Source of the DNA: a virus
Reading direction: 5' to 3' (one strand)
Length of the DNA: 64,000 nucleotides
Virus record (IMG/VR): IMGVR_UViG_3300028920_000001
Coordinates: 1 to 64,000 of that record
Position 1 is the first letter of the stretch. Each line of letters begins with the position of its first letter. The translations under genes were made by a program, and so were the position numbers. A model generated the notes under the pieces. That model was not told the DNA's origin. It saw nothing but the letters and a program-made list of their open reading frames with translations, and ran no database searches. Positions 1 to 64,000 of this stretch are shown one piece after another.

Positions 1-1211
1 GATCATCAGGAAATCCAAGAATCACTATTGGTGATGGGGGTCAAACTGCTGCCTGGATTGAAACTTCAACTTCATTGAATTTACAAGTTGGTGATGATGA
101 AGCTGTACTAATTAAAGATCAGAATGGAGAGATTGCACGTTTTGATGGGATTGGTGGTACTGGATCATCAGGAAATAGTCGTTTATTATTTCCAAATAGT
201 GATGGTGGTGCTATTGCTGCCTGGATTGAAGTTAATTCAGAAAGTGGGGCTAATGGGTTAGATCTAAATATTTTTGCAGGTGGAGGTGATGGTGAATCAA
301 ATACTAGTGGAACTCTTAAATTACATGGTGGTTTAGGAAGTAATGGGGCTGATGATGGTGTTGTTGAAATTTATAACGGTTCTACTTTAATTGCTACATT
401 CGATGGTTTAGGAAGTCGACGTTTGTTGTTTAATTATACTTATCAAGATGAAAATGCAATAATTAAAGTAGAGGATTCTACTGCAGCAGCTGCTACTCAC
501 ATTGGCGGGAATTTAACTCTTAGTGCTGGTGCTGGTGGACTTAGAACTGCTAGTCCTAGTAGTGCTGGTGGTGATATCATATGTTTAGGTGGAACTGGTG
601 GAGAATGTTCGGCTACTTCTGGTTTAGGTGGAATTGGTGGTGATGCCATATTACAGGCAGGTGCTGGTGGAGAAGGCTCTGGCTCAGGTGCTAATGGTGG
701 TGATGGTGGTAATATTATTATCAAGAGTGGAAATCGTGGTAGTGGGGATGATGAAGATGGGGATGATGGTACTATTCAACTTTATATTGGTTCAAGTCAA
801 AATGTAGCTAATTTCCGTAATGATGGTTCATTTGAATTAATTGGGAGTTCACCTAATACAGCTCCTGCGGCTAATTCTTGTATTATGTGGAGTAATTCAG
901 GTTTACCTTATGCTAGGATTGAAAGTTCAACTCAAGATTACAAAATCACACTAGAGTTACAAGAGATTCTTGCTGAATGGAATCCTTCTTCAATTTCTGC
1001 TCATACTCGGGCAACAACTACTCAATCAGTGTCTGGGGCAACTACAAGTGATCGGGTTTTAGTAACTCCGGATGGAGGTTTAGAAGACGGTTTGATTGTG
1101 TGGGGATATGTAAGTGCTGCCGATACTGTTACAATAGTGTTACAAAATGTTACTGATGGAGCTATTGATCCATCCGATCGTGATTATTATATTTCAGTGT
1201 TCCAAGCGTAA
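1..1211 (+). CDS. Glycine-rich repetitive virion fibre-like protein, 5' end cut by window edge
   Basis: The frame of track ORF 75..1211 stays open back to nt 3. The upstream residues (SSGNPRITIGDGGQTAAWIE) repeat the internal unit SSGNSRLLFPNSDGGAIAAWIE. GGxGG/AGAGG-rich repeats are followed by a non-repetitive C-terminal ~90 aa. The gene heads a + strand structural block. Confidence 0.55.
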   Translation, partial: SSGNPRITIGDGGQTAAWIETSTSLNLQVGDDEAVLIKDQNGEIARFDGIGGTGSSGNSRLLFPNSDGGAIAAWIEVNSESGANGLDLNIFAGGGDGESNTSGTLKLHGGLGSNGADDGVVEIYNGSTLIATFDGLGSRRLLFNYTYQDENAIIKVEDSTAAAATHIGGNLTLSAGAGGLRTASPSSAGGDIICLGGTGGECSATSGLGGIGGDAILQAGAGGEGSGSGANGGDGGNIIIKSGNRGSGDDEDGDDGTIQLYIGSSQNVANFRNDGSFELIGSSPNTAPAANSCIMWSNSGLPYARIESSTQDYKITLELQEILAEWNPSSISAHTRATTTQSVSGATTSDRVLVTPDGGLEDGLIVWGYVSAADTVTIVLQNVTDGAIDPSDRDYYISVFQA

Positions 1212-1234
1212 TTATATAGATTCCATATTTTCCT

Positions 1235-1291
1235 ATCTTGAGTAATAATCCAGATATCATTAGTATATTGGCGACATTCAACGCTTCGTTC
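1235..1291 (-). pseudogene. Decayed remnant of a third nucleotidyltransferase-like paralog
   Basis: nt 1235-1278 match nt 1947-1990 at 43/44 positions. The - strand reading ERSVECRQYTNDIWIITQD parallels ERTIKQCRQYTNDIWIIAQD of CDS 1374..2105. There is no start codon and an in-frame stop lies upstream. Confidence 0.6.
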
Positions 1292-1373
1292 GGATCCGTT
1301 CTGGGAATTCTTCCATAGAACTTTAAATGATAATGTTCTTACTGTAGGCGTTCGGAATTTTGGTGGTACTTAA

Positions 1374-2105
1374 TTATAATCCGAGTTTTTTTCCGTTCTT
1401 TTTCTCTTCGAGTTTGGTTTTTAGTCCTTGTCCCAGTCCATATTTTTTTCTACCTTGAAGCCATAGAATTAGTCCTTCTGGTTCATCAAAATCTTCAGTC
1501 CAATCATCAATAGTGCATAAATTTCTGAGTTCAGTTGGGTCTGAGGTAATATAACGATGGCAGTCCATGGAAATTAATGCCATTTTAATACAAATCATTT
1601 TTTCTTTTATGTATCCTGCGTGAGCCGCCCATTTTATATATTGACAATGGCTAAGAAATTTAAACTGGTTGTGAATTCCAAATTTCATTCCATAAATTTC
1701 CCAACCTTTTTTACCGGTGAATTCACTATTTTTAAATCGGCCGTAAAAAATTGGATCATGCTTGTTAATTTGAAATATTTTTGTCAAAGCTTCATCAGTA
1801 AAATAAGTATCTCCAAATAATATAGTAGTGTAATGTTTAGTCCATAAATTAGTACTACATAATACTTTATCAATAGCATTTACGTGTTCTTGAATACCAG
1901 CAGTTACATTTACGTTTAGTTTATTTGCTAGTTCTTCAATTTGTTGATCTTGAGCAATAATCCAGATATCATTAGTATATTGGCGACATTGTTTAATGGT
2001 ACGCTCAAGAAGTATTTCTCCTTCAATAAATGTTAATTGCTTAGGTACTCCTGTATAATTTCCCCAACGTTGTCCATCTCCCCCACATGGAATGATGACT
2101 CTCAT
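1374..2105 (-). CDS. Nucleotidyltransferase-like protein, paralog A
   Basis: The N-terminus MRVIIPCGGDGQRWGNYTGVPKQL resembles the Gly-rich NTP-binding loop of sugar/alcohol-phosphate nucleotidyltransferases. It is a tandem paralog of 2102..2788 and shares the DDWTEDFDxP motif. The start overlaps the upstream stop by 4 nt. Confidence 0.6.
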   Translation of the reverse strand: MRVIIPCGGDGQRWGNYTGVPKQLTFIEGEILLERTIKQCRQYTNDIWIIAQDQQIEELANKLNVNVTAGIQEHVNAIDKVLCSTNLWTKHYTTILFGDTYFTDEALTKIFQINKHDPIFYGRFKNSEFTGKKGWEIYGMKFGIHNQFKFLSHCQYIKWAAHAGYIKEKMICIKMALISMDCHRYITSDPTELRNLCTIDDWTEDFDEPEGLILWLQGRKKYGLGQGLKTKLEEKKNGKKLGL

Positions 2106-2788
2106 ATAGATAACTTATATTTTTTTCTTCCTCTTTGCCAATTAATTAAATCTATAGGCTTATCAAAATCTTCAGTCCAATCATCAATAGTATGAAAGTA
2201 TTTAGATGTTTCACATCCTGTATAATCAAAGCTTTGATTATGAATAGAAGATAGAACAGATTTGATATAGTCAATTTTGCGCTTTGGTTGACCATTGATA
2301 ATAGCTTGCCTTACTTTTTCGCAGTGATCATTAAGTAGAGAATGATCGGATGGATTGAATTTCAATGCATAGATTTCGGGACAGTCTTTTCTAGTTAATT
2401 TACTTGTATGAAAGCGTCCATAAAAAGTAATGATTTCTTTTTCCTTACAAATTATGGTTTGTATGGCTTCTTCAGTGAAGTAAGTGTCACCAAATAAAAT
2501 AACTGTTGGTGAAATAATAGTCCATAATTTTCTACTGCACATTATTTTGTCAATATAAACTGGATACGAATACTTAATTCCTTGACTTAATCTGACATAT
2601 GATGGACAGATATTTTTGATTTTTGGATCTTCAGTTATGACCCAGATATCATTTGTTCCGAATTGTTTACATAGTCTTATAGTTCGTTGTAAAATGAATT
2701 CTTCATTAACAGTAACTAGTTGCTTTGGTACTCCTGTATGATTACCCCATCGTTTTCCATTTCCACCGCATGGAATGATGACTCTCAT
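2102..2788 (-). CDS. Nucleotidyltransferase-like protein, paralog B
   Basis: N-terminus MRVIIPCGGNGKRWGNHTGVPKQL. It has the same architecture and C-terminal DDWTEDFDKP motif as 1374..2105. Confidence 0.6.
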   Translation of the reverse strand: MRVIIPCGGNGKRWGNHTGVPKQLVTVNEEFILQRTIRLCKQFGTNDIWVITEDPKIKNICPSYVRLSQGIKYSYPVYIDKIMCSRKLWTIISPTVILFGDTYFTEEAIQTIICKEKEIITFYGRFHTSKLTRKDCPEIYALKFNPSDHSLLNDHCEKVRQAIINGQPKRKIDYIKSVLSSIHNQSFDYTGCETSKYFHTIDDWTEDFDKPIDLINWQRGRKKYKLSI

Positions 2789-2804
2789 ACGGTACGGTAC
2801 TTAT

Positions 2805-3455
2805 ATGTTTGATTGGAAAAATACCGAAGCCATCATCCCGGCAGTGGTGTCTATCGCTGAACGAGCTGATTCTCTGCGCCAATTATTAGTGGACTTATCT
2901 ATTCAATGTCCAGGGATTAGTGCTACAGTAATACCACAATGGAAACAGAGCCCTAGATCAAATCCTAGATTGGCATTTGAATCGATTACCAAAGGCCTTC
3001 AAGGAATGTCTAGTCCTTGGATATTTTATATGGAGGAAGATATTCAATTATCTTCCAAGTTTGGAGAATTGGTACCGGAAGTATTAAATAAAATACCTGA
3101 TGAATGTGGTGCGGTTTCTTTCTTTTCCCCAAATAAAACAGAACAAAAACTGGTACGATTAAATGGATCATCATTAAATGAAGCTGGAGAACCTTTTACT
3201 TACGCGCAATGTGTGGCTATGAAATTAAAAGTAGCTTTAGCTTGGAAAAACATGATTTTACCTTGGTGGGATGCTGCTCCCTCTGGTAAAAAACGAGCTC
3301 CGGATATGGCACTAGGAGATTGCTGTAAGGATTTAGGATTGAAAATTCTTATTTATTTGCCTAATTTAGTTCAACACCGATGTATAGAATCCGGATTTGG
3401 CCATTCTAATCGTCCTAAGTCGTATACATTTATTGATGATTTGAATAATGTTTGA
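2805..3455 (+). CDS. Putative glycosyltransferase-like protein, paralog A
   Basis: Track ORF 2775..3455. The internal ATG at 2805 gives MFDWKNTEAIIPAVVSIAERA, identical to the start of paralog 3448..4083. It carries the acidic motif FYMEEDIQLS and a C-terminal NLVQHR. Family assignment is uncertain. Confidence 0.5.
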   Translation: MFDWKNTEAIIPAVVSIAERADSLRQLLVDLSIQCPGISATVIPQWKQSPRSNPRLAFESITKGLQGMSSPWIFYMEEDIQLSSKFGELVPEVLNKIPDECGAVSFFSPNKTEQKLVRLNGSSLNEAGEPFTYAQCVAMKLKVALAWKNMILPWWDAAPSGKKRAPDMALGDCCKDLGLKILIYLPNLVQHRCIESGFGHSNRPKSYTFIDDLNNV

Positions 3456-4083
3456 TTGGAAAAATACTGAAGCCATTATTCCAGCGGTAGTATCTATTGC
3501 TGAACGAGCCAAATCTTTACAACAATTATTGATAGATTTATCTATTCAATGTCCAGGAATTAGTGCTACGGTAATTCCACAATGGAAAAGCAATCCTAAG
3601 GCTGATCTTAGATTAGCATTTGAATCGATTGCTAAGGGTCTTCACAAAATATCTAGCCCTTGGGTATTTTATATAGAAGAAGATATTCAATTATCTTCGA
3701 GATTTGGGGAATTAGTCCCTGATATTCTAAATAATATGGGTGATGATTGGGGTGCAGTATCTTTATTTTCTTTTAATTCAGATGATGTTCGGATGCTTAG
3801 ATCCGGAATGCATTACTACAGAATAGATTTGATTTATTCACAATGTCTAGTAATGAAATTGGAAGTGGCGAAAGCTTGGGAAAAATCAATTTTACCTTGG
3901 TGGGATAATGCTCCGAAAACTAAAAAAGAGGCTATTGATGCCTCTTTTAGAGAGTGCTGTAAGAATCTTGGATTGAAGGTTTTTGTTTATCTTCCTAATT
4001 TAGTTCAACATCGGCTTCTAGCCTCTGGATTTGGTCTTTCTCATCGTCCGAAATCATATGTATTTATCGATGATCTTGACTAG
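3448..4083 (+). CDS. Putative glycosyltransferase-like protein, paralog B
   Basis: Tandem duplicate of 2805..3455, with high identity at both nt and aa level over the first ~60 codons. Its start overlaps the stop of copy A (ATGTTTGA). Confidence 0.5.
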   Translation: MFDWKNTEAIIPAVVSIAERAKSLQQLLIDLSIQCPGISATVIPQWKSNPKADLRLAFESIAKGLHKISSPWVFYIEEDIQLSSRFGELVPDILNNMGDDWGAVSLFSFNSDDVRMLRSGMHYYRIDLIYSQCLVMKLEVAKAWEKSILPWWDNAPKTKKEAIDASFRECCKNLGLKVFVYLPNLVQHRLLASGFGLSHRPKSYVFIDDLD

Positions 4084-4123
4084 AACTTTCATTTAGTAAG
4101 GTTATATCAAATTGGAGACAAAC

Positions 4124-4489
4124 ATGGCCGAACTACGTAAAATCACCATTCCCGATCTCATCAAAGTTAATGCCTTGGTTGAAGATGAAAAGGGCAATCA
4201 GAAGCGAGAAGTTCAAGATTATACTTTTTACGATTATGTTGGATATTTGATTAATACTCAAGAAGGTTTCAATAAAACTGGACCTGGGATCAGGGCTGGT
4301 GTTCGAATAATGAAAAAATTAAGTGAAGCTAAAGAGTCTGAAGATATGGTAAAATCTATTGTTATAGATGAGCCAGATTGGACTTTATTACAGGAAACTT
4401 CTGAAGAACCTCCACAGGGGTATCCATTTGGACCGACCAGACTTTTATTGTCGTTTTTGGATGCAATTAACGACGCAGAAAAGGTCTGA
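4124..4489 (+). CDS. Hypothetical protein (structural module)
   Basis: Track ORF 4112..4489 begins at a TTG. The ATG at 4124 is preceded by GGAGA at 4114-4118. Its stop overlaps the next start (TGATG). Confidence 0.6.
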   Translation: MAELRKITIPDLIKVNALVEDEKGNQKREVQDYTFYDYVGYLINTQEGFNKTGPGIRAGVRIMKKLSEAKESEDMVKSIVIDEPDWTLLQETSEEPPQGYPFGPTRLLLSFLDAINDAEKV

Positions 4490-4953
4490 TGAGTAACGGT
4501 GGTGGTTCCTGGGGTACTTCCTGGGGATATATCTGGGGTAGTGGAGGTGCTGTCGGTGCTTCCACTCCTTGTGGTTTTGCATTCCCAATTTATCAAATTC
4601 CATTTGGTACTGTATTAGGTCGTGCGGATCTTGATAGATTTACTGGAACCCCGGATACTGGATTTTTAACTCTCGGCACGCAAAGTCCTGGTTTAGTATA
4701 TTTTTCACCGGCTTTACTTGAAGCTCGCCCGAATAATCAAATAGATATTGATAGTTTTGAAATAACTACTCGGGCTTTTGAGATCTATGCCCAACCAAAT
4801 CAAGAAAATAATAGACTGTTTAGATTTGGGCCCAATAGTTTATCTCGCACAAATAATTATTTATATAGATCACAGCCCTCTGAATATACTGCTGTTGGAA
4901 TATTAACTCAGACTTTACCTCCTGGACCAACTGTCGTATACGGAATATTTTAA
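4489..4953 (+). CDS. Hypothetical structural protein with Gly/Trp-rich N-terminus
   Basis: 154-aa ORF translationally coupled to the upstream gene. N-terminus MSNGGGSWGTSWGYIWGSGGAVGAS. Confidence 0.55.
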   Translation: MSNGGGSWGTSWGYIWGSGGAVGASTPCGFAFPIYQIPFGTVLGRADLDRFTGTPDTGFLTLGTQSPGLVYFSPALLEARPNNQIDIDSFEITTRAFEIYAQPNQENNRLFRFGPNSLSRTNNYLYRSQPSEYTAVGILTQTLPPGPTVVYGIF

Positions 4954-4978
4954 CTTTTGATTCAGAGGAATTAGAGAA

Positions 4979-5635
4979 ATGTTTAGAAAACCTGCGAAAA
5001 TAGAACGCTTCAATCCAATGAGATCAGCAGTCGTGGGTTTTGCGATGACTGCTTCAGACACGTTCCCTACTTATAAAGGTGAGATTTTCTGGGAATTAAG
5101 ACATAAAGACGGTCAGATTGAGAAGGGACACTATCAGAATTTAGTTACTTTAGATGCTGGAGTTCTTCTGGCTCGTTTGATGAAGAGTCCTACTACTCCT
5201 AATGTGTCTGAGCCTGCTCATGGAGTTTTTGCATTGGCGGTCGGGACCGGGGATGTAGGTTGGGACCCTCTAAATCCTCCCCCAGCTACTAATACTCAGC
5301 GGTCTCTTTATAATGAGCTAGCTCGAAAACAAATTGCTAGTACAGATTTCATTACATCGACTGGAACCATTAGTGGTGTTCCAACCAATAAAGTAGATTT
5401 CACGACCATATTTTCTGAGTCCGAAGCGGTCGGAGCTTTGACAGAAATGGGATTGCTCTGTGGGGATGTAAATTCAAATATGGCAGTACGGAATCCTATT
5501 TTGCCTGCCAATGGAACTTACGATACTACCGTAGATGTAACTGGTAAGGATATTTTAGTTAATTATATAACGTTCCCAGTAATCAATAAGCCGGCCACGA
5601 GCACCTTACAATGGACATGGCGCTTAACTTTTTAA
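4979..5635 (+). CDS. Tail-collar-fibre-like / baseplate-associated protein
   Basis: The pattern FALAVGTGDVGWDP...TNTQRSLYNELARKQI...EAVGALTEMGLLCGD resembles the N-terminal domain of phage tail-collar fibre proteins (MAVGDG...QTxL..E..R..I...IREIGLFD). This is motif recollection only. Confidence 0.4.
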   Translation: MFRKPAKIERFNPMRSAVVGFAMTASDTFPTYKGEIFWELRHKDGQIEKGHYQNLVTLDAGVLLARLMKSPTTPNVSEPAHGVFALAVGTGDVGWDPLNPPPATNTQRSLYNELARKQIASTDFITSTGTISGVPTNKVDFTTIFSESEAVGALTEMGLLCGDVNSNMAVRNPILPANGTYDTTVDVTGKDILVNYITFPVINKPATSTLQWTWRLTF

Positions 5636-5653
5636 TTAAATGTAATTTTATGA

Positions 5654-7537
5654 ATGCATATTGATGAATTAAAGCAATATTTAAATTTAGAAAAGACTAA
5701 ACAAGAATTTGGTGAACCTAAAAATAATAAATCAATAGTATACGTGATTTGTGAGGATTGCCAATTAGACAGACAAATTACAATCCAGTCACTTAAGAAT
5801 AAACTTAGGTTAGATCGGGGGACTCGTTGTAATGCTTGTGGTACAAGATTTTCTTGGACAAATCCTGAAAGAAAAATTAGACAACAGCGAGTTTGGAAAG
5901 ATCCGGAGTATAGAAAGAAACAATCTAAAATTAGGAAGAAACAATGGGAAAATCCTGAGTATCAGCGCAAACAAGCTACTAAGACTGAGGCACGCAAAAA
6001 TGACTCTTCATATCAAGAAAGGATGTCTCGTCAGTCTAAAAAGCAATGGGAAAGGCCTGAATATCGAGAAAATCAGATAGAAATCCAAAAACAATTATGG
6101 AAAACTGAAGAGTATCGAAAAAATCAAAAAGCATTTAAGACTGAGGAATTTAAAAGAGGTCAATCTGTAAAACAGCAACAAGTATGGCAAGATCCTGAAT
6201 ATCGAGAAAATCAATCTGTAAAACAGCAACAAGTATGGAAAAGACCTGGATATAGGAAGCATCAATCAGCAATTCAAAGTCGAATTTGGAATAATCTAGG
6301 ATATCAGGAGCGGCAGTCAAAATTACAAAAACAGGTATGGCAGAATTTTGAATATCGGAAGCATTTTGAAGAAATTTGGGGAAGTGAAGAATATCGAGAA
6401 AAATTATCTAAATCTTTAACAGAAAAATGGAAAAATCCGGAATTTAGAAAAAGAGCTTCTGAAGCTGCAAAAGAAAGGTGGAAAGATCCGGAATTAAGAG
6501 AAAAACTTTCTATTGCAATTAAAAAGATGTGGGAAAGGTCTGAATATCGGGAAAAACAATCACGGGCTCAAAAAAGAAAATGGGAAGATCCTGAGTATCT
6601 AGAAAAAATGGTACAAGCCAGGTCTTCCCAACTCGGAAGAAGATCTTCTATTGAAAAAATTACTGAACAAATTCTTGGTTTAATTGGAGTTAATTATGAA
6701 ATAGAAGTTCCGATCGGTAAATATAGATTCGATTTTTACGTACCCGAACATGATTTATTCATAGAATGTCAGGGAGAATATTGGCATTCTATAGAAGGAA
6801 GACCTGCTCGAGATGCGGCCAAGTTCACTTATTTTGAAAAGGCTCAACCTGATTCTCAGATTTTATATCTTCATGAACGTGAGTTCTTAAATCCTGATTT
6901 AATAAGACGAAAATTGTTACTCTCCATGTTTGGGGACGGATTCAACTTTATTCAAAAAGAATTCAAATTTTCCGATCTGGCTATCCGTAAATTTGAACGG
7001 AAATCTAAAGAACCTCGTTTGTTCTTAAATTCATTTCATTATGCCCAATTCGGCAGGTCAGCTAAAGTAATTTACGGGGCTTATTTGGAGGATGAATTAG
7101 TTGCAGTCTGTAAATTTACTACTCCGGTTAGGAAAGAAGTTGCAACCTCGATGGACTATGCCTATTCAGAAGTCCTGGAATTAGATAGATTCTGTATTCA
7201 TCCGGAATATCAAAAGAAGAATCTTGCTTCTTGGTTTATCTCTCGATGTTCCAAATTAATATTTCAAGAATATCAAATTAAATGTCTGGTGTCATTTGCT
7301 GATTCAACTTATGGACATTTCGGGACGATTTATAAGGCTGCTAATTGGGAAGAGATAGGAAAGATTCGACCTGATTATCATTATGTTAATGATGATGGGT
7401 TCATCCTACATAAGAAAACCTTATATAATCATGCAGTGAAAATGGGTAAGAAAGAGAAAGAATACGCCGAAGAATTTGGATATCGAAAGGTGTTTGGTAA
7501 AGAAAAGATTAAATTTGTGAAAAAGATTCAATTGTAA
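5654..7537 (+). CDS. Large homing-endonuclease-like ORF: Zn ribbon + 14 W-x-[DN]-P-E-Y-R repeats + Vsr/DUF559-like nuclease core + GNAT-like C-terminal domain
   Basis: The N-terminus has a CEDC...CNAC ribbon followed by 14 Trp-initiated units of modal length 17 aa. Then comes YRFDFYVPEHDLFIECQGEYWHS and the C-terminal block LVSFADSTYGHFGTIYKAANW. It is a paralog of 55444..57231 over the last ~300 aa. Confidence 0.6.
   Translation: MHIDELKQYLNLEKTKQEFGEPKNNKSIVYVICEDCQLDRQITIQSLKNKLRLDRGTRCNACGTRFSWTNPERKIRQQRVWKDPEYRKKQSKIRKKQWENPEYQRKQATKTEARKNDSSYQERMSRQSKKQWERPEYRENQIEIQKQLWKTEEYRKNQKAFKTEEFKRGQSVKQQQVWQDPEYRENQSVKQQQVWKRPGYRKHQSAIQSRIWNNLGYQERQSKLQKQVWQNFEYRKHFEEIWGSEEYREKLSKSLTEKWKNPEFRKRASEAAKERWKDPELREKLSIAIKKMWERSEYREKQSRAQKRKWEDPEYLEKMVQARSSQLGRRSSIEKITEQILGLIGVNYEIEVPIGKYRFDFYVPEHDLFIECQGEYWHSIEGRPARDAAKFTYFEKAQPDSQILYLHEREFLNPDLIRRKLLLSMFGDGFNFIQKEFKFSDLAIRKFERKSKEPRLFLNSFHYAQFGRSAKVIYGAYLEDELVAVCKFTTPVRKEVATSMDYAYSEVLELDRFCIHPEYQKKNLASWFISRCSKLIFQEYQIKCLVSFADSTYGHFGTIYKAANWEEIGKIRPDYHYVNDDGFILHKKTLYNHAVKMGKKEKEYAEEFGYRKVFGKEKIKFVKKIQL
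6161..6238 (+). repeat. In-frame tandem duplication inside the W-x-DPEYR array (period 51 nt)
   Basis: caatctgtaaaacagcaacaagtatgg occurs identically at 6161-6187 and 6212-6238. Confidence 0.9.
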
Positions 7538-7764
7538 TGAATGTATTTTTCTTCATGATAACGGCTGAAGAATACCTTAAGCATTATTGTAAAGAAAATA
7601 ATATTAATTGGAATAAGCTTACTCGAGCTGAACAATTTATGTTAACTAGAAAAATTCCTTGTACTATTCGTTGTTTTAGAGTGGGTGGACCTGTCGATCT
7701 AGATGAAGATGGGACTTGTCCTGAATGTGGTGCAATTTGGTTAGCTGATGTTATGGAATCATGA
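7537..7764 (+). CDS. Small Cys-containing protein ending in VMES
   Basis: 75 aa, with a CPEC motif and C-terminus LADVMES. ATGA-type overlaps on both sides. Confidence 0.65.
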   Translation: MNVFFFMITAEEYLKHYCKENNINWNKLTRAEQFMLTRKIPCTIRCFRVGGPVDLDEDGTCPECGAIWLADVMES

Positions 7765-7976
7765 TTGTTGACATCCACAGGTGTCATCGGATTCCATGTA
7801 AAAATAAAGTAACTTATTATGTTAAAGTCACCTGGCCTTATCGATTTATGGATAATCAACGTATCATTGGAGTATGTAGCCAGCATAGATACACTGGAAT
7901 ATTTGGTGCATCTAAACATGATATTGAAGAAATTGGTAAGGAAGAAGCTTTTGTTTATGAAATCATGGAATCTTAA
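7761..7976 (+). CDS. Small Cys/His-rich protein ending in IMES
   Basis: 71 aa, C-terminus EAFVYEIMES. The stop is followed directly by the next ATG. Confidence 0.65.
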   Translation: MIVDIHRCHRIPCKNKVTYYVKVTWPYRFMDNQRIIGVCSQHRYTGIFGASKHDIEEIGKEEAFVYEIMES

Positions 7977-8351
7977 ATGAGACGATTTCTTTTACGACGT
8001 GATAAGGATGTAACCGGAATTTCCGGTACCGGAGTGATAGCCGAAGGTGTTATATTTGATGAAAAAGGAAAACCTGGGGAAGGAAAAGTTGTGCTTCATT
8101 GGCGCACATCAACATCTTCAATAGTTATTTATGAAAGTTTGGATGGAATAAAGAAAGTTCATTGTCATAACGAAAATACTAAAATTGTTTGGATAGATTG
8201 TTGTAAAACTTGTATTCATCTACAATGGTATGACGATAAAGGTGGTCAATGTTGGGGAACTTCATGTCCTGTGTATTATGAAGACTCATGTCCTGTGTAT
8301 CAATCTTCAATTCATCCTGAAATAATTGTGAAAACAGTGATGGAATCATAA
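7977..8351 (+). CDS. Small protein with Cys-rich C-terminal half, ending in VMES
   Basis: 124 aa. The N-terminal DVTGISGTGVIAEGVIFDE...VVLHW...VHCH...IVWID resembles a domain common in phage small proteins (recollection). C-terminus KTVMES. Confidence 0.65.
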   Translation: MRRFLLRRDKDVTGISGTGVIAEGVIFDEKGKPGEGKVVLHWRTSTSSIVIYESLDGIKKVHCHNENTKIVWIDCCKTCIHLQWYDDKGGQCWGTSCPVYYEDSCPVYQSSIHPEIIVKTVMES

Positions 8352-8394
8352 TTTTAGGAAAGCTGTCTTTTTGTTTTTTGTCTGCAATTAACGT

Positions 8395-8454
8395 GGACGG
8401 ATAGGGTAAAAGCTCTCGCCCCCAAGAGCTTACCCAACACAGCCCTATCCGTCC
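8395..8454 (+). terminator. GC-rich nested stem-loop followed by a T-rich tract (candidate intrinsic terminator or structured RNA)
   Basis: ggacggataggg (8395-8406) pairs with ccctatccgtcc (8443-8454). An inner stem aagctct/agagctt lies within. The element is followed by ttgtattatttttatt and sits just after the last gene of a + strand run. Confidence 0.5.
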
Positions 8455-8478
8455 CTTGTATTATTTTTATTGATATCT

Positions 8479-8814
8479 ATGTCGCACTATTTTAATTCAT
8501 TTGAGGAAATGTGGGATGCCATAATTGATTTTATTTCCCATAATCCAGATGCTGTAATTTTATGTAATGATGATCCGTCTTCAAGAAAAATTGGATATTG
8601 TGCATACGCTTACAATAAAATTAATACATATTGGACGATGGATGTTAAACCATATAATGCTTATATCTGTAAACATTTTAAATCGGATCAAGATGTCAAT
8701 CCGACTGTATTTAATATTCGTTTGATATCAGCGGCAGCACTAAATCAAGGGATAAAACTTGAAAATTTTGATCCTGAGAATTGGCACCTGTTGTCTGATA
8801 TTCATTTAACTTGA
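8479..8814 (+). CDS. Hypothetical protein
   Basis: Track ORF 8470..8814 starts at a TTG. The first ATG is at 8479. Confidence 0.55.
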   Translation: MSHYFNSFEEMWDAIIDFISHNPDAVILCNDDPSSRKIGYCAYAYNKINTYWTMDVKPYNAYICKHFKSDQDVNPTVFNIRLISAAALNQGIKLENFDPENWHLLSDIHLT

Positions 8815-9246
8815 CATAATTTCATTAACTTGACATAATTTGCATTTAGGATGATGCCCTACAAATAAGTCGGCTACAATTTCTTTGCATTCTGGACATG
8901 GATATGAAGTGATTACAAAACCTCCACCACTGACTATGACTTCCAATTCATTCTTATTTTTAATTACCACTACTTTAGATACATCCATTTCATAGTTGAT
9001 TGATAAATCAAGAGTTCTAATTATACGATCATGGATTGTTGGAAATTCCCAGCTTTTGGGTACTATAATATCATTGTTAGGTATGGTGGAAGCTAAATTT
9101 TCTTGAAATTCAACTTGGATTTCCCCGTGTTCATACCAAATTTGCCCTTTTTGGTCTAATCTGTAACCAAATTCATCTAGCATCTTGTAAATTCTATTTA
9201 TTTCTTGATGTGATTGGGTCCAGAGATACTGCATTAGTTTATTCAT
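8806..9246 (-). CDS. Hypothetical protein with C-terminal CPEC...CKLC zinc-ribbon-like motif, ending in IMSS
   Basis: Track ORF 8806..9327. The internal Met at 9246 avoids a 68-nt head-to-head overlap with 9260..9583. Confidence 0.55.
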   Translation of the reverse strand: MNKLMQYLWTQSHQEINRIYKMLDEFGYRLDQKGQIWYEHGEIQVEFQENLASTIPNNDIIVPKSWEFPTIHDRIIRTLDLSINYEMDVSKVVVIKNKNELEVIVSGGGFVITSYPCPECKEIVADLFVGHHPKCKLCQVNEIMSS

Positions 9247-9259
9247 ATTACATTTTAAT

Positions 9260-9583
9260 GTGATTTGTATCAGATGTGGGACCCATCTTTGGATATCTGA
9301 AAATCCGGTCAAATGTCCGTATTGCAAAACCTTAAATTATCCTGCTCCAAAGCCTGAATTCAAATCTCAGACTAGACCTGAATATTACCAAGCTAAACGC
9401 GAAAAATATAGCCCACAGAATCAAATTAGACGATCTCTTCCTCAACCCCCAACGGTTGGGCTCGGAGACGCTGTGGAGATGGTTACCCGAGCTATAGGGA
9501 TTAAACCTTGCGGGGGATGCAAAAAACGCAAGGAGACGTTTAACAGGGCCGTCCCTAATATACGTCGTCCTTGGAGACGTTAG
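9260..9583 (+). CDS. Zinc-ribbon protein
   Basis: GTG start. N-terminal CIRCG...CPYC and C-terminal GLGDAVEMVTRAIGIKPCGGCKKRKETFN. Confidence 0.55.
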   Translation: MICIRCGTHLWISENPVKCPYCKTLNYPAPKPEFKSQTRPEYYQAKREKYSPQNQIRRSLPQPPTVGLGDAVEMVTRAIGIKPCGGCKKRKETFNRAVPNIRRPWRR

Positions 9584-9625
9584 TATGGTTTATTGCAGCC
9601 TCTTATAGGGTCGGTCATTTGAATA

Positions 9626-12187
9626 ATGGCATATAAAGATCTAGGTTCCGGAGTAAGTCAAAAACCTCAGCTCCTCAGCACCGGAGATCAATTTTCGGCT
9701 GAGCAAAAATCCTATGAATCAGTTGTAGTTCAAGAAGATGCTCCCATGATTGATTGGGAGATGAATCTACGGAGCGAAATCAAATCAGATTATGGATTAA
9801 GATTAGTTACCCAAAAGTCATACCCTTCCTGTTTTCTAACCAGTGATTTTCTCGAGAATACAGAACCATCAAATTCTTTTGAATTTTTGACTGCTAGTGT
9901 TGGTAACGAAAATAAATTTATTCTTAAAGCTTGTGACGCTATTGTGAACGGATGGCCTGTTCACATTGAATATTCTGACACTAACACTGATGGTGAAAAT
10001 GAAATTACTTTATCTGTTCCTCCGGGTGCTGGTGTTAGAACTGATTTAGTTATCCTTGAAGTATGGAGGGCCCTGGTTAAAGCAGCTCCTGATACGGCTA
10101 ATAAGAGCCCGACTAGCTTAATACTAAGAAATGGAAATGTTAAAGCTCCTGATACAGTCAATTTAACCGATGATTTAATTGATCCAACATATGCAGCAGA
10201 ATCTCAAGCTCGAGTGCAAATTCAATATCGACTTAGAGTTATTGATGGTGTTGATGCTTTTACTTATCCTGATATTTTGGATGATCCCGCTATCGTAGCT
10301 CATACTGTAAGTGATTTTTCGGGGCCTGGAGCTGACGGAAGCGCTACAGCATTTCAATTTGCAGTTGCCGATCATGATAAATCATTGTGGATAGCAGGTA
10401 CGGGCACTGTTGGTGATGCTAATGCATTGGGCACAGTGGATGGTTTTATGTATGCCATTCCGGTATGCGTAATTGCTCGTCGTAATGACGGCGCTTTTGA
10501 TCAAACACTGAATCTTAATGGTGGAAGCTTAATAGTATCGGCAAGTTCAACTCGTCCTGATGGACTATTTTCTGATCAAATTGTTGCCAGTGATGTCAAG
10601 GACTTGAGAAAAGGTTGTTCTAACAATCCTCGAGAAATTTTAGAACAAGCAACTGCTCAGCTATTCAATAATAGTTTGTCTACCGAGTTAGAAGTCGGAT
10701 TAAAAGGGACAGCTGGAACTTCTTTCTTAGAAGTTAGCAGTATTGGATTTGGTGAGAGAATCGGCAATACTGACACGGCTCGTCGTCGTTTCAGTGATCG
10801 TCCTTATTCTGAAGTTGTGGTTGGAAAGATTGTTGTAGGTGGTACACCTCAGAGTGCCTTTTACATTGATTTGAATAATTTTACTATTTCATGGGGGGCT
10901 GGAGCGACGGGAATTGATACTTTAACCCCGAATGCCACCTTAGGTCGAATTAATCAAGTTAGAGTAGTTGATACTGGAGTGCCAAGTGATGTTGATTTAA
11001 TAATTACTGGTGGAATTAGAGATATCACATATACCTCTCCTACATTAGCTGTAATTAACACTATTTCTTCCTATTCTAATGTTACTATTTACGTGGAATG
11101 TGTGATTGACTATCCGGCTGGTATCGGTGTCGATCGCAACATGTTGTCTGTCCATGATATCTGGGTTCCATCAGCTGCGACTTTAGGTGCTTGGGTTGAC
11201 AGTTCGCTTTTTGTAGTTACTCCGGATGTAACTCGATATAGCTTAATTCCAAATTCAGCTGTTCCTCCAGTCCCAATGTGGGAAGAAGATCCAGCTCATC
11301 GAGAAGTTAAGATCCAGCTTCAGTCAGTTGATCAGGTAGCTACATTTTATTCTTATAGTACTAATCAAGTATGGGTGCCTGATCGAATAAACTATGAGGA
11401 TGTAACTATTGATGATGGAATTAATCCTCCATATTCTACCGGGAATTACACTAAAGATACTGCTTATACTCAAATCTTTTTATCGATTGCAGTGCCATCT
11501 GGAACCCCGGTTCAAGTCACTTACAAAGCTTTACGGGCTTTACCTTATGTAAACAGCGCAAATCGAGTTCAGGTATTTTATCAAACTCGTGCTATTCAAT
11601 CTTTACTTCCACCGGCCGGATCTCAGACTCTTGAATTAGTTCCTCGAGCTATAGGGAATCTACATACAATTTCACATGGTTCGGGAAGTCCTGATTATCC
11701 AACCCCATTTATTCAGCCTGGAGCTCAGGTGCCTGTTGGATTATTACCTACTATTATTGAAGCTAAAATAGATGCACCGGCCGGGGATCTTAATTCTGGT
11801 TTGACTTTAAGTTTCTCTGGTATTCAAACTCATATTCCGTATTACCCAGAACCGCAATCGGTTACATTGCATCGGGAACCTGGAGATACGGTTATAGATG
11901 GTGATCAAAGAAATTTCTGGCCTCAATCCGATACTGCTGATGTGGTAGTTAAAGGTACTCCCTATATAGGGGAGAATAAACATAAGACTGTTTTACCTAC
12001 TTTAATGGAAGTGAAGTCTGATTTTCAAAGTGTGGGTAAATCTGGCACTTTCGTATTAGTGGTGTTTACTGGATACAATGAATTTGAGAAGGGAACTGAA
12101 ATTAATTTAACTAATTTAATAGGGGATTCGGCAGCAGCGGTTTATAGGGTTCGTGGGAATTTCATGAATGTGCGCAGGTCTGACTAA
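9626..12187 (+). CDS. Large virion structural protein (fibre/baseplate-associated), paralog of 12974..17623 over its N-terminal third
   Basis: 853 aa. Shared blocks are AIVNGWP, DDLIDP, RVQIQYRLRVI, GTVDGFMYAIPV and RPDGLFSDQ. Confidence 0.7.
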   Translation: MAYKDLGSGVSQKPQLLSTGDQFSAEQKSYESVVVQEDAPMIDWEMNLRSEIKSDYGLRLVTQKSYPSCFLTSDFLENTEPSNSFEFLTASVGNENKFILKACDAIVNGWPVHIEYSDTNTDGENEITLSVPPGAGVRTDLVILEVWRALVKAAPDTANKSPTSLILRNGNVKAPDTVNLTDDLIDPTYAAESQARVQIQYRLRVIDGVDAFTYPDILDDPAIVAHTVSDFSGPGADGSATAFQFAVADHDKSLWIAGTGTVGDANALGTVDGFMYAIPVCVIARRNDGAFDQTLNLNGGSLIVSASSTRPDGLFSDQIVASDVKDLRKGCSNNPREILEQATAQLFNNSLSTELEVGLKGTAGTSFLEVSSIGFGERIGNTDTARRRFSDRPYSEVVVGKIVVGGTPQSAFYIDLNNFTISWGAGATGIDTLTPNATLGRINQVRVVDTGVPSDVDLIITGGIRDITYTSPTLAVINTISSYSNVTIYVECVIDYPAGIGVDRNMLSVHDIWVPSAATLGAWVDSSLFVVTPDVTRYSLIPNSAVPPVPMWEEDPAHREVKIQLQSVDQVATFYSYSTNQVWVPDRINYEDVTIDDGINPPYSTGNYTKDTAYTQIFLSIAVPSGTPVQVTYKALRALPYVNSANRVQVFYQTRAIQSLLPPAGSQTLELVPRAIGNLHTISHGSGSPDYPTPFIQPGAQVPVGLLPTIIEAKIDAPAGDLNSGLTLSFSGIQTHIPYYPEPQSVTLHREPGDTVIDGDQRNFWPQSDTADVVVKGTPYIGENKHKTVLPTLMEVKSDFQSVGKSGTFVLVVFTGYNEFEKGTEINLTNLIGDSAAAVYRVRGNFMNVRRSD

Positions 12188-12828
12188 TGAATAGTTATAT
12201 CGTAAGGCAGCTTGATCATAAGGTAATTGGATTTAGTTCCAAGCCGCTGAACTATTCGGTGTCTGGATTGTATATCGTAGATATAGATTCAGCAATCCAT
12301 CCTCTTCCTGATTTAACCGGAAATTCAGTATCCGACTTATTGACTGCTAAGGAGGATGCTTATAAAGCATTAACTGGTCTTACTTCTACTTATTTGTCGG
12401 AAGAGCATACTTCTACAAAAGTTGAACAAAGTCTATCATCTAAATATATATCTGGATTTCCAAAAAAGACGGAATTGCTTGGATTAGGTTCGATTGTTAC
12501 CAGTAGTTTTGCTTTAGGCGGGATAGCTACTAAATTATACTGTCATTGGAAACCGGCCACATATGATATTGCTCAGGGTTCAGCTTTTGATCCGTCCTGG
12601 ACTCGATATAATTGGGATGCAGGGTCATCATCGTATATAAATTATGATCCTAGTTTATTTACGGTCGAGCTTAGGGATTTAGCCAACAGTGTTACTATTT
12701 TCACTTTTACTGCAGATACTCTTCATTCAGGATTGAGTGTTCCGAATGCATCATATAGATTAAGATTTACCAATACTGCTGCTGCTAGGTATACTTTATC
12801 GGATTGGTATTTACTCTGGGACGTCTAA
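12187..12828 (+). CDS. Hypothetical structural protein
   Basis: 213-aa ORF whose start overlaps the upstream stop (TAATG). Confidence 0.6.
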   Translation: MNSYIVRQLDHKVIGFSSKPLNYSVSGLYIVDIDSAIHPLPDLTGNSVSDLLTAKEDAYKALTGLTSTYLSEEHTSTKVEQSLSSKYISGFPKKTELLGLGSIVTSSFALGGIATKLYCHWKPATYDIAQGSAFDPSWTRYNWDAGSSSYINYDPSLFTVELRDLANSVTIFTFTADTLHSGLSVPNASYRLRFTNTAAARYTLSDWYLLWDV

Positions 12829-12973
12829 TTTATTGGTATTATTTATTATATTGCAATGCTATTCAGACGGCACAAAGATCTGAACACCATAGGCTACTTA
12901 TATAGTGGGAAACTGGGTTTTCAAGCATTCATTGAACAGGATCCAGTAAACATCGTGACGGAGTCTGCCTAAC

Positions 12974-15900
12974 ATGGCTAATCCCCTCGGATCTGGCGTA
13001 ACTAGATATATTAATGGTAGGGACAAACAGTTAGGGTCTGTTATTATTCAAAGTAACAAACCTATTCTGGATTCCGAATTAAATCTTGCTCAGTTTGTTG
13101 ATTTAGAAGCTCGAGCTGAAGAAGTAAGGTCAAGAGTACCTTCGGGTTGGCTAATCAATGAAGCTAATCCGATGAATGACTTTGTTACTCATCCAAATTA
13201 TTCGAACTTATTTTTCTTTGGAAATCAGCATGTTAATGAGCTTCGAGATCTTCAGTGGGCAATTGTAAATGGGTGGCCCATACCTGTTACTGCTACTCGG
13301 ACTGGAGCTCCACCTCTTAGTCCGAATAATTTTGATACTTGGAATCGAATTGAATTAAATCCTCCCGGTGGAGCAACCGGTGGAAATAAAGTTGAATTCA
13401 TATTTCTTGAAGCCTGGTTACAACGTATAGATGTTGATCCAGCGCCACCAACTATTGCTCCTGGAAAACCTCAACGAGGATTTCTCTATCGATTTGGAAA
13501 TGTTGAGAGTGGATATTCATATTTACCAGACGACTTAATTGATCCGGACATGAATTTTGAGACTTCTAAGAGAATTCAGATTCAATACCGAATTCGAGTT
13601 ATTCAGAATATCAATCTTTCTCAATATCCTGAAGGGTTTGATCCTACTTTAGTTTTTGCTCAGGGTCCTCTCAGTACTCCGAGTGCTCTTTATTTCACAA
13701 ATATGCGTAAAGAACTCGGTGATCCTGGTCTATGGCGTGCCGGCACTGGTGATTCTGATTTAGTCGGAACAGTAGATGGTTATATTTATGCTATCCCGAT
13801 TTCAGCAGTATTCCGGCGCAATAGTGCAGGGTTCTCTGATACTGGAAATTTAGCAGGTGCATTTAATCGAAATAGTACTGCTACAACCAGAGAAGATGCT
13901 ATTGTTTATTCGAGTGGCCTCACTCTTCCCACCGACATTGCTGATACTGACACTCAATTCACTCTAACTACCATCTCCGGCACTGTGCTAGAGAATATGA
14001 GTTCGTTTGGGGAAGCATACTTTAGAGTCGATGATGAAATAATTCGAATTAGTAATATTAATCAAACGAGCCCGACTTCATTTGTAATTACTTTTGATCG
14101 AGGTCAATTACTAACTACTATCAGGGCCCATAGTGCTGGCAAGGCGCTCAATCTCTATACTGTTCGACCCGATGGGCTGTTTGCTGATCAGGTTGCGAGA
14201 ACTGACATTCTTGATCTTCGTCATTCAGTTGCTGATAAATTCGATTATGATTCCATCCTTAAAACTAATTTAGTTGAGCTTCTTAAGGGTAATTTACGTA
14301 CTGCTTGGAAGAGATTTGGTTCTACTAATACTGCGGGTCCGGTAGTTCTTTATGGTGATCGGATCACTGATGATTCGATCTTTGTTGGTGGTTTATCCAG
14401 GCTTGATGGCCCTAATGGTAACCGGCGAACTTGGTCTGATGCTATCACGACTGAACGGTTAGTAGTTTCTTGTCGTAATCCATCTGATAGTAACGCAATT
14501 GGTGATGATTTAGAAGTTTCAGTCGCTCCTTATAATATTATTGTGGAGTGGTCTAATGCTGATGCCACTAGATTGCCTGGTTCGCGTATTGATAGTGGTG
14601 TGTCTAAATGGTTTAATGGTGATAAGATTAAGATTAATTTAGCTGAATTTCAAGATGGTTTACCAGTAACGGATGCTGATCAAGTCAGGTTCATTACTCC
14701 GGATGAAGATGAAGATGCTGTTTTAATTCATTTTGAGGGAATGATTTCAGATCCTAATGGAGCAAATCCTTCAGTCGCCCCTTATTCAACTTGTCCATCT
14801 GTCACACTTCCGGTATTTTCTTCTGCTCCGACAGGGAATCGAATTCTGAAACATGGGCAAGGTATTACTGTTACTGTTGATGGATCTGGTAATCTCGAAA
14901 TTGAACTTGATAGTGGTACTTCTGGCACAGTTTTCCAAGAATTCCAGGACTGTCTTGATAATTTAGATACGATCACTTCTGATACTGCTGCAGCGTCATT
15001 AATGCACATTCAAGTTGGTGTTGTTTATGGTTCTGGACGTGGCTTATCGCATAAGCCAGATTATGTCCATAATGTGCATTATCGAGGAGATGCTTCTAAT
15101 TCGTCCAAGGTCATGTTACGGCCTGGGCTTAATAATGGGAATCGAATGATTCCTAGTTATGTTAGTTTTTCTCCTTATGTTCAAACTGGCAAGCATCGTG
15201 ACTTAGCTGTTACTTCTGAGGTAATGGTTGATACTGGATCAAAAACTATTAAAGTTCAGCCTTATCGGAATGTTTTATTACCGCCTTTGATTGTTCGAAA
15301 TGGAAATGTTTTGAATTGGGGTAATCTGGCTCAGCCTCAAGGGGCAATGCCGATGTATGATGAGCCTCGAACTACTCTTGTTCATACTTATGTTGATCCA
15401 CTTGATTTATTCTATATCGGGAACACTAATACTCGATACGTAGAAATTCCGTGGGAATATCTTCCTCGGCCTGGACTGCATCACGTTCCAATTATTCCAG
15501 TAACGGGGACAGTGTTCCCATCCGGAATCAATTTCTTGCTGATGTCTAAGACTGGATCAGTTGGAAGTACATCGGACTGGAATAGGAATTTAGTTGCATA
15601 TCCGTCGGCTTCTCCCGGTTACTATGTTGTAACCCCTGTAATTGGGGAAACTTACGGCGATTCATCTTCTTCTACTTCATGTTTCGGACAGAAATATGAA
15701 AATGAGGTATTGCCTACTTTAAGTGGACCATTTAGGGGCATCCAATTCCCGCCGTTTTATGGTCCTGCTCGAATCACTGGTGTTTATCTTCGTGATACGA
15801 CTGGAGCTCTTCCATACCCAACTACTCCAACATCTTCTCCATTCAACAATAATCGACAATTTGTTGGTGGTGTAGGAACTGATATTAACTTACTTAAGGA

Positions 15901-17623
15901 CGATTTTGATGGACCTACATTCTTGCTGGACGTAGACGCCAACGGTGATATCACATTTGTTTTGAATGCTGATGTTATTGATCTGACTAAAGCTCCGTCT
16001 GGAACTACCTGGGATAATTCAGAATTTATTGTTGAGTGCACTTTGTTTGCATTCGATCGTGGATTTCTTCAGACTAATGGTCGCTTGCTAATTACGCAAG
16101 CTAAAGGTCAAAGTCTGTCAGTTGATCTGAATACTTTCATTGATAATTCGGATGAACGGACTGGAATTATTGCACCAGCACCATTAACTTTAGGTGCTAC
16201 TAACAACGAACTTACCATTTTTTATAGTCGTCAACCTTATCAAGGTGACGTATTTGGTACTCGAGATGCTTATTCTGACGATGTTCAACGTCTTGGTCCA
16301 TTAACAGTATCTGAAGCTACTAGCATTTTTTCAAATCACCAGGGGCCAATTAATACGCTCACATTGTCAAATAAGACAGGGTTCGAAGTCCTGGCTGCAA
16401 CCAATTTTGTGACTTCATTAGGTACAGGGCGGCTTTCTGGATCTAATCCGATTCCGTTACTAACTGAAGAACAAAAGCCGGACGAAGTTATTGATTACGC
16501 GGGAACTTTAGTTGATTTTGATCGACGGTTTTCTCTTAATCGAGTTGGATATGAAGACTGGGAAACACCTCTGTTTCCAGTGGTAGAGGCTTCTGTTGCA
16601 GCCCGTCCAGATATTGAATTAGGTGCAATTTCGGAAGTATATGATCGAGATGTAAATACCGAATTTGCTGGATGTATTAGTCAGCTTCCTCTCGGAATTT
16701 ATTTCCGTGACAAAGATTTCATTGGAAAGACTTTATATCAGATTCGGAGTGCTAATAATATTGGTGCGATTCCACTAGGTACTCTTTACTTCCCGCCCTT
16801 CGAATCTCCCGTATCAGCACTTTCTCCGGGTCAATCCACTTGGGAAGGTGTGGAATTTGTTTGTGGGCAATCTAGTAGTGCATCTGGAGTCGGTGGAGAA
16901 GCACTGATTAAGGTAGATGGCACTGCTAATTACGGTAGTGTTACTCAATTTAAGGCTGCTCGAGGTGGTGCTGGTTGGTCCGTGACTAATCCATGGCCAG
17001 GTGCTGCCATTTCGGCGAAATTACCTAAAGCTCGGCCTAATTCCAATGCCGGCGCAGTTCTTTCTGGAATTGCATACTTGGTGAGGTCACAACCTGAAAC
17101 TGTGAATTCAATTGAAGTTCATCCTGGAAATGAACTTCAGTTATTGATAGTTACCCAAGCAGCTCCTACTTATTTCCGGGATTCTGATATCCTTCATTCT
17201 GCTTCTGGTACGAATGAAGGTTATACTGCGGTAGACAGGTATCGAATTTGGGGGCGTCCATTAGTTAAGCGTCGAGGTGAGATTGATGTTTCGTCATCAG
17301 TAATGCCATCGCCTCCGCCTATCTTTGTCAATAATATTTATGATGATCCAGTTTTCTATGGATCTAGTGATGTGAGCTTGAATTCAGTTGCGCACGGTCA
17401 ATTGGTGGTTACATCTGATGGTCAAACTGGATTCAGTCTACCTTCTCAGCCAATTAATCAAGACGCTCCAATGATTTGGGTGCGTGGTGTGAAGTTAGAT
17501 AAGGATACAGACTATACAATTAGTGGAGCAACGAACCAAACGCTTACTTACATCCCTAGTTTCCCGGATAACACGGAACTAGAGGTAGACGATGTGCTTG
17601 AATACTACTATCTAAGGATCTGA
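12974..17623 (+). CDS. Very large virion structural protein (1549 aa)
   Basis: Long uninterrupted ORF. The N-terminal ~420 aa are paralogous to 9626..12187 (AIVNGWP, DDLIDP, RIQIQYRIRVI, GTVDGYIYAIPI, RPDGLFADQ). Confidence 0.75.
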   Translation: MANPLGSGVTRYINGRDKQLGSVIIQSNKPILDSELNLAQFVDLEARAEEVRSRVPSGWLINEANPMNDFVTHPNYSNLFFFGNQHVNELRDLQWAIVNGWPIPVTATRTGAPPLSPNNFDTWNRIELNPPGGATGGNKVEFIFLEAWLQRIDVDPAPPTIAPGKPQRGFLYRFGNVESGYSYLPDDLIDPDMNFETSKRIQIQYRIRVIQNINLSQYPEGFDPTLVFAQGPLSTPSALYFTNMRKELGDPGLWRAGTGDSDLVGTVDGYIYAIPISAVFRRNSAGFSDTGNLAGAFNRNSTATTREDAIVYSSGLTLPTDIADTDTQFTLTTISGTVLENMSSFGEAYFRVDDEIIRISNINQTSPTSFVITFDRGQLLTTIRAHSAGKALNLYTVRPDGLFADQVARTDILDLRHSVADKFDYDSILKTNLVELLKGNLRTAWKRFGSTNTAGPVVLYGDRITDDSIFVGGLSRLDGPNGNRRTWSDAITTERLVVSCRNPSDSNAIGDDLEVSVAPYNIIVEWSNADATRLPGSRIDSGVSKWFNGDKIKINLAEFQDGLPVTDADQVRFITPDEDEDAVLIHFEGMISDPNGANPSVAPYSTCPSVTLPVFSSAPTGNRILKHGQGITVTVDGSGNLEIELDSGTSGTVFQEFQDCLDNLDTITSDTAAASLMHIQVGVVYGSGRGLSHKPDYVHNVHYRGDASNSSKVMLRPGLNNGNRMIPSYVSFSPYVQTGKHRDLAVTSEVMVDTGSKTIKVQPYRNVLLPPLIVRNGNVLNWGNLAQPQGAMPMYDEPRTTLVHTYVDPLDLFYIGNTNTRYVEIPWEYLPRPGLHHVPIIPVTGTVFPSGINFLLMSKTGSVGSTSDWNRNLVAYPSASPGYYVVTPVIGETYGDSSSSTSCFGQKYENEVLPTLSGPFRGIQFPPFYGPARITGVYLRDTTGALPYPTTPTSSPFNNNRQFVGGVGTDINLLKDDFDGPTFLLDVDANGDITFVLNADVIDLTKAPSGTTWDNSEFIVECTLFAFDRGFLQTNGRLLITQAKGQSLSVDLNTFIDNSDERTGIIAPAPLTLGATNNELTIFYSRQPYQGDVFGTRDAYSDDVQRLGPLTVSEATSIFSNHQGPINTLTLSNKTGFEVLAATNFVTSLGTGRLSGSNPIPLLTEEQKPDEVIDYAGTLVDFDRRFSLNRVGYEDWETPLFPVVEASVAARPDIELGAISEVYDRDVNTEFAGCISQLPLGIYFRDKDFIGKTLYQIRSANNIGAIPLGTLYFPPFESPVSALSPGQSTWEGVEFVCGQSSSASGVGGEALIKVDGTANYGSVTQFKAARGGAGWSVTNPWPGAAISAKLPKARPNSNAGAVLSGIAYLVRSQPETVNSIEVHPGNELQLLIVTQAAPTYFRDSDILHSASGTNEGYTAVDRYRIWGRPLVKRRGEIDVSSSVMPSPPPIFVNNIYDDPVFYGSSDVSLNSVAHGQLVVTSDGQTGFSLPSQPINQDAPMIWVRGVKLDKDTDYTISGATNQTLTYIPSFPDNTELEVDDVLEYYYLRI

Positions 17624-17630
17624 TAAAACC

Positions 17631-20600
17631 ATGGTCCGCCCTCGTAAAGCACAGATTAAGAATAGTCAAACTCGTCATAGTTTGTTTAAATATGACGTTC
17701 CAATTACCAATCATCCAACTAGTCCGACTGGTATAACATCAACTAATATAACAGCAGCAGTTATGAATGCTGCTATTGTTACTGATACTCCTGAAGGTGC
17801 ACAAGAAGATGTACCAGCCCGACTTGTTTCTACTTTATCTGAGCCCTACTCTGTTATTGGAGGTGAAGCTTTTACTATTAGAGCAGATGAAAGTTTTGCT
17901 CTTACTACTGTTACTTTATCTAATTCTGATACCACAGCTTCTCGAATTGCTAATACGATTAATACGGCAGTCGGTCAGACTATTGCATCTAACTATAAAG
18001 GAAAATTAGTCATTGAATCCTTTGCCGCTGGAAGTGATGGTTTGCTTGAAATCGCAGATTCTATAGCTGGTACTCTTGCCACTCTAGGATTAACTGCTGG
18101 TACCTATTTAGGATTAGATGCCGGAACTCGAGGTGTAGTTACTAGATCAATAGATGGAAAAGGAGGCTGGGTTCCATTAGAGACCCCTAGTGGTAAGGAT
18201 TTACTTACTGATTGTCCTTCTATTATTTATTATAGTCGACGAACAACAACTGGAGGATCATATATACCATATGTTCCATCAGGGCTGCCTGTTCATGGTC
18301 GGCTTACCTGGGATGGTTCTCAGTATGTTTTAACATATCATACTCAAATTAACTCATTTCCTGAAGTTATTACCTTCAATAGTGACTTTAATGCACTCAA
18401 TTCTTTAGATAATTTTGATCTCGATTTTAATTTCTTAGAACTCAATGATAAAGATGATGTTAGTGTAAATATTAATTTTACTGGTTCCCATACTCGAGAT
18501 GAAGTTATAGATATTATTAATTCTGCAGTTGCAACAGCTCTTTCATTTACTACTCCTGTTTGTGGTCCTGCTACTATTCGTAGCACTATGAGTCAGCCTT
18601 TTTCGTTTTATGGTGATGATGTATTATGTTTTGAAATTGATGGGGGTTCAGTTCAAACTACTACTCTAACTCTTTCACATGTTACAGCTCAAAATGTAGT
18701 TGATAAAATTAATTCTGATATTACAGGAGTAACTGCTTCTGTAATATCTATTGGTAATAAGAAATTAGTTCAAATAATCAGTGATAACATTAATGGTTAC
18801 AGTTCTTCTATTAATATTTATGATGCTGCATCTACTGGTTCTTCTAGAAACAAAGCTACCGAAAGGCTTGGGATATCACAAGGTGTGTATCGTGGTACCT
18901 TTGTGGCTGAACCTTATGGAACTAATGAAATTAGAATTCGTGGTTTAGTTCGTGGATCTGCTGGTTATATTACTATTGGAGGAAATGCTGGTACACTTGT
19001 TAAATTAGGGCTTATTGCTGGTACTTATACTGGATCTGATGAATTAATTGAAGAAGAGGTTGATTTACCGCAACAGACATCTAATTCTGTAAATACTGAT
19101 GCCGAAATTAGAGCATTGATTCCTGAAGTAATGGAATTTGGTGAGGTTTATCCTGCTGTTCATTCAGTTAATGAACAGTTTGATTCTCGAGTTGCTGGTT
19201 CTTCTGAGCTTCATTATAATTATAGTGAATTTGCCCCTCATCGAGATATCGTAGAAAAAGGAACACGAGGAGCAGGACGACCAGTAATTACAAATGGGTT
19301 AGGGCTCATTGATCGTTCATTTCTTACTCTAATTTTAAGTGAATTTTATAATTTAATCGGTCAATTTGTTAGTGGAACTAAGGATCCAGATTATACTTTA
19401 GTTGAAGCGTTGGTTGCCAATACAATTCAAACTCCTGGCTCCGAGGGAAATCCACTACCATCTAGTAGTAATTTTCATTTTGAAATTGATCCGGATGGAA
19501 TTTATTCAACTCCATCATTTTTTATCAGATTTTCTGGTTCTTCTGAACCATTTGAAGTACGAAAAGATACTGCGTATCCTTCGGAAAACACTTGGAAAGT
19601 TCGCATTGGAGAGAATGGGGAACCAGGAGTTTTATACGATCAATACGATGCCTTAAAATTTAGAGATATCAATACTATTGCTTCTGGAGATAATACAGGA
19701 GGATATCATTATCTTCCATTAACTGGGCCCGATGCTCATTATGTGCGTTTGCTCGAGCAAGAAGTACAAAATACTGGTGACGAATCTATAATTAAGTCAA
19801 TCAATTCTAAATGGACTGTTACTGTCGGTGATGGCACTAAGACTTTTGGTGATTTTAATGGTGATACTGCTATTCAAGATGCAATTGATTATTTTGTAGC
19901 TAATGTAACTGGAGTAGGTGATTTAACTATTCAAGTTAAAACAGGAATATATGAAGCTGCTGTGGATATGAGTTCTCTCCCCGGTAGTTTTGTTTTGACT
20001 ATTCAAGGTTCGTCTGGTCAGGCTACTGCTATATCATTTAATACTATAGCAATTAAAGTAGGGGTGAGTGCTGATACTTTTGCTTTCCAAAAATTAATAC
20101 TTAAAGATATTGCTGTTAGTTCCAATACCTCTGCTGCTACTGTAATTCAAGTTAATAATGGGTGTACACTTGAATGTTATAGATGCAAATTTGATACGTC
20201 AGTTGTTTTTAGAAATGCTGACGCAGCTGTTTTTGAGAATTGTATTTTAAATTATAGTAACGTAGCTCCTCAGCCTAGAATTAGTTTCTTATATAAGGGA
20301 GGTGCTTCTACCTATGAAGATTTCATTTTTAGACATTGTGAATTAAGTGCAGATCATGAAAATCCACTGATTTTTGTTCAAGCACAAAATACTAGCACTG
20401 CTTCTTTAATTAGAAGAATCGTACTACAAGATTGCAAGGTTACTTTAGGTGGAACTACTGTTAATTCAGCTATTCTTGACAGCAATTCCGGGATCATAGA
20501 TTTAGACCCTAATGGTGCCGATGCTGCATCAAATCAGGGAATACGAATCAGTAATTTTGATTTAATTGATTGTGATGTTTCGTTTAGAAGTGTTAGTTCC

Positions 20601-21905
20601 TTTAATAGTCATCTGGTGATATTTTGTGTTCCTGATGGAATTACTGGTTCAGGTTCTTTAGCCATTGATAATATGAATATAGTTCGGAATGAATGGCATT
20701 TACCTGAACCAGACACATATATTAATCCAATTACAATTTATGGAATTGGGGACTATTTTCTACAAAATGGACCGAAGGGATTAAGTATTGATGGATTGAA
20801 AGTTACTTGTCCCAATAGTGCTGTAAGGACTGTCGGGGGTCTTGGTGTATCACAACATGAAACTTGGTTTGGAGACGATATTCAAGGATCTGGTAAAGGT
20901 GGATTAGTATCTTTAGGTTGTGGTAGAACAACTGTCAAATCTTACATGAAGATTAAAGATCTTGAGATGATAAATTTGACCAATTCTCTTGGGATTGGTG
21001 ATGTATTTATTAAATGGCAAAATAATCTAATCATTGATGGGATTGTTCTCAATTACTTATACGCTGGATCTGGTTCAAGCGCAACCAATAGAATAAGATT
21101 CAGATCACCGCTGGGAGGAACAGCTAGAATAAATAAAATTATAGTTAATGGTAATAATGTTGCGAGTGGAACAAGCGCAATAATTGGATTTGAACCATGG
21201 GCTCCTTCGAGTTCAGAGGATGATCATTCAATTATTTTTTCTAATTGTGAAATTTCAAATACAATATCATCATCAACTGGAGTGCAATTATTAATATCCC
21301 CGGGTTATACCGGTGCTCCGTCACATGTTGTTGGTTTTAGGATGACCAACTGTTCGATAAGGAATACTGGTGGAGGTGGATGCACTTGTAGTACAATTAC
21401 TCCTGGTGTCATACTTCAATCCATTTCAATAGATAATAACACGATAATAAATTGTGGTTCTGCAGGAATAGATTTTGGAGGACTTGACTATGAGTCCATT
21501 TTGATATCGAATAATATCATTAGAGATTGTACTAGCTATGGCATTATCTTTACAGATTTAAATGTAGGTGTCGTTTCTGGTAGCCCTTCTATTATTGGAA
21601 ATCATTGTTCTTATAATAATGGTTCCGTTACAGCAGTTCAAATTCGTTTTCTTTTAGGGGATGGGGCGTCTGTTATCCCTAAGGGAATAATCCAAGGAAA
21701 TAACTGTGGCGGCCTAAGCACCAGTATTGGAGACATTCAGGTTAATCAAAGAAGTGGATCCTCCAATATTGCATTATCTGGAACAGCTCTTATTGGAGCC
21801 TATACTGCTGGTATTGAGACAGGAATTGACACTCTTCCTAGAACACTTGAATATACTACTAATAATTATATGTTACAAAATCGAGCTAATTTGGTTACTC
21901 CGTAA
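17631..21905 (+). CDS. Tailspike-like protein with parallel beta-helix-type C-terminal region (copy 1)
   Basis: 1424 aa, N-terminus MVRPRKAQ. The C-terminal half has periodic rung-like motifs: FENCILNYS, FRHCELSAD, LQDCKVTLGG, LIDCDVSF, SNCEISNT, TNCSIRNTG, ISNNIIRDCT and IIGNHCSYNNG. Confidence 0.65.
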   Translation: MVRPRKAQIKNSQTRHSLFKYDVPITNHPTSPTGITSTNITAAVMNAAIVTDTPEGAQEDVPARLVSTLSEPYSVIGGEAFTIRADESFALTTVTLSNSDTTASRIANTINTAVGQTIASNYKGKLVIESFAAGSDGLLEIADSIAGTLATLGLTAGTYLGLDAGTRGVVTRSIDGKGGWVPLETPSGKDLLTDCPSIIYYSRRTTTGGSYIPYVPSGLPVHGRLTWDGSQYVLTYHTQINSFPEVITFNSDFNALNSLDNFDLDFNFLELNDKDDVSVNINFTGSHTRDEVIDIINSAVATALSFTTPVCGPATIRSTMSQPFSFYGDDVLCFEIDGGSVQTTTLTLSHVTAQNVVDKINSDITGVTASVISIGNKKLVQIISDNINGYSSSINIYDAASTGSSRNKATERLGISQGVYRGTFVAEPYGTNEIRIRGLVRGSAGYITIGGNAGTLVKLGLIAGTYTGSDELIEEEVDLPQQTSNSVNTDAEIRALIPEVMEFGEVYPAVHSVNEQFDSRVAGSSELHYNYSEFAPHRDIVEKGTRGAGRPVITNGLGLIDRSFLTLILSEFYNLIGQFVSGTKDPDYTLVEALVANTIQTPGSEGNPLPSSSNFHFEIDPDGIYSTPSFFIRFSGSSEPFEVRKDTAYPSENTWKVRIGENGEPGVLYDQYDALKFRDINTIASGDNTGGYHYLPLTGPDAHYVRLLEQEVQNTGDESIIKSINSKWTVTVGDGTKTFGDFNGDTAIQDAIDYFVANVTGVGDLTIQVKTGIYEAAVDMSSLPGSFVLTIQGSSGQATAISFNTIAIKVGVSADTFAFQKLILKDIAVSSNTSAATVIQVNNGCTLECYRCKFDTSVVFRNADAAVFENCILNYSNVAPQPRISFLYKGGASTYEDFIFRHCELSADHENPLIFVQAQNTSTASLIRRIVLQDCKVTLGGTTVNSAILDSNSGIIDLDPNGADAASNQGIRISNFDLIDCDVSFRSVSSFNSHLVIFCVPDGITGSGSLAIDNMNIVRNEWHLPEPDTYINPITIYGIGDYFLQNGPKGLSIDGLKVTCPNSAVRTVGGLGVSQHETWFGDDIQGSGKGGLVSLGCGRTTVKSYMKIKDLEMINLTNSLGIGDVFIKWQNNLIIDGIVLNYLYAGSGSSATNRIRFRSPLGGTARINKIIVNGNNVASGTSAIIGFEPWAPSSSEDDHSIIFSNCEISNTISSSTGVQLLISPGYTGAPSHVVGFRMTNCSIRNTGGGGCTCSTITPGVILQSISIDNNTIINCGSAGIDFGGLDYESILISNNIIRDCTSYGIIFTDLNVGVVSGSPSIIGNHCSYNNGSVTAVQIRFLLGDGASVIPKGIIQGNNCGGLSTSIGDIQVNQRSGSSNIALSGTALIGAYTAGIETGIDTLPRTLEYTTNNYMLQNRANLVTP

Positions 21906-21947
21906 TTTCTGGAAGTTTATTGGGGTAGATCCAGGTAGGATAAGACT

Positions 21948-24900
21948 ATGGTTCGTCCCCGTAAAGAACAAGTAAGAAGCCGTCGGACTCATTATTCTAC
22001 AATGCCGCTTGCTGTAGTTGAGGGTACGGCATCACAGAATATATCTTCAGCTTCTCTTTACACTTATACTGTTTCCGACTCTTGGGATGGGGCTGAAGAA
22101 GATATTGGTGCGACTTTACGAGGGAGTATTGCTGAACCTTTTTCAATCATTTTAGGTGATGCCCTTATTTTAACTATTGATGGAACTGCTCATATCATCA
22201 CTTTTGCAACTGGTGATACTACTATATCTAAAGTTACGAATAAAATTAATACGGTTGTTGGGGCTACCGTAGCTTTCAATGATGAAGGATACTTATTTAT
22301 TAGGAGCACGACGGTTGGATCTAGTAGTACTATTTCATATTCTGGGTCAGCAGCCGCTAAAGTCGGGTTTACATCTACGTCTTTGATCAAAAATGGAATT
22401 GATGGTCCAGCTCGAGGAATACTAGGTAGATCATCTGATCAATTTAACCGAGGTGGCATAGTACCAATTAAGACTAAAGATGGGAAGAATGTAGTTACTG
22501 ATTGTTCAGGAGTGAGAGTCATTCATGAATTGAGTACTGATGGGCAATATCAACCTCTTATTCCTGGTGGGATTCCGATCTATGGGCGACTTCAATCTCC
22601 TGTCGATGGAACTAATTTTACTATAAAATGGTATGCCAAATTACCTGAATATGCTGAAGTTATAACTTCAAATAGTGACTTTGGATTATTAGATGGAACT
22701 AACTATTTGACTATGTACGTAAGTTATATTGATACTGATGGAAATGATCAAGCTCTTCTAGTTTCCTCTTCTTTTTCGGGTGGTCCTGGATATACTCGTG
22801 ATCAAGTAATTGGAATAATCAATAATAATTATGCCACTGCTGCTTCAGTCTCTAGTAAGGCATATATTGAGTCTAATACCGCTAATCAACCCTATGCTGT
22901 TTCTGGTGAGCAGATTTATATTGAACATTCAGGTGGATCTGCCACTATAACATTTGCGCCGACAGATATAACTGCTGATTTAGTACGAGATAAAATTAAT
23001 GCAAGTCTAGCAGGTGTTGCCACCAGCTTCACTTCTGGAAATAAAAAATTACTTCAATTAAGTGATCCAAGTGGTGGATTTAATGGATACTTAATAATTA
23101 AAAATGTCAGCAACAAAGTCAATACTTTAGGTAAATTAGGGTTTAGCCCAGGTACATACTATCCACCAAAACTTGCTGAACCATATGGCGATTCGGAAAT
23201 CAAAATCCGAAGTTTTATTCGTGGATCTGCAGGGTTCCTAACTATCAGTGGTGATCCAACTTCCCTTGGTAGGTTAGGACTCACTTCAGGAACTTTCTAC
23301 GGTGATAATAATGCTGAAACGTCTGTTAATTTCCCTAGTTTAGAAGAAGTAACTAATTCTAATGATATTAATATTTTGATTCCTGAAGTATTGGAATTTG
23401 GTGACGTTCCGGCTGATACTCATTCTAAAACAAGAGAATATGCAATTAAGTCCGCTGGTTCTAATTATACTCCTCAGTATAGATATGATTTAAGTAATCG
23501 TCAATTTATGGTTCCTAACGACGGAACATTTAATAAATCCGAATTATTGAAAGATATTGGTAAGCCAGTTGTTCTTAATGGGTTCGGTTTTATTGATAGA
23601 AAATATCTTCGTGAAGCTATAGATGAATCATACTTATACTTTAAGCAATTCATTCGAGGAGATTTTGATCCGGATGATCCTCAAGTTGATGCATTAGTTG
23701 CTGGTATAATTGAAACCACTGGGACTAATGGTAATCCGCTTTCGCTTGGTACAAATCTTTATATTGATATTGACCCAACAGCTGCTTCTTCTAGTTCAGG
23801 ATTTAGAGTTAGATTTAATCGAGATGCTGTTTCTAAAAGAATTTTTGAAGTCTTTAAAGACAGTACTTTCCCAACTGAACGTGACTATGTTATTGATATA
23901 GGAGACGCTAGTGCTCCCACAGTCATACGAAATCAATATCAAGATCTAAGATTAGAAGATAATTATACTAATATTGCTGGTACCGCTACAGGTGGTATTC
24001 ATTATGTTGCATTAGCTGGTATAAGTGATACTTATCTAAAAGTAATGGAGCAAAGAGCGAATCCGGGTGGTTCGCAAGCTATATCTGATATTAATTTAAT
24101 TAAACAAATTAATGGACGATGGGTGACGACTATTGGTGATGGTACTAATAGTCGTGGTGATTTTAATGGAGCTGATGCAATCAAAGATGCAATAGATTAT
24201 TATATAGCTAATATCAATGATGATAATTTACTTCTTCAAGTTAAGGCGGGTACTTACAATACAACTGCTTCTATTGATTTTAGTCAAACTTCAGGTGCCG
24301 ATGTTAGTTTATGTGTAACAATTGAAGGGATTGAGAATGGCATAAGCATCATTTCTGGTATTACACACTTGTTTGAATTCGGTGGCACTACCAGTAGTTA
24401 TTCTGCCAGAAAATTAGTTTTAAGAAATCTCAAGATTTCTTCTACTACAGGCGGTGATCTTCTTTATTCATATGGTTCTTCTTTAGAAGCTTATAGAGTG
24501 GAATTTGTTGGAGTTAAATTTACAGCTAATGAAGGACGGGTTACGCTATTTGATAATTGTGAAATTACTGCTTACACAGCAGACGGGATTTACGAAAGCT
24601 TCATGAGATCATTAGGGGGCAGTGGAAATAATACAGAAGCTATCATATTTCGAAATTCAAAAATTTATGGTTCAAATGAACATCCAATTATTAAGATTCG
24701 TAATCATGTTTCATCAACTTCTGCTCCTATGTCTGAAGTTGAATTGATTGAATTTGATAACTGTGAAATCAGACTTGGCGGTACTTCCATTACTGCAAGT
24801 TCACTTGATGCTAATTCTGGAATTTTAGAAGTGGATCCAAATTCAGTAAATGGAGCATCTACCTTAGGTACTAGAATTTCAAATGTTAGAATAATTGACT

Positions 24901-26342
24901 GCAATGTGTCTATATATACAGGTGGCTATAGTCCCAGCGGCTCGCTTGGGATGCTGTTTATGTTTCATATTCCATCTGGTCGCACTGGAACAGCAGGTTC
25001 CCATTATCTGCCTGTTGATAGTATGCTGATCAAAGGAGGCAGATGGATAATCCCTGACGCAGATAATGCTATTAATCCACTTACTATTTTTGGAATCGGA
25101 GATACAGTTTCTACGCAAATCTCAAATAAACCAGGATTAGTGATAGATAGTGTTACCATGGGGTGGGAGCCATCTACTTCGACATCACGAGATAGTGTTG
25201 GTGATGTAGTAACTCAACAATATCCTTGGTTTGGAGCCACACCGAATATTTATCAAGCTATATGGGGCGCTTTTGCAATTGGGTCTAATAATAATATCAA
25301 AATCAAAGATTGGACCTTAATTAGTTTGCTTGATTCACAAGAATGTGGAGATGTTTTCATATACTGGAGATATAAATTACTTATCGATGGTATCCATCTT
25401 CAGTATCAAGATGGAGCCGCTACAGCTAATTACCCGGTCCAAAGAATACGACTGAGATCTCCTCAAGCAGGAACTACAGAAATTAATAGAATAGTAGTAG
25501 ACGGTGGTGGTTATGCTAGAGCAACCACTGCAATTGTTCTTTTAGAACCCTATAGTACTGGTGATGTTGCAGCTAATGCTAGTTCTGTAAATTTTAGAAA
25601 TTGTCAGATTTGTAATACTCTTGATGGAACTGGTATTTATTTATTACAGTCAAGTGGAACTAATAATTTATATACTGATTCTGGTGGTGATGGAACCGGA
25701 TCTCAACAAGATTTTGAAAATTTAACTGTTGAGAATTGTGTATTTAAGAGTTTAACAAGTGGATATGGAATTTATTTTTCAACAATCTATGATGATCAAT
25801 ATCTTAGAAATTGTGTGTTTAACGGAAATAGGATGATATCTTGTGAAGATGGTGGAATCTATATAGAAGGTCACCAATTCCCTCAACTTCAAATCATCAA
25901 CAATTATATTAATAGATGTGGACTAACTGCGGTAAGAGCTGGGATTTACATACAAGATAACTTAGATGCCGGGGCTTCAAATTGGTTCATGGTTTCTAAT
26001 AATACAGTATTTGATAATAAGAATGTTGGTGCAGCATCGGATCAAATCCACGTTTATCTTACTCAAGCTACACCTGGAGCGGGAAAATTCCCAAAGGGCA
26101 TTATAATGGGCAATACATGTCAGGGCTTAAGTTTAGTTGGTTATATTAGAATTAATAGAAGAGACGTGGCGGGTGCTTCAGTTGCTTTAGATGCAGCCGG
26201 CGGATCTCCAATAGCTAGTGGTACATATACATTTGGTATATATACTGGTGTTGATAATAACACCGCCAACAGCCCTCTTTATTATCAATATGCAACTATG
26301 GCTCAAATGGATATGAATGTAGCGTATCTAGCAAGTCCATAA
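21948..26342 (+). CDS. Tailspike-like protein with parallel beta-helix-type C-terminal region (copy 2)
   Basis: 1464 aa, N-terminus MVRPRKEQ. It shares conserved blocks with copy 1 (AEPYGxxEIxIR, LIPEVxEFG, GDFNGxxAIxDAIDY). Its own rung motifs are FDNCEITAY, FDNCEIRLGG, IIDCNVSIY, FRNCQICNT, VENCVFKSL and IINNYINRCG. Confidence 0.65.
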   Translation: MVRPRKEQVRSRRTHYSTMPLAVVEGTASQNISSASLYTYTVSDSWDGAEEDIGATLRGSIAEPFSIILGDALILTIDGTAHIITFATGDTTISKVTNKINTVVGATVAFNDEGYLFIRSTTVGSSSTISYSGSAAAKVGFTSTSLIKNGIDGPARGILGRSSDQFNRGGIVPIKTKDGKNVVTDCSGVRVIHELSTDGQYQPLIPGGIPIYGRLQSPVDGTNFTIKWYAKLPEYAEVITSNSDFGLLDGTNYLTMYVSYIDTDGNDQALLVSSSFSGGPGYTRDQVIGIINNNYATAASVSSKAYIESNTANQPYAVSGEQIYIEHSGGSATITFAPTDITADLVRDKINASLAGVATSFTSGNKKLLQLSDPSGGFNGYLIIKNVSNKVNTLGKLGFSPGTYYPPKLAEPYGDSEIKIRSFIRGSAGFLTISGDPTSLGRLGLTSGTFYGDNNAETSVNFPSLEEVTNSNDINILIPEVLEFGDVPADTHSKTREYAIKSAGSNYTPQYRYDLSNRQFMVPNDGTFNKSELLKDIGKPVVLNGFGFIDRKYLREAIDESYLYFKQFIRGDFDPDDPQVDALVAGIIETTGTNGNPLSLGTNLYIDIDPTAASSSSGFRVRFNRDAVSKRIFEVFKDSTFPTERDYVIDIGDASAPTVIRNQYQDLRLEDNYTNIAGTATGGIHYVALAGISDTYLKVMEQRANPGGSQAISDINLIKQINGRWVTTIGDGTNSRGDFNGADAIKDAIDYYIANINDDNLLLQVKAGTYNTTASIDFSQTSGADVSLCVTIEGIENGISIISGITHLFEFGGTTSSYSARKLVLRNLKISSTTGGDLLYSYGSSLEAYRVEFVGVKFTANEGRVTLFDNCEITAYTADGIYESFMRSLGGSGNNTEAIIFRNSKIYGSNEHPIIKIRNHVSSTSAPMSEVELIEFDNCEIRLGGTSITASSLDANSGILEVDPNSVNGASTLGTRISNVRIIDCNVSIYTGGYSPSGSLGMLFMFHIPSGRTGTAGSHYLPVDSMLIKGGRWIIPDADNAINPLTIFGIGDTVSTQISNKPGLVIDSVTMGWEPSTSTSRDSVGDVVTQQYPWFGATPNIYQAIWGAFAIGSNNNIKIKDWTLISLLDSQECGDVFIYWRYKLLIDGIHLQYQDGAATANYPVQRIRLRSPQAGTTEINRIVVDGGGYARATTAIVLLEPYSTGDVAANASSVNFRNCQICNTLDGTGIYLLQSSGTNNLYTDSGGDGTGSQQDFENLTVENCVFKSLTSGYGIYFSTIYDDQYLRNCVFNGNRMISCEDGGIYIEGHQFPQLQIINNYINRCGLTAVRAGIYIQDNLDAGASNWFMVSNNTVFDNKNVGAASDQIHVYLTQATPGAGKFPKGIIMGNTCQGLSLVGYIRINRRDVAGASVALDAAGGSPIASGTYTFGIYTGVDNNTANSPLYYQYATMAQMDMNVAYLASP

Positions 26343-26360
26343 AGTTCGTAAAGTAAAATA

Positions 26361-26864
26361 ATGAAATTTCTAAAATTCATCTGGAAATATATCAAAGCGG
26401 TTGGTAAAACAATCGGGAAATGGATGCTTCGGTATCCATTAGCGGCGGCAGCGGCTGTTTTTCTTATTGTTTTTGCGTTGTTTGTAGCCCTCTCCGGTAA
26501 TCAGCTTCAAATGGGCGGGCTGATTGGAAAACTTTTTGGAAAGAAGAAACAGCCTAATACTCGAGATGTTCCGCCTGAAAAACGGACTGACGAAAATGGA
26601 AAACCAATTACGCCTGGTGAATCTGATGACAAAGGATTTGTTCAAACATCTACTAATTTAGAAATTGTAGAACCAACCATTTTCTCTGATCCTGATACGA
26701 TTATAGTGAAACATCCTGAAAAAGGGAAAATTAAAATCGATTTACCCCAAGGAGTAAAAAATAAAGATGTGAAAGAAGTAGTGTTAGTTAAGCCTAATGT
26801 GATAGAAATTAAGAATAATGATAAAGGTGTGGACACTAAGAAAATCCTGGAGTTCTTACAATGA
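26361..26864 (+). CDS. Membrane-anchored protein (single N-terminal TM helix)
   Basis: Basic N-terminus followed by LRYPLAAAAAVFLIVFALFVALSG, then a charged soluble domain. Confidence 0.6.
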   Translation: MKFLKFIWKYIKAVGKTIGKWMLRYPLAAAAAVFLIVFALFVALSGNQLQMGGLIGKLFGKKKQPNTRDVPPEKRTDENGKPITPGESDDKGFVQTSTNLEIVEPTIFSDPDTIIVKHPEKGKIKIDLPQGVKNKDVKEVVLVKPNVIEIKNNDKGVDTKKILEFLQ

Positions 26865-27442
26865 TTCCTTTAATTTTAGCTCAAATGTGTGAATGCCCGC
26901 CAGATGGTGTGTGCTTAAATAAAGAACAAAAAGAACAAGTTACCGCTGCAGTGAAAGAGTTTGATGACATCAAGAGCTCCAAAGCAGAAATTGAAGTTGT
27001 AGAACCTATTGTTATTATTCGTGATTGGGAAAATCGAATTTATATTAATGGTGGTGAGAAAAAACCGATCAAACTCAAATTAAAAATTGGTAAAACAATT
27101 GATCGGGATATGGAGATGACTTTGCCGATCGAGGTCGGGTATCGGGAAGAGCCGCCGGACCCGATGTTTAGATTACGAATTCGAGCTCAGGCCGGGTTTT
27201 TAATACCTGAAGTTATTCAGACTATTCAAGGACAACATGAAAATTTCTGGGATGCATCTATTGGTTTTGATTTCTTCCATTTAAGCTGGTTTAATTTCTC
27301 TATTTATGCTGGAGTTAGAAGTGTTGGGGTTGGACCGGGGATCGATGTGACTAAGAATTTCGGATTATATTCATCATTTGCATTTGTATACGAAACTATT
27401 CGAATTTCGAATAGTACAGGTGTTTATTTTAGTTTTAATTAA
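26861..27442 (+). CDS. Hypothetical protein with beta-barrel-like C-terminal half
   Basis: Start overlaps the upstream stop. The N-terminus has Cys10 and Cys12. The C-terminal half has alternating hydrophobic strands (FRLRIRAQAGF, IGFDFFHL, FNFSIYAGV, YSSFAFVY) and ends GVYFSFN. Confidence 0.5.
   Translation: MIPLILAQMCECPPDGVCLNKEQKEQVTAAVKEFDDIKSSKAEIEVVEPIVIIRDWENRIYINGGEKKPIKLKLKIGKTIDRDMEMTLPIEVGYREEPPDPMFRLRIRAQAGFLIPEVIQTIQGQHENFWDASIGFDFFHLSWFNFSIYAGVRSVGVGPGIDVTKNFGLYSSFAFVYETIRISNSTGVYFSFN
27396..27414. repeat. 19-bp perfect palindrome at the convergence of the + structural operon and the - strand LAGLIDADG gene
   Basis: ctattcgaatttcgaatag is followed by tgtttattttagtttt. It could act as a bidirectional terminator or as a protein binding site. 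Confidence 0.5.
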
Positions 27443-28412
27443 TTTTATATTCCATTCCAGTTCCATCTATGTATGGTTTAATTAAATTAATGAATTTTTT
27501 CCCTTCTGTTGAGGAAAACATGAGATAATAATATTTCTTTTTGTTTTTAACGCGATTTTTAACTCTAGGACAACATCCGAATTTGCACAACACAGACTGT
27601 AATAACTTATTTTCATTTAATGAAAAGCCTTCGGTATGAAGGGTTATTCTCTGACGCCCATTTTTTAATTTAGGATTGGATCCATCATCCATAAACCAAT
27701 ATGCTAATGCAATTTCATTTAATTGATTAATCCAGTTCAAATTTACTTGTTTTTTTCCATTTATTTTACATAATTTTGCAATTTGTGGTAATTCTCTAGC
27801 ATTCCATAGTCTGTTCACATAAAATTCAGATTGTGGATTAAAACATGACTTACTTTGTTCAATTGAGAAATTAGCATTTAGCAAATCTCTAATATGTTCA
27901 GAGTATAGAGAATGGATTTTACCTTGTGTATGCTTATAAAAATAAGACCTCCTGTGCTTGATTTTAATAAGTGATGCGTCTCCTAACAAAGTTCCTAATA
28001 TCGCTTGCTTTTGGAAATTGGTTATTTTAGGTGCATTTCTTTGATATTTTAAAGATATTGAGTCATACTGATTTCTTGTTTTTCCTTTCAAAATCTTTCT
28101 TATTTTATACCTAGTTAATCTGGTTTCATCCCAAATTTCTTTTATAGTAAACCCAGATGTATATAAATTTTCAACTAACTCTTTTTCACTAGATAATATG
28201 TTTATACGGGGCCTGATATTTCTGCATTGCACTCCTTTGTTTTTTAAAATTACTGATATTCTACTTTTAGAAATATTGTATTTCTGTGTTAATTCAATTA
28301 TTGTGTTTCCGTGATTGTAATCCTTAACTATTGAGATATCTCTGTCCATATATAAATTATTGATAAATAATTTATTGGTATAGGATGAGATTTTTTCCAC
28401 TTGTAAATTCAT
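27435..28412 (-). CDS. LAGLIDADG-family homing endonuclease (free-standing) with N-terminal HTH repeats
   Basis: Two LAGLIDADG-type motifs: ILGTLLGDASLIK and LAYWFMDDGSNP. It is the only - strand gene between + strand neighbours. Confidence 0.75.
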   Translation of the reverse strand: MNLQVEKISSYTNKLFINNLYMDRDISIVKDYNHGNTIIELTQKYNISKSRISVILKNKGVQCRNIRPRINILSSEKELVENLYTSGFTIKEIWDETRLTRYKIRKILKGKTRNQYDSISLKYQRNAPKITNFQKQAILGTLLGDASLIKIKHRRSYFYKHTQGKIHSLYSEHIRDLLNANFSIEQSKSCFNPQSEFYVNRLWNARELPQIAKLCKINGKKQVNLNWINQLNEIALAYWFMDDGSNPKLKNGRQRITLHTEGFSLNENKLLQSVLCKFGCCPRVKNRVKNKKKYYYLMFSSTEGKKFINLIKPYIDGTGMEYKIN

Positions 28413-28462
28413 CCGCTAGCCCCGTACAGGTTCATATGACGAACCTAAAACAGGAGCTGAAG

Positions 28463-29542
28463 ATGACTCGAGCCGCTTTCTTGGCTTTTTCCCTGATTTT
28501 GGCAGGCTGCGGGAGTAGCCACAGTACTAGATCTATTACTTTAGGGGATGCAGGTTCACAAGAAATTGCTGGTTCCAGTGGAGAGAATTCTGGTGACGGA
28601 TCTGGTGGGAATGAAGCTGGATCTGGATCCGGAGCCACTCCGGGATATTCTGGCGCTGATAATAGTAGCGGTGGTTCTGGCGCTCTTGACACGGGCGGTA
28701 GTGGGGGAACTCCCGAAACTGGTGGATCAGCCGCAGTGGAAAATCAAGCCGGACGGGCCGGTTCTCCCGTGGTGAATACTGGTGGTTCTGGAACCGGTGG
28801 TGAATTGGTGACTGGTGGTACTGGGACTGGAGGGGATGAGACTGGTGGTATGGCCGGTTTTGGAACCGGAGGTACTGGAACCGGAGGAGATGCCACAGGT
28901 GGAGATCCTGGAACCGGCGGTGACCTCGGAACAGGTGGAGATCCTGGGATGGGTGGAATTGTGGGAACCGGCGGAGGATGCGTTCCACTAGAGTGTCCCG
29001 CCTTAGACAAGGATCCCTGTTTCTACACCACTATCGATGATGGATGTGGGAATCCGATCCAATGCCCCACTGCTTGCTCTGACATGAACTATTGCAACTT
29101 TGGGGTATGCACAGCGTGCACTTCTCAGCAAACTGATGAAGAAGTCTGTGCCACCATGACAGATACTCAATGCGGATATGTTCATCGTCCGTATGTGTCT
29201 GACGAGTGTAACGCCCCGGTGGATTGTGTTACCAATTTCGATTATGCAACTTGTTATCCTTGGTACGCTCAGTGCGAACAGAATTGTAGTGGTATCGAGT
29301 CTTGTGATGTGGCTGTTGGTCAGACTGTGGGGCAATGTACAGGTTGCAGATTGGCAAATCCAGTAGCCGGAGCTTCTCCTTGTCAGAATAGTTTTCATCC
29401 TGAATCTGGGAATCAGCTATTTTACCGATATGATTGTGATCCTATTGATGGTGGCTATGATGGAACTAGTCCGTTGCCTGAAGATCAATGCCTATGGATT
29501 AACGGACCATCTTGGTGTTGCGAAACCGATGATCTAGGCTAG
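28463..29542 (+). CDS. Secreted lipoprotein with (T/G)GG low-complexity linker and Cys-rich C-terminal domain
   Basis: ATG 28463 is preceded by AGGAG (28452-28456). MTRAAFLAFSLILAGCGSS gives a signal peptide plus lipobox. The gene is markedly more G+C-rich than its flanks. The Cys-rich region includes DDGCGNPIQCPTAC. Confidence 0.7.
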   Translation: MTRAAFLAFSLILAGCGSSHSTRSITLGDAGSQEIAGSSGENSGDGSGGNEAGSGSGATPGYSGADNSSGGSGALDTGGSGGTPETGGSAAVENQAGRAGSPVVNTGGSGTGGELVTGGTGTGGDETGGMAGFGTGGTGTGGDATGGDPGTGGDLGTGGDPGMGGIVGTGGGCVPLECPALDKDPCFYTTIDDGCGNPIQCPTACSDMNYCNFGVCTACTSQQTDEEVCATMTDTQCGYVHRPYVSDECNAPVDCVTNFDYATCYPWYAQCEQNCSGIESCDVAVGQTVGQCTGCRLANPVAGASPCQNSFHPESGNQLFYRYDCDPIDGGYDGTSPLPEDQCLWINGPSWCCETDDLG

Positions 29543-29592
29543 GTCGTTTACTCCAAATAAATTGATTGTAAAATAAGGACGTTGGAGGCTGA

Positions 29593-31686
29593 ATGTCTGA
29601 CGTCCTTGAAAAACTTCGAAAAATACGTCAAAGTCAAGATCTGAAGTTAAAGCCATCACCTTATCTCAAAAAAACTTATATTGATGAATATGGAATAGAA
29701 CAACCAGTTCATATTCGTAATTATCAAGCTTCTGGAATTATGAACCTTTGTCAGGTTCAACGGATGTGTCTTGGGGATGACACGGGACTTGGTAAAACGC
29801 TCGAAGCTCTGAGTGCAGTCGGATATGTGTGGCTAAAAGAACCGGAATATGTTCCGATTATTGTCACTAAAAAGTCTTCTTTATTTCAATGGGCGGATGA
29901 AGTAGACAAATTCATGAAGAATATGGAGACCATTACTATCAATGGTCCTCCATTTAAGCGGCACCAACTTTATGAGGATTTTTTCTTAGGTCATGATCCG
30001 AAAAAGAAGCGTTTATTAATTTTGACTTATGAAATGCTACTTCGAGATATCGAAGAAACAGTAATTCGAGATCGGGAAACTAAACCAACTAAAGAATTGA
30101 AAGCTCAGCTCAGAGCTACTCGAAAAGCATTAAAAGAAGCTGAAGTTCAATTAGAAAAAGCCAAAATAGGATTTAATGCATATTTTAAAGATCGTGGACC
30201 TGAAACTTATGAGTTTATTAAATCTCGTTTGCAGCCATTGGAAGATGGGGACGAGCCTAAACCGCCAATAGACTGGACTCCAAAAGATGAAACTGTACTA
30301 GTAAGAATTATTGGAATCAGGGAACAAGCTCGGGAATTAAAAATCAAGCTACAAGAACTTAAAGATGAAGAAGCACCACCTAAAAGAGTGCCTGGATTAA
30401 TTGATTATGTAAGAGAGCTTCTGAGTTTGAATGAAGATGCTAAAATAATGTTTATTCTGGATGAAATTCATGTTCTGAAGAATCATAAAGGCAAGATGCA
30501 CGGTTCAGCAGCTAAAATTGCTGCTGTTAGTGACCGTGTAATAGGAATGACGGCTACGCCAATTAAGAATCGTCTTATGGAATTCTTCGGATTATTCCGA
30601 ATTGTCTATCCAAAACTTTTCCCGAAAGTTACACATTTTCAAAATGCGTTTTGTGTAGTTAAATTACAAAGAATTAAGGGCGGGAGACACGTCCCGATCA
30701 TTGTAGGATATCGTAACTTAAGTCAATTCACTCAAACAATTGAACCGTATTATTTATCTAGAAAGAAGCATGAAGTGGCTAAAGAACTTCCTGAATTAGT
30801 CACTCGAGAATTGACCTGTATTTTGAGCGATGAACAAGAAGAACTTTACGCAATTGCGGAGTTGGGATTGCTAAATACTGGGGAGGATCCCGATTCTGAT
30901 GCTATGAATATTTTAAGTAGTTTGGTCATGGTTCAGCAAGCTGCTAATGCCCCTGAATTATTATCAAATGAAGAAGGAGTTCCATTCGAGGGCACTTCAA
31001 CCAAGATGGAAGTTTTGATTGAACAACTCAAAGATGAACTCGACGGTGTAAAGGTTATGATCTTTTCTCGATTTGAGAAGATGATTAGTTTAATTGAAAA
31101 ACGTCTGAAAAAAGAAAAAATAGAATGCGTTCGTATCACTGGTAAGGAAAACGCTAAAGAAAGAGAAGAATCTAAAAAAACATATCAAAATATGAAATCC
31201 GGCATTAACGTTATTTTAATTACTACTGCTGGTTCAGAATCACTTAATCTTCAATCTACTGAACATATTATTATGGTTGATTCCCCTTGGAGTACCGGGG
31301 ATTATTATCAATTAATCGGTAGAGCAGTTAGAATTGGAAGTCAGCATAAAGTAGTTATTGTAACTCACTTGTTAGCTCGTCGGAAGGAAGGGGAAAAAAC
31401 AATTGACCAACATGTCTTAAAGAAACTTAGAGAAAAGAAAAAACTGATGGATAAAGTAACTGGTGAAGCCTTGCCGGGAGGATTAGAATTCGTTGATAAA
31501 GACATGGCTATGGATTTATTCAATGCAATAAAATTTGATCATAATACTATTCAGTCTGTTAAGAAAGTAAGAATTCAGTCTACATCTTCTACATCTAAAA
31601 GAAAAAGTTGTAAGTCAAAGTCAAAGTCAAAGTCAATTAACCCAATAGTAGATCCAAAGTTAATTGTAGATCTTTCCGGTATCTGA
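29593..31686 (+). CDS. SNF2/Rad54-family helicase
   Basis: Helicase motifs GDDTGLGKTLEAL (I), FILDEIHVLKN (II), MTATPIKNRLMEF (III) and DSPWSTGDYYQLIGRAVRIGS (VI). GGAGG lies 5 nt upstream of the ATG. Confidence 0.85.
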   Translation: MSDVLEKLRKIRQSQDLKLKPSPYLKKTYIDEYGIEQPVHIRNYQASGIMNLCQVQRMCLGDDTGLGKTLEALSAVGYVWLKEPEYVPIIVTKKSSLFQWADEVDKFMKNMETITINGPPFKRHQLYEDFFLGHDPKKKRLLILTYEMLLRDIEETVIRDRETKPTKELKAQLRATRKALKEAEVQLEKAKIGFNAYFKDRGPETYEFIKSRLQPLEDGDEPKPPIDWTPKDETVLVRIIGIREQARELKIKLQELKDEEAPPKRVPGLIDYVRELLSLNEDAKIMFILDEIHVLKNHKGKMHGSAAKIAAVSDRVIGMTATPIKNRLMEFFGLFRIVYPKLFPKVTHFQNAFCVVKLQRIKGGRHVPIIVGYRNLSQFTQTIEPYYLSRKKHEVAKELPELVTRELTCILSDEQEELYAIAELGLLNTGEDPDSDAMNILSSLVMVQQAANAPELLSNEEGVPFEGTSTKMEVLIEQLKDELDGVKVMIFSRFEKMISLIEKRLKKEKIECVRITGKENAKEREESKKTYQNMKSGINVILITTAGSESLNLQSTEHIIMVDSPWSTGDYYQLIGRAVRIGSQHKVVIVTHLLARRKEGEKTIDQHVLKKLREKKKLMDKVTGEALPGGLEFVDKDMAMDLFNAIKFDHNTIQSVKKVRIQSTSSTSKRKSCKSKSKSKSINPIVDPKLIVDLSGI

Positions 31687-31693
31687 ATTCTTC

Positions 31694-32569
31694 ATGGTAA
31701 TGAACTTATTATATTTAATTTTAAATATGAGGAGGCTTTCGAAAGTCGAAATAGCTAAAATGACAGACCTATACCGTAATGGACAATCAATTAATAAAAT
31801 ATCAAATTCTTTTTCTATCGACAGATCTACGATTAGATATTGGTTGTCTAAGTACAGTTTATTAAGACCAAAGACTAAATTGAAATTAGATGCTTCTTAT
31901 TTTGAAAATTTAAATAATAAAAATAAATGTTATTGGATCGGTTTTTTATTAGCTGATGGCACAATTGGGTATAGGTATCTTGATACTAAAAATGGGAAAG
32001 TACGAAGACCAAAGCGGGTGAATCTCACTCTTCAATCTAAAGATGAATCACACTTAAAATTATTTAAAGATGAAATTAACTTTGATGGTTCAATCAAACA
32101 ATTGACAAGATTTGATAAGAGATACGGTAAAACACGGCATCACTCTAGTCTTACCATTGTTTCAGTTCCATTTTGTAATTGTTTATTAGCTAAAGGATGG
32201 GATGAATTCAAGAAAGATGGTGATATATCTATTTTAGAACGAATTCCTAGTCATTTGTTGCTTTTTACTATGAGAGGGCTGTTCGATGGAGATGGTGGTT
32301 CCATTGTAGATAAACGAAATCAAATCATGGTTTATTTTACAAATAAACACCTTTCAGTAGTTCGGTTTTTCCAGAATTGGTTGACTCAAAAGTGTGGCCT
32401 TAATAAGACAAATATTTTCCAGAATTCCAAGTCTAAATTGTGTCGTCTTCAATATAGAGGTAATACTCAAGGAACTTCAATTTTGACATATTTGTATTCG
32501 GGGGGAGGACCAATGTTAAGAAGAAAAGATGCTCGACTTGTCTTGGATGTAGATTTTTCTGACATCTAA
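31694..32569 (+). CDS. LAGLIDADG-family homing endonuclease (free-standing)
   Basis: Motifs CYWIGFLLADGTIG and MRGLFDGDGGSI, with an N-terminal HTH (SIDRSTIRYWLSKY). Exact start is uncertain (several Met codons between 31694 and 31727). Confidence 0.75.
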   Translation: MVMNLLYLILNMRRLSKVEIAKMTDLYRNGQSINKISNSFSIDRSTIRYWLSKYSLLRPKTKLKLDASYFENLNNKNKCYWIGFLLADGTIGYRYLDTKNGKVRRPKRVNLTLQSKDESHLKLFKDEINFDGSIKQLTRFDKRYGKTRHHSSLTIVSVPFCNCLLAKGWDEFKKDGDISILERIPSHLLLFTMRGLFDGDGGSIVDKRNQIMVYFTNKHLSVVRFFQNWLTQKCGLNKTNIFQNSKSKLCRLQYRGNTQGTSILTYLYSGGGPMLRRKDARLVLDVDFSDI

Positions 32570-33426
32570 TGCCGGAATGTACTAAATGTTCCGATTTAGG
32601 AGTGATTGATCGGGACGGAAAACTATACGAATGTGATTGTGCATTTGTACGTAGATTATCTAATACTCTTCCTCTCTATATTAAGCAAGCCCATTATCAA
32701 AAAGAACATTTACAGCTCGGTATGCTAAAACATACTGATAAATCGATTTATATTAAATCTACTTGGCAGGATATGAAAGCAATTGTGAAAGCTTTGTTTT
32801 TCATGTATCCACGGAAGTTTATTCGGATTACTTCAGATGCTGAAATTCGTGATGTTTACGTAGGATCAAAATCGCGGGCTGCTCGATCTGAAGACTTTGA
32901 CGGGGAAGTATATAATAATTTGGCTGATTTAGTTACTGGACCTGAGTTGTTAATTGTTCGACTTGGGGAGATCAAAAATAAAAATAAAGCTGCTCCTGGA
33001 GCATTGCTTGAATCACTTAAATATCGGATTGATTATGGACGTCCAGTATGGATTTGGACTGATTTGGAATGCCCTTTTAACTTAGGTAGTTTTGCTTATT
33101 CCGAACCTGTGGCCGAGATTTTAGCTACAGGTTGTACTTCCATTGAGGTCCCTCGAATCGCCCCTGATTCTAATTATGAATCTTACTTTGATATCGAGAC
33201 TACTTCTTCCGGGTCCTCTTCCGGGTCCTCTCGTCCTCTAATTGATTCTAACGGGGAGGAGGACCCTGCTGCTGCCCAAACTCAGAAGAAGATAAAGAAA
33301 AAGGCAAAGAAGACCTATGTAGAACCAGTTGAAAATAATGAAATTGAGCTAGATTCTAGTCCATCCAATTCGTTGTCCGGATATGGTGGTGGAGTTGGAA
33401 AATCCAAAAAATTTGGGCAACGATGA
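32569..33426 (+). CDS. Hypothetical protein, possible degenerate DnaC-like helicase loader
   Basis: N-terminal CTKC...CDC. LLIVRLGE...GRPVWIWTD resembles the Walker B / sensor region of DnaC/IstB-type AAA+ loaders but lacks the acidic pair. It sits immediately upstream of the DnaB-like gene. Confidence 0.3.
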   Translation: MPECTKCSDLGVIDRDGKLYECDCAFVRRLSNTLPLYIKQAHYQKEHLQLGMLKHTDKSIYIKSTWQDMKAIVKALFFMYPRKFIRITSDAEIRDVYVGSKSRAARSEDFDGEVYNNLADLVTGPELLIVRLGEIKNKNKAAPGALLESLKYRIDYGRPVWIWTDLECPFNLGSFAYSEPVAEILATGCTSIEVPRIAPDSNYESYFDIETTSSGSSSGSSRPLIDSNGEEDPAAAQTQKKIKKKAKKTYVEPVENNEIELDSSPSNSLSGYGGGVGKSKKFGQR

Positions 33427-34940
33427 ATCGAATTTTAAGATCTGTAATTCAAGTTGCCAATCAGCCCCCGGCTGAAGAAGCACTTAATAATTGGAATAGA
33501 TTATTAGAATATAATCTTGATTTTCCCAGTGAAGAACTTCATAAAATTTACAAATATCTTAAAGATTTCTATTCTCAAATGAGTGCACCACCAGATTTGA
33601 GTTTGGTGGTTGAATATTTCGAAAAATTAGATGATGTCGAGACTGTTGATCAACTTAATGAAATCAAATCAGCTCAGTGGTATATCCAAACTAATTATAT
33701 TTCGATTGTTCGAGGAGTTCAAGAACAACAACAAATTAAAAATTTTGCTTTATTATGTCATGATGCCCAAATTATTGCTGAACATGGACGTAATTTTGAA
33801 AAGCCAATTAATGGAAAGAAGATCCTGCGTGGAGTAAGTGACGCGGTTACTTTCGTTTTTGATCATCTTCATGAATTCACTCGAGTAGAAGGTGGGGAAA
33901 AGCTTGAGGGTGTAGTCAGTGATGATGCAGAAGAATTTATTGAAGAATATGAAACAACTGAAAAAACAAATAAATATACAGACCGAAATTTAGTAGGACT
34001 CGAGCCAGTCGATTCAGTGTGTCGTGGCCATCGACGTGGCGAATATTGGGTTCATTGTGGATTTTCAGGCGAATTGAAGACTTCTTTTGCATTAAATTAT
34101 GCTTATAACAATGTCGTGGTTTATAAGAAAAACATCTTTTATTCTATTTTAGAAATGCCATATAAGCAGCTTCGTCGACAATTTTATGCAATTCATTCTT
34201 CTCATGGCAAATTTGTTACTCGATGGCATCATGAAGATGGTTATACTGGTTTAGACCATCGACAAATTCGAGATGGTGAGCTCTCGAAGAGAGACAAAGA
34301 ACGACTTAAAATCATAGCTCAAGATTTTAAGAAATCGACTGAAGGACGACTTTTTATTTGGCGGCCGAATGATGAAGTCACTATTAACGAAATTCGCCGT
34401 AAAGCTGAGATCTTCCATAATAAATGTGGCTGCGACGGAATTATTATCGACCATCTTGGTCTCGTTCTTCCTAATCGTCGCATTTCTGATTACGTTGTAT
34501 CGCTTAATTCAGTAGTACGTGAGGGGCGACTCATGGCTCTCAATTTTGCTCGAGGACGAGGTGTTCCAGTTTTCGCTTTATTTCAGCTTAATCGTCAAGG
34601 TAAACTTCGAGCTGATAAAAATGATGGTCGGTACGACTTTGCAGCAATTTCATATGCTAATGAAATTGAGAAATCAGCTGATGTGATTACTTATACTTAT
34701 CTCAATGATGTTTTAAGAGACGAGGGTAAATTCTATTTAGGTAATCTCAAAAATCGAGATAATCCACTTTTTGATCGAATGGTTGGCAAGATTATTTGGC
34801 AATCTAAGCGCATGCGAGCGATTGAATCTAGTTTACTAGACGAGGGTGATTATCTGACTCCCGGTAAATTGCTTGAACTTCAAAATCGCATGGCAAATGA
34901 TGACACTCGTTTAACAACTGAAGAACTTTTGGCTATATGA
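33423..34940 (+). CDS. dnaB: DnaB-family replicative helicase
   Basis: GFSGELKTSFALNYAYN (Walker A region), IIIDHLGLV (Walker B) and FALFQLNRQGK (the DnaB QLNR motif). Confidence 0.7.
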   Translation: MNRILRSVIQVANQPPAEEALNNWNRLLEYNLDFPSEELHKIYKYLKDFYSQMSAPPDLSLVVEYFEKLDDVETVDQLNEIKSAQWYIQTNYISIVRGVQEQQQIKNFALLCHDAQIIAEHGRNFEKPINGKKILRGVSDAVTFVFDHLHEFTRVEGGEKLEGVVSDDAEEFIEEYETTEKTNKYTDRNLVGLEPVDSVCRGHRRGEYWVHCGFSGELKTSFALNYAYNNVVVYKKNIFYSILEMPYKQLRRQFYAIHSSHGKFVTRWHHEDGYTGLDHRQIRDGELSKRDKERLKIIAQDFKKSTEGRLFIWRPNDEVTINEIRRKAEIFHNKCGCDGIIIDHLGLVLPNRRISDYVVSLNSVVREGRLMALNFARGRGVPVFALFQLNRQGKLRADKNDGRYDFAAISYANEIEKSADVITYTYLNDVLRDEGKFYLGNLKNRDNPLFDRMVGKIIWQSKRMRAIESSLLDEGDYLTPGKLLELQNRMANDDTRLTTEELLAI

Positions 34941-34952
34941 ATTGTTAGTAAT

Positions 34953-35234
34953 ATGCGTTTTGCACATATGAAAACTAAAGATGGTACTCTGGTAGTCGTA
35001 TCCGTATCTAAAGACAAACTTTATATTACTATTTCACCTGAATTAGGAATGCATACTGGGATCACCTTAGATCCAAATGCAATTAAATGGAATACAATGT
35101 GGTTTATTAAAATTATCCGTGGTTTTATTGAAGTTGGAAATATTAAATGTGATATTTTCGATGTAGCTAAAACAGTTTTGACTTTAGCGAAGAAACAGCA
35201 TTACGATGTGTTGTTACCAGTGATGTGTAGTTAA
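34953..35234 (+). CDS. Hypothetical protein
   Basis: 93-aa ORF, last + strand gene before a convergent - strand gene. Confidence 0.5.
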   Translation: MRFAHMKTKDGTLVVVSVSKDKLYITISPELGMHTGITLDPNAIKWNTMWFIKIIRGFIEVGNIKCDIFDVAKTVLTLAKKQHYDVLLPVMCS

Positions 35235-35641
35235 GTCTCCATAACGTCTGAAACTAAGGCAGTTTTAAGAGTGTCGATTATTTTAAGTGAATTTTTAGAT
35301 ATGGTTTCCATTAGTGCTTCCTGTATATCATAATCGTTTTTTATTATTTCAGACAATTGCCAATGAATATTATAATCTTTTTCAAATAAAATAAGGAATA
35401 GACTAAGGAATTTTTCCATATTAACAGGTTTTAATTCATAGCCTTTTCCTTTACACTCTCTGCATTTCACATCATCTAATGAGACTGTCTGATCTAATGT
35501 TCTATAACTTTCGTTGTGTCCTTTTCCATAACAAAAATTGCAGGGGATTGTTATCATCAGTCCAATTTTATCGAAATCTTCGCCAGAACCATAACCTAAT
35601 AGAATATCTTTAATTTCTCTGCGAAGATTTTCATCCATCAT
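35231..35641 (-). CDS. Small protein with DnaJ-type CxxCxGxG zinc-finger pair, ending in VMET
   Basis: CNFCYGKGH and CRECKGKGY motifs, C-terminus LVSDVMET. Confidence 0.6.
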   Translation of the reverse strand: MMDENLRREIKDILLGYGSGEDFDKIGLMITIPCNFCYGKGHNESYRTLDQTVSLDDVKCRECKGKGYELKPVNMEKFLSLFLILFEKDYNIHWQLSEIIKNDYDIQEALMETISKNSLKIIDTLKTALVSDVMET

Positions 35642-35654
35642 GTTGTAAAATACA

Positions 35655-35812
35655 TTGGTGGCAGATCAAAAAACCGCACATCAAGAATGGGTAGCTAAAA
35701 GAATCAAAGAGGTTCTTAGTCGGTATACTGCATTTGAGGCTTTACATGAATATGGATATGGGGATAATGTTGTAGACCAATTCACTGCTATTCAGATTTC
35801 TTTTGACTTATT
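35655..35812 (+). pseudogene. Truncated, diverged duplicate of the 5' end of the primase-like gene 36688..37296
   Basis: QKTAHQEWVAKRIKEVLSRYTAFEALHEYGYGDNVVDQFTAIQIS aligns with PQTAHQEWINNRIKAVSSRFSVYDVLVENGIELADQFTDLQIS. Similarity ends where the CPFH zinc motif should follow. The fragment has a TTG start and is bounded by a 17-nt direct repeat. Confidence 0.65.
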
Positions 35813-36653
35813 ATGTTGTAAAATACATTCTTTCACTTATTATTTTACAAATTAATATAAATTTTTTGAATGGAATATTATTTTTCATTTTGTTGATTCC
35901 CCAACAACAAAATACCACATTTGAAATTGTGTATCCTTTTTCGGAGTCTAATCTATCTAAACTAATTAAGTTAAATCGTCTTGGATTATTATACTCATAT
36001 GAATGTTCTAATTTTTCGCCAGTGTAGAAACATTTTCCATCTTGTTTTTGGTATAAATTATGAAGTTGTTTTAATGTTAGATTAGAAATCTTGGAAATTG
36101 TTCTTCCTCTGAATTTGTCTTTCCTTCTAGTGGCCTTTAGTATGATTTTTAATTTTGTTTCAAGATCTCTAGAATTCTTTTTCATAATTCTTTTACTATC
36201 ACATTTTTTACAAATTCCACTTTTCCAATTTTGTCTTGTTTTATTTCTTTCAAATCTGAATTCTTCAAATTTACCAATATATCCACAATAGACACATCTT
36301 TTAGTAGATTCTATATAATTTTTAATTTCTTCATAATTTTTATTAAAATCACTATAATTTTTTATCCATCTTCGAATTGTTTCGTAAGCTATTTTAGTTT
36401 CTCTCAATGCTTTTCTTTCTACTCTCAATCTTTTAAAATTAGATAAGAACAATTGTTGCTTTTGATTAATTTCATGTTGGTTTTTGATTTTATAAGTTTC
36501 TGAATATTTTAAAGTTTTTAGCCCAAGTTTTTTTGCTCTTTCGTAAATAGATACATGAGAGCGTCTAATTAATGATTGTAATTTTTTCATATCCGGAGGG
36601 AGACTCCAATTTTCTTTCAAATATGTTATTTCTTCTTCTGACCACGGTTTCAT
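35811..36653 (-). CDS. HNH-type homing endonuclease (free-standing)
   Basis: The C-terminal LISLDRLDSEKGYTISNVVFCCWGINKMKNN fits the DRxD...GY...N...N..K variant of the HNH motif. Also present are CVYCG...CKKC and an N-terminal Myb/HTH-like segment. The gene is strongly AT-rich and on the opposite strand to the primase-like gene. Confidence 0.65.
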   Translation of the reverse strand: MKPWSEEEITYLKENWSLPPDMKKLQSLIRRSHVSIYERAKKLGLKTLKYSETYKIKNQHEINQKQQLFLSNFKRLRVERKALRETKIAYETIRRWIKNYSDFNKNYEEIKNYIESTKRCVYCGYIGKFEEFRFERNKTRQNWKSGICKKCDSKRIMKKNSRDLETKLKIILKATRRKDKFRGRTISKISNLTLKQLHNLYQKQDGKCFYTGEKLEHSYEYNNPRRFNLISLDRLDSEKGYTISNVVFCCWGINKMKNNIPFKKFILICKIISERMYFTT

Positions 36654-36687
36654 GTAAACTGTTTATAATTAATGGCTTATAAACATT

Positions 36688-37296
36688 ATGCCACAAACTG
36701 CCCATCAAGAATGGATCAATAATCGTATAAAGGCCGTCAGTTCTAGGTTTAGTGTATATGATGTTTTAGTTGAGAATGGAATAGAACTGGCAGACCAGTT
36801 TACTGATCTACAAATCAGTTGTCCATTTCATAAAGATCAAAAACCTTCAGCTAGATATTATGGCTCCGGTGGAGGTCATTTTCATTGTTATTCATGTAAA
36901 ACTCATGCTAATAACAGTATCGCTTTATATGGAAAATTCCGATCTATCGATTTTATGCCCGCGCTTAAGGAACTCGAGCGTAGATTTGGGATCAAAATTC
37001 CGAGGCAACCAGATATCCCGGGATATGAAGAACCGACTGATAAAATTTCAGCTGAATACAAATCAGATGCTTGGGCTGACATTCCTAGAATTCTAGCTTT
37101 GCTAGAAAAGAAATTATTGAGATTACGTGATAAGGCTCCATTGGTTGATTATATTAAATTTTGTCGAGTGCTGGATGTAGTTCAGTGGGATTTTGATAAA
37201 AATCAAAGTAAGGCTACTCCTGCGATGATTCAAATTTTAGAAAAATTAAGAAATAAAATGGATGAAATGGCTAATTTGGAAACATTCGATGATTGA
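36688..37296 (+). CDS. Primase-type CHC2 zinc-finger protein (no TOPRIM recognised)
   Basis: CPFHKDQKPSARYYGSGGGHFHCYSCKTH matches the DnaG/T7-type primase zinc-binding motif. At 202 aa the protein is too short for a full primase. Confidence 0.55.
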   Translation: MPQTAHQEWINNRIKAVSSRFSVYDVLVENGIELADQFTDLQISCPFHKDQKPSARYYGSGGGHFHCYSCKTHANNSIALYGKFRSIDFMPALKELERRFGIKIPRQPDIPGYEEPTDKISAEYKSDAWADIPRILALLEKKLLRLRDKAPLVDYIKFCRVLDVVQWDFDKNQSKATPAMIQILEKLRNKMDEMANLETFDD

Positions 37297-37765
37297 ATTT
37301 ATAGAATATTCTCTTAGCCTTAATACTGGAGAAACAATTGAAGTATCAGAAATATCAGATAAATTGTATCCACCATTATCCGATCCAGAGGTCCAGGAAA
37401 TTTGTAAACCAATCTTGGATAAATGTGTTCATGTTTCTCGTTTTATTTTAGAAGAAGCCAAACTTGGATTTTCCAAACAACTTGACGAGAAGCTAAGTAC
37501 ACCTCCGTTAGGTGCTTTGATTAAATTAGCTCTAATTTGTTCAGAAATTGACATTTGCGCGATTGCTGATAAAATTAAATGCAATACAAATTACCGTAAG
37601 AAAATGGGAAAAGACACTATTTATTGTCCATCTTGTTGGGATTTTAAAATTACAGGAGATTATGCGCCTACTTCCATGGCTTCAGCTAAGTTATTGGTGA
37701 CTAGTATTATATCAGCTTGGAAATTTGATCATTATGTTATCGTTGTAGACGAAAATGGAAATTAG
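37289..37765 (+). CDS. Hypothetical protein
   Basis: Track ORF 37262..37765. The ATG at 37289 overlaps the upstream stop by 8 nt (ATGATTGA). Confidence 0.55.
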   Translation: MIEFIEYSLSLNTGETIEVSEISDKLYPPLSDPEVQEICKPILDKCVHVSRFILEEAKLGFSKQLDEKLSTPPLGALIKLALICSEIDICAIADKIKCNTNYRKKMGKDTIYCPSCWDFKITGDYAPTSMASAKLLVTSIISAWKFDHYVIVVDENGN

Positions 37766-38847
37766 CGATTAGAAATTTCATTTATTAATTCTTCAAATAA
37801 TTTTTTAGCTCGGTTAGTTTTCAGTTCTGGTAATTGAACTTGTAGAGTCACGAACAAATGACCTGATTGACCATTATTAACATCCTTAATTCCAGCGCCA
37901 ATTACTCTCACTGTGGTTTGACCAGGTTCAATTCTTTCAGGAATATCGACTTTAAGTCTTTTTCCATTTAAAGAAGGAACAGTAACTGTACCTCCTGTCA
38001 TTGCAATGTCGATAGGTATAACTTGATTTATATAGAGATCTTGGCCGACTCGCTTGAAAATTGGATGTTCATTAATTCTAATAGTGATAAAAAGATCTCC
38101 TGGTGGTTGACCAGGATTCCCCATACCGGTTAGTCTTAATTTGTGATTATCGGAGATCCCAGCCGGAATTTTGACTGTGAATTTTTTCTTAGCTATTATA
38201 AATCCTTGACCATTACATTTTTCACAGGGATATTTAGGGATATCTCCTGATCCTCCACAATTATCACATGGTTCATTATCACTGAAGTATAGCTTTCTTC
38301 CTGATCCCATGCACCTGGAACAAACTATTCGTGCTCCTTTAGTGGCTCGCTTACCTAAACAAACTGGACAAGTGATCCTTTCTCTTGATGGAGCTCCGAT
38401 TTGTTTTGTGCAACCTTGGGCCGCTTCTTCTAATGATATAGATAAATTAATATCTATATCATTTCCAGGGCGTGTTGATGGTCGATGTGTTTCTCTATGT
38501 CTAGTTCGAGCTCCACTAGTAGCTCTTAATACTTCTTCAAAATCATCGAACATACTATTACTAAAATTATCGACATTTACTCTCCAACTTCGAGTATATG
38601 GAGATTGAGATTGAGATTGAGATTGAGATCTAGGGATACCGAACTGTAATTCAATGTCATATTGTTTTCTCTTACTGGAATCACTTAATGTTGCATAAGC
38701 TGCTTGAGCTTCTTTAAATTTAGTTTCTGCTTCTTTATTACCTGGATTTCGATCAGGATGGTGTTTAGCAGCTGCTTTTTTCCAAGCTTTTTTAATTTCA
38801 TCTTGGTTGGCGTTCCTGTTGACGCCAAGTGTATCGTAATGATTCAT
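37762..38847 (-). CDS. dnaJ: DnaJ-type co-chaperone (J domain + 4 CxxCxGxG + C-terminal domains)
   Basis: J domain YDTLGV...KHHPDRNPG...AYATLSD. The zinc-finger repeats are CPVCLGKR, CSRCMGSG, CDNCGGSG and CEKCNGQG. An (SQ)n tract sits where the G/F region normally lies. Confidence 0.85.
   Translation of the reverse strand: MNHYDTLGVNRNANQDEIKKAWKKAAAKHHPDRNPGNKEAETKFKEAQAAYATLSDSSKRKQYDIELQFGIPRSQSQSQSQSPYTRSWRVNVDNFSNSMFDDFEEVLRATSGARTRHRETHRPSTRPGNDIDINLSISLEEAAQGCTKQIGAPSRERITCPVCLGKRATKGARIVCSRCMGSGRKLYFSDNEPCDNCGGSGDIPKYPCEKCNGQGFIIAKKKFTVKIPAGISDNHKLRLTGMGNPGQPPGDLFITIRINEHPIFKRVGQDLYINQVIPIDIAMTGGTVTVPSLNGKRLKVDIPERIEPGQTTVRVIGAGIKDVNNGQSGHLFVTLQVQLPELKTNRAKKLFEELINEISNR
38600..38629. 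repeat. Hexanucleotide microsatellite (gagatt)x4-5 encoding (SQ)n in dnaJ
   Basis: gagattgagattgagattgagattgagatc read directly from the sequence. Confidence 0.9.
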
Positions 38848-38884
38848 GACACATTCTTAAAGTACATTACGGGTGTAAAATAAG

Positions 38885-41731
38885 ATGATGCATCTTCAAC
38901 AGATGGATGATCGTGTCTCGGTTCATAGAGATTGGTTTAAGGACTATGGATTTCATCTGGTTTCAGAAACCGAAAAGGTTAAGAAATTAGTTGATATCTG
39001 CGTCCAACGTGGAGTTTGTTCTCTCGACTGTGAATGTACAGGGGTAGATAATAGAATTTATCCCGATTCCCATTTTGATGATGGTATTAAAAGTCGGCAT
39101 GGCATTCGAACTATAGATAGAATAGTTGGATTGTGCATGTCGTTTGATGGAAGAAATGGTTATTATCTCCCTTTAACTCATGAACCAGATGATTCTCCTA
39201 ATTTACCTTGGGATTCCACTTGGGATGAAATTACTCGACTAATTGAAAATTGCATCATTATCTTCCATAATTCTAAATTTGATTGCGAGTTTTTATATCC
39301 GCCTACTGGTATTAATCAATATGACTTCAATCGATATGAAGATACATTATTTATTTCGAAGATCATAAATCCGCTGAAGACTAACCCGAATGGTCTTAAA
39401 CCTCTAACTAAGATTCATTTTGGGGTTGATATGGTGGAGCTCGATGAGCTTTTTACAGATGAACGAAAAGAACAACTGAAAAAAGAAGGTCGTAGGTATA
39501 ATTTTGCTTTGCTTCATCCTAAGGAGGGTCTCGAGTATGGATGCTCTGATGGGATTTTTACTTATGGGTTGTTATACAAATTAATTGAACGCTTGAGTGA
39601 ACAAGACAAGAAAATTTATAATTTAGAGAAATCTTTTTGCAACGTAGTTCGCAGGATGGAACAAAATCGTATCCATCTTGATATTAAACAAGTTAATTCA
39701 TTATATGAAGAATGCAAAATAGCTATGCGTGAGACCGGTGATGCGGTCAGAACGCTAATTGAAAAGAAAACTGGTAAGACTGGAAGATGGCTAGCCCTGA
39801 ATGTAGGCTCCCCCTCTCAATTATCTACTGCATTTTTCAATGATCAGGAGGGACTCAAACTCAAGCCTACTCCTGAAATGATTAGTGATGCTGATAAAGT
39901 AGGAGATGAGAATAAACAATATTCTACTAATGAAGAAGCTCTAAAATCTCTCAATAAAGCATATGGGGATAAATTTCCGATTATTAGAGCTAAAGCTGAT
40001 GGATCAAAAATCACGAACAGCATGTTTGAAGTAATTTTGGAATATCGTCATTACGAAAAGATGAAAGGCTCTTATATTGAGCCATTGTTCAAGTCTCATG
40101 ACAAATATGGAGACGTTCGACCTTCGTTTAATCAAATAGGAACTGATACAACTCGCTTATCTGGTAAAGCAGATAAGATCGAAAATGGTTATTCAGGAGT
40201 CAATTTTCACGGAATTCCTCGAGATTCTGATGATGATAAACCAGAATTATTTAAACAAATTCGTACCTGCATTGCTCCACGCCCGGGATACGTCATGGTT
40301 AAAATTGACTATTCCGGTGAGGAACTCCGAGTTGTCACCAATTTGTCCGGAGATCGAATTTGGATTAAGTCGTTCCTCTACGAAGATGGAGACGTACATT
40401 CTATCACCACGCGCATTCTTTACGGTAAGCAAGACATCTCTAAAGATGAGCGAAACCGTGGGAAAAGAAGTAACTTCGCGTTTATTTATGGCGGTGGAGC
40501 AGGAGCTATACAGAGTAATGTCGGATGTTCTATTGAGGACGCTCAACGTCATATGAATAATCTTCGGGCAGGCGTGCCTGAATTGATGGGATACGTTGAC
40601 CACCAGAAGCAATTCGCCCGTAAGTATAAATGTATTTATACAGCGTTCGGCCGGCGCATTCCGATTCAACTGGTGGATTCTCCCATCAAAGGATTGAGAC
40701 GGAAGGCAGAACGTCAGGCTATTAATTACACGATTCAAGCTACTTCAGCGGATATTTTGAAATATGCATTTTGTTTTGTCGACAAGAACATTCGTAAACT
40801 TGGCTGGGAAGATCGAGTTAAATATGTACTTACGGTGCATGACGAAATTGTGTTTGAGGTGAAACCTGAATATTTAATGGAAATTGTTCCTAAATTAGAT
40901 GAATGGATGACCTATCCGTGGAAACTTCCTAAAGCTCATGGTCGTGAATGGATCGTCCCGCTTGAAACCGAACCTGGTGTTGATATTCATTGGAGAGCTC
41001 GCTATGACTTTTTTGCTATGACTCGAGGCACGGAAGTCAAACCTGATCAAATTAACGAGGGTAAGTATACCGGCAAATTGAAGAAGGGTCACTATTTTGC
41101 TAACGGTCGAATTTATCAAGAAATTCCTGACTTCTTGAAGTCATATATTAAAGTAGAAGGTGGCCTACCGGAGACTAAACAAATACCCGAAGTTAAACCG
41201 GATGAGTCAAAGCCTGAATCTAAATCTGAGGTTAAAATAGCGGAGAACGTACCTGAGCCTCCGCCAATAACACCTGAACTTAAAGAGGCGTTTAAACAGG
41301 AAGCTCAAAAATGGGGTGAAGAAGTATCTGAAAAAGTAGCTGATATAGAAAATCTTAGTGAGCCACCTAAAGTAGAATCTAAGCCCACAGAATCGGAGGC
41401 CATTTCCACAGAAGTAGATTTAGACGTATCCCAAGAAGAAGGCTTAGGTATTGAAGTTGAAGATGCTGGAGATGAAGATGAAGAAGCAACTAAACCTACG
41501 AATGGTCGAAAACCAATTGGTGAAGATGAACAAATTTTTCGTTTTACTTTTCAGGCCGTGATGTCAGAATTTAATGCTAAAAAATTAAAGGCAATTTTTG
41601 CTTTAGCTGAGGGCGATACTCCGCTTAGGATAGTCGATCCGAAGGGGGTTATTCTTCTTCCGGAGCAAGATGCTCCTCGAGTGGATCCTCAGAAGTTTCA
41701 ATATCTGGCTTCTCTATATGGGCTTGGATAA
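38885..41731 (+). CDS. polA: Family A DNA polymerase with 3'-5' exonuclease domain and long acidic C-terminal extension
   Basis: Exonuclease motifs LDCECTGVD, HNSKFDCEFL and YGCSDGIFT. Polymerase motif A VKIDYSGEELRV, motif B RGKRSNFAFIYGGG and motif C LTVHDEIVFE. About 200 extra C-terminal residues are rich in E/K/P. Confidence 0.9.
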   Translation: MMHLQQMDDRVSVHRDWFKDYGFHLVSETEKVKKLVDICVQRGVCSLDCECTGVDNRIYPDSHFDDGIKSRHGIRTIDRIVGLCMSFDGRNGYYLPLTHEPDDSPNLPWDSTWDEITRLIENCIIIFHNSKFDCEFLYPPTGINQYDFNRYEDTLFISKIINPLKTNPNGLKPLTKIHFGVDMVELDELFTDERKEQLKKEGRRYNFALLHPKEGLEYGCSDGIFTYGLLYKLIERLSEQDKKIYNLEKSFCNVVRRMEQNRIHLDIKQVNSLYEECKIAMRETGDAVRTLIEKKTGKTGRWLALNVGSPSQLSTAFFNDQEGLKLKPTPEMISDADKVGDENKQYSTNEEALKSLNKAYGDKFPIIRAKADGSKITNSMFEVILEYRHYEKMKGSYIEPLFKSHDKYGDVRPSFNQIGTDTTRLSGKADKIENGYSGVNFHGIPRDSDDDKPELFKQIRTCIAPRPGYVMVKIDYSGEELRVVTNLSGDRIWIKSFLYEDGDVHSITTRILYGKQDISKDERNRGKRSNFAFIYGGGAGAIQSNVGCSIEDAQRHMNNLRAGVPELMGYVDHQKQFARKYKCIYTAFGRRIPIQLVDSPIKGLRRKAERQAINYTIQATSADILKYAFCFVDKNIRKLGWEDRVKYVLTVHDEIVFEVKPEYLMEIVPKLDEWMTYPWKLPKAHGREWIVPLETEPGVDIHWRARYDFFAMTRGTEVKPDQINEGKYTGKLKKGHYFANGRIYQEIPDFLKSYIKVEGGLPETKQIPEVKPDESKPESKSEVKIAENVPEPPPITPELKEAFKQEAQKWGEEVSEKVADIENLSEPPKVESKPTESEAISTEVDLDVSQEEGLGIEVEDAGDEDEEATKPTNGRKPIGEDEQIFRFTFQAVMSEFNAKKLKAIFALAEGDTPLRIVDPKGVILLPEQDAPRVDPQKFQYLASLYGLG

Positions 41732-41954
41732 TTTCTTGAAATTTACCGATAGCAGCACATAAAGTAGCAAAATTCCAAAGAGTGATTTCTTTTAATTCTT
41801 CATCTTCAGAAACAGTTTTATTGGATAGTAATCCTTTTTCACGTTTAGCTAGATCCTCTAAGGTCTCTACAATTTGAGGTAAAGTCATTCTTTCTACCAT
41901 AATTTGTAGTTCTACTTCATCTTGATCCGTGATCCCGTTTTCGTCATCAGCCAT
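41649..41954 (-). CDS. Small acidic hypothetical protein
   Basis: 101-aa ORF of non-repetitive composition. Its 3' end overlaps the polA 3' end by 83 nt (convergent). Confidence 0.45.
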   Translation of the reverse strand: MADDENGITDQDEVELQIMVERMTLPQIVETLEDLAKREKGLLSNKTVSEDEELKEITLWNFATLCAAIGKFQEIIQAHIEKPDIETSEDPLEEHLAPEEE

Positions 41955-41967
41955 TGTATAATCCTAC

Positions 41968-42474
41968 ATGAGTCAAAGGTTTTTTGAATATGGGAAAGTC
42001 AAAGTTCTAATTCAGGATTCTAAACAGGTAGCTCTCGAAATTTGTCTTCCCATATCTTTGTTATTTTCTACTCTACCAACATTATTAAAGTATGGTCAAC
42101 CCTACGATTACACTCTAAATAATCCATTATCTGTTTGGCTTCCATCATTAAATAAAGATCGGATCAATCCTAAGATTTTGGTAATGACTCCAGATGTTGA
42201 TAAAGATGTAAATGAATTAAAGAATAGAAAAGTTGAAGAAGTTCTGAAATTATTTCAGGAATTGAGTACTGTCACCCTTGATCGGTCAGATTTAATTCCT
42301 ATGCTTCCGTTAGGAACATATACTTTATTCAAATATCGTTGTGAGATCGATGCATTAGCTAAGATTCATTCAGAATTAAAATATATTAATATTATCGGAA
42401 TATTGGAGTTCAATGTTGCCTTGGAAGAAATTCATATGGAAATAATTAATGCAGCTGCTTCGGCATGTGAATAG
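41968..42474 (+). CDS. Hypothetical protein
   Basis: 168-aa ORF. tataat lies 8 nt upstream of the ATG. Confidence 0.55.
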   Translation: MSQRFFEYGKVKVLIQDSKQVALEICLPISLLFSTLPTLLKYGQPYDYTLNNPLSVWLPSLNKDRINPKILVMTPDVDKDVNELKNRKVEEVLKLFQELSTVTLDRSDLIPMLPLGTYTLFKYRCEIDALAKIHSELKYINIIGILEFNVALEEIHMEIINAAASACE

Positions 42475-43291
42475 CAACATCAACTTTATACCAATGTTGT
42501 TTGCTGTTTTTCTTCTCTTCAAAATTTTGGATTGAACAAATTCCGTTATTACCACAAAGCTTATAAATTTTAGTAGCTAATACTGATGAAAACATTCCGA
42601 TACGTTGGAAGCTTGGATTGAATGATTGATAAACTCCATCGGCTTGTTCATGACCAAATTCAATAATATGTAATTCTCCAGTAGTAATATGTCTAACTAC
42701 TGTTATATTAAATTTTTTTAATTTTTCAATCGTTAGATCAATGATTTTGTTTGGTGATTTAACATGTTCTAAAGCTTGAAGTGCAACTAGATCATTTTTG
42801 TATTTATCGAAAAGTTCTATTTCTTTATGTTTTTGACCTTTCAATATTGCTAAGCTTGATGTTATTTTAGGATGCACAATAGGCATGGCTTTGTGCATCT
42901 TTCCATCTTCGCCTTCATAATCTGGAGGTTGATAAATCATGTCCGGAGTAAGCGGCATCATGATTTCTCCAGTATCATCATCTACCAAATATAGTCCATG
43001 TCCTGCTTCTAATTGTTTAGCTAGTTCAATAATGATTTGGTCTAAAGCTAACTCAAAAATATCTTGAGTATCTGGTCTAATTAGATGTTCAAGTGATTCA
43101 AGCAACTGGTTTCTTAAATCACTAGGTGATTGAAGCAATAATTGCTTCACTTTATCATTATTTTGGAATTCATTCCTAATTTGATGAAGATAATCAGCTT
43201 TTACTTTTTTCTCAGTATCAAGTACTAAGGTGCTTCCAGTATTCCGATGAATTACCAGAGATTTATAAATGTCTTCAGGCTTTTTACTCAT
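42446..43291 (-). CDS. Hypothetical protein
   Basis: Track ORF 42446..43315. The Met at 43291 reduces the overlap with the upstream gene to 8 nt. Confidence 0.55.
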   Translation of the reverse strand: MSKKPEDIYKSLVIHRNTGSTLVLDTEKKVKADYLHQIRNEFQNNDKVKQLLLQSPSDLRNQLLESLEHLIRPDTQDIFELALDQIIIELAKQLEAGHGLYLVDDDTGEIMMPLTPDMIYQPPDYEGEDGKMHKAMPIVHPKITSSLAILKGQKHKEIELFDKYKNDLVALQALEHVKSPNKIIDLTIEKLKKFNITVVRHITTGELHIIEFGHEQADGVYQSFNPSFQRIGMFSSVLATKIYKLCGNNGICSIQNFEEKKNSKQHWYKVDVAIHMPKQLH

Positions 43292-43823
43292 CGTCCCCAA
43301 ATGTAAATGTGCCACCAGGCTCTAAAATAGTTTCTGTTTGGTCCCCTATCATAGTACCTTGATTAAATTCGGTATTTCCAATATTGGGATTTATTGGAGG
43401 AGGTGCTATCGGGGCCGGAGGTGGTTGGATTGGTGTAGGTGTAGGTGTAGGTGAAGGTGAAGGTGAAGGTGGTTGGATTGGTGTAGGTGAAGGTGAAGGT
43501 GGTTGGATTGGTGATGCTTTAGGTTCTTCTTTTAAAGGAATGACTGGGATATTTTGTGTGGTATGAATTTCGTAGGAATTTTTACCTATAGGTAAAAATT
43601 TTTTCGATCGAATATTGCTGAATCTTGGATCGTCTTCAGAAGCTCGAGGAGGATTTTTAAATAATCGGTCTTCCCAAGTCTGAACCCTGGTTTGGAATGA
43701 ATTATTCAATCTACTCCTAGAACATTCTTGGTTGCCACACCGTCGACAGAAAACCAAATTAAACTGATCAAGTGGAATATTGCCCACTTCTGACATACAT
43801 TCTTTTAAAAAATCTGATTTCAT
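43284..43823 (-). CDS. Zinc-ribbon protein with Pro-rich (PIQPPSPSP) repeats
   Basis: CRRCGNQEC motif. ggtggttggattggtg occurs three times (43420-43435, 43468-43483, 43498-43513) and encodes the PIQPP repeats on the - strand. Confidence 0.6.
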   Translation of the reverse strand: MKSDFLKECMSEVGNIPLDQFNLVFCRRCGNQECSRSRLNNSFQTRVQTWEDRLFKNPPRASEDDPRFSNIRSKKFLPIGKNSYEIHTTQNIPVIPLKEEPKASPIQPPSPSPTPIQPPSPSPSPTPTPTPIQPPPAPIAPPPINPNIGNTEFNQGTMIGDQTETILEPGGTFTFGDDE

Positions 43824-43999
43824 ATTACTCGATATTGCCCGTCGGCAGATTTTTTTACCCGTTTGGACTTTCTTAACTTGGTTAAAGCTGCCGTAACCGT
43901 ATTTGGACCTAAGCAGGTTTGTTTAACCAATTGAGATCGACGGGTAAATCCCTGTTTGATGGCTTCTAGGATTCTTTCACTATGATCAGTATTCTCCAT
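43820..43999 (-). CDS. 59-aa winged-helix/HTH-like protein (below the ORF-track size cut-off)
   Basis: Hand translation: MENTDHSERILEAIKQGFTRRSQLVKQTCLGPNTVTAALTKLRKSKRVKKSADGQYRVI. Its stop overlaps the start of 43284..43823 (ATGA). It fills an otherwise empty 277-nt gap. Confidence 0.6.
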   Translation of the reverse strand: MENTDHSERILEAIKQGFTRRSQLVKQTCLGPNTVTAALTKLRKSKRVKKSADGQYRVI

Positions 44000-44001
44000 A
44001 C

Positions 44002-44030
44002 TTGCGCTGTCCTAAATTACATGCTAGAAT
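44002..44030 (+). promoter_or_regulatory. Candidate sigma70-type promoter with extended -10, facing the sigma factor gene
   Basis: TTGCGC (44002-44007), a 17-nt spacer ending in TGc, then TAGAAT (44025-44030), 70 nt upstream of ATG 44101. A GATAAT on the opposite strand overlaps it, as expected for divergent promoters. Confidence 0.4.
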
Positions 44031-44100
44031 ACATTATCTTTAAATGAGATTCATGACTTGGCTTGGTGTTCCTAAGCAGCTCATGGAATGAGGGAATGAA

Positions 44101-44760
44101 ATGGGGATTTCAAAAAGAGTCAAGCACATACGTGTATCTCAACCTATACCTAATGATACCAAAAAGTTACCATGGCCAAGATTTGCAGATGATAATAAAA
44201 CCCAACTCGGGGTAAATGTTGTAGAAAAGGAACAAGACATCATTAAAATTGTATATAAATTTTTCAAAGTTTCAGATATTCCAATGGAAGAATTGATGCA
44301 AGAAGTTTTCCTTACAATTATACACAAAAATCATAGTCGTTCAGCGCATGATCCGCGTAAATCAAGTTTTGGTCATTATGTTTATATGATAGCTAATAAC
44401 GTATGTATTAATTTGGTTCATCGAAAAGAACGATTTGATAAAGAAAAAGAATCGTTGGATGCTCCGTATAGACCTGGAGACTATAAAACTTTACTTGACA
44501 CGATTGAGCTTCCGGAAGAGGAGCCTGACATTGAATTTGACGAGAAATGTGAAGAATTAGAATTTTTGATGCGCCAAATGGGGAAATGGGATTTAGCTAG
44601 GTACATCACAGCAGTTCGGAGTGGAGCTAATTTAGACGTTATCCGAGATGCTTTAACTTGGGGTGGAAGAAAAATTACGAATAAAGTTATCCGAGATTGG
44701 CGTACTCAAATTCGTGAAATAACTACTGACATTAATTCTTTGGATGAAATTTTGATATAG
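44101..44760 (+). CDS. ECF-like sigma-70 family factor
   Basis: QEVFLTIIHKNHSRSAHDPRKSSFGHYVYMIANNVCINLVHRKER fits sigma region 2 (QE.F......F.....sF..WLy.IA.N.cid..R...R). The C-terminal third is helix-rich. Confidence 0.6.
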   Translation: MGISKRVKHIRVSQPIPNDTKKLPWPRFADDNKTQLGVNVVEKEQDIIKIVYKFFKVSDIPMEELMQEVFLTIIHKNHSRSAHDPRKSSFGHYVYMIANNVCINLVHRKERFDKEKESLDAPYRPGDYKTLLDTIELPEEEPDIEFDEKCEELEFLMRQMGKWDLARYITAVRSGANLDVIRDALTWGGRKITNKVIRDWRTQIREITTDINSLDEILI

Positions 44761-44995
44761 CCTGCATGAATTGGTTGATCATTTGACTTAATTTTTGTTC
44801 AGGGATTTGTCCTCGTAGTTCCATACTTAAATGACCGCGTAAAAATGGTAGAGCTGTTTGTGGATTTTTAAGAATCTTCAAGCAACTTCGACAAATAAAC
44901 ATTTCTTTTTCTAAACCATCTTCAGGTCCGGCCCATCTGATTCCAGGCTTGGAGCAATACTCACACAGACCTTCAGATTTCATTATTGGTTTCAT
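44732..44995 (-). CDS. Small zinc-ribbon protein
   Basis: CEYC...CRSC motifs. Convergent 29-nt overlap with the sigma factor gene. Confidence 0.55.
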   Translation of the reverse strand: MKPIMKSEGLCEYCSKPGIRWAGPEDGLEKEMFICRSCLKILKNPQTALPFLRGHLSMELRGQIPEQKLSQMINQFMQAISKFHPKN

Positions 44996-45597
44996 AATTC
45001 ATTCAAAATTAGAGAAACCGCTTTTTCTAGACTAATACCGGATTGAACACTAATCCGTTCTGACAATAATAAAGCCACCGGTAATGGTAATTCCATACCC
45101 AGAATACCGAATCCAGCTACATTTTTATCAACAATTTCTCTGAATTCATTAAATAAATTATTGAAATCCAATGCTTGGTATTCTTCTCCTCCGGCATAAT
45201 ACGGGTCACAAGTTTTGGGACTAGATAATACAAAATGAATAGCACAAGCGATTGGTCTAGTCGAATAGGCCATGCAAGTTTTAGTTTCAAGATCTAAAAT
45301 TGGACACTGTTTTCCCATTTTAAACCAAACAACAGGATGAGGATTATCTTTCAAGAATTCAAATTGAGCTCGAGCCCGTTCTCGGACAATTTGCCATGTT
45401 TTTTTAGATTTTAAGTGTTCATAAATTATGACAGCTTCAGCCATTAAAACATAAATTAATCGATAACAGCAATTAGCACATCCCTTTCTGCAAGAAGGAT
45501 GTACGCCGCCGTGTAGTATATATTTTTCAGCTTGGGCAGCTTTGTCAGCTAATGCAAATTTTATCGGTCCCAGAGCTTGAGAAAATACTAAATCCAT
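44992..45597 (-). CDS. Cysteine-cluster protein (YkgJ / CxxCxxCC-like)
   Basis: The SCRKGCANCCYRL cluster plus later Cys residues resembles the putative Zn/Fe-chelating CxxCxxCC domain family. Confidence 0.4.
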   Translation of the reverse strand: MDLVFSQALGPIKFALADKAAQAEKYILHGGVHPSCRKGCANCCYRLIYVLMAEAVIIYEHLKSKKTWQIVRERARAQFEFLKDNPHPVVWFKMGKQCPILDLETKTCMAYSTRPIACAIHFVLSSPKTCDPYYAGGEEYQALDFNNLFNEFREIVDKNVAGFGILGMELPLPVALLLSERISVQSGISLEKAVSLILNEL

Positions 45598-45944
45598 TAA
45601 TGGGCCGTAAAAATAGATTTCAGATCAGCATTGTCTATGATAATAAATATATTATTTCTATCTACATCATTTTCAATTTGATCTGAAATTCTCATTTTAG
45701 CCATGGATTTAATTCGGTTTTCTAACGTTACTCTGTATTGATTTAACCTAGTCCCATAGAAAATATATAATTGTTCCCTTAGCTTAGACTCTGCCATTTG
45801 TACTAAATGCGTTTCAGTAACATATACTGGATGACTTGGACCGCAATAGTATTTCAAATAACAGAGCCTACCCAATCTGGTTGCGTATGTGGTAACAAGG
45901 GATCTAGGTTTCTTGTCAGAGAAACCATTCATACTAGTGTACAT
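45597..45944 (-). CDS. Hypothetical protein
   Basis: 115-aa ORF whose stop abuts the start of the next gene. Confidence 0.55.
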   Translation of the reverse strand: MYTSMNGFSDKKPRSLVTTYATRLGRLCYLKYYCGPSHPVYVTETHLVQMAESKLREQLYIFYGTRLNQYRVTLENRIKSMAKMRISDQIENDVDRNNIFIIIDNADLKSIFTAH

Positions 45945-46018
45945 GCTATAATACTTTTGTTCAGATCTTTGTGCTGTCTAAATGGCATTGTATAAATTAA
46001 ATATACAATGAAAATGAA

Positions 46019-46618
46019 TCAGACTGTTTTAGAAACTGATTCGTCCTTTTCGACCTTGGACACGAAATCTTCAACTTCGGGTGAGGTAGTCTTCTTAGAA
46101 GAACCCCCACCTACTAATTCTACTTTTTCACCATTCTTTTTGAAGGTATCGGTATTTTTATTAATGGCGTTATAGAGTGATTGACTTGACCAATATCCCC
46201 ATTTTTCAATAGCCAATTTTTTGGCTTCTGCCGGGGTCATAGGTCCATGTTCCTTAAAGATTTGCACTAAAGCTTCCTTTAAGGGAGGGCGACCATTGGC
46301 AGCAGGTTTAGCCGACTTGGTCGCTTTAGCCGGCTTACTTACTTTTTTTGCGGCCTTCTTCGCTGGTTTCTTAGCGGCCTTCTTCGCTGGTTTCTTAGCG
46401 GCCTTCTTCGCTGGTTTCGCAGTCTTGGCCACCTTTTCTTGAGCGACGTTGGACAATCCGCCAACAAGTCCCTTAACTTGTTTCATTGAATCAAGGACTT
46501 TACCTTTTTCACGATTGATAACCGACATTGAATTATCAATTCCCTTTAGTAAATTTTGGACTTTCACAACTGCCTGTTTCGGGGTTGGAGGCTTAGTCTT
46601 TGTCTTGGTTGTACTCAT
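46019..46618 (-). CDS. Histone-H1-like Lys/Ala-repeat DNA-binding protein
   Basis: The central tract is AKKPAKKAAKKPAKKAAKKPAKKAAKKVSKPAKATKSAKPA, followed by a globular C-terminal segment (LKEALVQIFKEHGPMTPAEAKKLAIEKWGYWS). Confidence 0.55.
   Translation of the reverse strand: MSTTKTKTKPPTPKQAVVKVQNLLKGIDNSMSVINREKGKVLDSMKQVKGLVGGLSNVAQEKVAKTAKPAKKAAKKPAKKAAKKPAKKAAKKVSKPAKATKSAKPAANGRPPLKEALVQIFKEHGPMTPAEAKKLAIEKWGYWSSQSLYNAINKNTDTFKKNGEKVELVGGGSSKKTTSPEVEDFVSKVEKDESVSKTV
46350..46418. repeat. 24-nt tandem repeat x2.9 encoding (KKPAKKAA)n
   Basis: gcggccttcttcgctggtttctta repeats exactly at 46350-46373 and 46374-46397, with a partial third copy to 46418. Confidence 0.9.
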
Positions 46619-46639
46619 GGTTTATCCTTCTGGTATAGT

Positions 46640-46843
46640 CTACTGTGTAGACTTTGATCTTTCCTTAAGATCCCGAGAAATCCTGGAGAGATCAGCATTG
46701 CTAATCACCCCAAGTTTTCGACAAATTTTTTCTTTTTGATGTTGATAATTATCTAGAACTGCCACTTTTCTATTATACCCAAACTGGGAGTATATGTTTT
46801 TAAGGCGAGTGTATAATTCATTCCAATTCGGGGCTTTCTTCAT
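46640..46843 (-). CDS. Hypothetical small protein
   Basis: 67-aa ORF, first gene of a - strand run. Confidence 0.5.
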   Translation of the reverse strand: MKKAPNWNELYTRLKNIYSQFGYNRKVAVLDNYQHQKEKICRKLGVISNADLSRISRDLKERSKSTQ

Positions 46844-46890
46844 TTATATCAATTATACAACGAGCAACTATCAAATTTAACGGAGAATCG

Positions 46891-47073
46891 ATGACTAGTA
46901 GTCTTAAATTTGATGAATTTTTAGATAAATTACATGAACTTAAACAAGAGTTTAGGAATCACCATGGTAAGCCTCTAGAAACAATTGAAGAACTTGAAAG
47001 TTATCTGAGGCGGAGAAAGATGGGACTAACTGGAAGAAGGCGTCTTAGGTCACTTAAAGGATTTAATATATGA
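46891..47073 (+). CDS. Hypothetical small protein
   Basis: 60-aa ORF with GGAGA upstream. Its stop overlaps the next start (ATGA). Confidence 0.5.
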   Translation: MTSSLKFDEFLDKLHELKQEFRNHHGKPLETIEELESYLRRRKMGLTGRRRLRSLKGFNI

Positions 47074-47390
47074 TGAAGTTAAAAGATGCCTGGCTTACTT
47101 TAGGCAAAGATCCTGAAGAAATTTATGCTCAAATTTCATCTCAATCTTCCATTTCGTCTAAAGTTGAAGCTATATCGAATTTATTTAATTACGCCAAAAC
47201 TATTTCTAAAAAATTGTTAGCTCAAAGTCATCCAGATAGAAACCCGGGTGATATTGAAGCTGAGAATCGGTTTAAAAGAATTCAACAGGCTCTCAATGCT
47301 ATTGAATTTTATACTAATGAATTCAAGAATAAAGCACAACAGCAGATTGATGATAAATCAGAGGATGGATGTTATATTCAGTTTGAATAG
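47070..47390 (+). CDS. J-domain-only protein
   Basis: LLAQSHPDRNPGDIEAENRFKRIQQALNAIE contains the HPD tripeptide and helix III of a J domain. There is no zinc finger or C-terminal domain. Confidence 0.65.
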   Translation: MMKLKDAWLTLGKDPEEIYAQISSQSSISSKVEAISNLFNYAKTISKKLLAQSHPDRNPGDIEAENRFKRIQQALNAIEFYTNEFKNKAQQQIDDKSEDGCYIQFE

Positions 47391-47466
47391 GGTATATATT
47401 GATGAAATATATAGCATACCTGACTAAAATATATATGGGGTTGAACTTTAATTCATAAGGGTAAAT

Positions 47467-47868
47467 ATGACGACGACTTGTACTACACAAACCATCGGTG
47501 GTGGAATCATCATGCCGAATGGCACTCTAATTTGCATGAGCGATGATGTAAATTCAGCTCCTTACGCCACTACGGTTTGTACCGGGGATCCTGTCGATAA
47601 TATCTGGGCTGAGAAGACAGATTCAGGTTACAGATGTCGTCTTGATTTAATGACTTATGATCAGGTTTGGGACGTACTTACTCGAGTTCCTGAAGCAAAG
47701 GCGGATTTGCTTAGAATTACGGATGATGAATGTTTAGTTTATTTGGCAAATAGTTCGAAATTAAGAATAGATGAAAAAGCAGAGAATCAACGTCTGATGC
47801 ATAAAATGAACCGAGCTCTTCCCTATTATACGTTAATGCGTGGGAATATAGACGGTTCAATCCGTTAA
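47467..47868 (+). CDS. Hypothetical protein
   Basis: 133-aa ORF with AAGGG upstream. Confidence 0.55.
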   Translation: MTTTCTTQTIGGGIIMPNGTLICMSDDVNSAPYATTVCTGDPVDNIWAEKTDSGYRCRLDLMTYDQVWDVLTRVPEAKADLLRITDDECLVYLANSSKLRIDEKAENQRLMHKMNRALPYYTLMRGNIDGSIR

Positions 47869-48369
47869 TTCTTTTCCGTAATATCCATCGACAGCACGCT
47901 GGGTAACTACTTCAGCTTTTTCACTGACTAATTTAGTCAAATCCAAATCAAAACAGAATGCTAAGACTGCAGCATAAATGATAACATCTGGTAGTTCTGA
48001 GATAATAGCTTTTCTTACTAATTCATAATCATAACCATCGCGAAGTGCTTTAACGATTTTATTACACATCTCCCCGGCTTCACCTGCTACACCAGCGCCA
48101 TAATATAAACCCGGATTTTGTCCATAGGCAGCCTTTGGTGCCATCTTCTTGATTTCACACAGAATCTTATGCGATTTGAGTACTGCATGAAAAATATCAT
48201 CTGGTGCCTTATCTAATTTGGTTTCAAGTTCTTTAACTCTTTCCCCGAGATAGTATGGGACTTCCTGTTCCCAATTTTTTTCACGAGTTCCACTTAAAAC
48301 TAAACCGAGCTTTTCTAATTCATTCAATCTAGAATGAATTTCAGTTTTGGTTTCAACTACTTCAGTCAC
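47857..48369 (-). CDS. mazG: MazG-like nucleoside triphosphate pyrophosphohydrolase
   Basis: GVAGEAGEMCNKIVKALRDG...ELPDVIIYAAVLAFCFDLDL matches the EExGE...ELxDv helix pair of the MazG / all-alpha NTP-PPase family. Confidence 0.6.
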   Translation of the reverse strand: MTEVVETKTEIHSRLNELEKLGLVLSGTREKNWEQEVPYYLGERVKELETKLDKAPDDIFHAVLKSHKILCEIKKMAPKAAYGQNPGLYYGAGVAGEAGEMCNKIVKALRDGYDYELVRKAIISELPDVIIYAAVLAFCFDLDLTKLVSEKAEVVTQRAVDGYYGKELTD

Positions 48370-49049
48370 AGTGTATCACTCCTGTTATTTTTCAGTTCTT
48401 CGGGAAAACAAGTATTTTTTATTCCATCAGCTTCTGAATACAGCGTGAAATAAAACATAGGGGCATCGAATTTTTGTATTTCAACACTCTCTTTTTCCAT
48501 CATTTTAAGATCATCCAAAAATCGATTATAAAAAGGAATAATTTCATAATTATTATGCATCGCTTCTCGTCGCATGAATTGAAATAAACTCAGAAAATCA
48601 GCGGCCTTAACAATGGTTTCTATATATTGACGTCGATCTGATGCTTCTTTTCCACTCTTATCACCGCACATCCAAGCTAAGTCGAATTGTACTAGTTTGC
48701 GGATACGCGATGGTAACTTATTAGCTAGTACATGTTCTGCTTTATTTATCTCTTCTCTCAAATGATTACTCGTATATTTAAAAACACGAACTACATCTCC
48801 TGTCACACATTCTGGTAAATCATGCATTAAAGCATGAAATACAATGGGACCCATTAACTGAATATTATTAGGATTAGTGGCTTGATGAATCATTGCTGCA
48901 TATAATGCAACCCAATAACTATGATCCGCGGTATTTTCGGGTATTGAAATAGGGATACTACTATATCGCCAGACTGAACTTAAACGACGAATATCCCCGC
49001 TCGCCTGTTTAATCAGTTCCGCCCAGGGCGGTGGAGTCTGTATGGCCAT
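48366..49049 (-). CDS. HD-domain phosphohydrolase, YfbR-like 5'-deoxynucleotidase
   Basis: ENTADHSYWVALYAAMI...HALMHDLPECVTGDV parallels the YfbR pattern EnvAEHS..VA...HDxxExxTGD. Confidence 0.6.
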   Translation of the reverse strand: MAIQTPPPWAELIKQASGDIRRLSSVWRYSSIPISIPENTADHSYWVALYAAMIHQATNPNNIQLMGPIVFHALMHDLPECVTGDVVRVFKYTSNHLREEINKAEHVLANKLPSRIRKLVQFDLAWMCGDKSGKEASDRRQYIETIVKAADFLSLFQFMRREAMHNNYEIIPFYNRFLDDLKMMEKESVEIQKFDAPMFYFTLYSEADGIKNTCFPEELKNNRSDTL

Positions 49050-49266
49050 TGTTTAAAAGTACATCTAGGCCATTATCGTGACAGCACTGAGCAGCAATAT
49101 CACTAGCTCGATGAATCGAAAAAGAAACCTTACGCTGATTAAATTCGTCGAGTAAGGTATGGAATTCATTATCAGTCAAAAATACATGTTCGATTCGAGG
49201 TCCCTCTGGATCTTCAAATTCGACTGTATACATTTGTTTCTTTGGAGTTCTGGAAAGATCTGACAT
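49009..49266 (-). CDS. Hypothetical small protein
   Basis: 85-aa ORF that overlaps the downstream HD gene by 41 nt. Confidence 0.45.
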   Translation of the reverse strand: MSDLSRTPKKQMYTVEFEDPEGPRIEHVFLTDNEFHTLLDEFNQRKVSFSIHRASDIAAQCCHDNGLDVLLNNGHTDSTALGGTD

Positions 49267-49312
49267 ATCCCGTTATTCTACCGATGATGAACTGTGACTG
49301 AAATGTGAAAGT

Positions 49313-49651
49313 GTGAAATTCGAGCTTGTACATTCCGGTATGAGAAATGTTGTCGATTTGGACACTTCCAGCATTCCCAAAAATAAATCACCTTTAATTA
49401 AATCACAAGAAATCTCTTACATCGGAAGATGCTTAGGATGTAGCGAAATGGATGTTCTGATTGATGGAGCTTGTACAGGTTGCATTGATCTTTATGGAGA
49501 AAAATGCGGGGCTATGTTCCAAAAAATCAGACAAGATCCAAAGTTTGCTCGTCTTTGTTATGAAAAACTTCGGCACGAAGAATCTAAGAAGCAATTCATT
49601 GAATTTTTCGGATCGCAAATCCTCGATGTTGCTACAAGCGGAGTTATTTAG
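49313..49651 (+). CDS. Hypothetical Cys-containing protein
   Basis: The track start is a GTG. An in-frame ATG lies at 49340. Contains CLGC...CTGC. Confidence 0.5.
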   Translation: MKFELVHSGMRNVVDLDTSSIPKNKSPLIKSQEISYIGRCLGCSEMDVLIDGACTGCIDLYGEKCGAMFQKIRQDPKFARLCYEKLRHEESKKQFIEFFGSQILDVATSGVI

Positions 49652-50126
49652 TCCGCTTGTAGATATCTGCTAACGATTCATCTGGATTAATTCGTCTAGA
49701 TTCTAAACCTTGAACTAATGTATCGATATCTAGATTCATTAGATTAGCTGCAACCGTTAACGCATCTAGTCTTTCTACCGGATCTTTATATTTTTTCGAA
49801 TCTTTAATTAATTGTTCGGCTCGTTCTTTTTTCCAATTGTTTTCATTAGTAGGATGGAATTGGACTATTTTATTTTTTTCAACGGCTAACCATTTCCCAG
49901 TTTCCCATTCCTTGGGTTCACAAATTTCGAATTCTTCGTTAGTTAGTGGACCCTGAAATTTAACGAATTTTAATTTAGTTTCTGCTTCTTTTTCTATTTG
50001 AAGAAGACTGTTATTCTCATCTTGAATAATAAGAAGTTCTGGAATGTATGGCTTTACCTTTGGAGGAAGCCTATCTTTCATTCCATAAGCAACAATATGA
50101 TAAGTCATATCCGATGAGTAGGTCAT
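49644..50126 (-). CDS. Hypothetical protein
   Basis: 160-aa ORF. Confidence 0.55.
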   Translation of the reverse strand: MTYSSDMTYHIVAYGMKDRLPPKVKPYIPELLIIQDENNSLLQIEKEAETKLKFVKFQGPLTNEEFEICEPKEWETGKWLAVEKNKIVQFHPTNENNWKKERAEQLIKDSKKYKDPVERLDALTVAANLMNLDIDTLVQGLESRRINPDESLADIYKRTK

Positions 50127-50178
50127 GATCTAATCTACAATTTGGATATGACTTATCAGTATCTATTATGACAGCTTA

Positions 50179-50868
50179 TTAACTGGCTATTTTCTGTAGG
50201 CAGATTTTCACCAATTCTTCGATTGGCATGTCATCTACTGCTGGTCCTAAGTCCTCGAGAATTTTCTTAGCCTGAGGCTTCTTAAACCCGAGGTCAGTCA
50301 GAGCAGCCAGTGCTTTCTGGTAATTTTGCGAAGCTTCCGGATCGAAAAACGGTTTCGGCTTCGGGAAATCGATGATATGGAATTCTTCTTTAGGCTGAAA
50401 TTCCACCGGATGCATCGGTGCAGGCTGGGCCGATTTCTTAATATCCTTAACAGTAAGCTTCTTCGCTTCTGAGTCTAGAAGCTTCTTTGCTCGATTCCGA
50501 GTTTTATCATTCAAAGATTTTTCAAAGGCCGTGGCTGTAACTGGATCATTAATCAGGCATCCATGATTTACTACGTTGATCATAAAATCAACGTATTCAA
50601 TTTCTTCCATTTCTCGGCTACGAATCCCAATTAGGGAACAATCCATGAAAATCCCGAGGGCTCGATATCCTTCATTGACCTGATTGTGGAAAATTAGAAG
50701 GATCCGTTCGATTGTCTGGACTGCCCATTCATTAGGAGCTTCTACCAAAACTAATTTTTCGATTCCACCAAATGGACCGGGAATAGTCTTGGCGAAGAGG
50801 AAAGCTGCTTTGGCACATCCGAAAGAGGGGTGCTCGGGGCCGATTGCATTAGCTTTGAGTGTCTTCAT
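50179..50868 (-). CDS. Hypothetical protein with RuvA-domain-III-like C-terminus
   Basis: The C-terminal YQKALAALTDLGFKKPQAKKILEDLGPAVDDMPIEELVKICLQKIAS resembles RuvA domain III (AVsALvALGYKpqEAsrmV......s.E.lIreAL). This is recollection. The N-terminal 170 aa are unassigned. Confidence 0.4.
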   Translation of the reverse strand: MKTLKANAIGPEHPSFGCAKAAFLFAKTIPGPFGGIEKLVLVEAPNEWAVQTIERILLIFHNQVNEGYRALGIFMDCSLIGIRSREMEEIEYVDFMINVVNHGCLINDPVTATAFEKSLNDKTRNRAKKLLDSEAKKLTVKDIKKSAQPAPMHPVEFQPKEEFHIIDFPKPKPFFDPEASQNYQKALAALTDLGFKKPQAKKILEDLGPAVDDMPIEELVKICLQKIAS

Positions 50869-50905
50869 ATTTCGGGATACGGCCTGTACCCGAACACTTA
50901 CGTCG

Positions 50906-51193
50906 TCACTTGATTATTTCTAGAGATAGGTCTTCCAGCCGGACGCTGACATTCTTGAGAGTGTCATCTTCAGGTACGAACCAATATCCATTAACTAAAT
51001 CGGCCCCAAATTTACATAATCGAATTCCTCTTTTTAGAGATAATCCTAACCATCGTTTGGTTTTAAGATGAAATAAGGCATGGGTATCTTTAAAATCGGC
51101 CATCATCATTGGCTGTTCATTAAATATATCTTCTGCAGTTAATAATATTAGCCGTCCTTTAACCGGGACTATTCCCCAATCTATCGGCTTCAT
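50906..51193 (-). CDS. Hypothetical small protein
   Basis: 95-aa ORF. Confidence 0.5.
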   Translation of the reverse strand: MKPIDWGIVPVKGRLILLTAEDIFNEQPMMMADFKDTHALFHLKTKRWLGLSLKRGIRLCKFGADLVNGYWFVPEDDTLKNVSVRLEDLSLEIIK

Positions 51194-51212
51194 ATTTTAT
51201 TTTACTTTTTAT

Positions 51213-51224
51213 TTGTCCGGACAA
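51213..51224. promoter_or_regulatory. Perfect 12-bp palindrome in a 35-bp divergent intergenic region (candidate operator)
   Basis: ttgtccggacaa lies between the start of 50906..51193 (-) and the start of 51229..51777 (+). Confidence 0.4.
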
Positions 51225-51228
51225 GTGG

Positions 51229-51777
51229 ATGTTAGAATACGACAAATTAATAAATGATCTCTCGAATGAATTTTCGGGTTTTGAAATAATCCCTAAAAAT
51301 CAAAGCATTTTGATGAAAATCATTAATGTTGTCTTGAAGATACTATCATTCGGATTGATGAAAACCTTCATGACTACTTTTGTTACCACAATTGGTAGCA
51401 AAGTATACGTTCCAGCATCTTGGGAAACTGAATGGGACGAAACTAGCAAGATTTCAGTTTTAAGACACGAACGAGTCCATATTCTTCAGAAGAAGAAATA
51501 CTCTTTCATATTATTTGCTATCCTTTATCTCTTTGTCCCGCTTCCAATAGGTTTGGCCTATTTCCGGAAGAAGTTTGAGCAAGAAGCTTACGAAGAGACT
51601 ATGAGAGCCACCGCTGAATTACGCGGTGCGATTTACTTGGATTTGCCTGAATACAAGGATTTCATTATTGGCCAATTTGTGAGTGCCAATTATCTGTGGA
51701 CTTGGTTATTTCGAAAGTCTATAGAATCTTGGTATGACCAAACCAGAGACAAGATTTTACTCGAGGTATCAAAATGA
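51229..51777 (+). CDS. Membrane protein with HExxH motif (putative zinc metallopeptidase)
   Basis: Hydrophobic segments IINVVLKILSFGLMKTFMTTFVTTIG and FILFAILYLFVPLPIGLAYF flank LRHERVHILQ. Confidence 0.4.
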   Translation: MLEYDKLINDLSNEFSGFEIIPKNQSILMKIINVVLKILSFGLMKTFMTTFVTTIGSKVYVPASWETEWDETSKISVLRHERVHILQKKKYSFILFAILYLFVPLPIGLAYFRKKFEQEAYEETMRATAELRGAIYLDLPEYKDFIIGQFVSANYLWTWLFRKSIESWYDQTRDKILLEVSK

Positions 51778-52238
51778 TTGACGAAATCACCAAAGAAATT
51801 TCGCTGGCCGGTCTAGCGGTAATTGTGATTGCTTGTGTAGCTCTCACTAAAATCGTTCGCAAGATCGTTGAAACCTCAATTCCGGCTTGGAGGAAAAAGG
51901 CTGACGAAAATCATCCGGATAAGACTTATGCCACCAATATGAGTCGGTGGTGGAACCAAGTTATCCTGTACGTCATTCCAGTCACGATTGGACTTCTACT
52001 GGGATTTATTAAGTCCGAATTTATTTTTGGAAAAATTGATACCCTTAGCGGTAAGATGTTTTATGGTGCGTCTGTCGGCTGGATGTCCGGATTTCTGGTT
52101 AAAATATTCTTCCAGTTAATTAAAGAAAAGACCGGGGTAGACGTCTCTAAGGTTGCGGATATGGATCCCAACCCAATGGCCAGTGTTAGTAAAGATGTAG
52201 ATTCTACGTCTGATGATCAGGACAAGGAAGAGGCCTGA
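51774..52238 (+). CDS. Three-TM membrane protein with acidic C-terminus (holin-like topology)
   Basis: TM candidates are ISLAGLAVIVIACVALTKIV, VILYVIPVTIGLLLGFI and FYGASVGWMSGFLVKIFF. The tail is DVDSTSDDQDKEEA. Confidence 0.35.
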   Translation: MIDEITKEISLAGLAVIVIACVALTKIVRKIVETSIPAWRKKADENHPDKTYATNMSRWWNQVILYVIPVTIGLLLGFIKSEFIFGKIDTLSGKMFYGASVGWMSGFLVKIFFQLIKEKTGVDVSKVADMDPNPMASVSKDVDSTSDDQDKEEA

Positions 52239-53391
52239 TTGACGGCATTTTGCAGGTCGGACAAAGCGGAATCCGGTCCAACTCCTCTTGTACTTTATCA
52301 AGCTCGGATTGGATGGTATCTCTCTGGCTCGAGAGTGCCCTTTCCTCGTCCTTAAGTTGATTCAGGCGGCGTAAGTACCCCTTGCCATTGGAAAGCTTTT
52401 CCGTGCATTCTTCGGAACCCGGAATGGTTATTTCAACAGAAAGTAAATCTACCCTTTTTTGGGCTGATTGAAATTGATTGAGGATCCTTATACCCTTGGA
52501 TATTCTTTGGATATTTTCAAGGTCTTCGATTTTTGAAATTTGAACATCTTCAATCGGCTTTAATCGAATTATTCTCTTAGCTATATTTTGAAGTTTAATC
52601 CAAACCTTGAGCATATTTTGAAGTCTATCTATCTTATATTGTTTTATTGGAGACGGAATTTTAACCAGCTCAATTTGATTGAGTTTTTGAATTTGATTGG
52701 ATAATACCTCAATCTTGGACATAAATTCTTCGATGGCTAAAATTCTCTCACTATATTCTTCAATAGATTCAAATTGACTATCTAGATCAGATTCGAGTTC
52801 GAGCAGATCATCTAATTTATCAAGTTTACCATCTTTGGCTTTTAACTTTTCAACATTTTTCTCATAGATTTTAGCTTCATCTAAGGCCCGTTTTCTATTC
52901 CTAACGTTGATTAAGATTCCGCTTTGTAATACCTTTAATCTACTAACTTCTGAAATAAAATCAGTAACAGCTGGGCCAGAACGGTCTACTAAAAAGAGAG
53001 GGAAAAATTGTCGGGCATGCCAGGGGTGAATTACATCTGATCCAATCTTAATAGCTTGAAATCCGATATCCTGGATAAAGTCAGTCTGTCCAGCACCAAC
53101 TTTGTCGAGTGGTTTTTCTTTGCCTGGGAGCCAATACCGGTTGACCCCTCTTTCTGCTTTTTCCCATTTTAAACCCCAATCAGATGACTGAAGTTCAACT
53201 GTAGTATATTTTTCCCCTTGACGAACTAGGCTTACAACCGGAATATTTAAAAGAGCCCCGGAGATTGCTCGAATAATGGCACTTTTTCCAATATTAGTTT
53301 TACCGGTTATGCAAGTAAATCCAGATATCTCAAATTGGAGATCCGCAATGCTCTGGAAGTTCTGAATATGAACCTTAATTGAATCAGTCAT
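52204..53391 (-). CDS. Rad50/SbcC-like ATPase N-terminal half + coiled coil ending in CxxC
   Basis: Walker A ITGKTNIGKSAI in an SMC/Rad50-like N-terminal context, then ~230 aa of heptad-rich sequence. The C-terminus is LCPTCKMPSIRPLPCPDHQT. No signature motif or Walker B was seen. Confidence 0.5.
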   Translation of the reverse strand: MTDSIKVHIQNFQSIADLQFEISGFTCITGKTNIGKSAIIRAISGALLNIPVVSLVRQGEKYTTVELQSSDWGLKWEKAERGVNRYWLPGKEKPLDKVGAGQTDFIQDIGFQAIKIGSDVIHPWHARQFFPLFLVDRSGPAVTDFISEVSRLKVLQSGILINVRNRKRALDEAKIYEKNVEKLKAKDGKLDKLDDLLELESDLDSQFESIEEYSERILAIEEFMSKIEVLSNQIQKLNQIELVKIPSPIKQYKIDRLQNMLKVWIKLQNIAKRIIRLKPIEDVQISKIEDLENIQRISKGIRILNQFQSAQKRVDLLSVEITIPGSEECTEKLSNGKGYLRRLNQLKDEERALSSQRDTIQSELDKVQEELDRIPLCPTCKMPSIRPLPCPDHQT

Positions 53392-54689
53392 GAACCTAAT
53401 TGCTCTACGTCTATAGCATTTGAATCAACTAAATCTCCATAATCTTGGATTTCTGGTTCTCCTGGATCATCATATTCTGAATCATCGTTGTTATCTGAAT
53501 CATCATGTTCATGACTGGTCACAGCATCTTCGGCTAAAGCTGCTAATTCTTCATCGTCCAGCATTCGATAGCCTTCGATAATCTTGTTACGAGCGAGTTC
53601 AATGACTTCATTTAGGTATTCAGGTTGTTTGCTCATCTCTAATCTGAATTTTTCAGACCCAATAGCCTCAATTACATGTGAATCTTTAGGTGATTTGAAA
53701 GCAAAAACCTCCCGTTTTTGCTTATTCCTAATTTTATTAATAATGTTGTAACGCTCGGCCACGGTTAACATAGTTCGAAGTTCATCGACACCAGTCCCAT
53801 AACGAATGGTGATTAGACCGGAATGCCCTTGCTTGGCATCGATCTTGTTTTTAACCATCTTAACTTCGACATCAGTCGAAATGTAGACATCCTCTTTTTC
53901 GTTGATAAGCGGATTCCAGATTTTGGCCTTAACTGACATTTTCGGCTTAAGTAAAACTCGAGTGGAAGCAAAAAATTTGAGAGTGTTACCTCCGGTAGTA
54001 CTTTTAATGGTTTCTTCTAAATGGCCGAAGGCGCCAATTTTATCACGTTGTTGATTGAGAAATAAAACAACAGTTCCGGTTTCGGCAATGATTCGCTGTA
54101 GTTTTGGAAGAAAAGTAGACATTAACCGAGGGACTTCGGCCACTCCTTGCTTTTGCTTTGCATCTGAGACATCACGTTTCATTTCGCGGCCGGATACTAA
54201 AGCTGCGACTGAATCGATAACTACAATATCTATGCCTTGAAGCGCTGCGTTAACAGTTAGAGCTTCAGTCTCTTCAAAAGTTCGAGGTTGAGCTCGTAAA
54301 GCAGCTCCGGAACCACCTAAATCCGGGCTCCTAAAGTCGGCTCCTAATTTGACTGCATAATGATCTTTGACTGCACATTCGAGATCAATATATAAACCAC
54401 AACCACCAGCCTCTACTGCGTGACCTAATGCGGTTAAGGCTAGAGTCGACTTACCGGAACTTTCACGACCGAAGATTTCATTAATTGAGCCCTTAGCCCA
54501 ACCCGGACATAGGAATTTTCCATTCTTTAGTCGACTACCACCGATTAGCATATTGAGGACGGTGCTGCCGGTATTGATACATTGAATTTCTTGATTAGCT
54601 TCTACGAATACATCCCTTACTTTAGTTCTTTTCTCGACTGAAGCCCGATACTTAGCCAGTTTTGGATGCCATGTTGGTTTAGTCGCCAT
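53388..54689 (-). CDS. recA: RecA-family recombinase with acidic C-terminal tail
   Basis: EIFGRESSGKSTLAL (Walker A; RecA has EIYGPESSGKTTL) and IVVIDSVAALV (Walker B). The Met at 54689 (MATKPTW) is preferred over the track start at 54743. Confidence 0.85.
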   Translation of the reverse strand: MATKPTWHPKLAKYRASVEKRTKVRDVFVEANQEIQCINTGSTVLNMLIGGSRLKNGKFLCPGWAKGSINEIFGRESSGKSTLALTALGHAVEAGGCGLYIDLECAVKDHYAVKLGADFRSPDLGGSGAALRAQPRTFEETEALTVNAALQGIDIVVIDSVAALVSGREMKRDVSDAKQKQGVAEVPRLMSTFLPKLQRIIAETGTVVLFLNQQRDKIGAFGHLEETIKSTTGGNTLKFFASTRVLLKPKMSVKAKIWNPLINEKEDVYISTDVEVKMVKNKIDAKQGHSGLITIRYGTGVDELRTMLTVAERYNIINKIRNKQKREVFAFKSPKDSHVIEAIGSEKFRLEMSKQPEYLNEVIELARNKIIEGYRMLDDEELAALAEDAVTSHEHDDSDNNDDSEYDDPGEPEIQDYGDLVDSNAIDVEQLGS

Positions 54690-54717
54690 AATTATCTCTA
54701 AAGTACAATGGTTCCTA

Positions 54718-55443
54718 TTATTTTTGCATAATACTTTCGACAATCTCGGTATTTTCTAGCCATTGCGCAATATCAGGATGAATTTGATCTTTGTTAGGTA
54801 ACTTAATATTGCCCTTAGGAATTTTGCTAAATTGGAAAAATCGATTATTTTCCCTAAATATCATGGCAGTTTTCTTAGTAATTTTTGCACCTAATAAGGA
54901 TTGAACTTTTCGCCTTCGTTTTAGGAATACTTGTTTTTCATTGTCGGTAAGATCATCAGGTTGAATAAATCCATTCCTGAGTTCCATGAATCTAGCAGTA
55001 AATTTAGCCACACAGTAGGCGTCTGCTTCATCAGATTGCATGGGATCAGGATTCATTTGATCTAATTGCACAAACCGTTGAATATCTTGTTTATCAGCGG
55101 ATCCTTTACCAGTCAAGAATTTCACTGTGGCTGGATCAAACAAGACACAATCTTTGCGTTTTTCGAAAATAGCCTCGAGAGAAAACATCATTAGGCCAAA
55201 ATGGCGCTCAGAATATTCCCCACCACCATAGGCTGGACTTTCCAGTCCAACCAAATCTACTCTGTGCCGTCGAAGTAAATCAGCAACTAATGAACGAAAA
55301 TGAATATAACGAGCTACTGGGACTACCGATTTTAATGTTCCCTCATGTCCAGAAGCAATTAGTTTTCTCTTGCCTTTTAATGTAGAATCATAAATAGCCC
55401 ATCCATAGGATAACAAACTCGGATCTAAACCCAAAGCCTTCAT
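54718..55443 (-). CDS. ruvC: RuvC-like Holliday junction resolvase
   Basis: MKALGLDPSLLSYGWAIYD, VGLESPAYGG and DEADAYCVAKF match RuvC catalytic Asp/Glu contexts. The start could be 55443 or 55455. Confidence 0.75.
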   Translation of the reverse strand: MKALGLDPSLLSYGWAIYDSTLKGKRKLIASGHEGTLKSVVPVARYIHFRSLVADLLRRHRVDLVGLESPAYGGGEYSERHFGLMMFSLEAIFEKRKDCVLFDPATVKFLTGKGSADKQDIQRFVQLDQMNPDPMQSDEADAYCVAKFTARFMELRNGFIQPDDLTDNEKQVFLKRRRKVQSLLGAKITKKTAMIFRENNRFFQFSKIPKGNIKLPNKDQIHPDIAQWLENTEIVESIMQK

Positions 55444-57231
55444 ATGATACTCCATTTAGAACCTGATGATGTATATAAATCATTCATTTATACCGGTGCT
55501 CCGATTAAAATAGGTGAATTTAGCGCTAAGAAATTACCATTTAAGTGTAAATGTGGGTCAATAAAATTAATAAGAATGAATACCATTACTACTGGGAAAA
55601 GTACAACTTGTGGGGAATGTAGTAAAATTAACTTAAATTACGGTACTAAATTCAACGATCTTATTTACATCGGGCCTTCAATTCGAATCCATCCTCAAAG
55701 TGAAAAAAAATTATTATTTAAATGTAAATGTGGTAAATCTAAGTATATTAGGTTCTTTACAGTAGAGAAAGGTAAAGCCAAGAAATGCGGGGACTGCAAT
55801 TTAACTGTTATTAAAAAGGGCGACAAAATAGGTAATTTTTGGTATGCTGGAAATGAAATTACTGAATATCTAGGAACAATTAAAAAATATCCATTTAAAT
55901 GCAAATGTGGGAAGATAGTGTTTCTTAGTCTAAGAAACACTAAGAAAAATCAAACATGTGGTAAGTGTAATGAAATATTATTGAAACACATGGAAAAATA
56001 TCAAACTTTTGTTTATTTAGGTAAAGATATTCATATCGGACCTTGGTCTAAAACAAAATTGCCATTTAAATGTAGATGTGGGGCATTAAAGTATATTTCC
56101 ATCTCATCTATTACATGTGGAGATACTGTATCATGTACTAATTGCTATCAAATAATTAGTACATGGTATAAAAATAATGTACCAACACTTAAAAAATTAA
56201 AATGTCCAATCTCCCCTAGTCAATTTCCGATAGGTGGCCCAATTCCATTAGAAACAATTAAATTTCGTTCTAAGAGTTATACCTTTCTTTGTCCTATTTG
56301 TGATAGTCAATATAATCCAACTTTAAATGAAATTGTAAGAGGAAAGCGATTAACATGTGGCTGCATATGCAATAAAATTTCAGTTCCTAATAGAGAAATA
56401 AAAAACTTTATAGATTCATTAAATTTGAATTCTGAATTGGAATTCAAATTAGACGGCAGATATTTTGACATTAAATCAGGTAACTTGTTGATTGAATTGA
56501 ATGGAATCCGTTGGCATTCCAAAATAAATTCAAGACAACGTGATACTGAAAAATATTCAATAGCTATGGACAATGACTACCAATTATTGTCCATATTTGA
56601 AGATGAATGGAAAAACAAAAAACAGATATTTAAAAACATTATACAACATAATCTTGTACGCAGTGAGTCCATACTCTTACGACCTCAAAAGTGTGAAATT
56701 TTAAAAGTTCAAAATAAAGAAATCAACGACTTTTACGAAAGAACTCATTATATTGGTAAATGTAAAGCTAAAGTTCACTATGCTGTTATTCATGATTCTA
56801 AAATTATAGCTGCCATGTCTTTTGGTAAGCCAACTCGGCCTACCAAAAGATACGATTGGGAAATAATACGAATAGCAACAGATCCAAATTACCATGTTCA
56901 TGGAATCTGGTCTAAACTCTTGAAATTGTTTATTAAAGAATATAAACCAAAGTCCATTGTGTCTTTTTCAGATAATCGTTTGTTTACTGGAAAAGTGTAT
57001 GAAAAATTGGGTTTCACTTATGATGGAGATGTGAAACCTGATTACTACTGGACGTTAGGAAATAAGAGATTCCATAAATCTAATCTCAGGAAAACTAAAG
57101 AAGAAAAATTAACTGGTTTAACTGAAACTCAGTTAAGAGAAGCCCAGGGATATAAGAAAATTTGGGATTTAGGGAAAAAGAGATGGGTCTATCAATTGAT
57201 AGACCCATCTAATTCCAAAGCCCGCACTTAG
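55444..57231 (+). CDS. Large homing-endonuclease-like ORF: 4-5 tandem Zn-ribbon units + Vsr/DUF559-like nuclease core + GNAT-like C-terminal domain
   Basis: Repeated ~58-aa units (KKLPFKCKCGxxKxI...CGxC). Then RYFDIKSGNLLIELNGIRWHS and the C-terminal block IVSFSDNRLFTGKVYEKLGF...PDYYW. It is the only + strand gene in a - strand block. Confidence 0.6.
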   Translation: MILHLEPDDVYKSFIYTGAPIKIGEFSAKKLPFKCKCGSIKLIRMNTITTGKSTTCGECSKINLNYGTKFNDLIYIGPSIRIHPQSEKKLLFKCKCGKSKYIRFFTVEKGKAKKCGDCNLTVIKKGDKIGNFWYAGNEITEYLGTIKKYPFKCKCGKIVFLSLRNTKKNQTCGKCNEILLKHMEKYQTFVYLGKDIHIGPWSKTKLPFKCRCGALKYISISSITCGDTVSCTNCYQIISTWYKNNVPTLKKLKCPISPSQFPIGGPIPLETIKFRSKSYTFLCPICDSQYNPTLNEIVRGKRLTCGCICNKISVPNREIKNFIDSLNLNSELEFKLDGRYFDIKSGNLLIELNGIRWHSKINSRQRDTEKYSIAMDNDYQLLSIFEDEWKNKKQIFKNIIQHNLVRSESILLRPQKCEILKVQNKEINDFYERTHYIGKCKAKVHYAVIHDSKIIAAMSFGKPTRPTKRYDWEIIRIATDPNYHVHGIWSKLLKLFIKEYKPKSIVSFSDNRLFTGKVYEKLGFTYDGDVKPDYYWTLGNKRFHKSNLRKTKEEKLTGLTETQLREAQGYKKIWDLGKKRWVYQLIDPSNSKART

Positions 57232-58115
57232 AGTAAATCGTCGTAGCCCTGCTGAAGTTTCGGTGCTTCAGCAGAAGCTTCGCCTGAACCTAACTGATTA
57301 GAACTGCCGCCACCACTGATGCGTTGTTGGAGTTGCTCTGCTGTGAGCTCGAACCCAAGCTCTTTTTCGACATGCTTCCAAGCTCGCAATCCTTCTTCCA
57401 AAATCCACTGGCGGATTTCCGGCTTGATGCCTTCTTTGCGTGCCCAAGCCGCAGTCATTCCATTTTCGAAATTCTGCTTTTGATATTTTGAATCACCATC
57501 CAAGGTGACCTTGATATCAATTACCTTGAAATCGTTTTTGCGTGCACTAGCATAAGTGCTCTCGAATTTCTTATATTTCTTGGCACTCATCCGATAGAGT
57601 TCGATGGTAGTATATTTCTTTTGATTCAGCAGTTCCAGATCTGCTTCACCATCCTCATCGATCGGGTATTTCAGAATGACACAGCCGACATGTTGCTGTG
57701 CATCATCTAATTTCTTAGTGCTGCAGCAAACGGCTCGATGAGTAATGGTCTTCCCATCTCGCTTGCTCAGGCAGCGAATGGTTCCAAATCCATCACCGAA
57801 GTGGGTGTAAGCTGCTGCGAATTTAGGGCTTTCGATGTTAAGCCGATCAACCTCAGTTAGATCCTTAACGTCTTTACCCATTCTTTCGGCTAACTTGACA
57901 TCAACCTTCTTAACAATATCTGCGATTTCTTCATCGGTAAGAGGGCTGCCTTTTTCCTTAGCCTTGTGCTTTAGGACTGCATCAACATGTTTCTTGAAAG
58001 AGATGACGGAAATTCGGCTAAGTTCGCCCGGCCGGCTTTGGGTGAATCGCTCATAACCACTAACCTGAACGACCTTGCCATCATCAAACCCGAACTCCAT
58101 TACGTCGCTAGACAT
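57228..58115 (-). CDS. gp32-like single-stranded DNA-binding protein
   Basis: Strong AAGGAGG 5 nt upstream. The order of blocks (GELSRISVISFKK; IRCLSKRDGKTITHRAVCCS; GCVILKYPIDEDGE; IELYRMSAKKYKKF; acidic tail ending YDDLL) parallels T4 gp32 as I recall it. Confidence 0.5.
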   Translation of the reverse strand: MSSDVMEFGFDDGKVVQVSGYERFTQSRPGELSRISVISFKKHVDAVLKHKAKEKGSPLTDEEIADIVKKVDVKLAERMGKDVKDLTEVDRLNIESPKFAAAYTHFGDGFGTIRCLSKRDGKTITHRAVCCSTKKLDDAQQHVGCVILKYPIDEDGEADLELLNQKKYTTIELYRMSAKKYKKFESTYASARKNDFKVIDIKVTLDGDSKYQKQNFENGMTAAWARKEGIKPEIRQWILEEGLRAWKHVEKELGFELTAEQLQQRISGGGSSNQLGSGEASAEAPKLQQGYDDLL

Positions 58116-58194
58116 TGTTGCCTCCTTAGACCTTTAAACCCGTAAACGAGTGAACGGTTGTCTTTGAACAATACAACTATACATTTAAAAATTA

Positions 58195-58959
58195 TCACTT
58201 TAACAGGTCTTCGTAAGATATGCCTTCAGTAGATTCGGAGGTCTTTGTTTCAGGATTGGGACTATCATTAGGAGATTGGGACTCTTGATTAAAAAAATCT
58301 GCTATAGCATTAGCATGGGAGCCACTTAATGGCTCTGGTAAATCATCCGGTCTTTTATTTGGATCTAATATTTCTTTAGGGTCAATCCTATTTCTATTAA
58401 CTGCTGGAGGCATTCCGTGACTAAGTCGGCCCTGTTCGTCAGCTGAGCCTGAAGAATATCCGCCATCACCTCCAAATTGGCTACTTCGGTCATCTTTTAC
58501 TAATTGACGTTGAAAACGAATATCTCCATTAGTTTTCTGAAGGTCATCATACTTGAGTTTGACTATTTTAGCGGTTTCTTGAATATCTAAGAGTTCAACC
58601 TTGAGTTTAACGATAGTTTCAGCCTCATTTTTTAACATAGAGGCTGCGACCGCTTTTTTAATACCCTCTGATGGTTGCTGACGAACTATAGTATCATCAG
58701 CTAATTTTTCTTGCATTTTGAGATCTAAGTCAAGTTCGGATTGTTTGACTTCAATTCTTAAATCTCGTTCTCGTTTCTTAATTTTTTGAAGATAATACTG
58801 AACTCGATTGAGATAACTTCGACACTGAGCTATAGATTTCTGGAGATAAATAAATCCGTATTGAGGTTGAGTCGGATCTTCTACTAATTCAATTTCATAT
58901 CCAGCAATTTCATTTAATATCTGGTCTAATTGTTCTTTAGAAAACACCTCTTCGGTCAT
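58195..58959 (-). CDS. Coiled-coil protein with acidic tail ending YEDLLK
   Basis: 254-aa ORF with heptad-rich N-terminal two thirds and a Gly/Ser/Pro-rich tail. Confidence 0.55.
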   Translation of the reverse strand: MTEEVFSKEQLDQILNEIAGYEIELVEDPTQPQYGFIYLQKSIAQCRSYLNRVQYYLQKIKKRERDLRIEVKQSELDLDLKMQEKLADDTIVRQQPSEGIKKAVAASMLKNEAETIVKLKVELLDIQETAKIVKLKYDDLQKTNGDIRFQRQLVKDDRSSQFGGDGGYSSGSADEQGRLSHGMPPAVNRNRIDPKEILDPNKRPDDLPEPLSGSHANAIADFFNQESQSPNDSPNPETKTSESTEGISYEDLLK

Positions 58960-58965
58960 GCTGAA

Positions 58966-59307
58966 TTATACATCTGATTTAAGCTGCTTTTCTCTGTGTT
59001 CGATGACACTTTTATGATTTGTGCTGCTGGCTTTAATTCGATCATTGGCTTCATCAACTGAAATAGCTCCTCGAGCGATAGCAGTATCAATAGCTGCCTT
59101 AGTTACAATTTCGCTAGCTTTTAAAGTGAGCAAATGAGCTTCTTCAAGAGATGTAGAGGTTGAACTGCCACTTGCATATACAAATTCAACGTTCATAGAA
59201 ACGAAATGATGAGCTTTCAGTCCAGCTTTATGGGTATCAAATCCGTGTGATATGGTAGCAGATCTCACCACCACTTTTACGTCTTCTTCTTCTTTTGTTT
59301 CACTCAT
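58966..59307 (-). CDS. Hypothetical protein
   Basis: 113-aa ORF, first gene after a 107-nt gap. Confidence 0.55.
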   Translation of the reverse strand: MSETKEEEDVKVVVRSATISHGFDTHKAGLKAHHFVSMNVEFVYASGSSTSTSLEEAHLLTLKASEIVTKAAIDTAIARGAISVDEANDRIKASSTNHKSVIEHREKQLKSDV

Positions 59308-59348
59308 GATTAAGTTTACATTTTTCGAATTTGTTTTCTTTTGAAATA

Positions 59349-59357
59349 ATTATAACA
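59349..59357 (-). promoter_or_regulatory. Extended -10 element TGTTATAAT (minus strand) upstream of 58966..59307
   Basis: The reverse complement of 59349-59357 reads tgttataat. It lies 41 nt upstream of ATG 59307. No good -35 element was found. Confidence 0.3.
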
Positions 59358-59414
59358 TAATCTTCAGATTTCCCTACTGACCATCCGGCGAGCAGGCGTA
59401 TCGATGGTAGAGCT

Positions 59415-59813
59415 TCAACTGTTCATCACTTTATGGACTGTATAATTCTTTTTAAGATTAGTAATCGTATTATGTTCATGAACGATCCAAACGATACCTA
59501 ACCAGCCCCAACACATTAAACAAAGATAAAAGGGTTTGCCTATATAATTATTTATATAAGATTCCATAATTGATGAATCTAATCTGATATAGATACTAAC
59601 ATAAATTAAGATAGCTACACCGAAATAAATTGAGCTAATAATACTCCAAGTCCAAATATTAGTGAAAAACACGGTTGTAAAAGATACGGTAAATGGAATT
59701 GCCATCCATGCGGTATAACAACTAAATTCAGCTTTGGCTACTTTAATTTCATACTGAGATTTAATTTTCTCAATATCTGTTTGATTTGGTTTAACCAGAC
59801 CTGAACTACTCAT
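59415..59813 (-). CDS. Multi-TM membrane protein, ending in VMNS
   Basis: 132 aa with three or four hydrophobic segments. Confidence 0.55.
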   Translation of the reverse strand: MSSSGLVKPNQTDIEKIKSQYEIKVAKAEFSCYTAWMAIPFTVSFTTVFFTNIWTWSIISSIYFGVAILIYVSIYIRLDSSIMESYINNYIGKPFYLCLMCWGWLGIVWIVHEHNTITNLKKNYTVHKVMNS

Positions 59814-59814
59814 G

Positions 59815-60021
59815 TCAGTCTTCCATAATCATAGTAACAAATGCTTCTTTTAAATAAATTTTATATAATTTGGGTGAATCTGCTTCTCGACACCAAGGGC
59901 AAATTTCATCCAACGGAATAAGATCACCATCCAAAGCACACGGTTTACCACAACGTTGACATCCAATTACTCCACTAGCAATGGAAATTGGTCTGGCATG
60001 TTGAGGATCATAATGTAACAT
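59815..60021 (-). CDS. Small zinc-ribbon protein ending in IMED
   Basis: CQRCGKPC...CPWC motifs, C-terminus EAFVTMIMED. Confidence 0.6.
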   Translation of the reverse strand: MLHYDPQHARPISIASGVIGCQRCGKPCALDGDLIPLDEICPWCREADSPKLYKIYLKEAFVTMIMED

Positions 60022-60561
60022 TCAAGATTCCATGATTTCAGCTACAAATGACTCTTTTTTCAGTCTAGAAATTCTATGGTGCAATATTATGAGCCAAGGA
60101 AATGATACTAACCAAGCAACACAGGCTAACATGATGAACGTGTATTCTGGGAGTTTTTTAATGATTGCAATTTTAGATCGGAAAGATTGATTTATTCTAG
60201 TAATTCGAAAGATAAATGAAAAACTCCACGCTATTCCTATTACACAAATAATTGGCGTTATCCAAAGACTGGGGTTTGTTTTTACCATAAAGAAATGATT
60301 GATGATTGGAGTTGCCATTGATCCTACGGTAGCTGCGACAGGAGTCATCCACATTCGAGAAAATGATCTATAAATCCGTTGAAATTTTAAATCTTCCAAC
60401 ATCTGTGCTGGAAAAGAACGGTTAAGAATCTGAACCAAATTTTGCATTTGATTCGTAAATTCAGTACATGATACTCCCATACTTTTAAGTGCCTTATTAT
60501 ATTGCTTCGTTAAGAGTTTTTGATTTTTTAGATAGTCTTGAATGATTTTTTCTTGGTTCAT
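60022..60561 (-). CDS. Membrane protein ending in IMES
   Basis: 179 aa with several hydrophobic segments, C-terminus ESFVAEIMES. Confidence 0.6.
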   Translation of the reverse strand: MNQEKIIQDYLKNQKLLTKQYNKALKSMGVSCTEFTNQMQNLVQILNRSFPAQMLEDLKFQRIYRSFSRMWMTPVAATVGSMATPIINHFFMVKTNPSLWITPIICVIGIAWSFSFIFRITRINQSFRSKIAIIKKLPEYTFIMLACVAWLVSFPWLIILHHRISRLKKESFVAEIMES

Positions 60562-61007
60562 ACTGAAGAAGTCCAGGTATTAGGAATTGGATGATGTTCA
60601 ATTTGAATGCCTGCTGCTTTTGCTGCTTCGAAAATTCGTTCATCTCGATAAAACTCACCATAAACAACTCGTTTGACTCCCGCATTACTTAACATTTTAA
60701 AGCATAACCAACAGGGAGAAGCCGTAACATATAAAGTTGAATTTCGAAGTCGGGTCCCATTTGCTGCCGCTTGAGCAATAGCATTAGCTTCAGCATGAAT
60801 GGTTCGAACACAATGACCATCTTCCATCATATGACCAACTTCATCACAATGTGGAAGTCCCTTGATGCTGCCATTATATCCTGTACTTAAAATGGATTTG
60901 TTTTCTCCGATAATTACACAACCTACTTGTTTTCGATCACAGGTCCCGCGTTCAGCCACCACAGTGGCAATCTTCATGAAATAGTCGTCCCAGCTAGCTC
61001 TTGACAT
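60558..61007 (-). CDS. dCMP deaminase
   Basis: HAEANAI and SPCWLCFKML give the zinc-binding HAE...PCxxC signature. The size and ATVVAERGTCDRKQVGCVI context fit deoxycytidylate deaminases. Confidence 0.85.
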   Translation of the reverse strand: MSRASWDDYFMKIATVVAERGTCDRKQVGCVIIGENKSILSTGYNGSIKGLPHCDEVGHMMEDGHCVRTIHAEANAIAQAAANGTRLRNSTLYVTASPCWLCFKMLSNAGVKRVVYGEFYRDERIFEAAKAAGIQIEHHPIPNTWTSSV

Positions 61008-61015
61008 AGATTAGA

Positions 61016-61201
61016 TTACATTTCCATGATGAAATTAACGATATATGTTTGCCAGTATTCAATGGCTTCTGGAATGGAAAAAGCAGGAGGGCCTTCATGA
61101 TAGCATTCTTCATTAAGACATCCGACGAGAAAGAAGTGCCTTCGATGCCAGACATCACATTTTTGCCCACAGATAGGACAAGGTCCTAAATTTGTTTTCA
61201 T
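61016..61201 (-). CDS. Small zinc-ribbon protein ending in IMEM
   Basis: CPICGQKC...C..EC motifs, 61 aa. Confidence 0.55.
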   Translation of the reverse strand: MKTNLGPCPICGQKCDVWHRRHFFLVGCLNEECYHEGPPAFSIPEAIEYWQTYIVNFIMEM

Positions 61202-61725
61202 GACACCATAACGCTAGTTACTATTCGTTCTTTTCGATTAGCTCTTCTCACTTTTAGATTCCATAATTTTTTGGATTGAGGATGACATGTACATTTTGTG
61301 ACTACAAAGAAATTATCTTCACCAGGGCCGATGGCAATGATTTTACCAATTTCTACTGGCTTATTATGGATATGAATAAATAACTCTTTATGTTTTTTAA
61401 TGATACTAACTAAAATAATTGTCCAAATTGCAGTTAATCCAATTCTTAAATATAGACTGCCTGGCTCAGAAGGAAAAACATAAGGCACCCATTTAGCAAA
61501 ACTCGGTGGTGCCCATCTATAAGTAGCAAGATAAATATAAAGCAAAATCCAAAATCGTGACCACCAAATCTTACGACTCAGAGGTCGTTTTTTCTCCCAT
61601 TCTAATGTTTTATCAAGTGACCAAAATAATGGTTTGAAGATAATACCTAGTACTTTAAACAGAAGTTTCAGGAAACCCATATCTAAAAGACGTGTTAAGA
61701 TAGGGTCTCGTTTGCTAACATTCAT
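61198..61725 (-). CDS. Membrane protein, ending in VMVS
   Basis: 175 aa with three or more hydrophobic segments. Confidence 0.55.
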   Translation of the reverse strand: MNVSKRDPILTRLLDMGFLKLLFKVLGIIFKPLFWSLDKTLEWEKKRPLSRKIWWSRFWILLYIYLATYRWAPPSFAKWVPYVFPSEPGSLYLRIGLTAIWTIILVSIIKKHKELFIHIHNKPVEIGKIIAIGPGEDNFFVVTKCTCHPQSKKLWNLKVRRANRKERIVTSVMVS

Positions 61726-62765
61726 CGTTCATTTTGGCAAATTAGAAAGTCGCCGCCACAATGATCATAGCAACTTTGCCAAATTTCACTGGGCATTTCA
61801 TGCTTATCTTGACAGATTTTTCGACACTTCCATAATTTATCCTGGCAGGTAGGTTCCCAAGGAACTTGGTCCATATCCCAAGCTAATCCGACTTCCCAAA
61901 TTTCATTTACAGGGCGATATTGGCTAACAAATCGTTCTTTTCTTCCATCAGTATACCAAACTGCCAGAATCCCTTTTTCTCCGTCTTTTCCTCGTTGAAT
62001 GCGTGTTTTGTGGTCTGTTCGCCATTTATTGGTTTTGCGGAATTTCTTTTTATACGGCTCGGTACCATTGCTGATCCAACGAGTTTTCTTAATTGGTTTC
62101 TTGATTTGAACGTTTCGACTATACAAAACCACACGTAACTTACTTAAATCTTCAGTGACTTCATAAGTTTCGGCATGTAAATAAACTGAAGCTGGATATG
62201 GATTCTTAAAAACTAAATCAAGTTCAGGATAACTAACAGTTGCATCAAACCCTCGTTTGATATAAGTCGATGGTCTCGAATGAGAAGTTCGCTGCACAAT
62301 TTCCATTCCTGACATTAATGCTGCAGCATGGATTGTAGAACTTACCTGACAAGTTCCACCACCGTATTCTTCTTTAAATTCACCGAGATAAATTATGATA
62401 GAAGTCATATACCCGAATTCTTCTGTTCGGGGACCTACTGTTTTATTATAAGAAAATGAATCACCAGGATGAATTGGGATCCATTCTAAATTTGCTACAT
62501 TAGTCTTAATATTATGAGCTCGATTTTCATATCGGGAGGTTTTATATTTACCTACATGCTGGTAAATAGTTTCATATTCTCCCACCACATGATACTTATC
62601 ATATGATTCTGGTGATTTTATTTCAGGAAAAGTAATTTCCGGCCATTTCTGAAGAACTAATAGCTGTGGCTGTGGCTGTGGCTGTGGTTCAGTTTTACAA
62701 GCTGGGATTAGATAAGAGATCGTAATTCCGATAAAGACTGAGGTGAGAATTCTGATCAAATTCAT
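61722..62765 (-). CDS. VanW-domain lipoprotein with (PQ)n linker and Cys-rich C-terminus
   Basis: The N-terminus ISYLIPACK is a possible lipobox. GDSFSYNKTVGPRTEEFGY...GGGTCQVSSTIHAAALMSGMEIVQRTSHSRP...GFDATV matches the VanW core (GGGiCQvSTTLy.A...aGL....R..Hs). Confidence 0.65.
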   Translation of the reverse strand: MNLIRILTSVFIGITISYLIPACKTEPQPQPQPQLLVLQKWPEITFPEIKSPESYDKYHVVGEYETIYQHVGKYKTSRYENRAHNIKTNVANLEWIPIHPGDSFSYNKTVGPRTEEFGYMTSIIIYLGEFKEEYGGGTCQVSSTIHAAALMSGMEIVQRTSHSRPSTYIKRGFDATVSYPELDLVFKNPYPASVYLHAETYEVTEDLSKLRVVLYSRNVQIKKPIKKTRWISNGTEPYKKKFRKTNKWRTDHKTRIQRGKDGEKGILAVWYTDGRKERFVSQYRPVNEIWEVGLAWDMDQVPWEPTCQDKLWKCRKICQDKHEMPSEIWQSCYDHCGGDFLICQNER

Positions 62766-63169
62766 TAGCTCTCCATCACTTCAGCTATTCCAGCTAAAAG
62801 AACTAAATTGTCGATTTGGCTCTTATACTGAAAAATGTACACATAGGCGCTTCGGCTACCTTGTTGACCCGTCTCAACAGCAACAAACCAAAATCGGCTA
62901 CAAGTAAGATGCTTATCCTTAATGTCTGCAATTACACCTTCAAAGTTACCTTTTTTAAGCATATTTTTAACTGAGACAACACCATTCTTTTCCCAATCTG
63001 TTGAACCGGCAAAGAAATAGTAAATACAATTAAGTTCAAGAGTTTCTGTGGATAGTTTCCAACGATCTGGCTCCCAATACCGACAAAAATTCCAGGGCAC
63101 TTGATTATAAAATCGCTGCTGAGGGACTTTCTTTTTCCGTTTAGGAGCAGGATTCCAGGGCCAGTTCAT
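62765..63169 (-). CDS. Hypothetical protein ending in VMES
   Basis: 134 aa, C-terminus GIAEVMES, with Ser encoded by AGC. Confidence 0.6.
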   Translation of the reverse strand: MNWPWNPAPKRKKKVPQQRFYNQVPWNFCRYWEPDRWKLSTETLELNCIYYFFAGSTDWEKNGVVSVKNMLKKGNFEGVIADIKDKHLTCSRFWFVAVETGQQGSRSAYVYIFQYKSQIDNLVLLAGIAEVMES

Positions 63170-64000
63170 TACTGTTCCCCAAATAGATGGGCGTTTCCAG
63201 TCTTAGTAATGATTCGTCCTTTCGGGGTTTTTTCCACCAGACCAAGCCGCATCAGGTTAGGCTCAATGACTTCCTCAATAGTATCTTTGGACTCACCGAG
63301 GAGAGAAACTAAAGTGGTGAATGCCACTGGCTGATTTTTCTCAGCCAGCACCCGTAGGTATCGCTGGGAGTTTACATCAAGTCCGATGCAATCGATTCCA
63401 AGTCGGTCACAAGTGTATTCAACCAGACGATCATCCACGATGTTAGTAACCTGTACCTGCGCAAAGTCTCGAACTCGACGCAGGATTCGGTTAGCCACCC
63501 GGGGAGTACCTCGGGCTCGACGGGCGAGCTCCTTTGCACCTCGGTCAGTACAGACCATTCCCAGCTTTTCGGCAGATTTAGTGACGATTTGGGTCAGTTC
63601 GTCTTCAGTGTAGAGCTGCATTTCGACTAGGACGCCGAATCGGTCCCGCAGTGGACGCTGCAGCATGCCAGCTCGAGTGGTAGCTCCGATGAGAGTGAAC
63701 GGCTCAAGCTTGATAGTCAGAGGCTGATTCCCTGCCACGACCTCCAATTTGAAATCTTCCATGGCCGGGTATAGGACTTCTTCGACCCGGTTGTTCAGGC
63801 TGTGGATTTCATCCAGGAAGAGGATATCTCCCTTCCGGAGGGAGGCCAAGACCGAAGCCAATTCACCCTTAGTCTTAATAGATGGGGCATTGACTACGAC
63901 CAGTTTGGCACCCATTTCGTTGGCGAGAATACCCGCGAGAGTGGTTTTGCCGAGGCCCGGGGGTCCAGCCAGCAGGATGTGGTCAAGTGCTTCCCTGCGG
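63169..64000 (-). CDS. ruvB: RuvB Holliday junction branch-migration ATPase, 5' end beyond the window
   Basis: The frame stays open upstream of the track Met. Hand translation of 63916-64000 gives RREALDHILLAGPPGLGKTTLAGILANEMGAKL (Walker A). Then LFLDEIHSL (Walker B) and RTPRGR-like PKGRIITKTG. The gene is G+C-rich. Confidence 0.85.
   Translation of the reverse strand, partial: RREALDHILLAGPPGLGKTTLAGILANEMGAKLVVVNAPSIKTKGELASVLASLRKGDILFLDEIHSLNNRVEEVLYPAMEDFKLEVVAGNQPLTIKLEPFTLIGATTRAGMLQRPLRDRFGVLVEMQLYTEDELTQIVTKSAEKLGMVCTDRGAKELARRARGTPRVANRILRRVRDFAQVQVTNIVDDRLVEYTCDRLGIDCIGLDVNSQRYLRVLAEKNQPVAFTTLVSLLGESKDTIEEVIEPNLMRLGLVEKTPKGRIITKTGNAHLFGEQ

Follow-up and report, generated by a model that had tools for sequence, protein, structure and literature searches.

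Between 59.4 and 63.2 kb of the window, membrane proteins, zinc ribbons and a soluble ORFan, all encoded on the minus strand, end in nearly the same few residues, which raises the question of what this shared ending is for. The window is the 64-kb start of a 428,825-bp megaphage contig. The first-pass annotation had described six [VI]-M-E-S-type C-termini in this cluster, and all six ORFs, with the endings KVMNS, MIMED, EIMES, FIMEM, SVMVS and EVMES, were recovered as annotated (Table 1). The interleaved dCMP deaminase and VanW genes lack the tail, as had been reported. The exemption does not extend to every recognisable enzyme, as a RuvC-like nuclease at 54718..55455 carries one.

Table 1. 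Tail-bearing genes of the window and the two tailless enzymes interleaved with them.
Coordinates	Strand	Product	C-terminal end	Remarks
7537..7764	+	zinc-ribbon protein, 75 aa	WLADVMES	cluster 1
7761..7976	+	Cys/His protein, 71 aa	FVYEIMES	cluster 1
7977..8351	+	Acb5 (PF26761) domain with Cys-rich extension, 124 aa	IVKTVMES	extension and tail found only in close relative P0001
8806..9246	-	zinc-ribbon protein, 146 aa	QVNEIMSS	
34953..35234	+	93-aa protein	VLLPVMCS	convergent with next gene; stops overlap in TTAA
35231..35641	-	136-aa protein, DnaJ-type CXXCXGXG zinc finger (below threshold)	LVSDVMET	variable slot; relatives have other tail genes there
54718..55455	-	RuvC-like nuclease, 245 aa	IVESIMQK	
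59415..59813	-	membrane protein, 132 aa	TVHKVMNS	tail codons 59418..59441, stop TGA; no gene within 100 nt downstream
59815..60021	-	Cys4 zinc-ribbon protein, 68 aa	FVTMIMED	
60022..60561	-	ORFan membrane protein, 179 aa	FVAEIMES	
60558..61007		dCMP deaminase	...TWTSSV	no tail; between tail genes
61016..61201	-	zinc-ribbon protein, 61 aa, weak Lar-like match	IVNFIMEM	tail outside matched Lar-like domain
61198..61725	-	membrane protein, 175 aa, C-terminal soluble part	IVTSVMVS	
61722..62765		VanW	...CQNER	no tail; between tail genes
62765..63169	-	soluble ORFan, 134 aa	GIAEVMES	encoded with GAG-AGC

Motif register and distribution

The annotated [VI]-M-E-S ending stands, but the real motif is longer. 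Constraint reaches position -8, and the eight-residue consensus reads hydrophobic(-8)-V(-7)-x-x-[V/I](-4)-M(-3)-E(-2)-S(-1)-COOH. Position -7 takes V, I or L, position -2 is mostly E (59-63% of tails) and position -1 mostly S (78-87%). Among 74 window ORFs called by a crude greedy method, 11 place [VI]M exactly at -4/-3, against 0.15 expected from an [VI]M dipeptide frequency of 0.00197 per position (binomial p = 6.6e-18). This is an excess of the kind on which the first-pass annotation had depended. The C-terminal 15 residues of the window ORFs contain no [VI]M at any other position. A six-frame scan added two small plus-strand ORFs, ending at 7764 and 7976, and raised the count to 13/76, about one-sixth of the genes. 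Pooled loci of the clade display the same register, with 80 [VI]M dipeptides at -4, one at -5 and none at -6, and the motif is exclusively C-terminal. The annotation had counted at least two distant tail regions; the window contains four (7.5-9.2 kb, 35 kb, 54.7 kb and 59.4-63.2 kb), and tails carry on past its end.

The same tail is placed on small accessory proteins by a clade of phages of 130-440 kb, to which a tail-rich contig was assigned by DNA polymerase identity (58%) and synteny. In a 436-kb relative (L087), an 11-kb array bears the tail on 22 of 33 ORFs, and more arrays occur in L115, L160, L078, L291 and L294; several tail-rich loci were picked by the motif search itself, which biases their tail densities upward. 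Loci chosen without this bias carry the tail on 3/26 to 3/34 ORFs, and 20-kb samples of four clade members (L170, L174, L176 and L061) contained none. In the controls, only 2 of 1069 ORFs were tailed across 42 loci of unrelated phages, and 8 of 966 across 96 chance-seeded loci. A 16-base pattern of the motif matched 11 viral stretches, seven of which lie within two clade contigs, and an eighth (L121) is a genuine tail. Across 596 Gb of cellular genomes, the pattern produced two matches, neither at an ORF end. A C-terminal tail of the VMES type was not found described in the literature.

Unrelated carriers under a constant tail

Tail frequency depends on ORF size, reaching 22-29% below 200 aa, 7% at 200-400 aa and 0/30 at 400 aa or more. 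This agrees with the earlier view of the tail as the mark of a particular set of small accessory proteins. Carriers include ORFans, zinc ribbons, small membrane proteins, an Acb5-domain protein and a weak Lar-like match. Transmembrane (TM) segments were scored in 7 of 75 proteins of the first pooled set (one doubtful) and in 3 of the 6 carriers of the 59.4-63.2 kb cluster. Where the C-terminal region is short and the case clear, the last TM segment is followed by a basic stretch and then the tail, as in 60022..60561. For this ORFan, a search among 1.84 billion representatives returned no homologue beyond its own cluster. AlphaFold2 models are of low confidence (pLDDT 46-47) and therefore do not show the tail as free or packed.

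Tails are not lost freely among orthologues, the outcome that the first-pass annotation had named as telling against it. Orthologues at 77-92% identity keep positions -7, -4, -3, -2 and -1, and positions -8, -6 and -5 change. Three orthologues of 60022..60561 (77-84% identity) follow this pattern, retaining V(-7) and IMES. EVMES of 62765..63169 is retained in P0020 (92% identity) and in the L056 orthologue. In L060, the orthologues of 59415..59813 and 59815..60021 end in FTIKEVMDS and FVSKIMGD, respectively.

The genes themselves turn over, and the suspicion that tail-bearing genes are the hypervariable ones was borne out in two ways. Within the 59.4-63.2 kb cluster, tail genes are gained and lost among close relatives. 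The gene at 61016..61201 is missing from L056, where the orthologue of 61198..61725 is cut to 74 aa and has lost its tail. Moreover, different phages place non-homologous genes with the same tail in the same syntenic slot, as observed for the DnaB-helicase/primase slot of the window, L171, L172, L173/L178 and L175. After the tails were trimmed, 97 carrier proteins fell into 93 BLAST clusters, and the Acb5, Lar-like and RuvC domains do not include the tail. The carriers are thus mutually unrelated, and the tag persists from phage to phage although the genes that carry it are exchanged.

A probable docking tag and its candidate reader

Since it is conserved across a huge-phage clade on otherwise unrelated proteins, the tail looks like an address label. 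It is probably a modular peptide tag recognised at the free C-terminus by one common cytoplasmic receptor. The i, i+1, i+4, i+5 spacing of hydrophobic residues would form one face of a short amphipathic helix, and this helix, together with the free carboxylate, may dock into one shared receptor on the cytoplasmic side. The position of the tail after a basic stretch past the last TM segment of membrane carriers suggests that it faces the cytoplasm. The tag does not change as genome GC varies from 0.35 to 0.63, so the receptor probably either is encoded by the phage or is some universally conserved machine.

Several purposes can be considered for such a tag. Tentatively, it may hand early accessory proteins over to an AAA+ unfoldase or protease, acting as a timer or degron. 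Recruitment to another hub appears rather doubtful, and prohead loading or tethering in the manner of the T4 capsid targeting sequence (CTS) unlikely. We favour timed turnover through an AAA+ unfoldase, with virion loading as the second choice. A candidate reader is a phage Cdc48/VAT-like classic AAA ATPase with a novel N-domain, encoded in a tail-bearing relative (L066) and present as a fragment in another (L093). In the MIT-MIM system, a small-protein family shows a C-terminal amphipathic helix to the N-domain of the AAA ATPase Vps4. The classic AAA ATPase of the two relatives recalls this arrangement by analogy only, and the two systems differ in that MIT-MIM has no sequence similarity to the tail.

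Degrons of the ssrA/ClpXP type are anchored by a free C-terminus, are transferable and act on soluble and membrane substrates. The tail shares with them an exact register at the extreme C-terminus, with position -3 hydrophobic and position -1 small. However, the known bacterial C-degrons end in non-polar residues (LAA, VAA), whereas the tail usually has Glu at -2 and Ser at -1, with four more upstream positions constrained. It is also gene-encoded, while the ssrA tag is added by tmRNA. No protease gene was found in the window.

Tips that plug into a replisome hub, such as clamp-binding motifs and the acidic tip of SSB, likewise equip unrelated proteins with one C-terminal peptide. The same phage has other C-terminal tips, namely Y[DE]DLL on two adjacent proteins and a polymerase ending of the ...LFGLG type, common to the clade DNA polymerases and present as ...LYGLG in the window. 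The VMES tail is unlike both, and its carriers are for the most part ORFans, zinc ribbons and membrane proteins, not replication enzymes. The bacterial beta-clamp-binding pattern (QL[SD]LF / QLxLxL) is absent from it. A PDZ-domain ligand should end in a hydrophobic residue, a position that Ser usually occupies here.

It is quite conceivable, though we stop just short of calling it probable, that the megaphage clade runs its own addressing system. One dedicated phage receptor, for which the Cdc48/VAT-like AAA ATPase is a candidate, would then read an eight-residue, genetically encoded C-terminal 'zip code' and either destroy the tagged proteins on schedule or route them to a phage structure. 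The carriers of this code, perhaps 10-20% of the proteome, would nearly all be fast-evolving small accessory or anti-defence proteins. Such a system would represent a new viral targeting signal-receptor pair and would make the huge-phage accessory proteome identifiable by sequence only. Huge phages encode hundreds of small ORFans without homologues or assignable function, and a tag common to a large share of them defines a functional class directly from sequence. The tag also predicts a single receptor, retrievable with a 10-residue peptide. As a degron or timer, the tag would reveal the timetable of accessory proteins in a very large phage; as a packaging signal, it would match the T4 CTS from the C-terminal end and be useful for loading cargo into capsids. 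A conserved tag on a freely swapped gene body is, moreover, a clear case of modular evolution in viral accessory genes.

Alternative readings of the tail

The alternative that survives best, although we consider it unlikely, is a virion address label. The tail would bind to the core or protease of the prohead, to the inside of the capsid or to the portal, and small anti-defence proteins would thereby enter the virion and be injected along with the DNA. It would then be a C-terminal counterpart of the T4 CTS or of encapsulin cargo-loading peptides. T4 internal proteins are highly diverse defence proteins that share only the conserved CTS (PMC3012670). This terminal peptide of about 10 residues is the sole conserved part of diverse small anti-defence proteins that turn over fast in hypervariable loci (PMC3012670). 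The tail matches that pattern, being the only conserved element of diverse small proteins (93 clusters from 97) in hypervariable arrays and a shared slot. Both peptides are amphipathic and contain a [hydrophobic]-x-E element. T4-type prohead proteases cleave in an [L/I]-x-E context, to which [V/I]-M-E followed by S is similar. All carriers are small, including the Acb5-domain protein and the weak Lar-like match, and the host-independent constancy of the tag suits a phage structural receptor. The tail of the RuvC-like nuclease recalls T4 endonuclease VII, which associates with the portal.

Other features argue against a virion label. TM segments occur in half of the cluster carriers and in roughly 8-9% overall, which speaks against packaging of such proteins as capsid cargo. 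Carriers are very numerous (13 in 64 kb, 22 in one array), the tails were linked to no structural gene or protease, and a cut after Glu would remove one residue only. The T4 CTS lies at the N-terminus, where the prohead protease cuts it off, and marks soluble cargo only. The tail is strictly C-terminal and is found on far more genes, membrane proteins and a nuclease among them. In encapsulins, diverse cargo docks onto HK97-fold shells through loading peptides (PMC8346489) that, like the tail, are short and C-terminal. Nevertheless, the motif differs, and no capsid-like gene adjoins the tail clusters. Encapsulin systems have their own glycine/serine/hydrophobic consensus, with few cargo genes per system, adjoining the shell gene.

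A co-translational role is highly improbable. On this view, a nascent ...V-x-x-[VI]-M-E-S on a ribosome whose A site is occupied by a stop codon would affect how translation ends or how the ribosome is released, and could thereby switch accessory genes and the genes coupled to them globally. Termination is sensitive to the residues added last, the spacing to the stop codon is exact, and many carriers lie in overlapping ATGA-coupled arrays. However, all three stop codons follow the tail, and therefore neither release factor is specifically required. With ATGA overlaps excluded, tail and non-tail genes of the window and of most relatives use stop codons alike. A docking helix is what the amphipathic spacing suggests instead, and the known arrest peptides act in short leader ORFs, not on approximately 17% of a proteome.

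We give very little credence to common descent, in which one small-protein family, with the C-terminal helix as its best conserved part, would have given rise to all carriers as diverged paralogues, and the tail would have no tag function of its own. A paralogue-like pair exists (59415..59813 and 60022..60561, E = 0.004), a Cys/His family with ...EE[YW]IVxEVMxS, similar to 7761..7976 of the window, recurs in L087, and four of the BLAST clusters have two members. Against it stand the 93 clusters and the range of carriers, from zinc ribbons, multi-TM proteins and soluble ORFans to an Acb5 domain and a RuvC fold. The tail of the RuvC-like nuclease is an extension past the C-terminus of five orthologues, which are without it, and members of the Acb5 family beyond close relatives have no tail.

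The least credible alternative, a nucleotide signal, is close to refuted. Here ATGGA(A/G) would serve the tightly coupled next gene as a Shine-Dalgarno-like or re-initiation element, or act as a cassette-recombination microhomology. Several junctions, at which starts overlap or adjoin, do have the sequence ...ATGGAATCTTGAATG or TCATGA, tail genes end most often in TCA-TGA, and 44 of the 97 tail genes have a downstream start within 15 nt; yet in 45 of the 97 the next same-strand start is more than 15 nt away (more than 60 nt in 34 of these), in a further eight the locus has no downstream gene, and both members of convergent pairs are tailed (35231/35234 in the window, 10435/10440 in L066). The hydrophobic requirement at -7/-8 and the exact reading frame have no explanation at the nucleotide level. 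The Val(-7) positions draw on all four codons, which gives no hint of homogenisation.

Judged from the codons, selection acts on the peptide, as the first-pass annotation had proposed from the GAG-AGC of 62765..63169 against GAA-TCN elsewhere, a difference that was confirmed. The tail persists in relatives with GC between 0.35 and 0.63, and in the pooled tails DNA-level invariance is limited to ATG and all three stop codons are used. Ser is encoded by TCN in 54 cases and AGY in 11, with all six Ser codons represented, and all seven Val and Ile codons occur at -4.

A C-terminal tail on dissimilar small proteins

All six minus-strand genes singled out by the first-pass annotation between 59415 and 63169 are present with the endings it described, and the interleaved dCMP deaminase and VanW protein indeed carry different C-termini that lack the tail. 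The annotation had defined this tail as a [VI]-M-E-S ending. The ending stands, but the true motif is longer and reaches position -8 when pooled tails (75, later 147) are aligned from the C-terminus. Position -8 is mostly I, V, L, or F, and -7 is V in 71-76% of tails, with I or L making up most of the remainder. Positions -6 and -5 are free, with E favoured at -5; V or I at -4 and M at -3 are set by the search definition. E occupies -2 in ~60% and S occupies -1 in 78-87%, the remainder there being small residues. A representative tail peptide is KKESFVAEIMES. A variant with His for Met at -3 (...EVHES) occurs 10 times in tail-rich relatives, and the search for it also matched one unrelated window ending, ...DIHLT. 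The register is strict: across 422 ORFs from loci of the clade (130-440-kb phages related to that of the window), [VI]M dipeptides fall 80 times at -4, once at -5, and never at -6. The hydrophobic residues at -8, -7, -4, and -3 follow an i, i+1, i+4, i+5 spacing, which would place them on one face of an amphipathic helix.

Within the window, 13 carriers occur at four places, and three more lie directly beyond its end. The earlier description of at least two distant regions holds, with four places in the window. In a crude set of 74 non-overlapping window proteins, called by a greedy longest-ORF method that leaves some spurious ORFs in the denominators, 11 have [V/I]-M exactly at -4/-3. The expectation is 0.15, given a [V/I]-M frequency of 0.00197 per position in the same proteome (binomial p = 6.6e-18), so the tail is clearly enriched; counts for this genome rest on 70 kb of its 429 kb. 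The last 15 residues of the proteins in this set contain no further [VI]M. Two small plus-strand ORFs, absent from the greedy set, were recovered by a six-frame scan.

Tail carriers and other features of the window
Feature	Position	Strand	C-terminus or remark
Carrier place 1	7.5-9.2 kb
Small carrier ORF	ends 7764	+	...WLADVMES; six-frame scan, also called on public contig
Small carrier ORF	ends 7976	+	...FVYEIMES; six-frame scan, also called on public contig
Acb5 protein	7977..8351
Carrier place 2	35.2 kb		convergent pair
Carrier place 3	54.7 kb		RuvC-like gene
Carrier place 4	59415-63169	-
Carrier	59415..59813	-	...TVHKVMNS; ORF end read from sequence
Carrier	59815..60021	-	...FVTMIMED; ORF end read from sequence
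Carrier	60022..60561	-	...FVAEIMES; ORF end read from sequence
dCMP deaminase	60558..61007		no tail
Carrier	61016..61201	-	...IVNFIMEM; ORF end read from sequence
Carrier	61198..61725	-	...IVTSVMVS; ORF end read from sequence
VanW protein	61722..62765		no tail
Carrier	62765..63169	-	...GIAEVMES; ORF end read from sequence
GCTGTG tandem repeat	62660..62685		near VanW N-terminus
DnaJ	37762..38847	-
DNA polymerase	38885..41731	+	QYLASLYGLG
Y-[D/E]-D-L-L protein	57228..58115	-
Y-[D/E]-D-L-L protein	58195..58959	-
Terminator-like hairpin	57181..57210	-	13-bp stem
LAGLIDADG-type genes and large paralogues (given jointly)	27435..28412 (-), 31694..32569 (+), 5654..7537 (+), 55444..57231 (+)

The carriers do not form a simple paralogous family. 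After trimming of the last 10-12 residues, 97 of them fall into 93 BLASTP clusters (E < 1e-3). Wherever a carrier has a known domain, that domain does not include the tail. Acb5 occupies residues 1-74 of its protein, and Acb5 members beyond the closest relatives have neither extension nor tail; a weak Lar-like match spans residues 4-50 of the 61 residues of 61016..61201. The alignment of the RuvC-like nuclease with five orthologues extends as far as ...QWLENTE, after which the nuclease continues with IVESIMQK, an extension found in none of the five. Pfam and PHROGs searches of the carriers returned only Acb5, the Lar-like match, and a sub-threshold DnaJ-type zinc finger, and ten larger carriers of the relatives had no domain match. 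A database relative of the Acb5 protein (P0002) ends ...LSLIHISEPTRPY, an ending that suggests translation of a leftover sequencing adapter where the contig stops and that we presume not to be a real C-terminus.

As first proposed, the tail marks a subset of small proteins: it occurs on 22-29% of ORFs below 200 aa, on 7% of those of 200-400 aa, and on 0/30 of at least 400 aa. Zinc-ribbon-like proteins make up at least one fifth of the first pooled set of 75, in which a transmembrane segment was scored in seven, one of them doubtful. Membrane proteins account for three of the six carriers at 59415-63169. In 60022..60561, 59415..59813, and a protein of the 436-kb relative (L087 2779..3138), a basic stretch separates the last transmembrane segment from the tail, which by the positive-inside rule is predicted to be cytoplasmic. 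AlphaFold2 models of 62765..63169 and 60022..60561 (mean pLDDT 46 and 47) are uninformative on tail exposure. The orthologue of 59415..59813 does not preserve that protein's internal SSIMES (residues 80-85), which probably arose by chance.

Selection, turnover, and distribution

The case for peptide-level selection, made initially from serine codon choice, is borne out by the pooled tails. TCN codons specify the last serine 54 times and AGY codons 11 times, seven codons are used at -4 and all four valine codons at -7, and the tail is followed by TGA, TAA, or TAG. ATG is the only invariant DNA element. A role of ATGGA as a Shine-Dalgarno or translational coupling signal is rejected because in 45 of 97 tail genes the nearest downstream start on the same strand is more than 15 nt away, a further 8 have no downstream gene in their locus, and both members of convergent pairs with overlapping stops bear tails (in the window and in a locus of the 436-kb relative, L066). 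The excess of TCA-TGA results from starts and stops that overlap as ATGA in densely packed arrays; with these excluded, stop usage matches that of non-tail genes in the window and most relatives. Stop-codon recoding is ruled out, since the tail precedes all three stops and the standard code yields intact conserved genes in the 436-kb contig. That contig, IMGVR_UViG_3300032782_000001, forms an exception in stop usage: its non-ATGA tail genes end in TGA in 19/23 cases vs 40/96 for other small ORFs (p = 4e-4; loci L066, L087, L115, L160, L172, L181, L182, L208, L244, and L253), a bias not seen in the window or other relatives. Nucleotide-level signals and simple paralogy are, overall, essentially excluded.

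Tails are kept in orthologues rather than freely lost. Those of 60022..60561 (77-84% identity) retain V(-7) and IMES while varying at -8 (F/L), -6 (A/T), and -5 (E/D), and those of 62765..63169 retain EVMES. The orthologues of 59815..60021 and 59415..59813 end in FVSKIMGD and FTIKEVMDS, respectively. The genes themselves turn over, in line with the suggestion that they might be hypervariable between related phages: in the window, L171, L172, L173/L178, and L175, the slot that follows the DnaB-like helicase is occupied by different small genes that are not homologous and bear the same tail. One close relative has no gene for the 61-aa zinc ribbon and a truncated, tail-less counterpart of 61198..61725; another carries an additional 129-aa gene, untagged, as an insertion. 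In a 46%-identity relative, the tail genes at 7.5-9.2 kb do not occur at the syntenic position. A profile search of 1.84 billion representatives found no homologue of the 60022..60561 family outside its own 50% cluster.

The window corresponds to bases 10-64009 of a 428,825-bp metagenomic contig (ENA ERZ27252253 k141_1146627). Among deposited phage genomes it has no close relative; the best DNA-polymerase match, LR745208.1, is 32% identical and shows no tails in 50 kb. Polymerase orthologues of 55-60% identity occur on IMG/VR contigs of 36-436 kb (GC 0.39-0.63), which share a syntenic replication module of helicase, DnaB-like helicase, variable slot, primase zinc finger, DnaJ, and polymerase. 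Most matches in a scan of IMG/VR DNA for V-x-x-[I/V]-M-E-S-stop were isolated and due to chance, while one of these polymerase relatives, the 436-kb contig (GC ~0.48), was matched repeatedly. Its 11-kb locus L087 bears the tail on 22/33 ORFs, and further arrays lie in L115, L160, L244, and L253; others occur in L291, L294, L282, and L283 and, on other contigs, in L078, L093, and L102/L155. A stricter 16-base pattern matched 11 viral stretches: two clade contigs account for seven, and an eighth (L121) represents a genuine tail. Bacterial and archaeal genomes totalling 596 Gb gave only two matches to this pattern, neither an ORF end. Loci that the motif search itself picked out give biased tail densities. 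Unbiased, homology-fetched loci carry tails on 3/26 to 3/34 ORFs (L171, L172, L173, L175), on 1/40 (L043), or on none (L170, L174, L176, L061). A VanW bait matched no viral contig, and a dCMP deaminase bait retrieved only unrelated phages, which served as negative controls; unrelated phage loci have tails on 2/1069 ORFs. From these counts, the tag is clade-specific and unevenly used inside the clade.

Possible reader and role of the tag

Full-text literature searches found neither the motif nor shared C-termini of jumbo or huge phage proteins, and the tail goes unmentioned in a comparative review of jumbo phages (PMC7824862). Terminal tags on diverse proteins are known in general from the T4 capsid targeting sequence (CTS), ssrA-type degrons, encapsulin loading peptides, and clamp/SSB tips. 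What is new is the VMES motif, its C-terminal place on up to two thirds of array genes, and its clade, and there is a substantial chance that it represents a new addressing system.

The exact register to the free end, peptide constraint on six of eight positions, transfer across folds, predicted cytoplasmic exposure, and constancy across genomes of very different composition argue for a transferable recognition tag that would be read by one common receptor. This constancy also suggests a reader that is either phage-encoded or universally conserved. No PDZ, TPR, or protease candidate occurs among the window proteins, and the window encodes no tRNA or tmRNA, hence no phage ssrA tag for comparison. 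The phage DnaJ is ruled out as a discriminating receptor, as it is present in all nine relatives whether or not their sampled loci bear tails. A candidate reader is a 501-aa single-ring classic AAA ATPase of the 436-kb relative (L066:5015-6520, minus strand), which combines an ATPase domain like VAT/Cdc48 D2 (E = 2.5e-48) with a novel N-domain of ~220 aa; L093, from a second contig with tails, has a fragment of this ATPase at its edge (14..367), two genes away from ORFs that bear the tail. A collagen-repeat protein adjoins the ATPase in both of these relatives.

Tentatively, and short of calling it probable, we propose that the tag hands accessory proteins over to an AAA+ unfoldase or protease and so acts as their timer. 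Membrane carriers and the strict C-terminal register fit this proposal, whereas Glu-Ser is unlike the ends of known degrons, which are non-polar. That the tag instead addresses its carriers to another hub is doubtful. Loading into or tethering to the prohead seems unlikely: the genomic pattern is close to the T4 CTS precedent (PMC3012670) and encapsulins load C-terminally onto HK97 shells (PMC8346489), but membrane carriers do not fit. Co-translational control of termination is very improbable, as no stop-codon specificity is seen, and a clamp-binding motif is rejected as the identity of the VMES tail.

Neighbouring features

A second C-terminal motif, Y-[D/E]-D-L-L, is found on two adjacent, dissimilar proteins (...QQGYDDLL and ...ISYEDLLK), each time preceded by a low-complexity linker rich in Gly, Ser, and Pro. 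Nearly all relatives (L043, L047-L055) down to 42% identity keep the form Y-x-[DS]-L-[LI]. The layout of these proteins, which have no Pfam or PDB match, resembles an SSB-type acidic/hydrophobic tip. The clade's DNA polymerases (L170-L178) have the conserved ending ...[SEK]-L-F-G-L-G, which recalls a clamp-binding peptide and differs from the VMES tail; RuvC orthologues of relatives have a similar end, Y-L-E-S-L-E-E. The adjoining DnaJ is full-length, with J domain, CXXCXGXG zinc finger, and C-terminal domain, and its position beside the polymerase is conserved in 9/9 relatives examined.

A promoter and terminator scan gave nothing specific beyond one strong intrinsic-terminator-like hairpin directly after the 57228..58115 gene. 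Given this hairpin, a single long minus-strand transcription unit appears to take in the tail cluster, RuvB, VanW, dCMP deaminase, and both Y[DE]DLL proteins. The helicase region contains two genes for LAGLIDADG-type homing endonucleases, and two large paralogous proteins matching HNH/homing-endonuclease and Mom-like PHROGs border the tail clusters, one at each. The GCTGTG repeat encodes (PQ)n in the VanW protein (EPQPQPQPQL); its counterpart in a close relative (L056) is shorter (TEQQPLVL), so repeat length varies.
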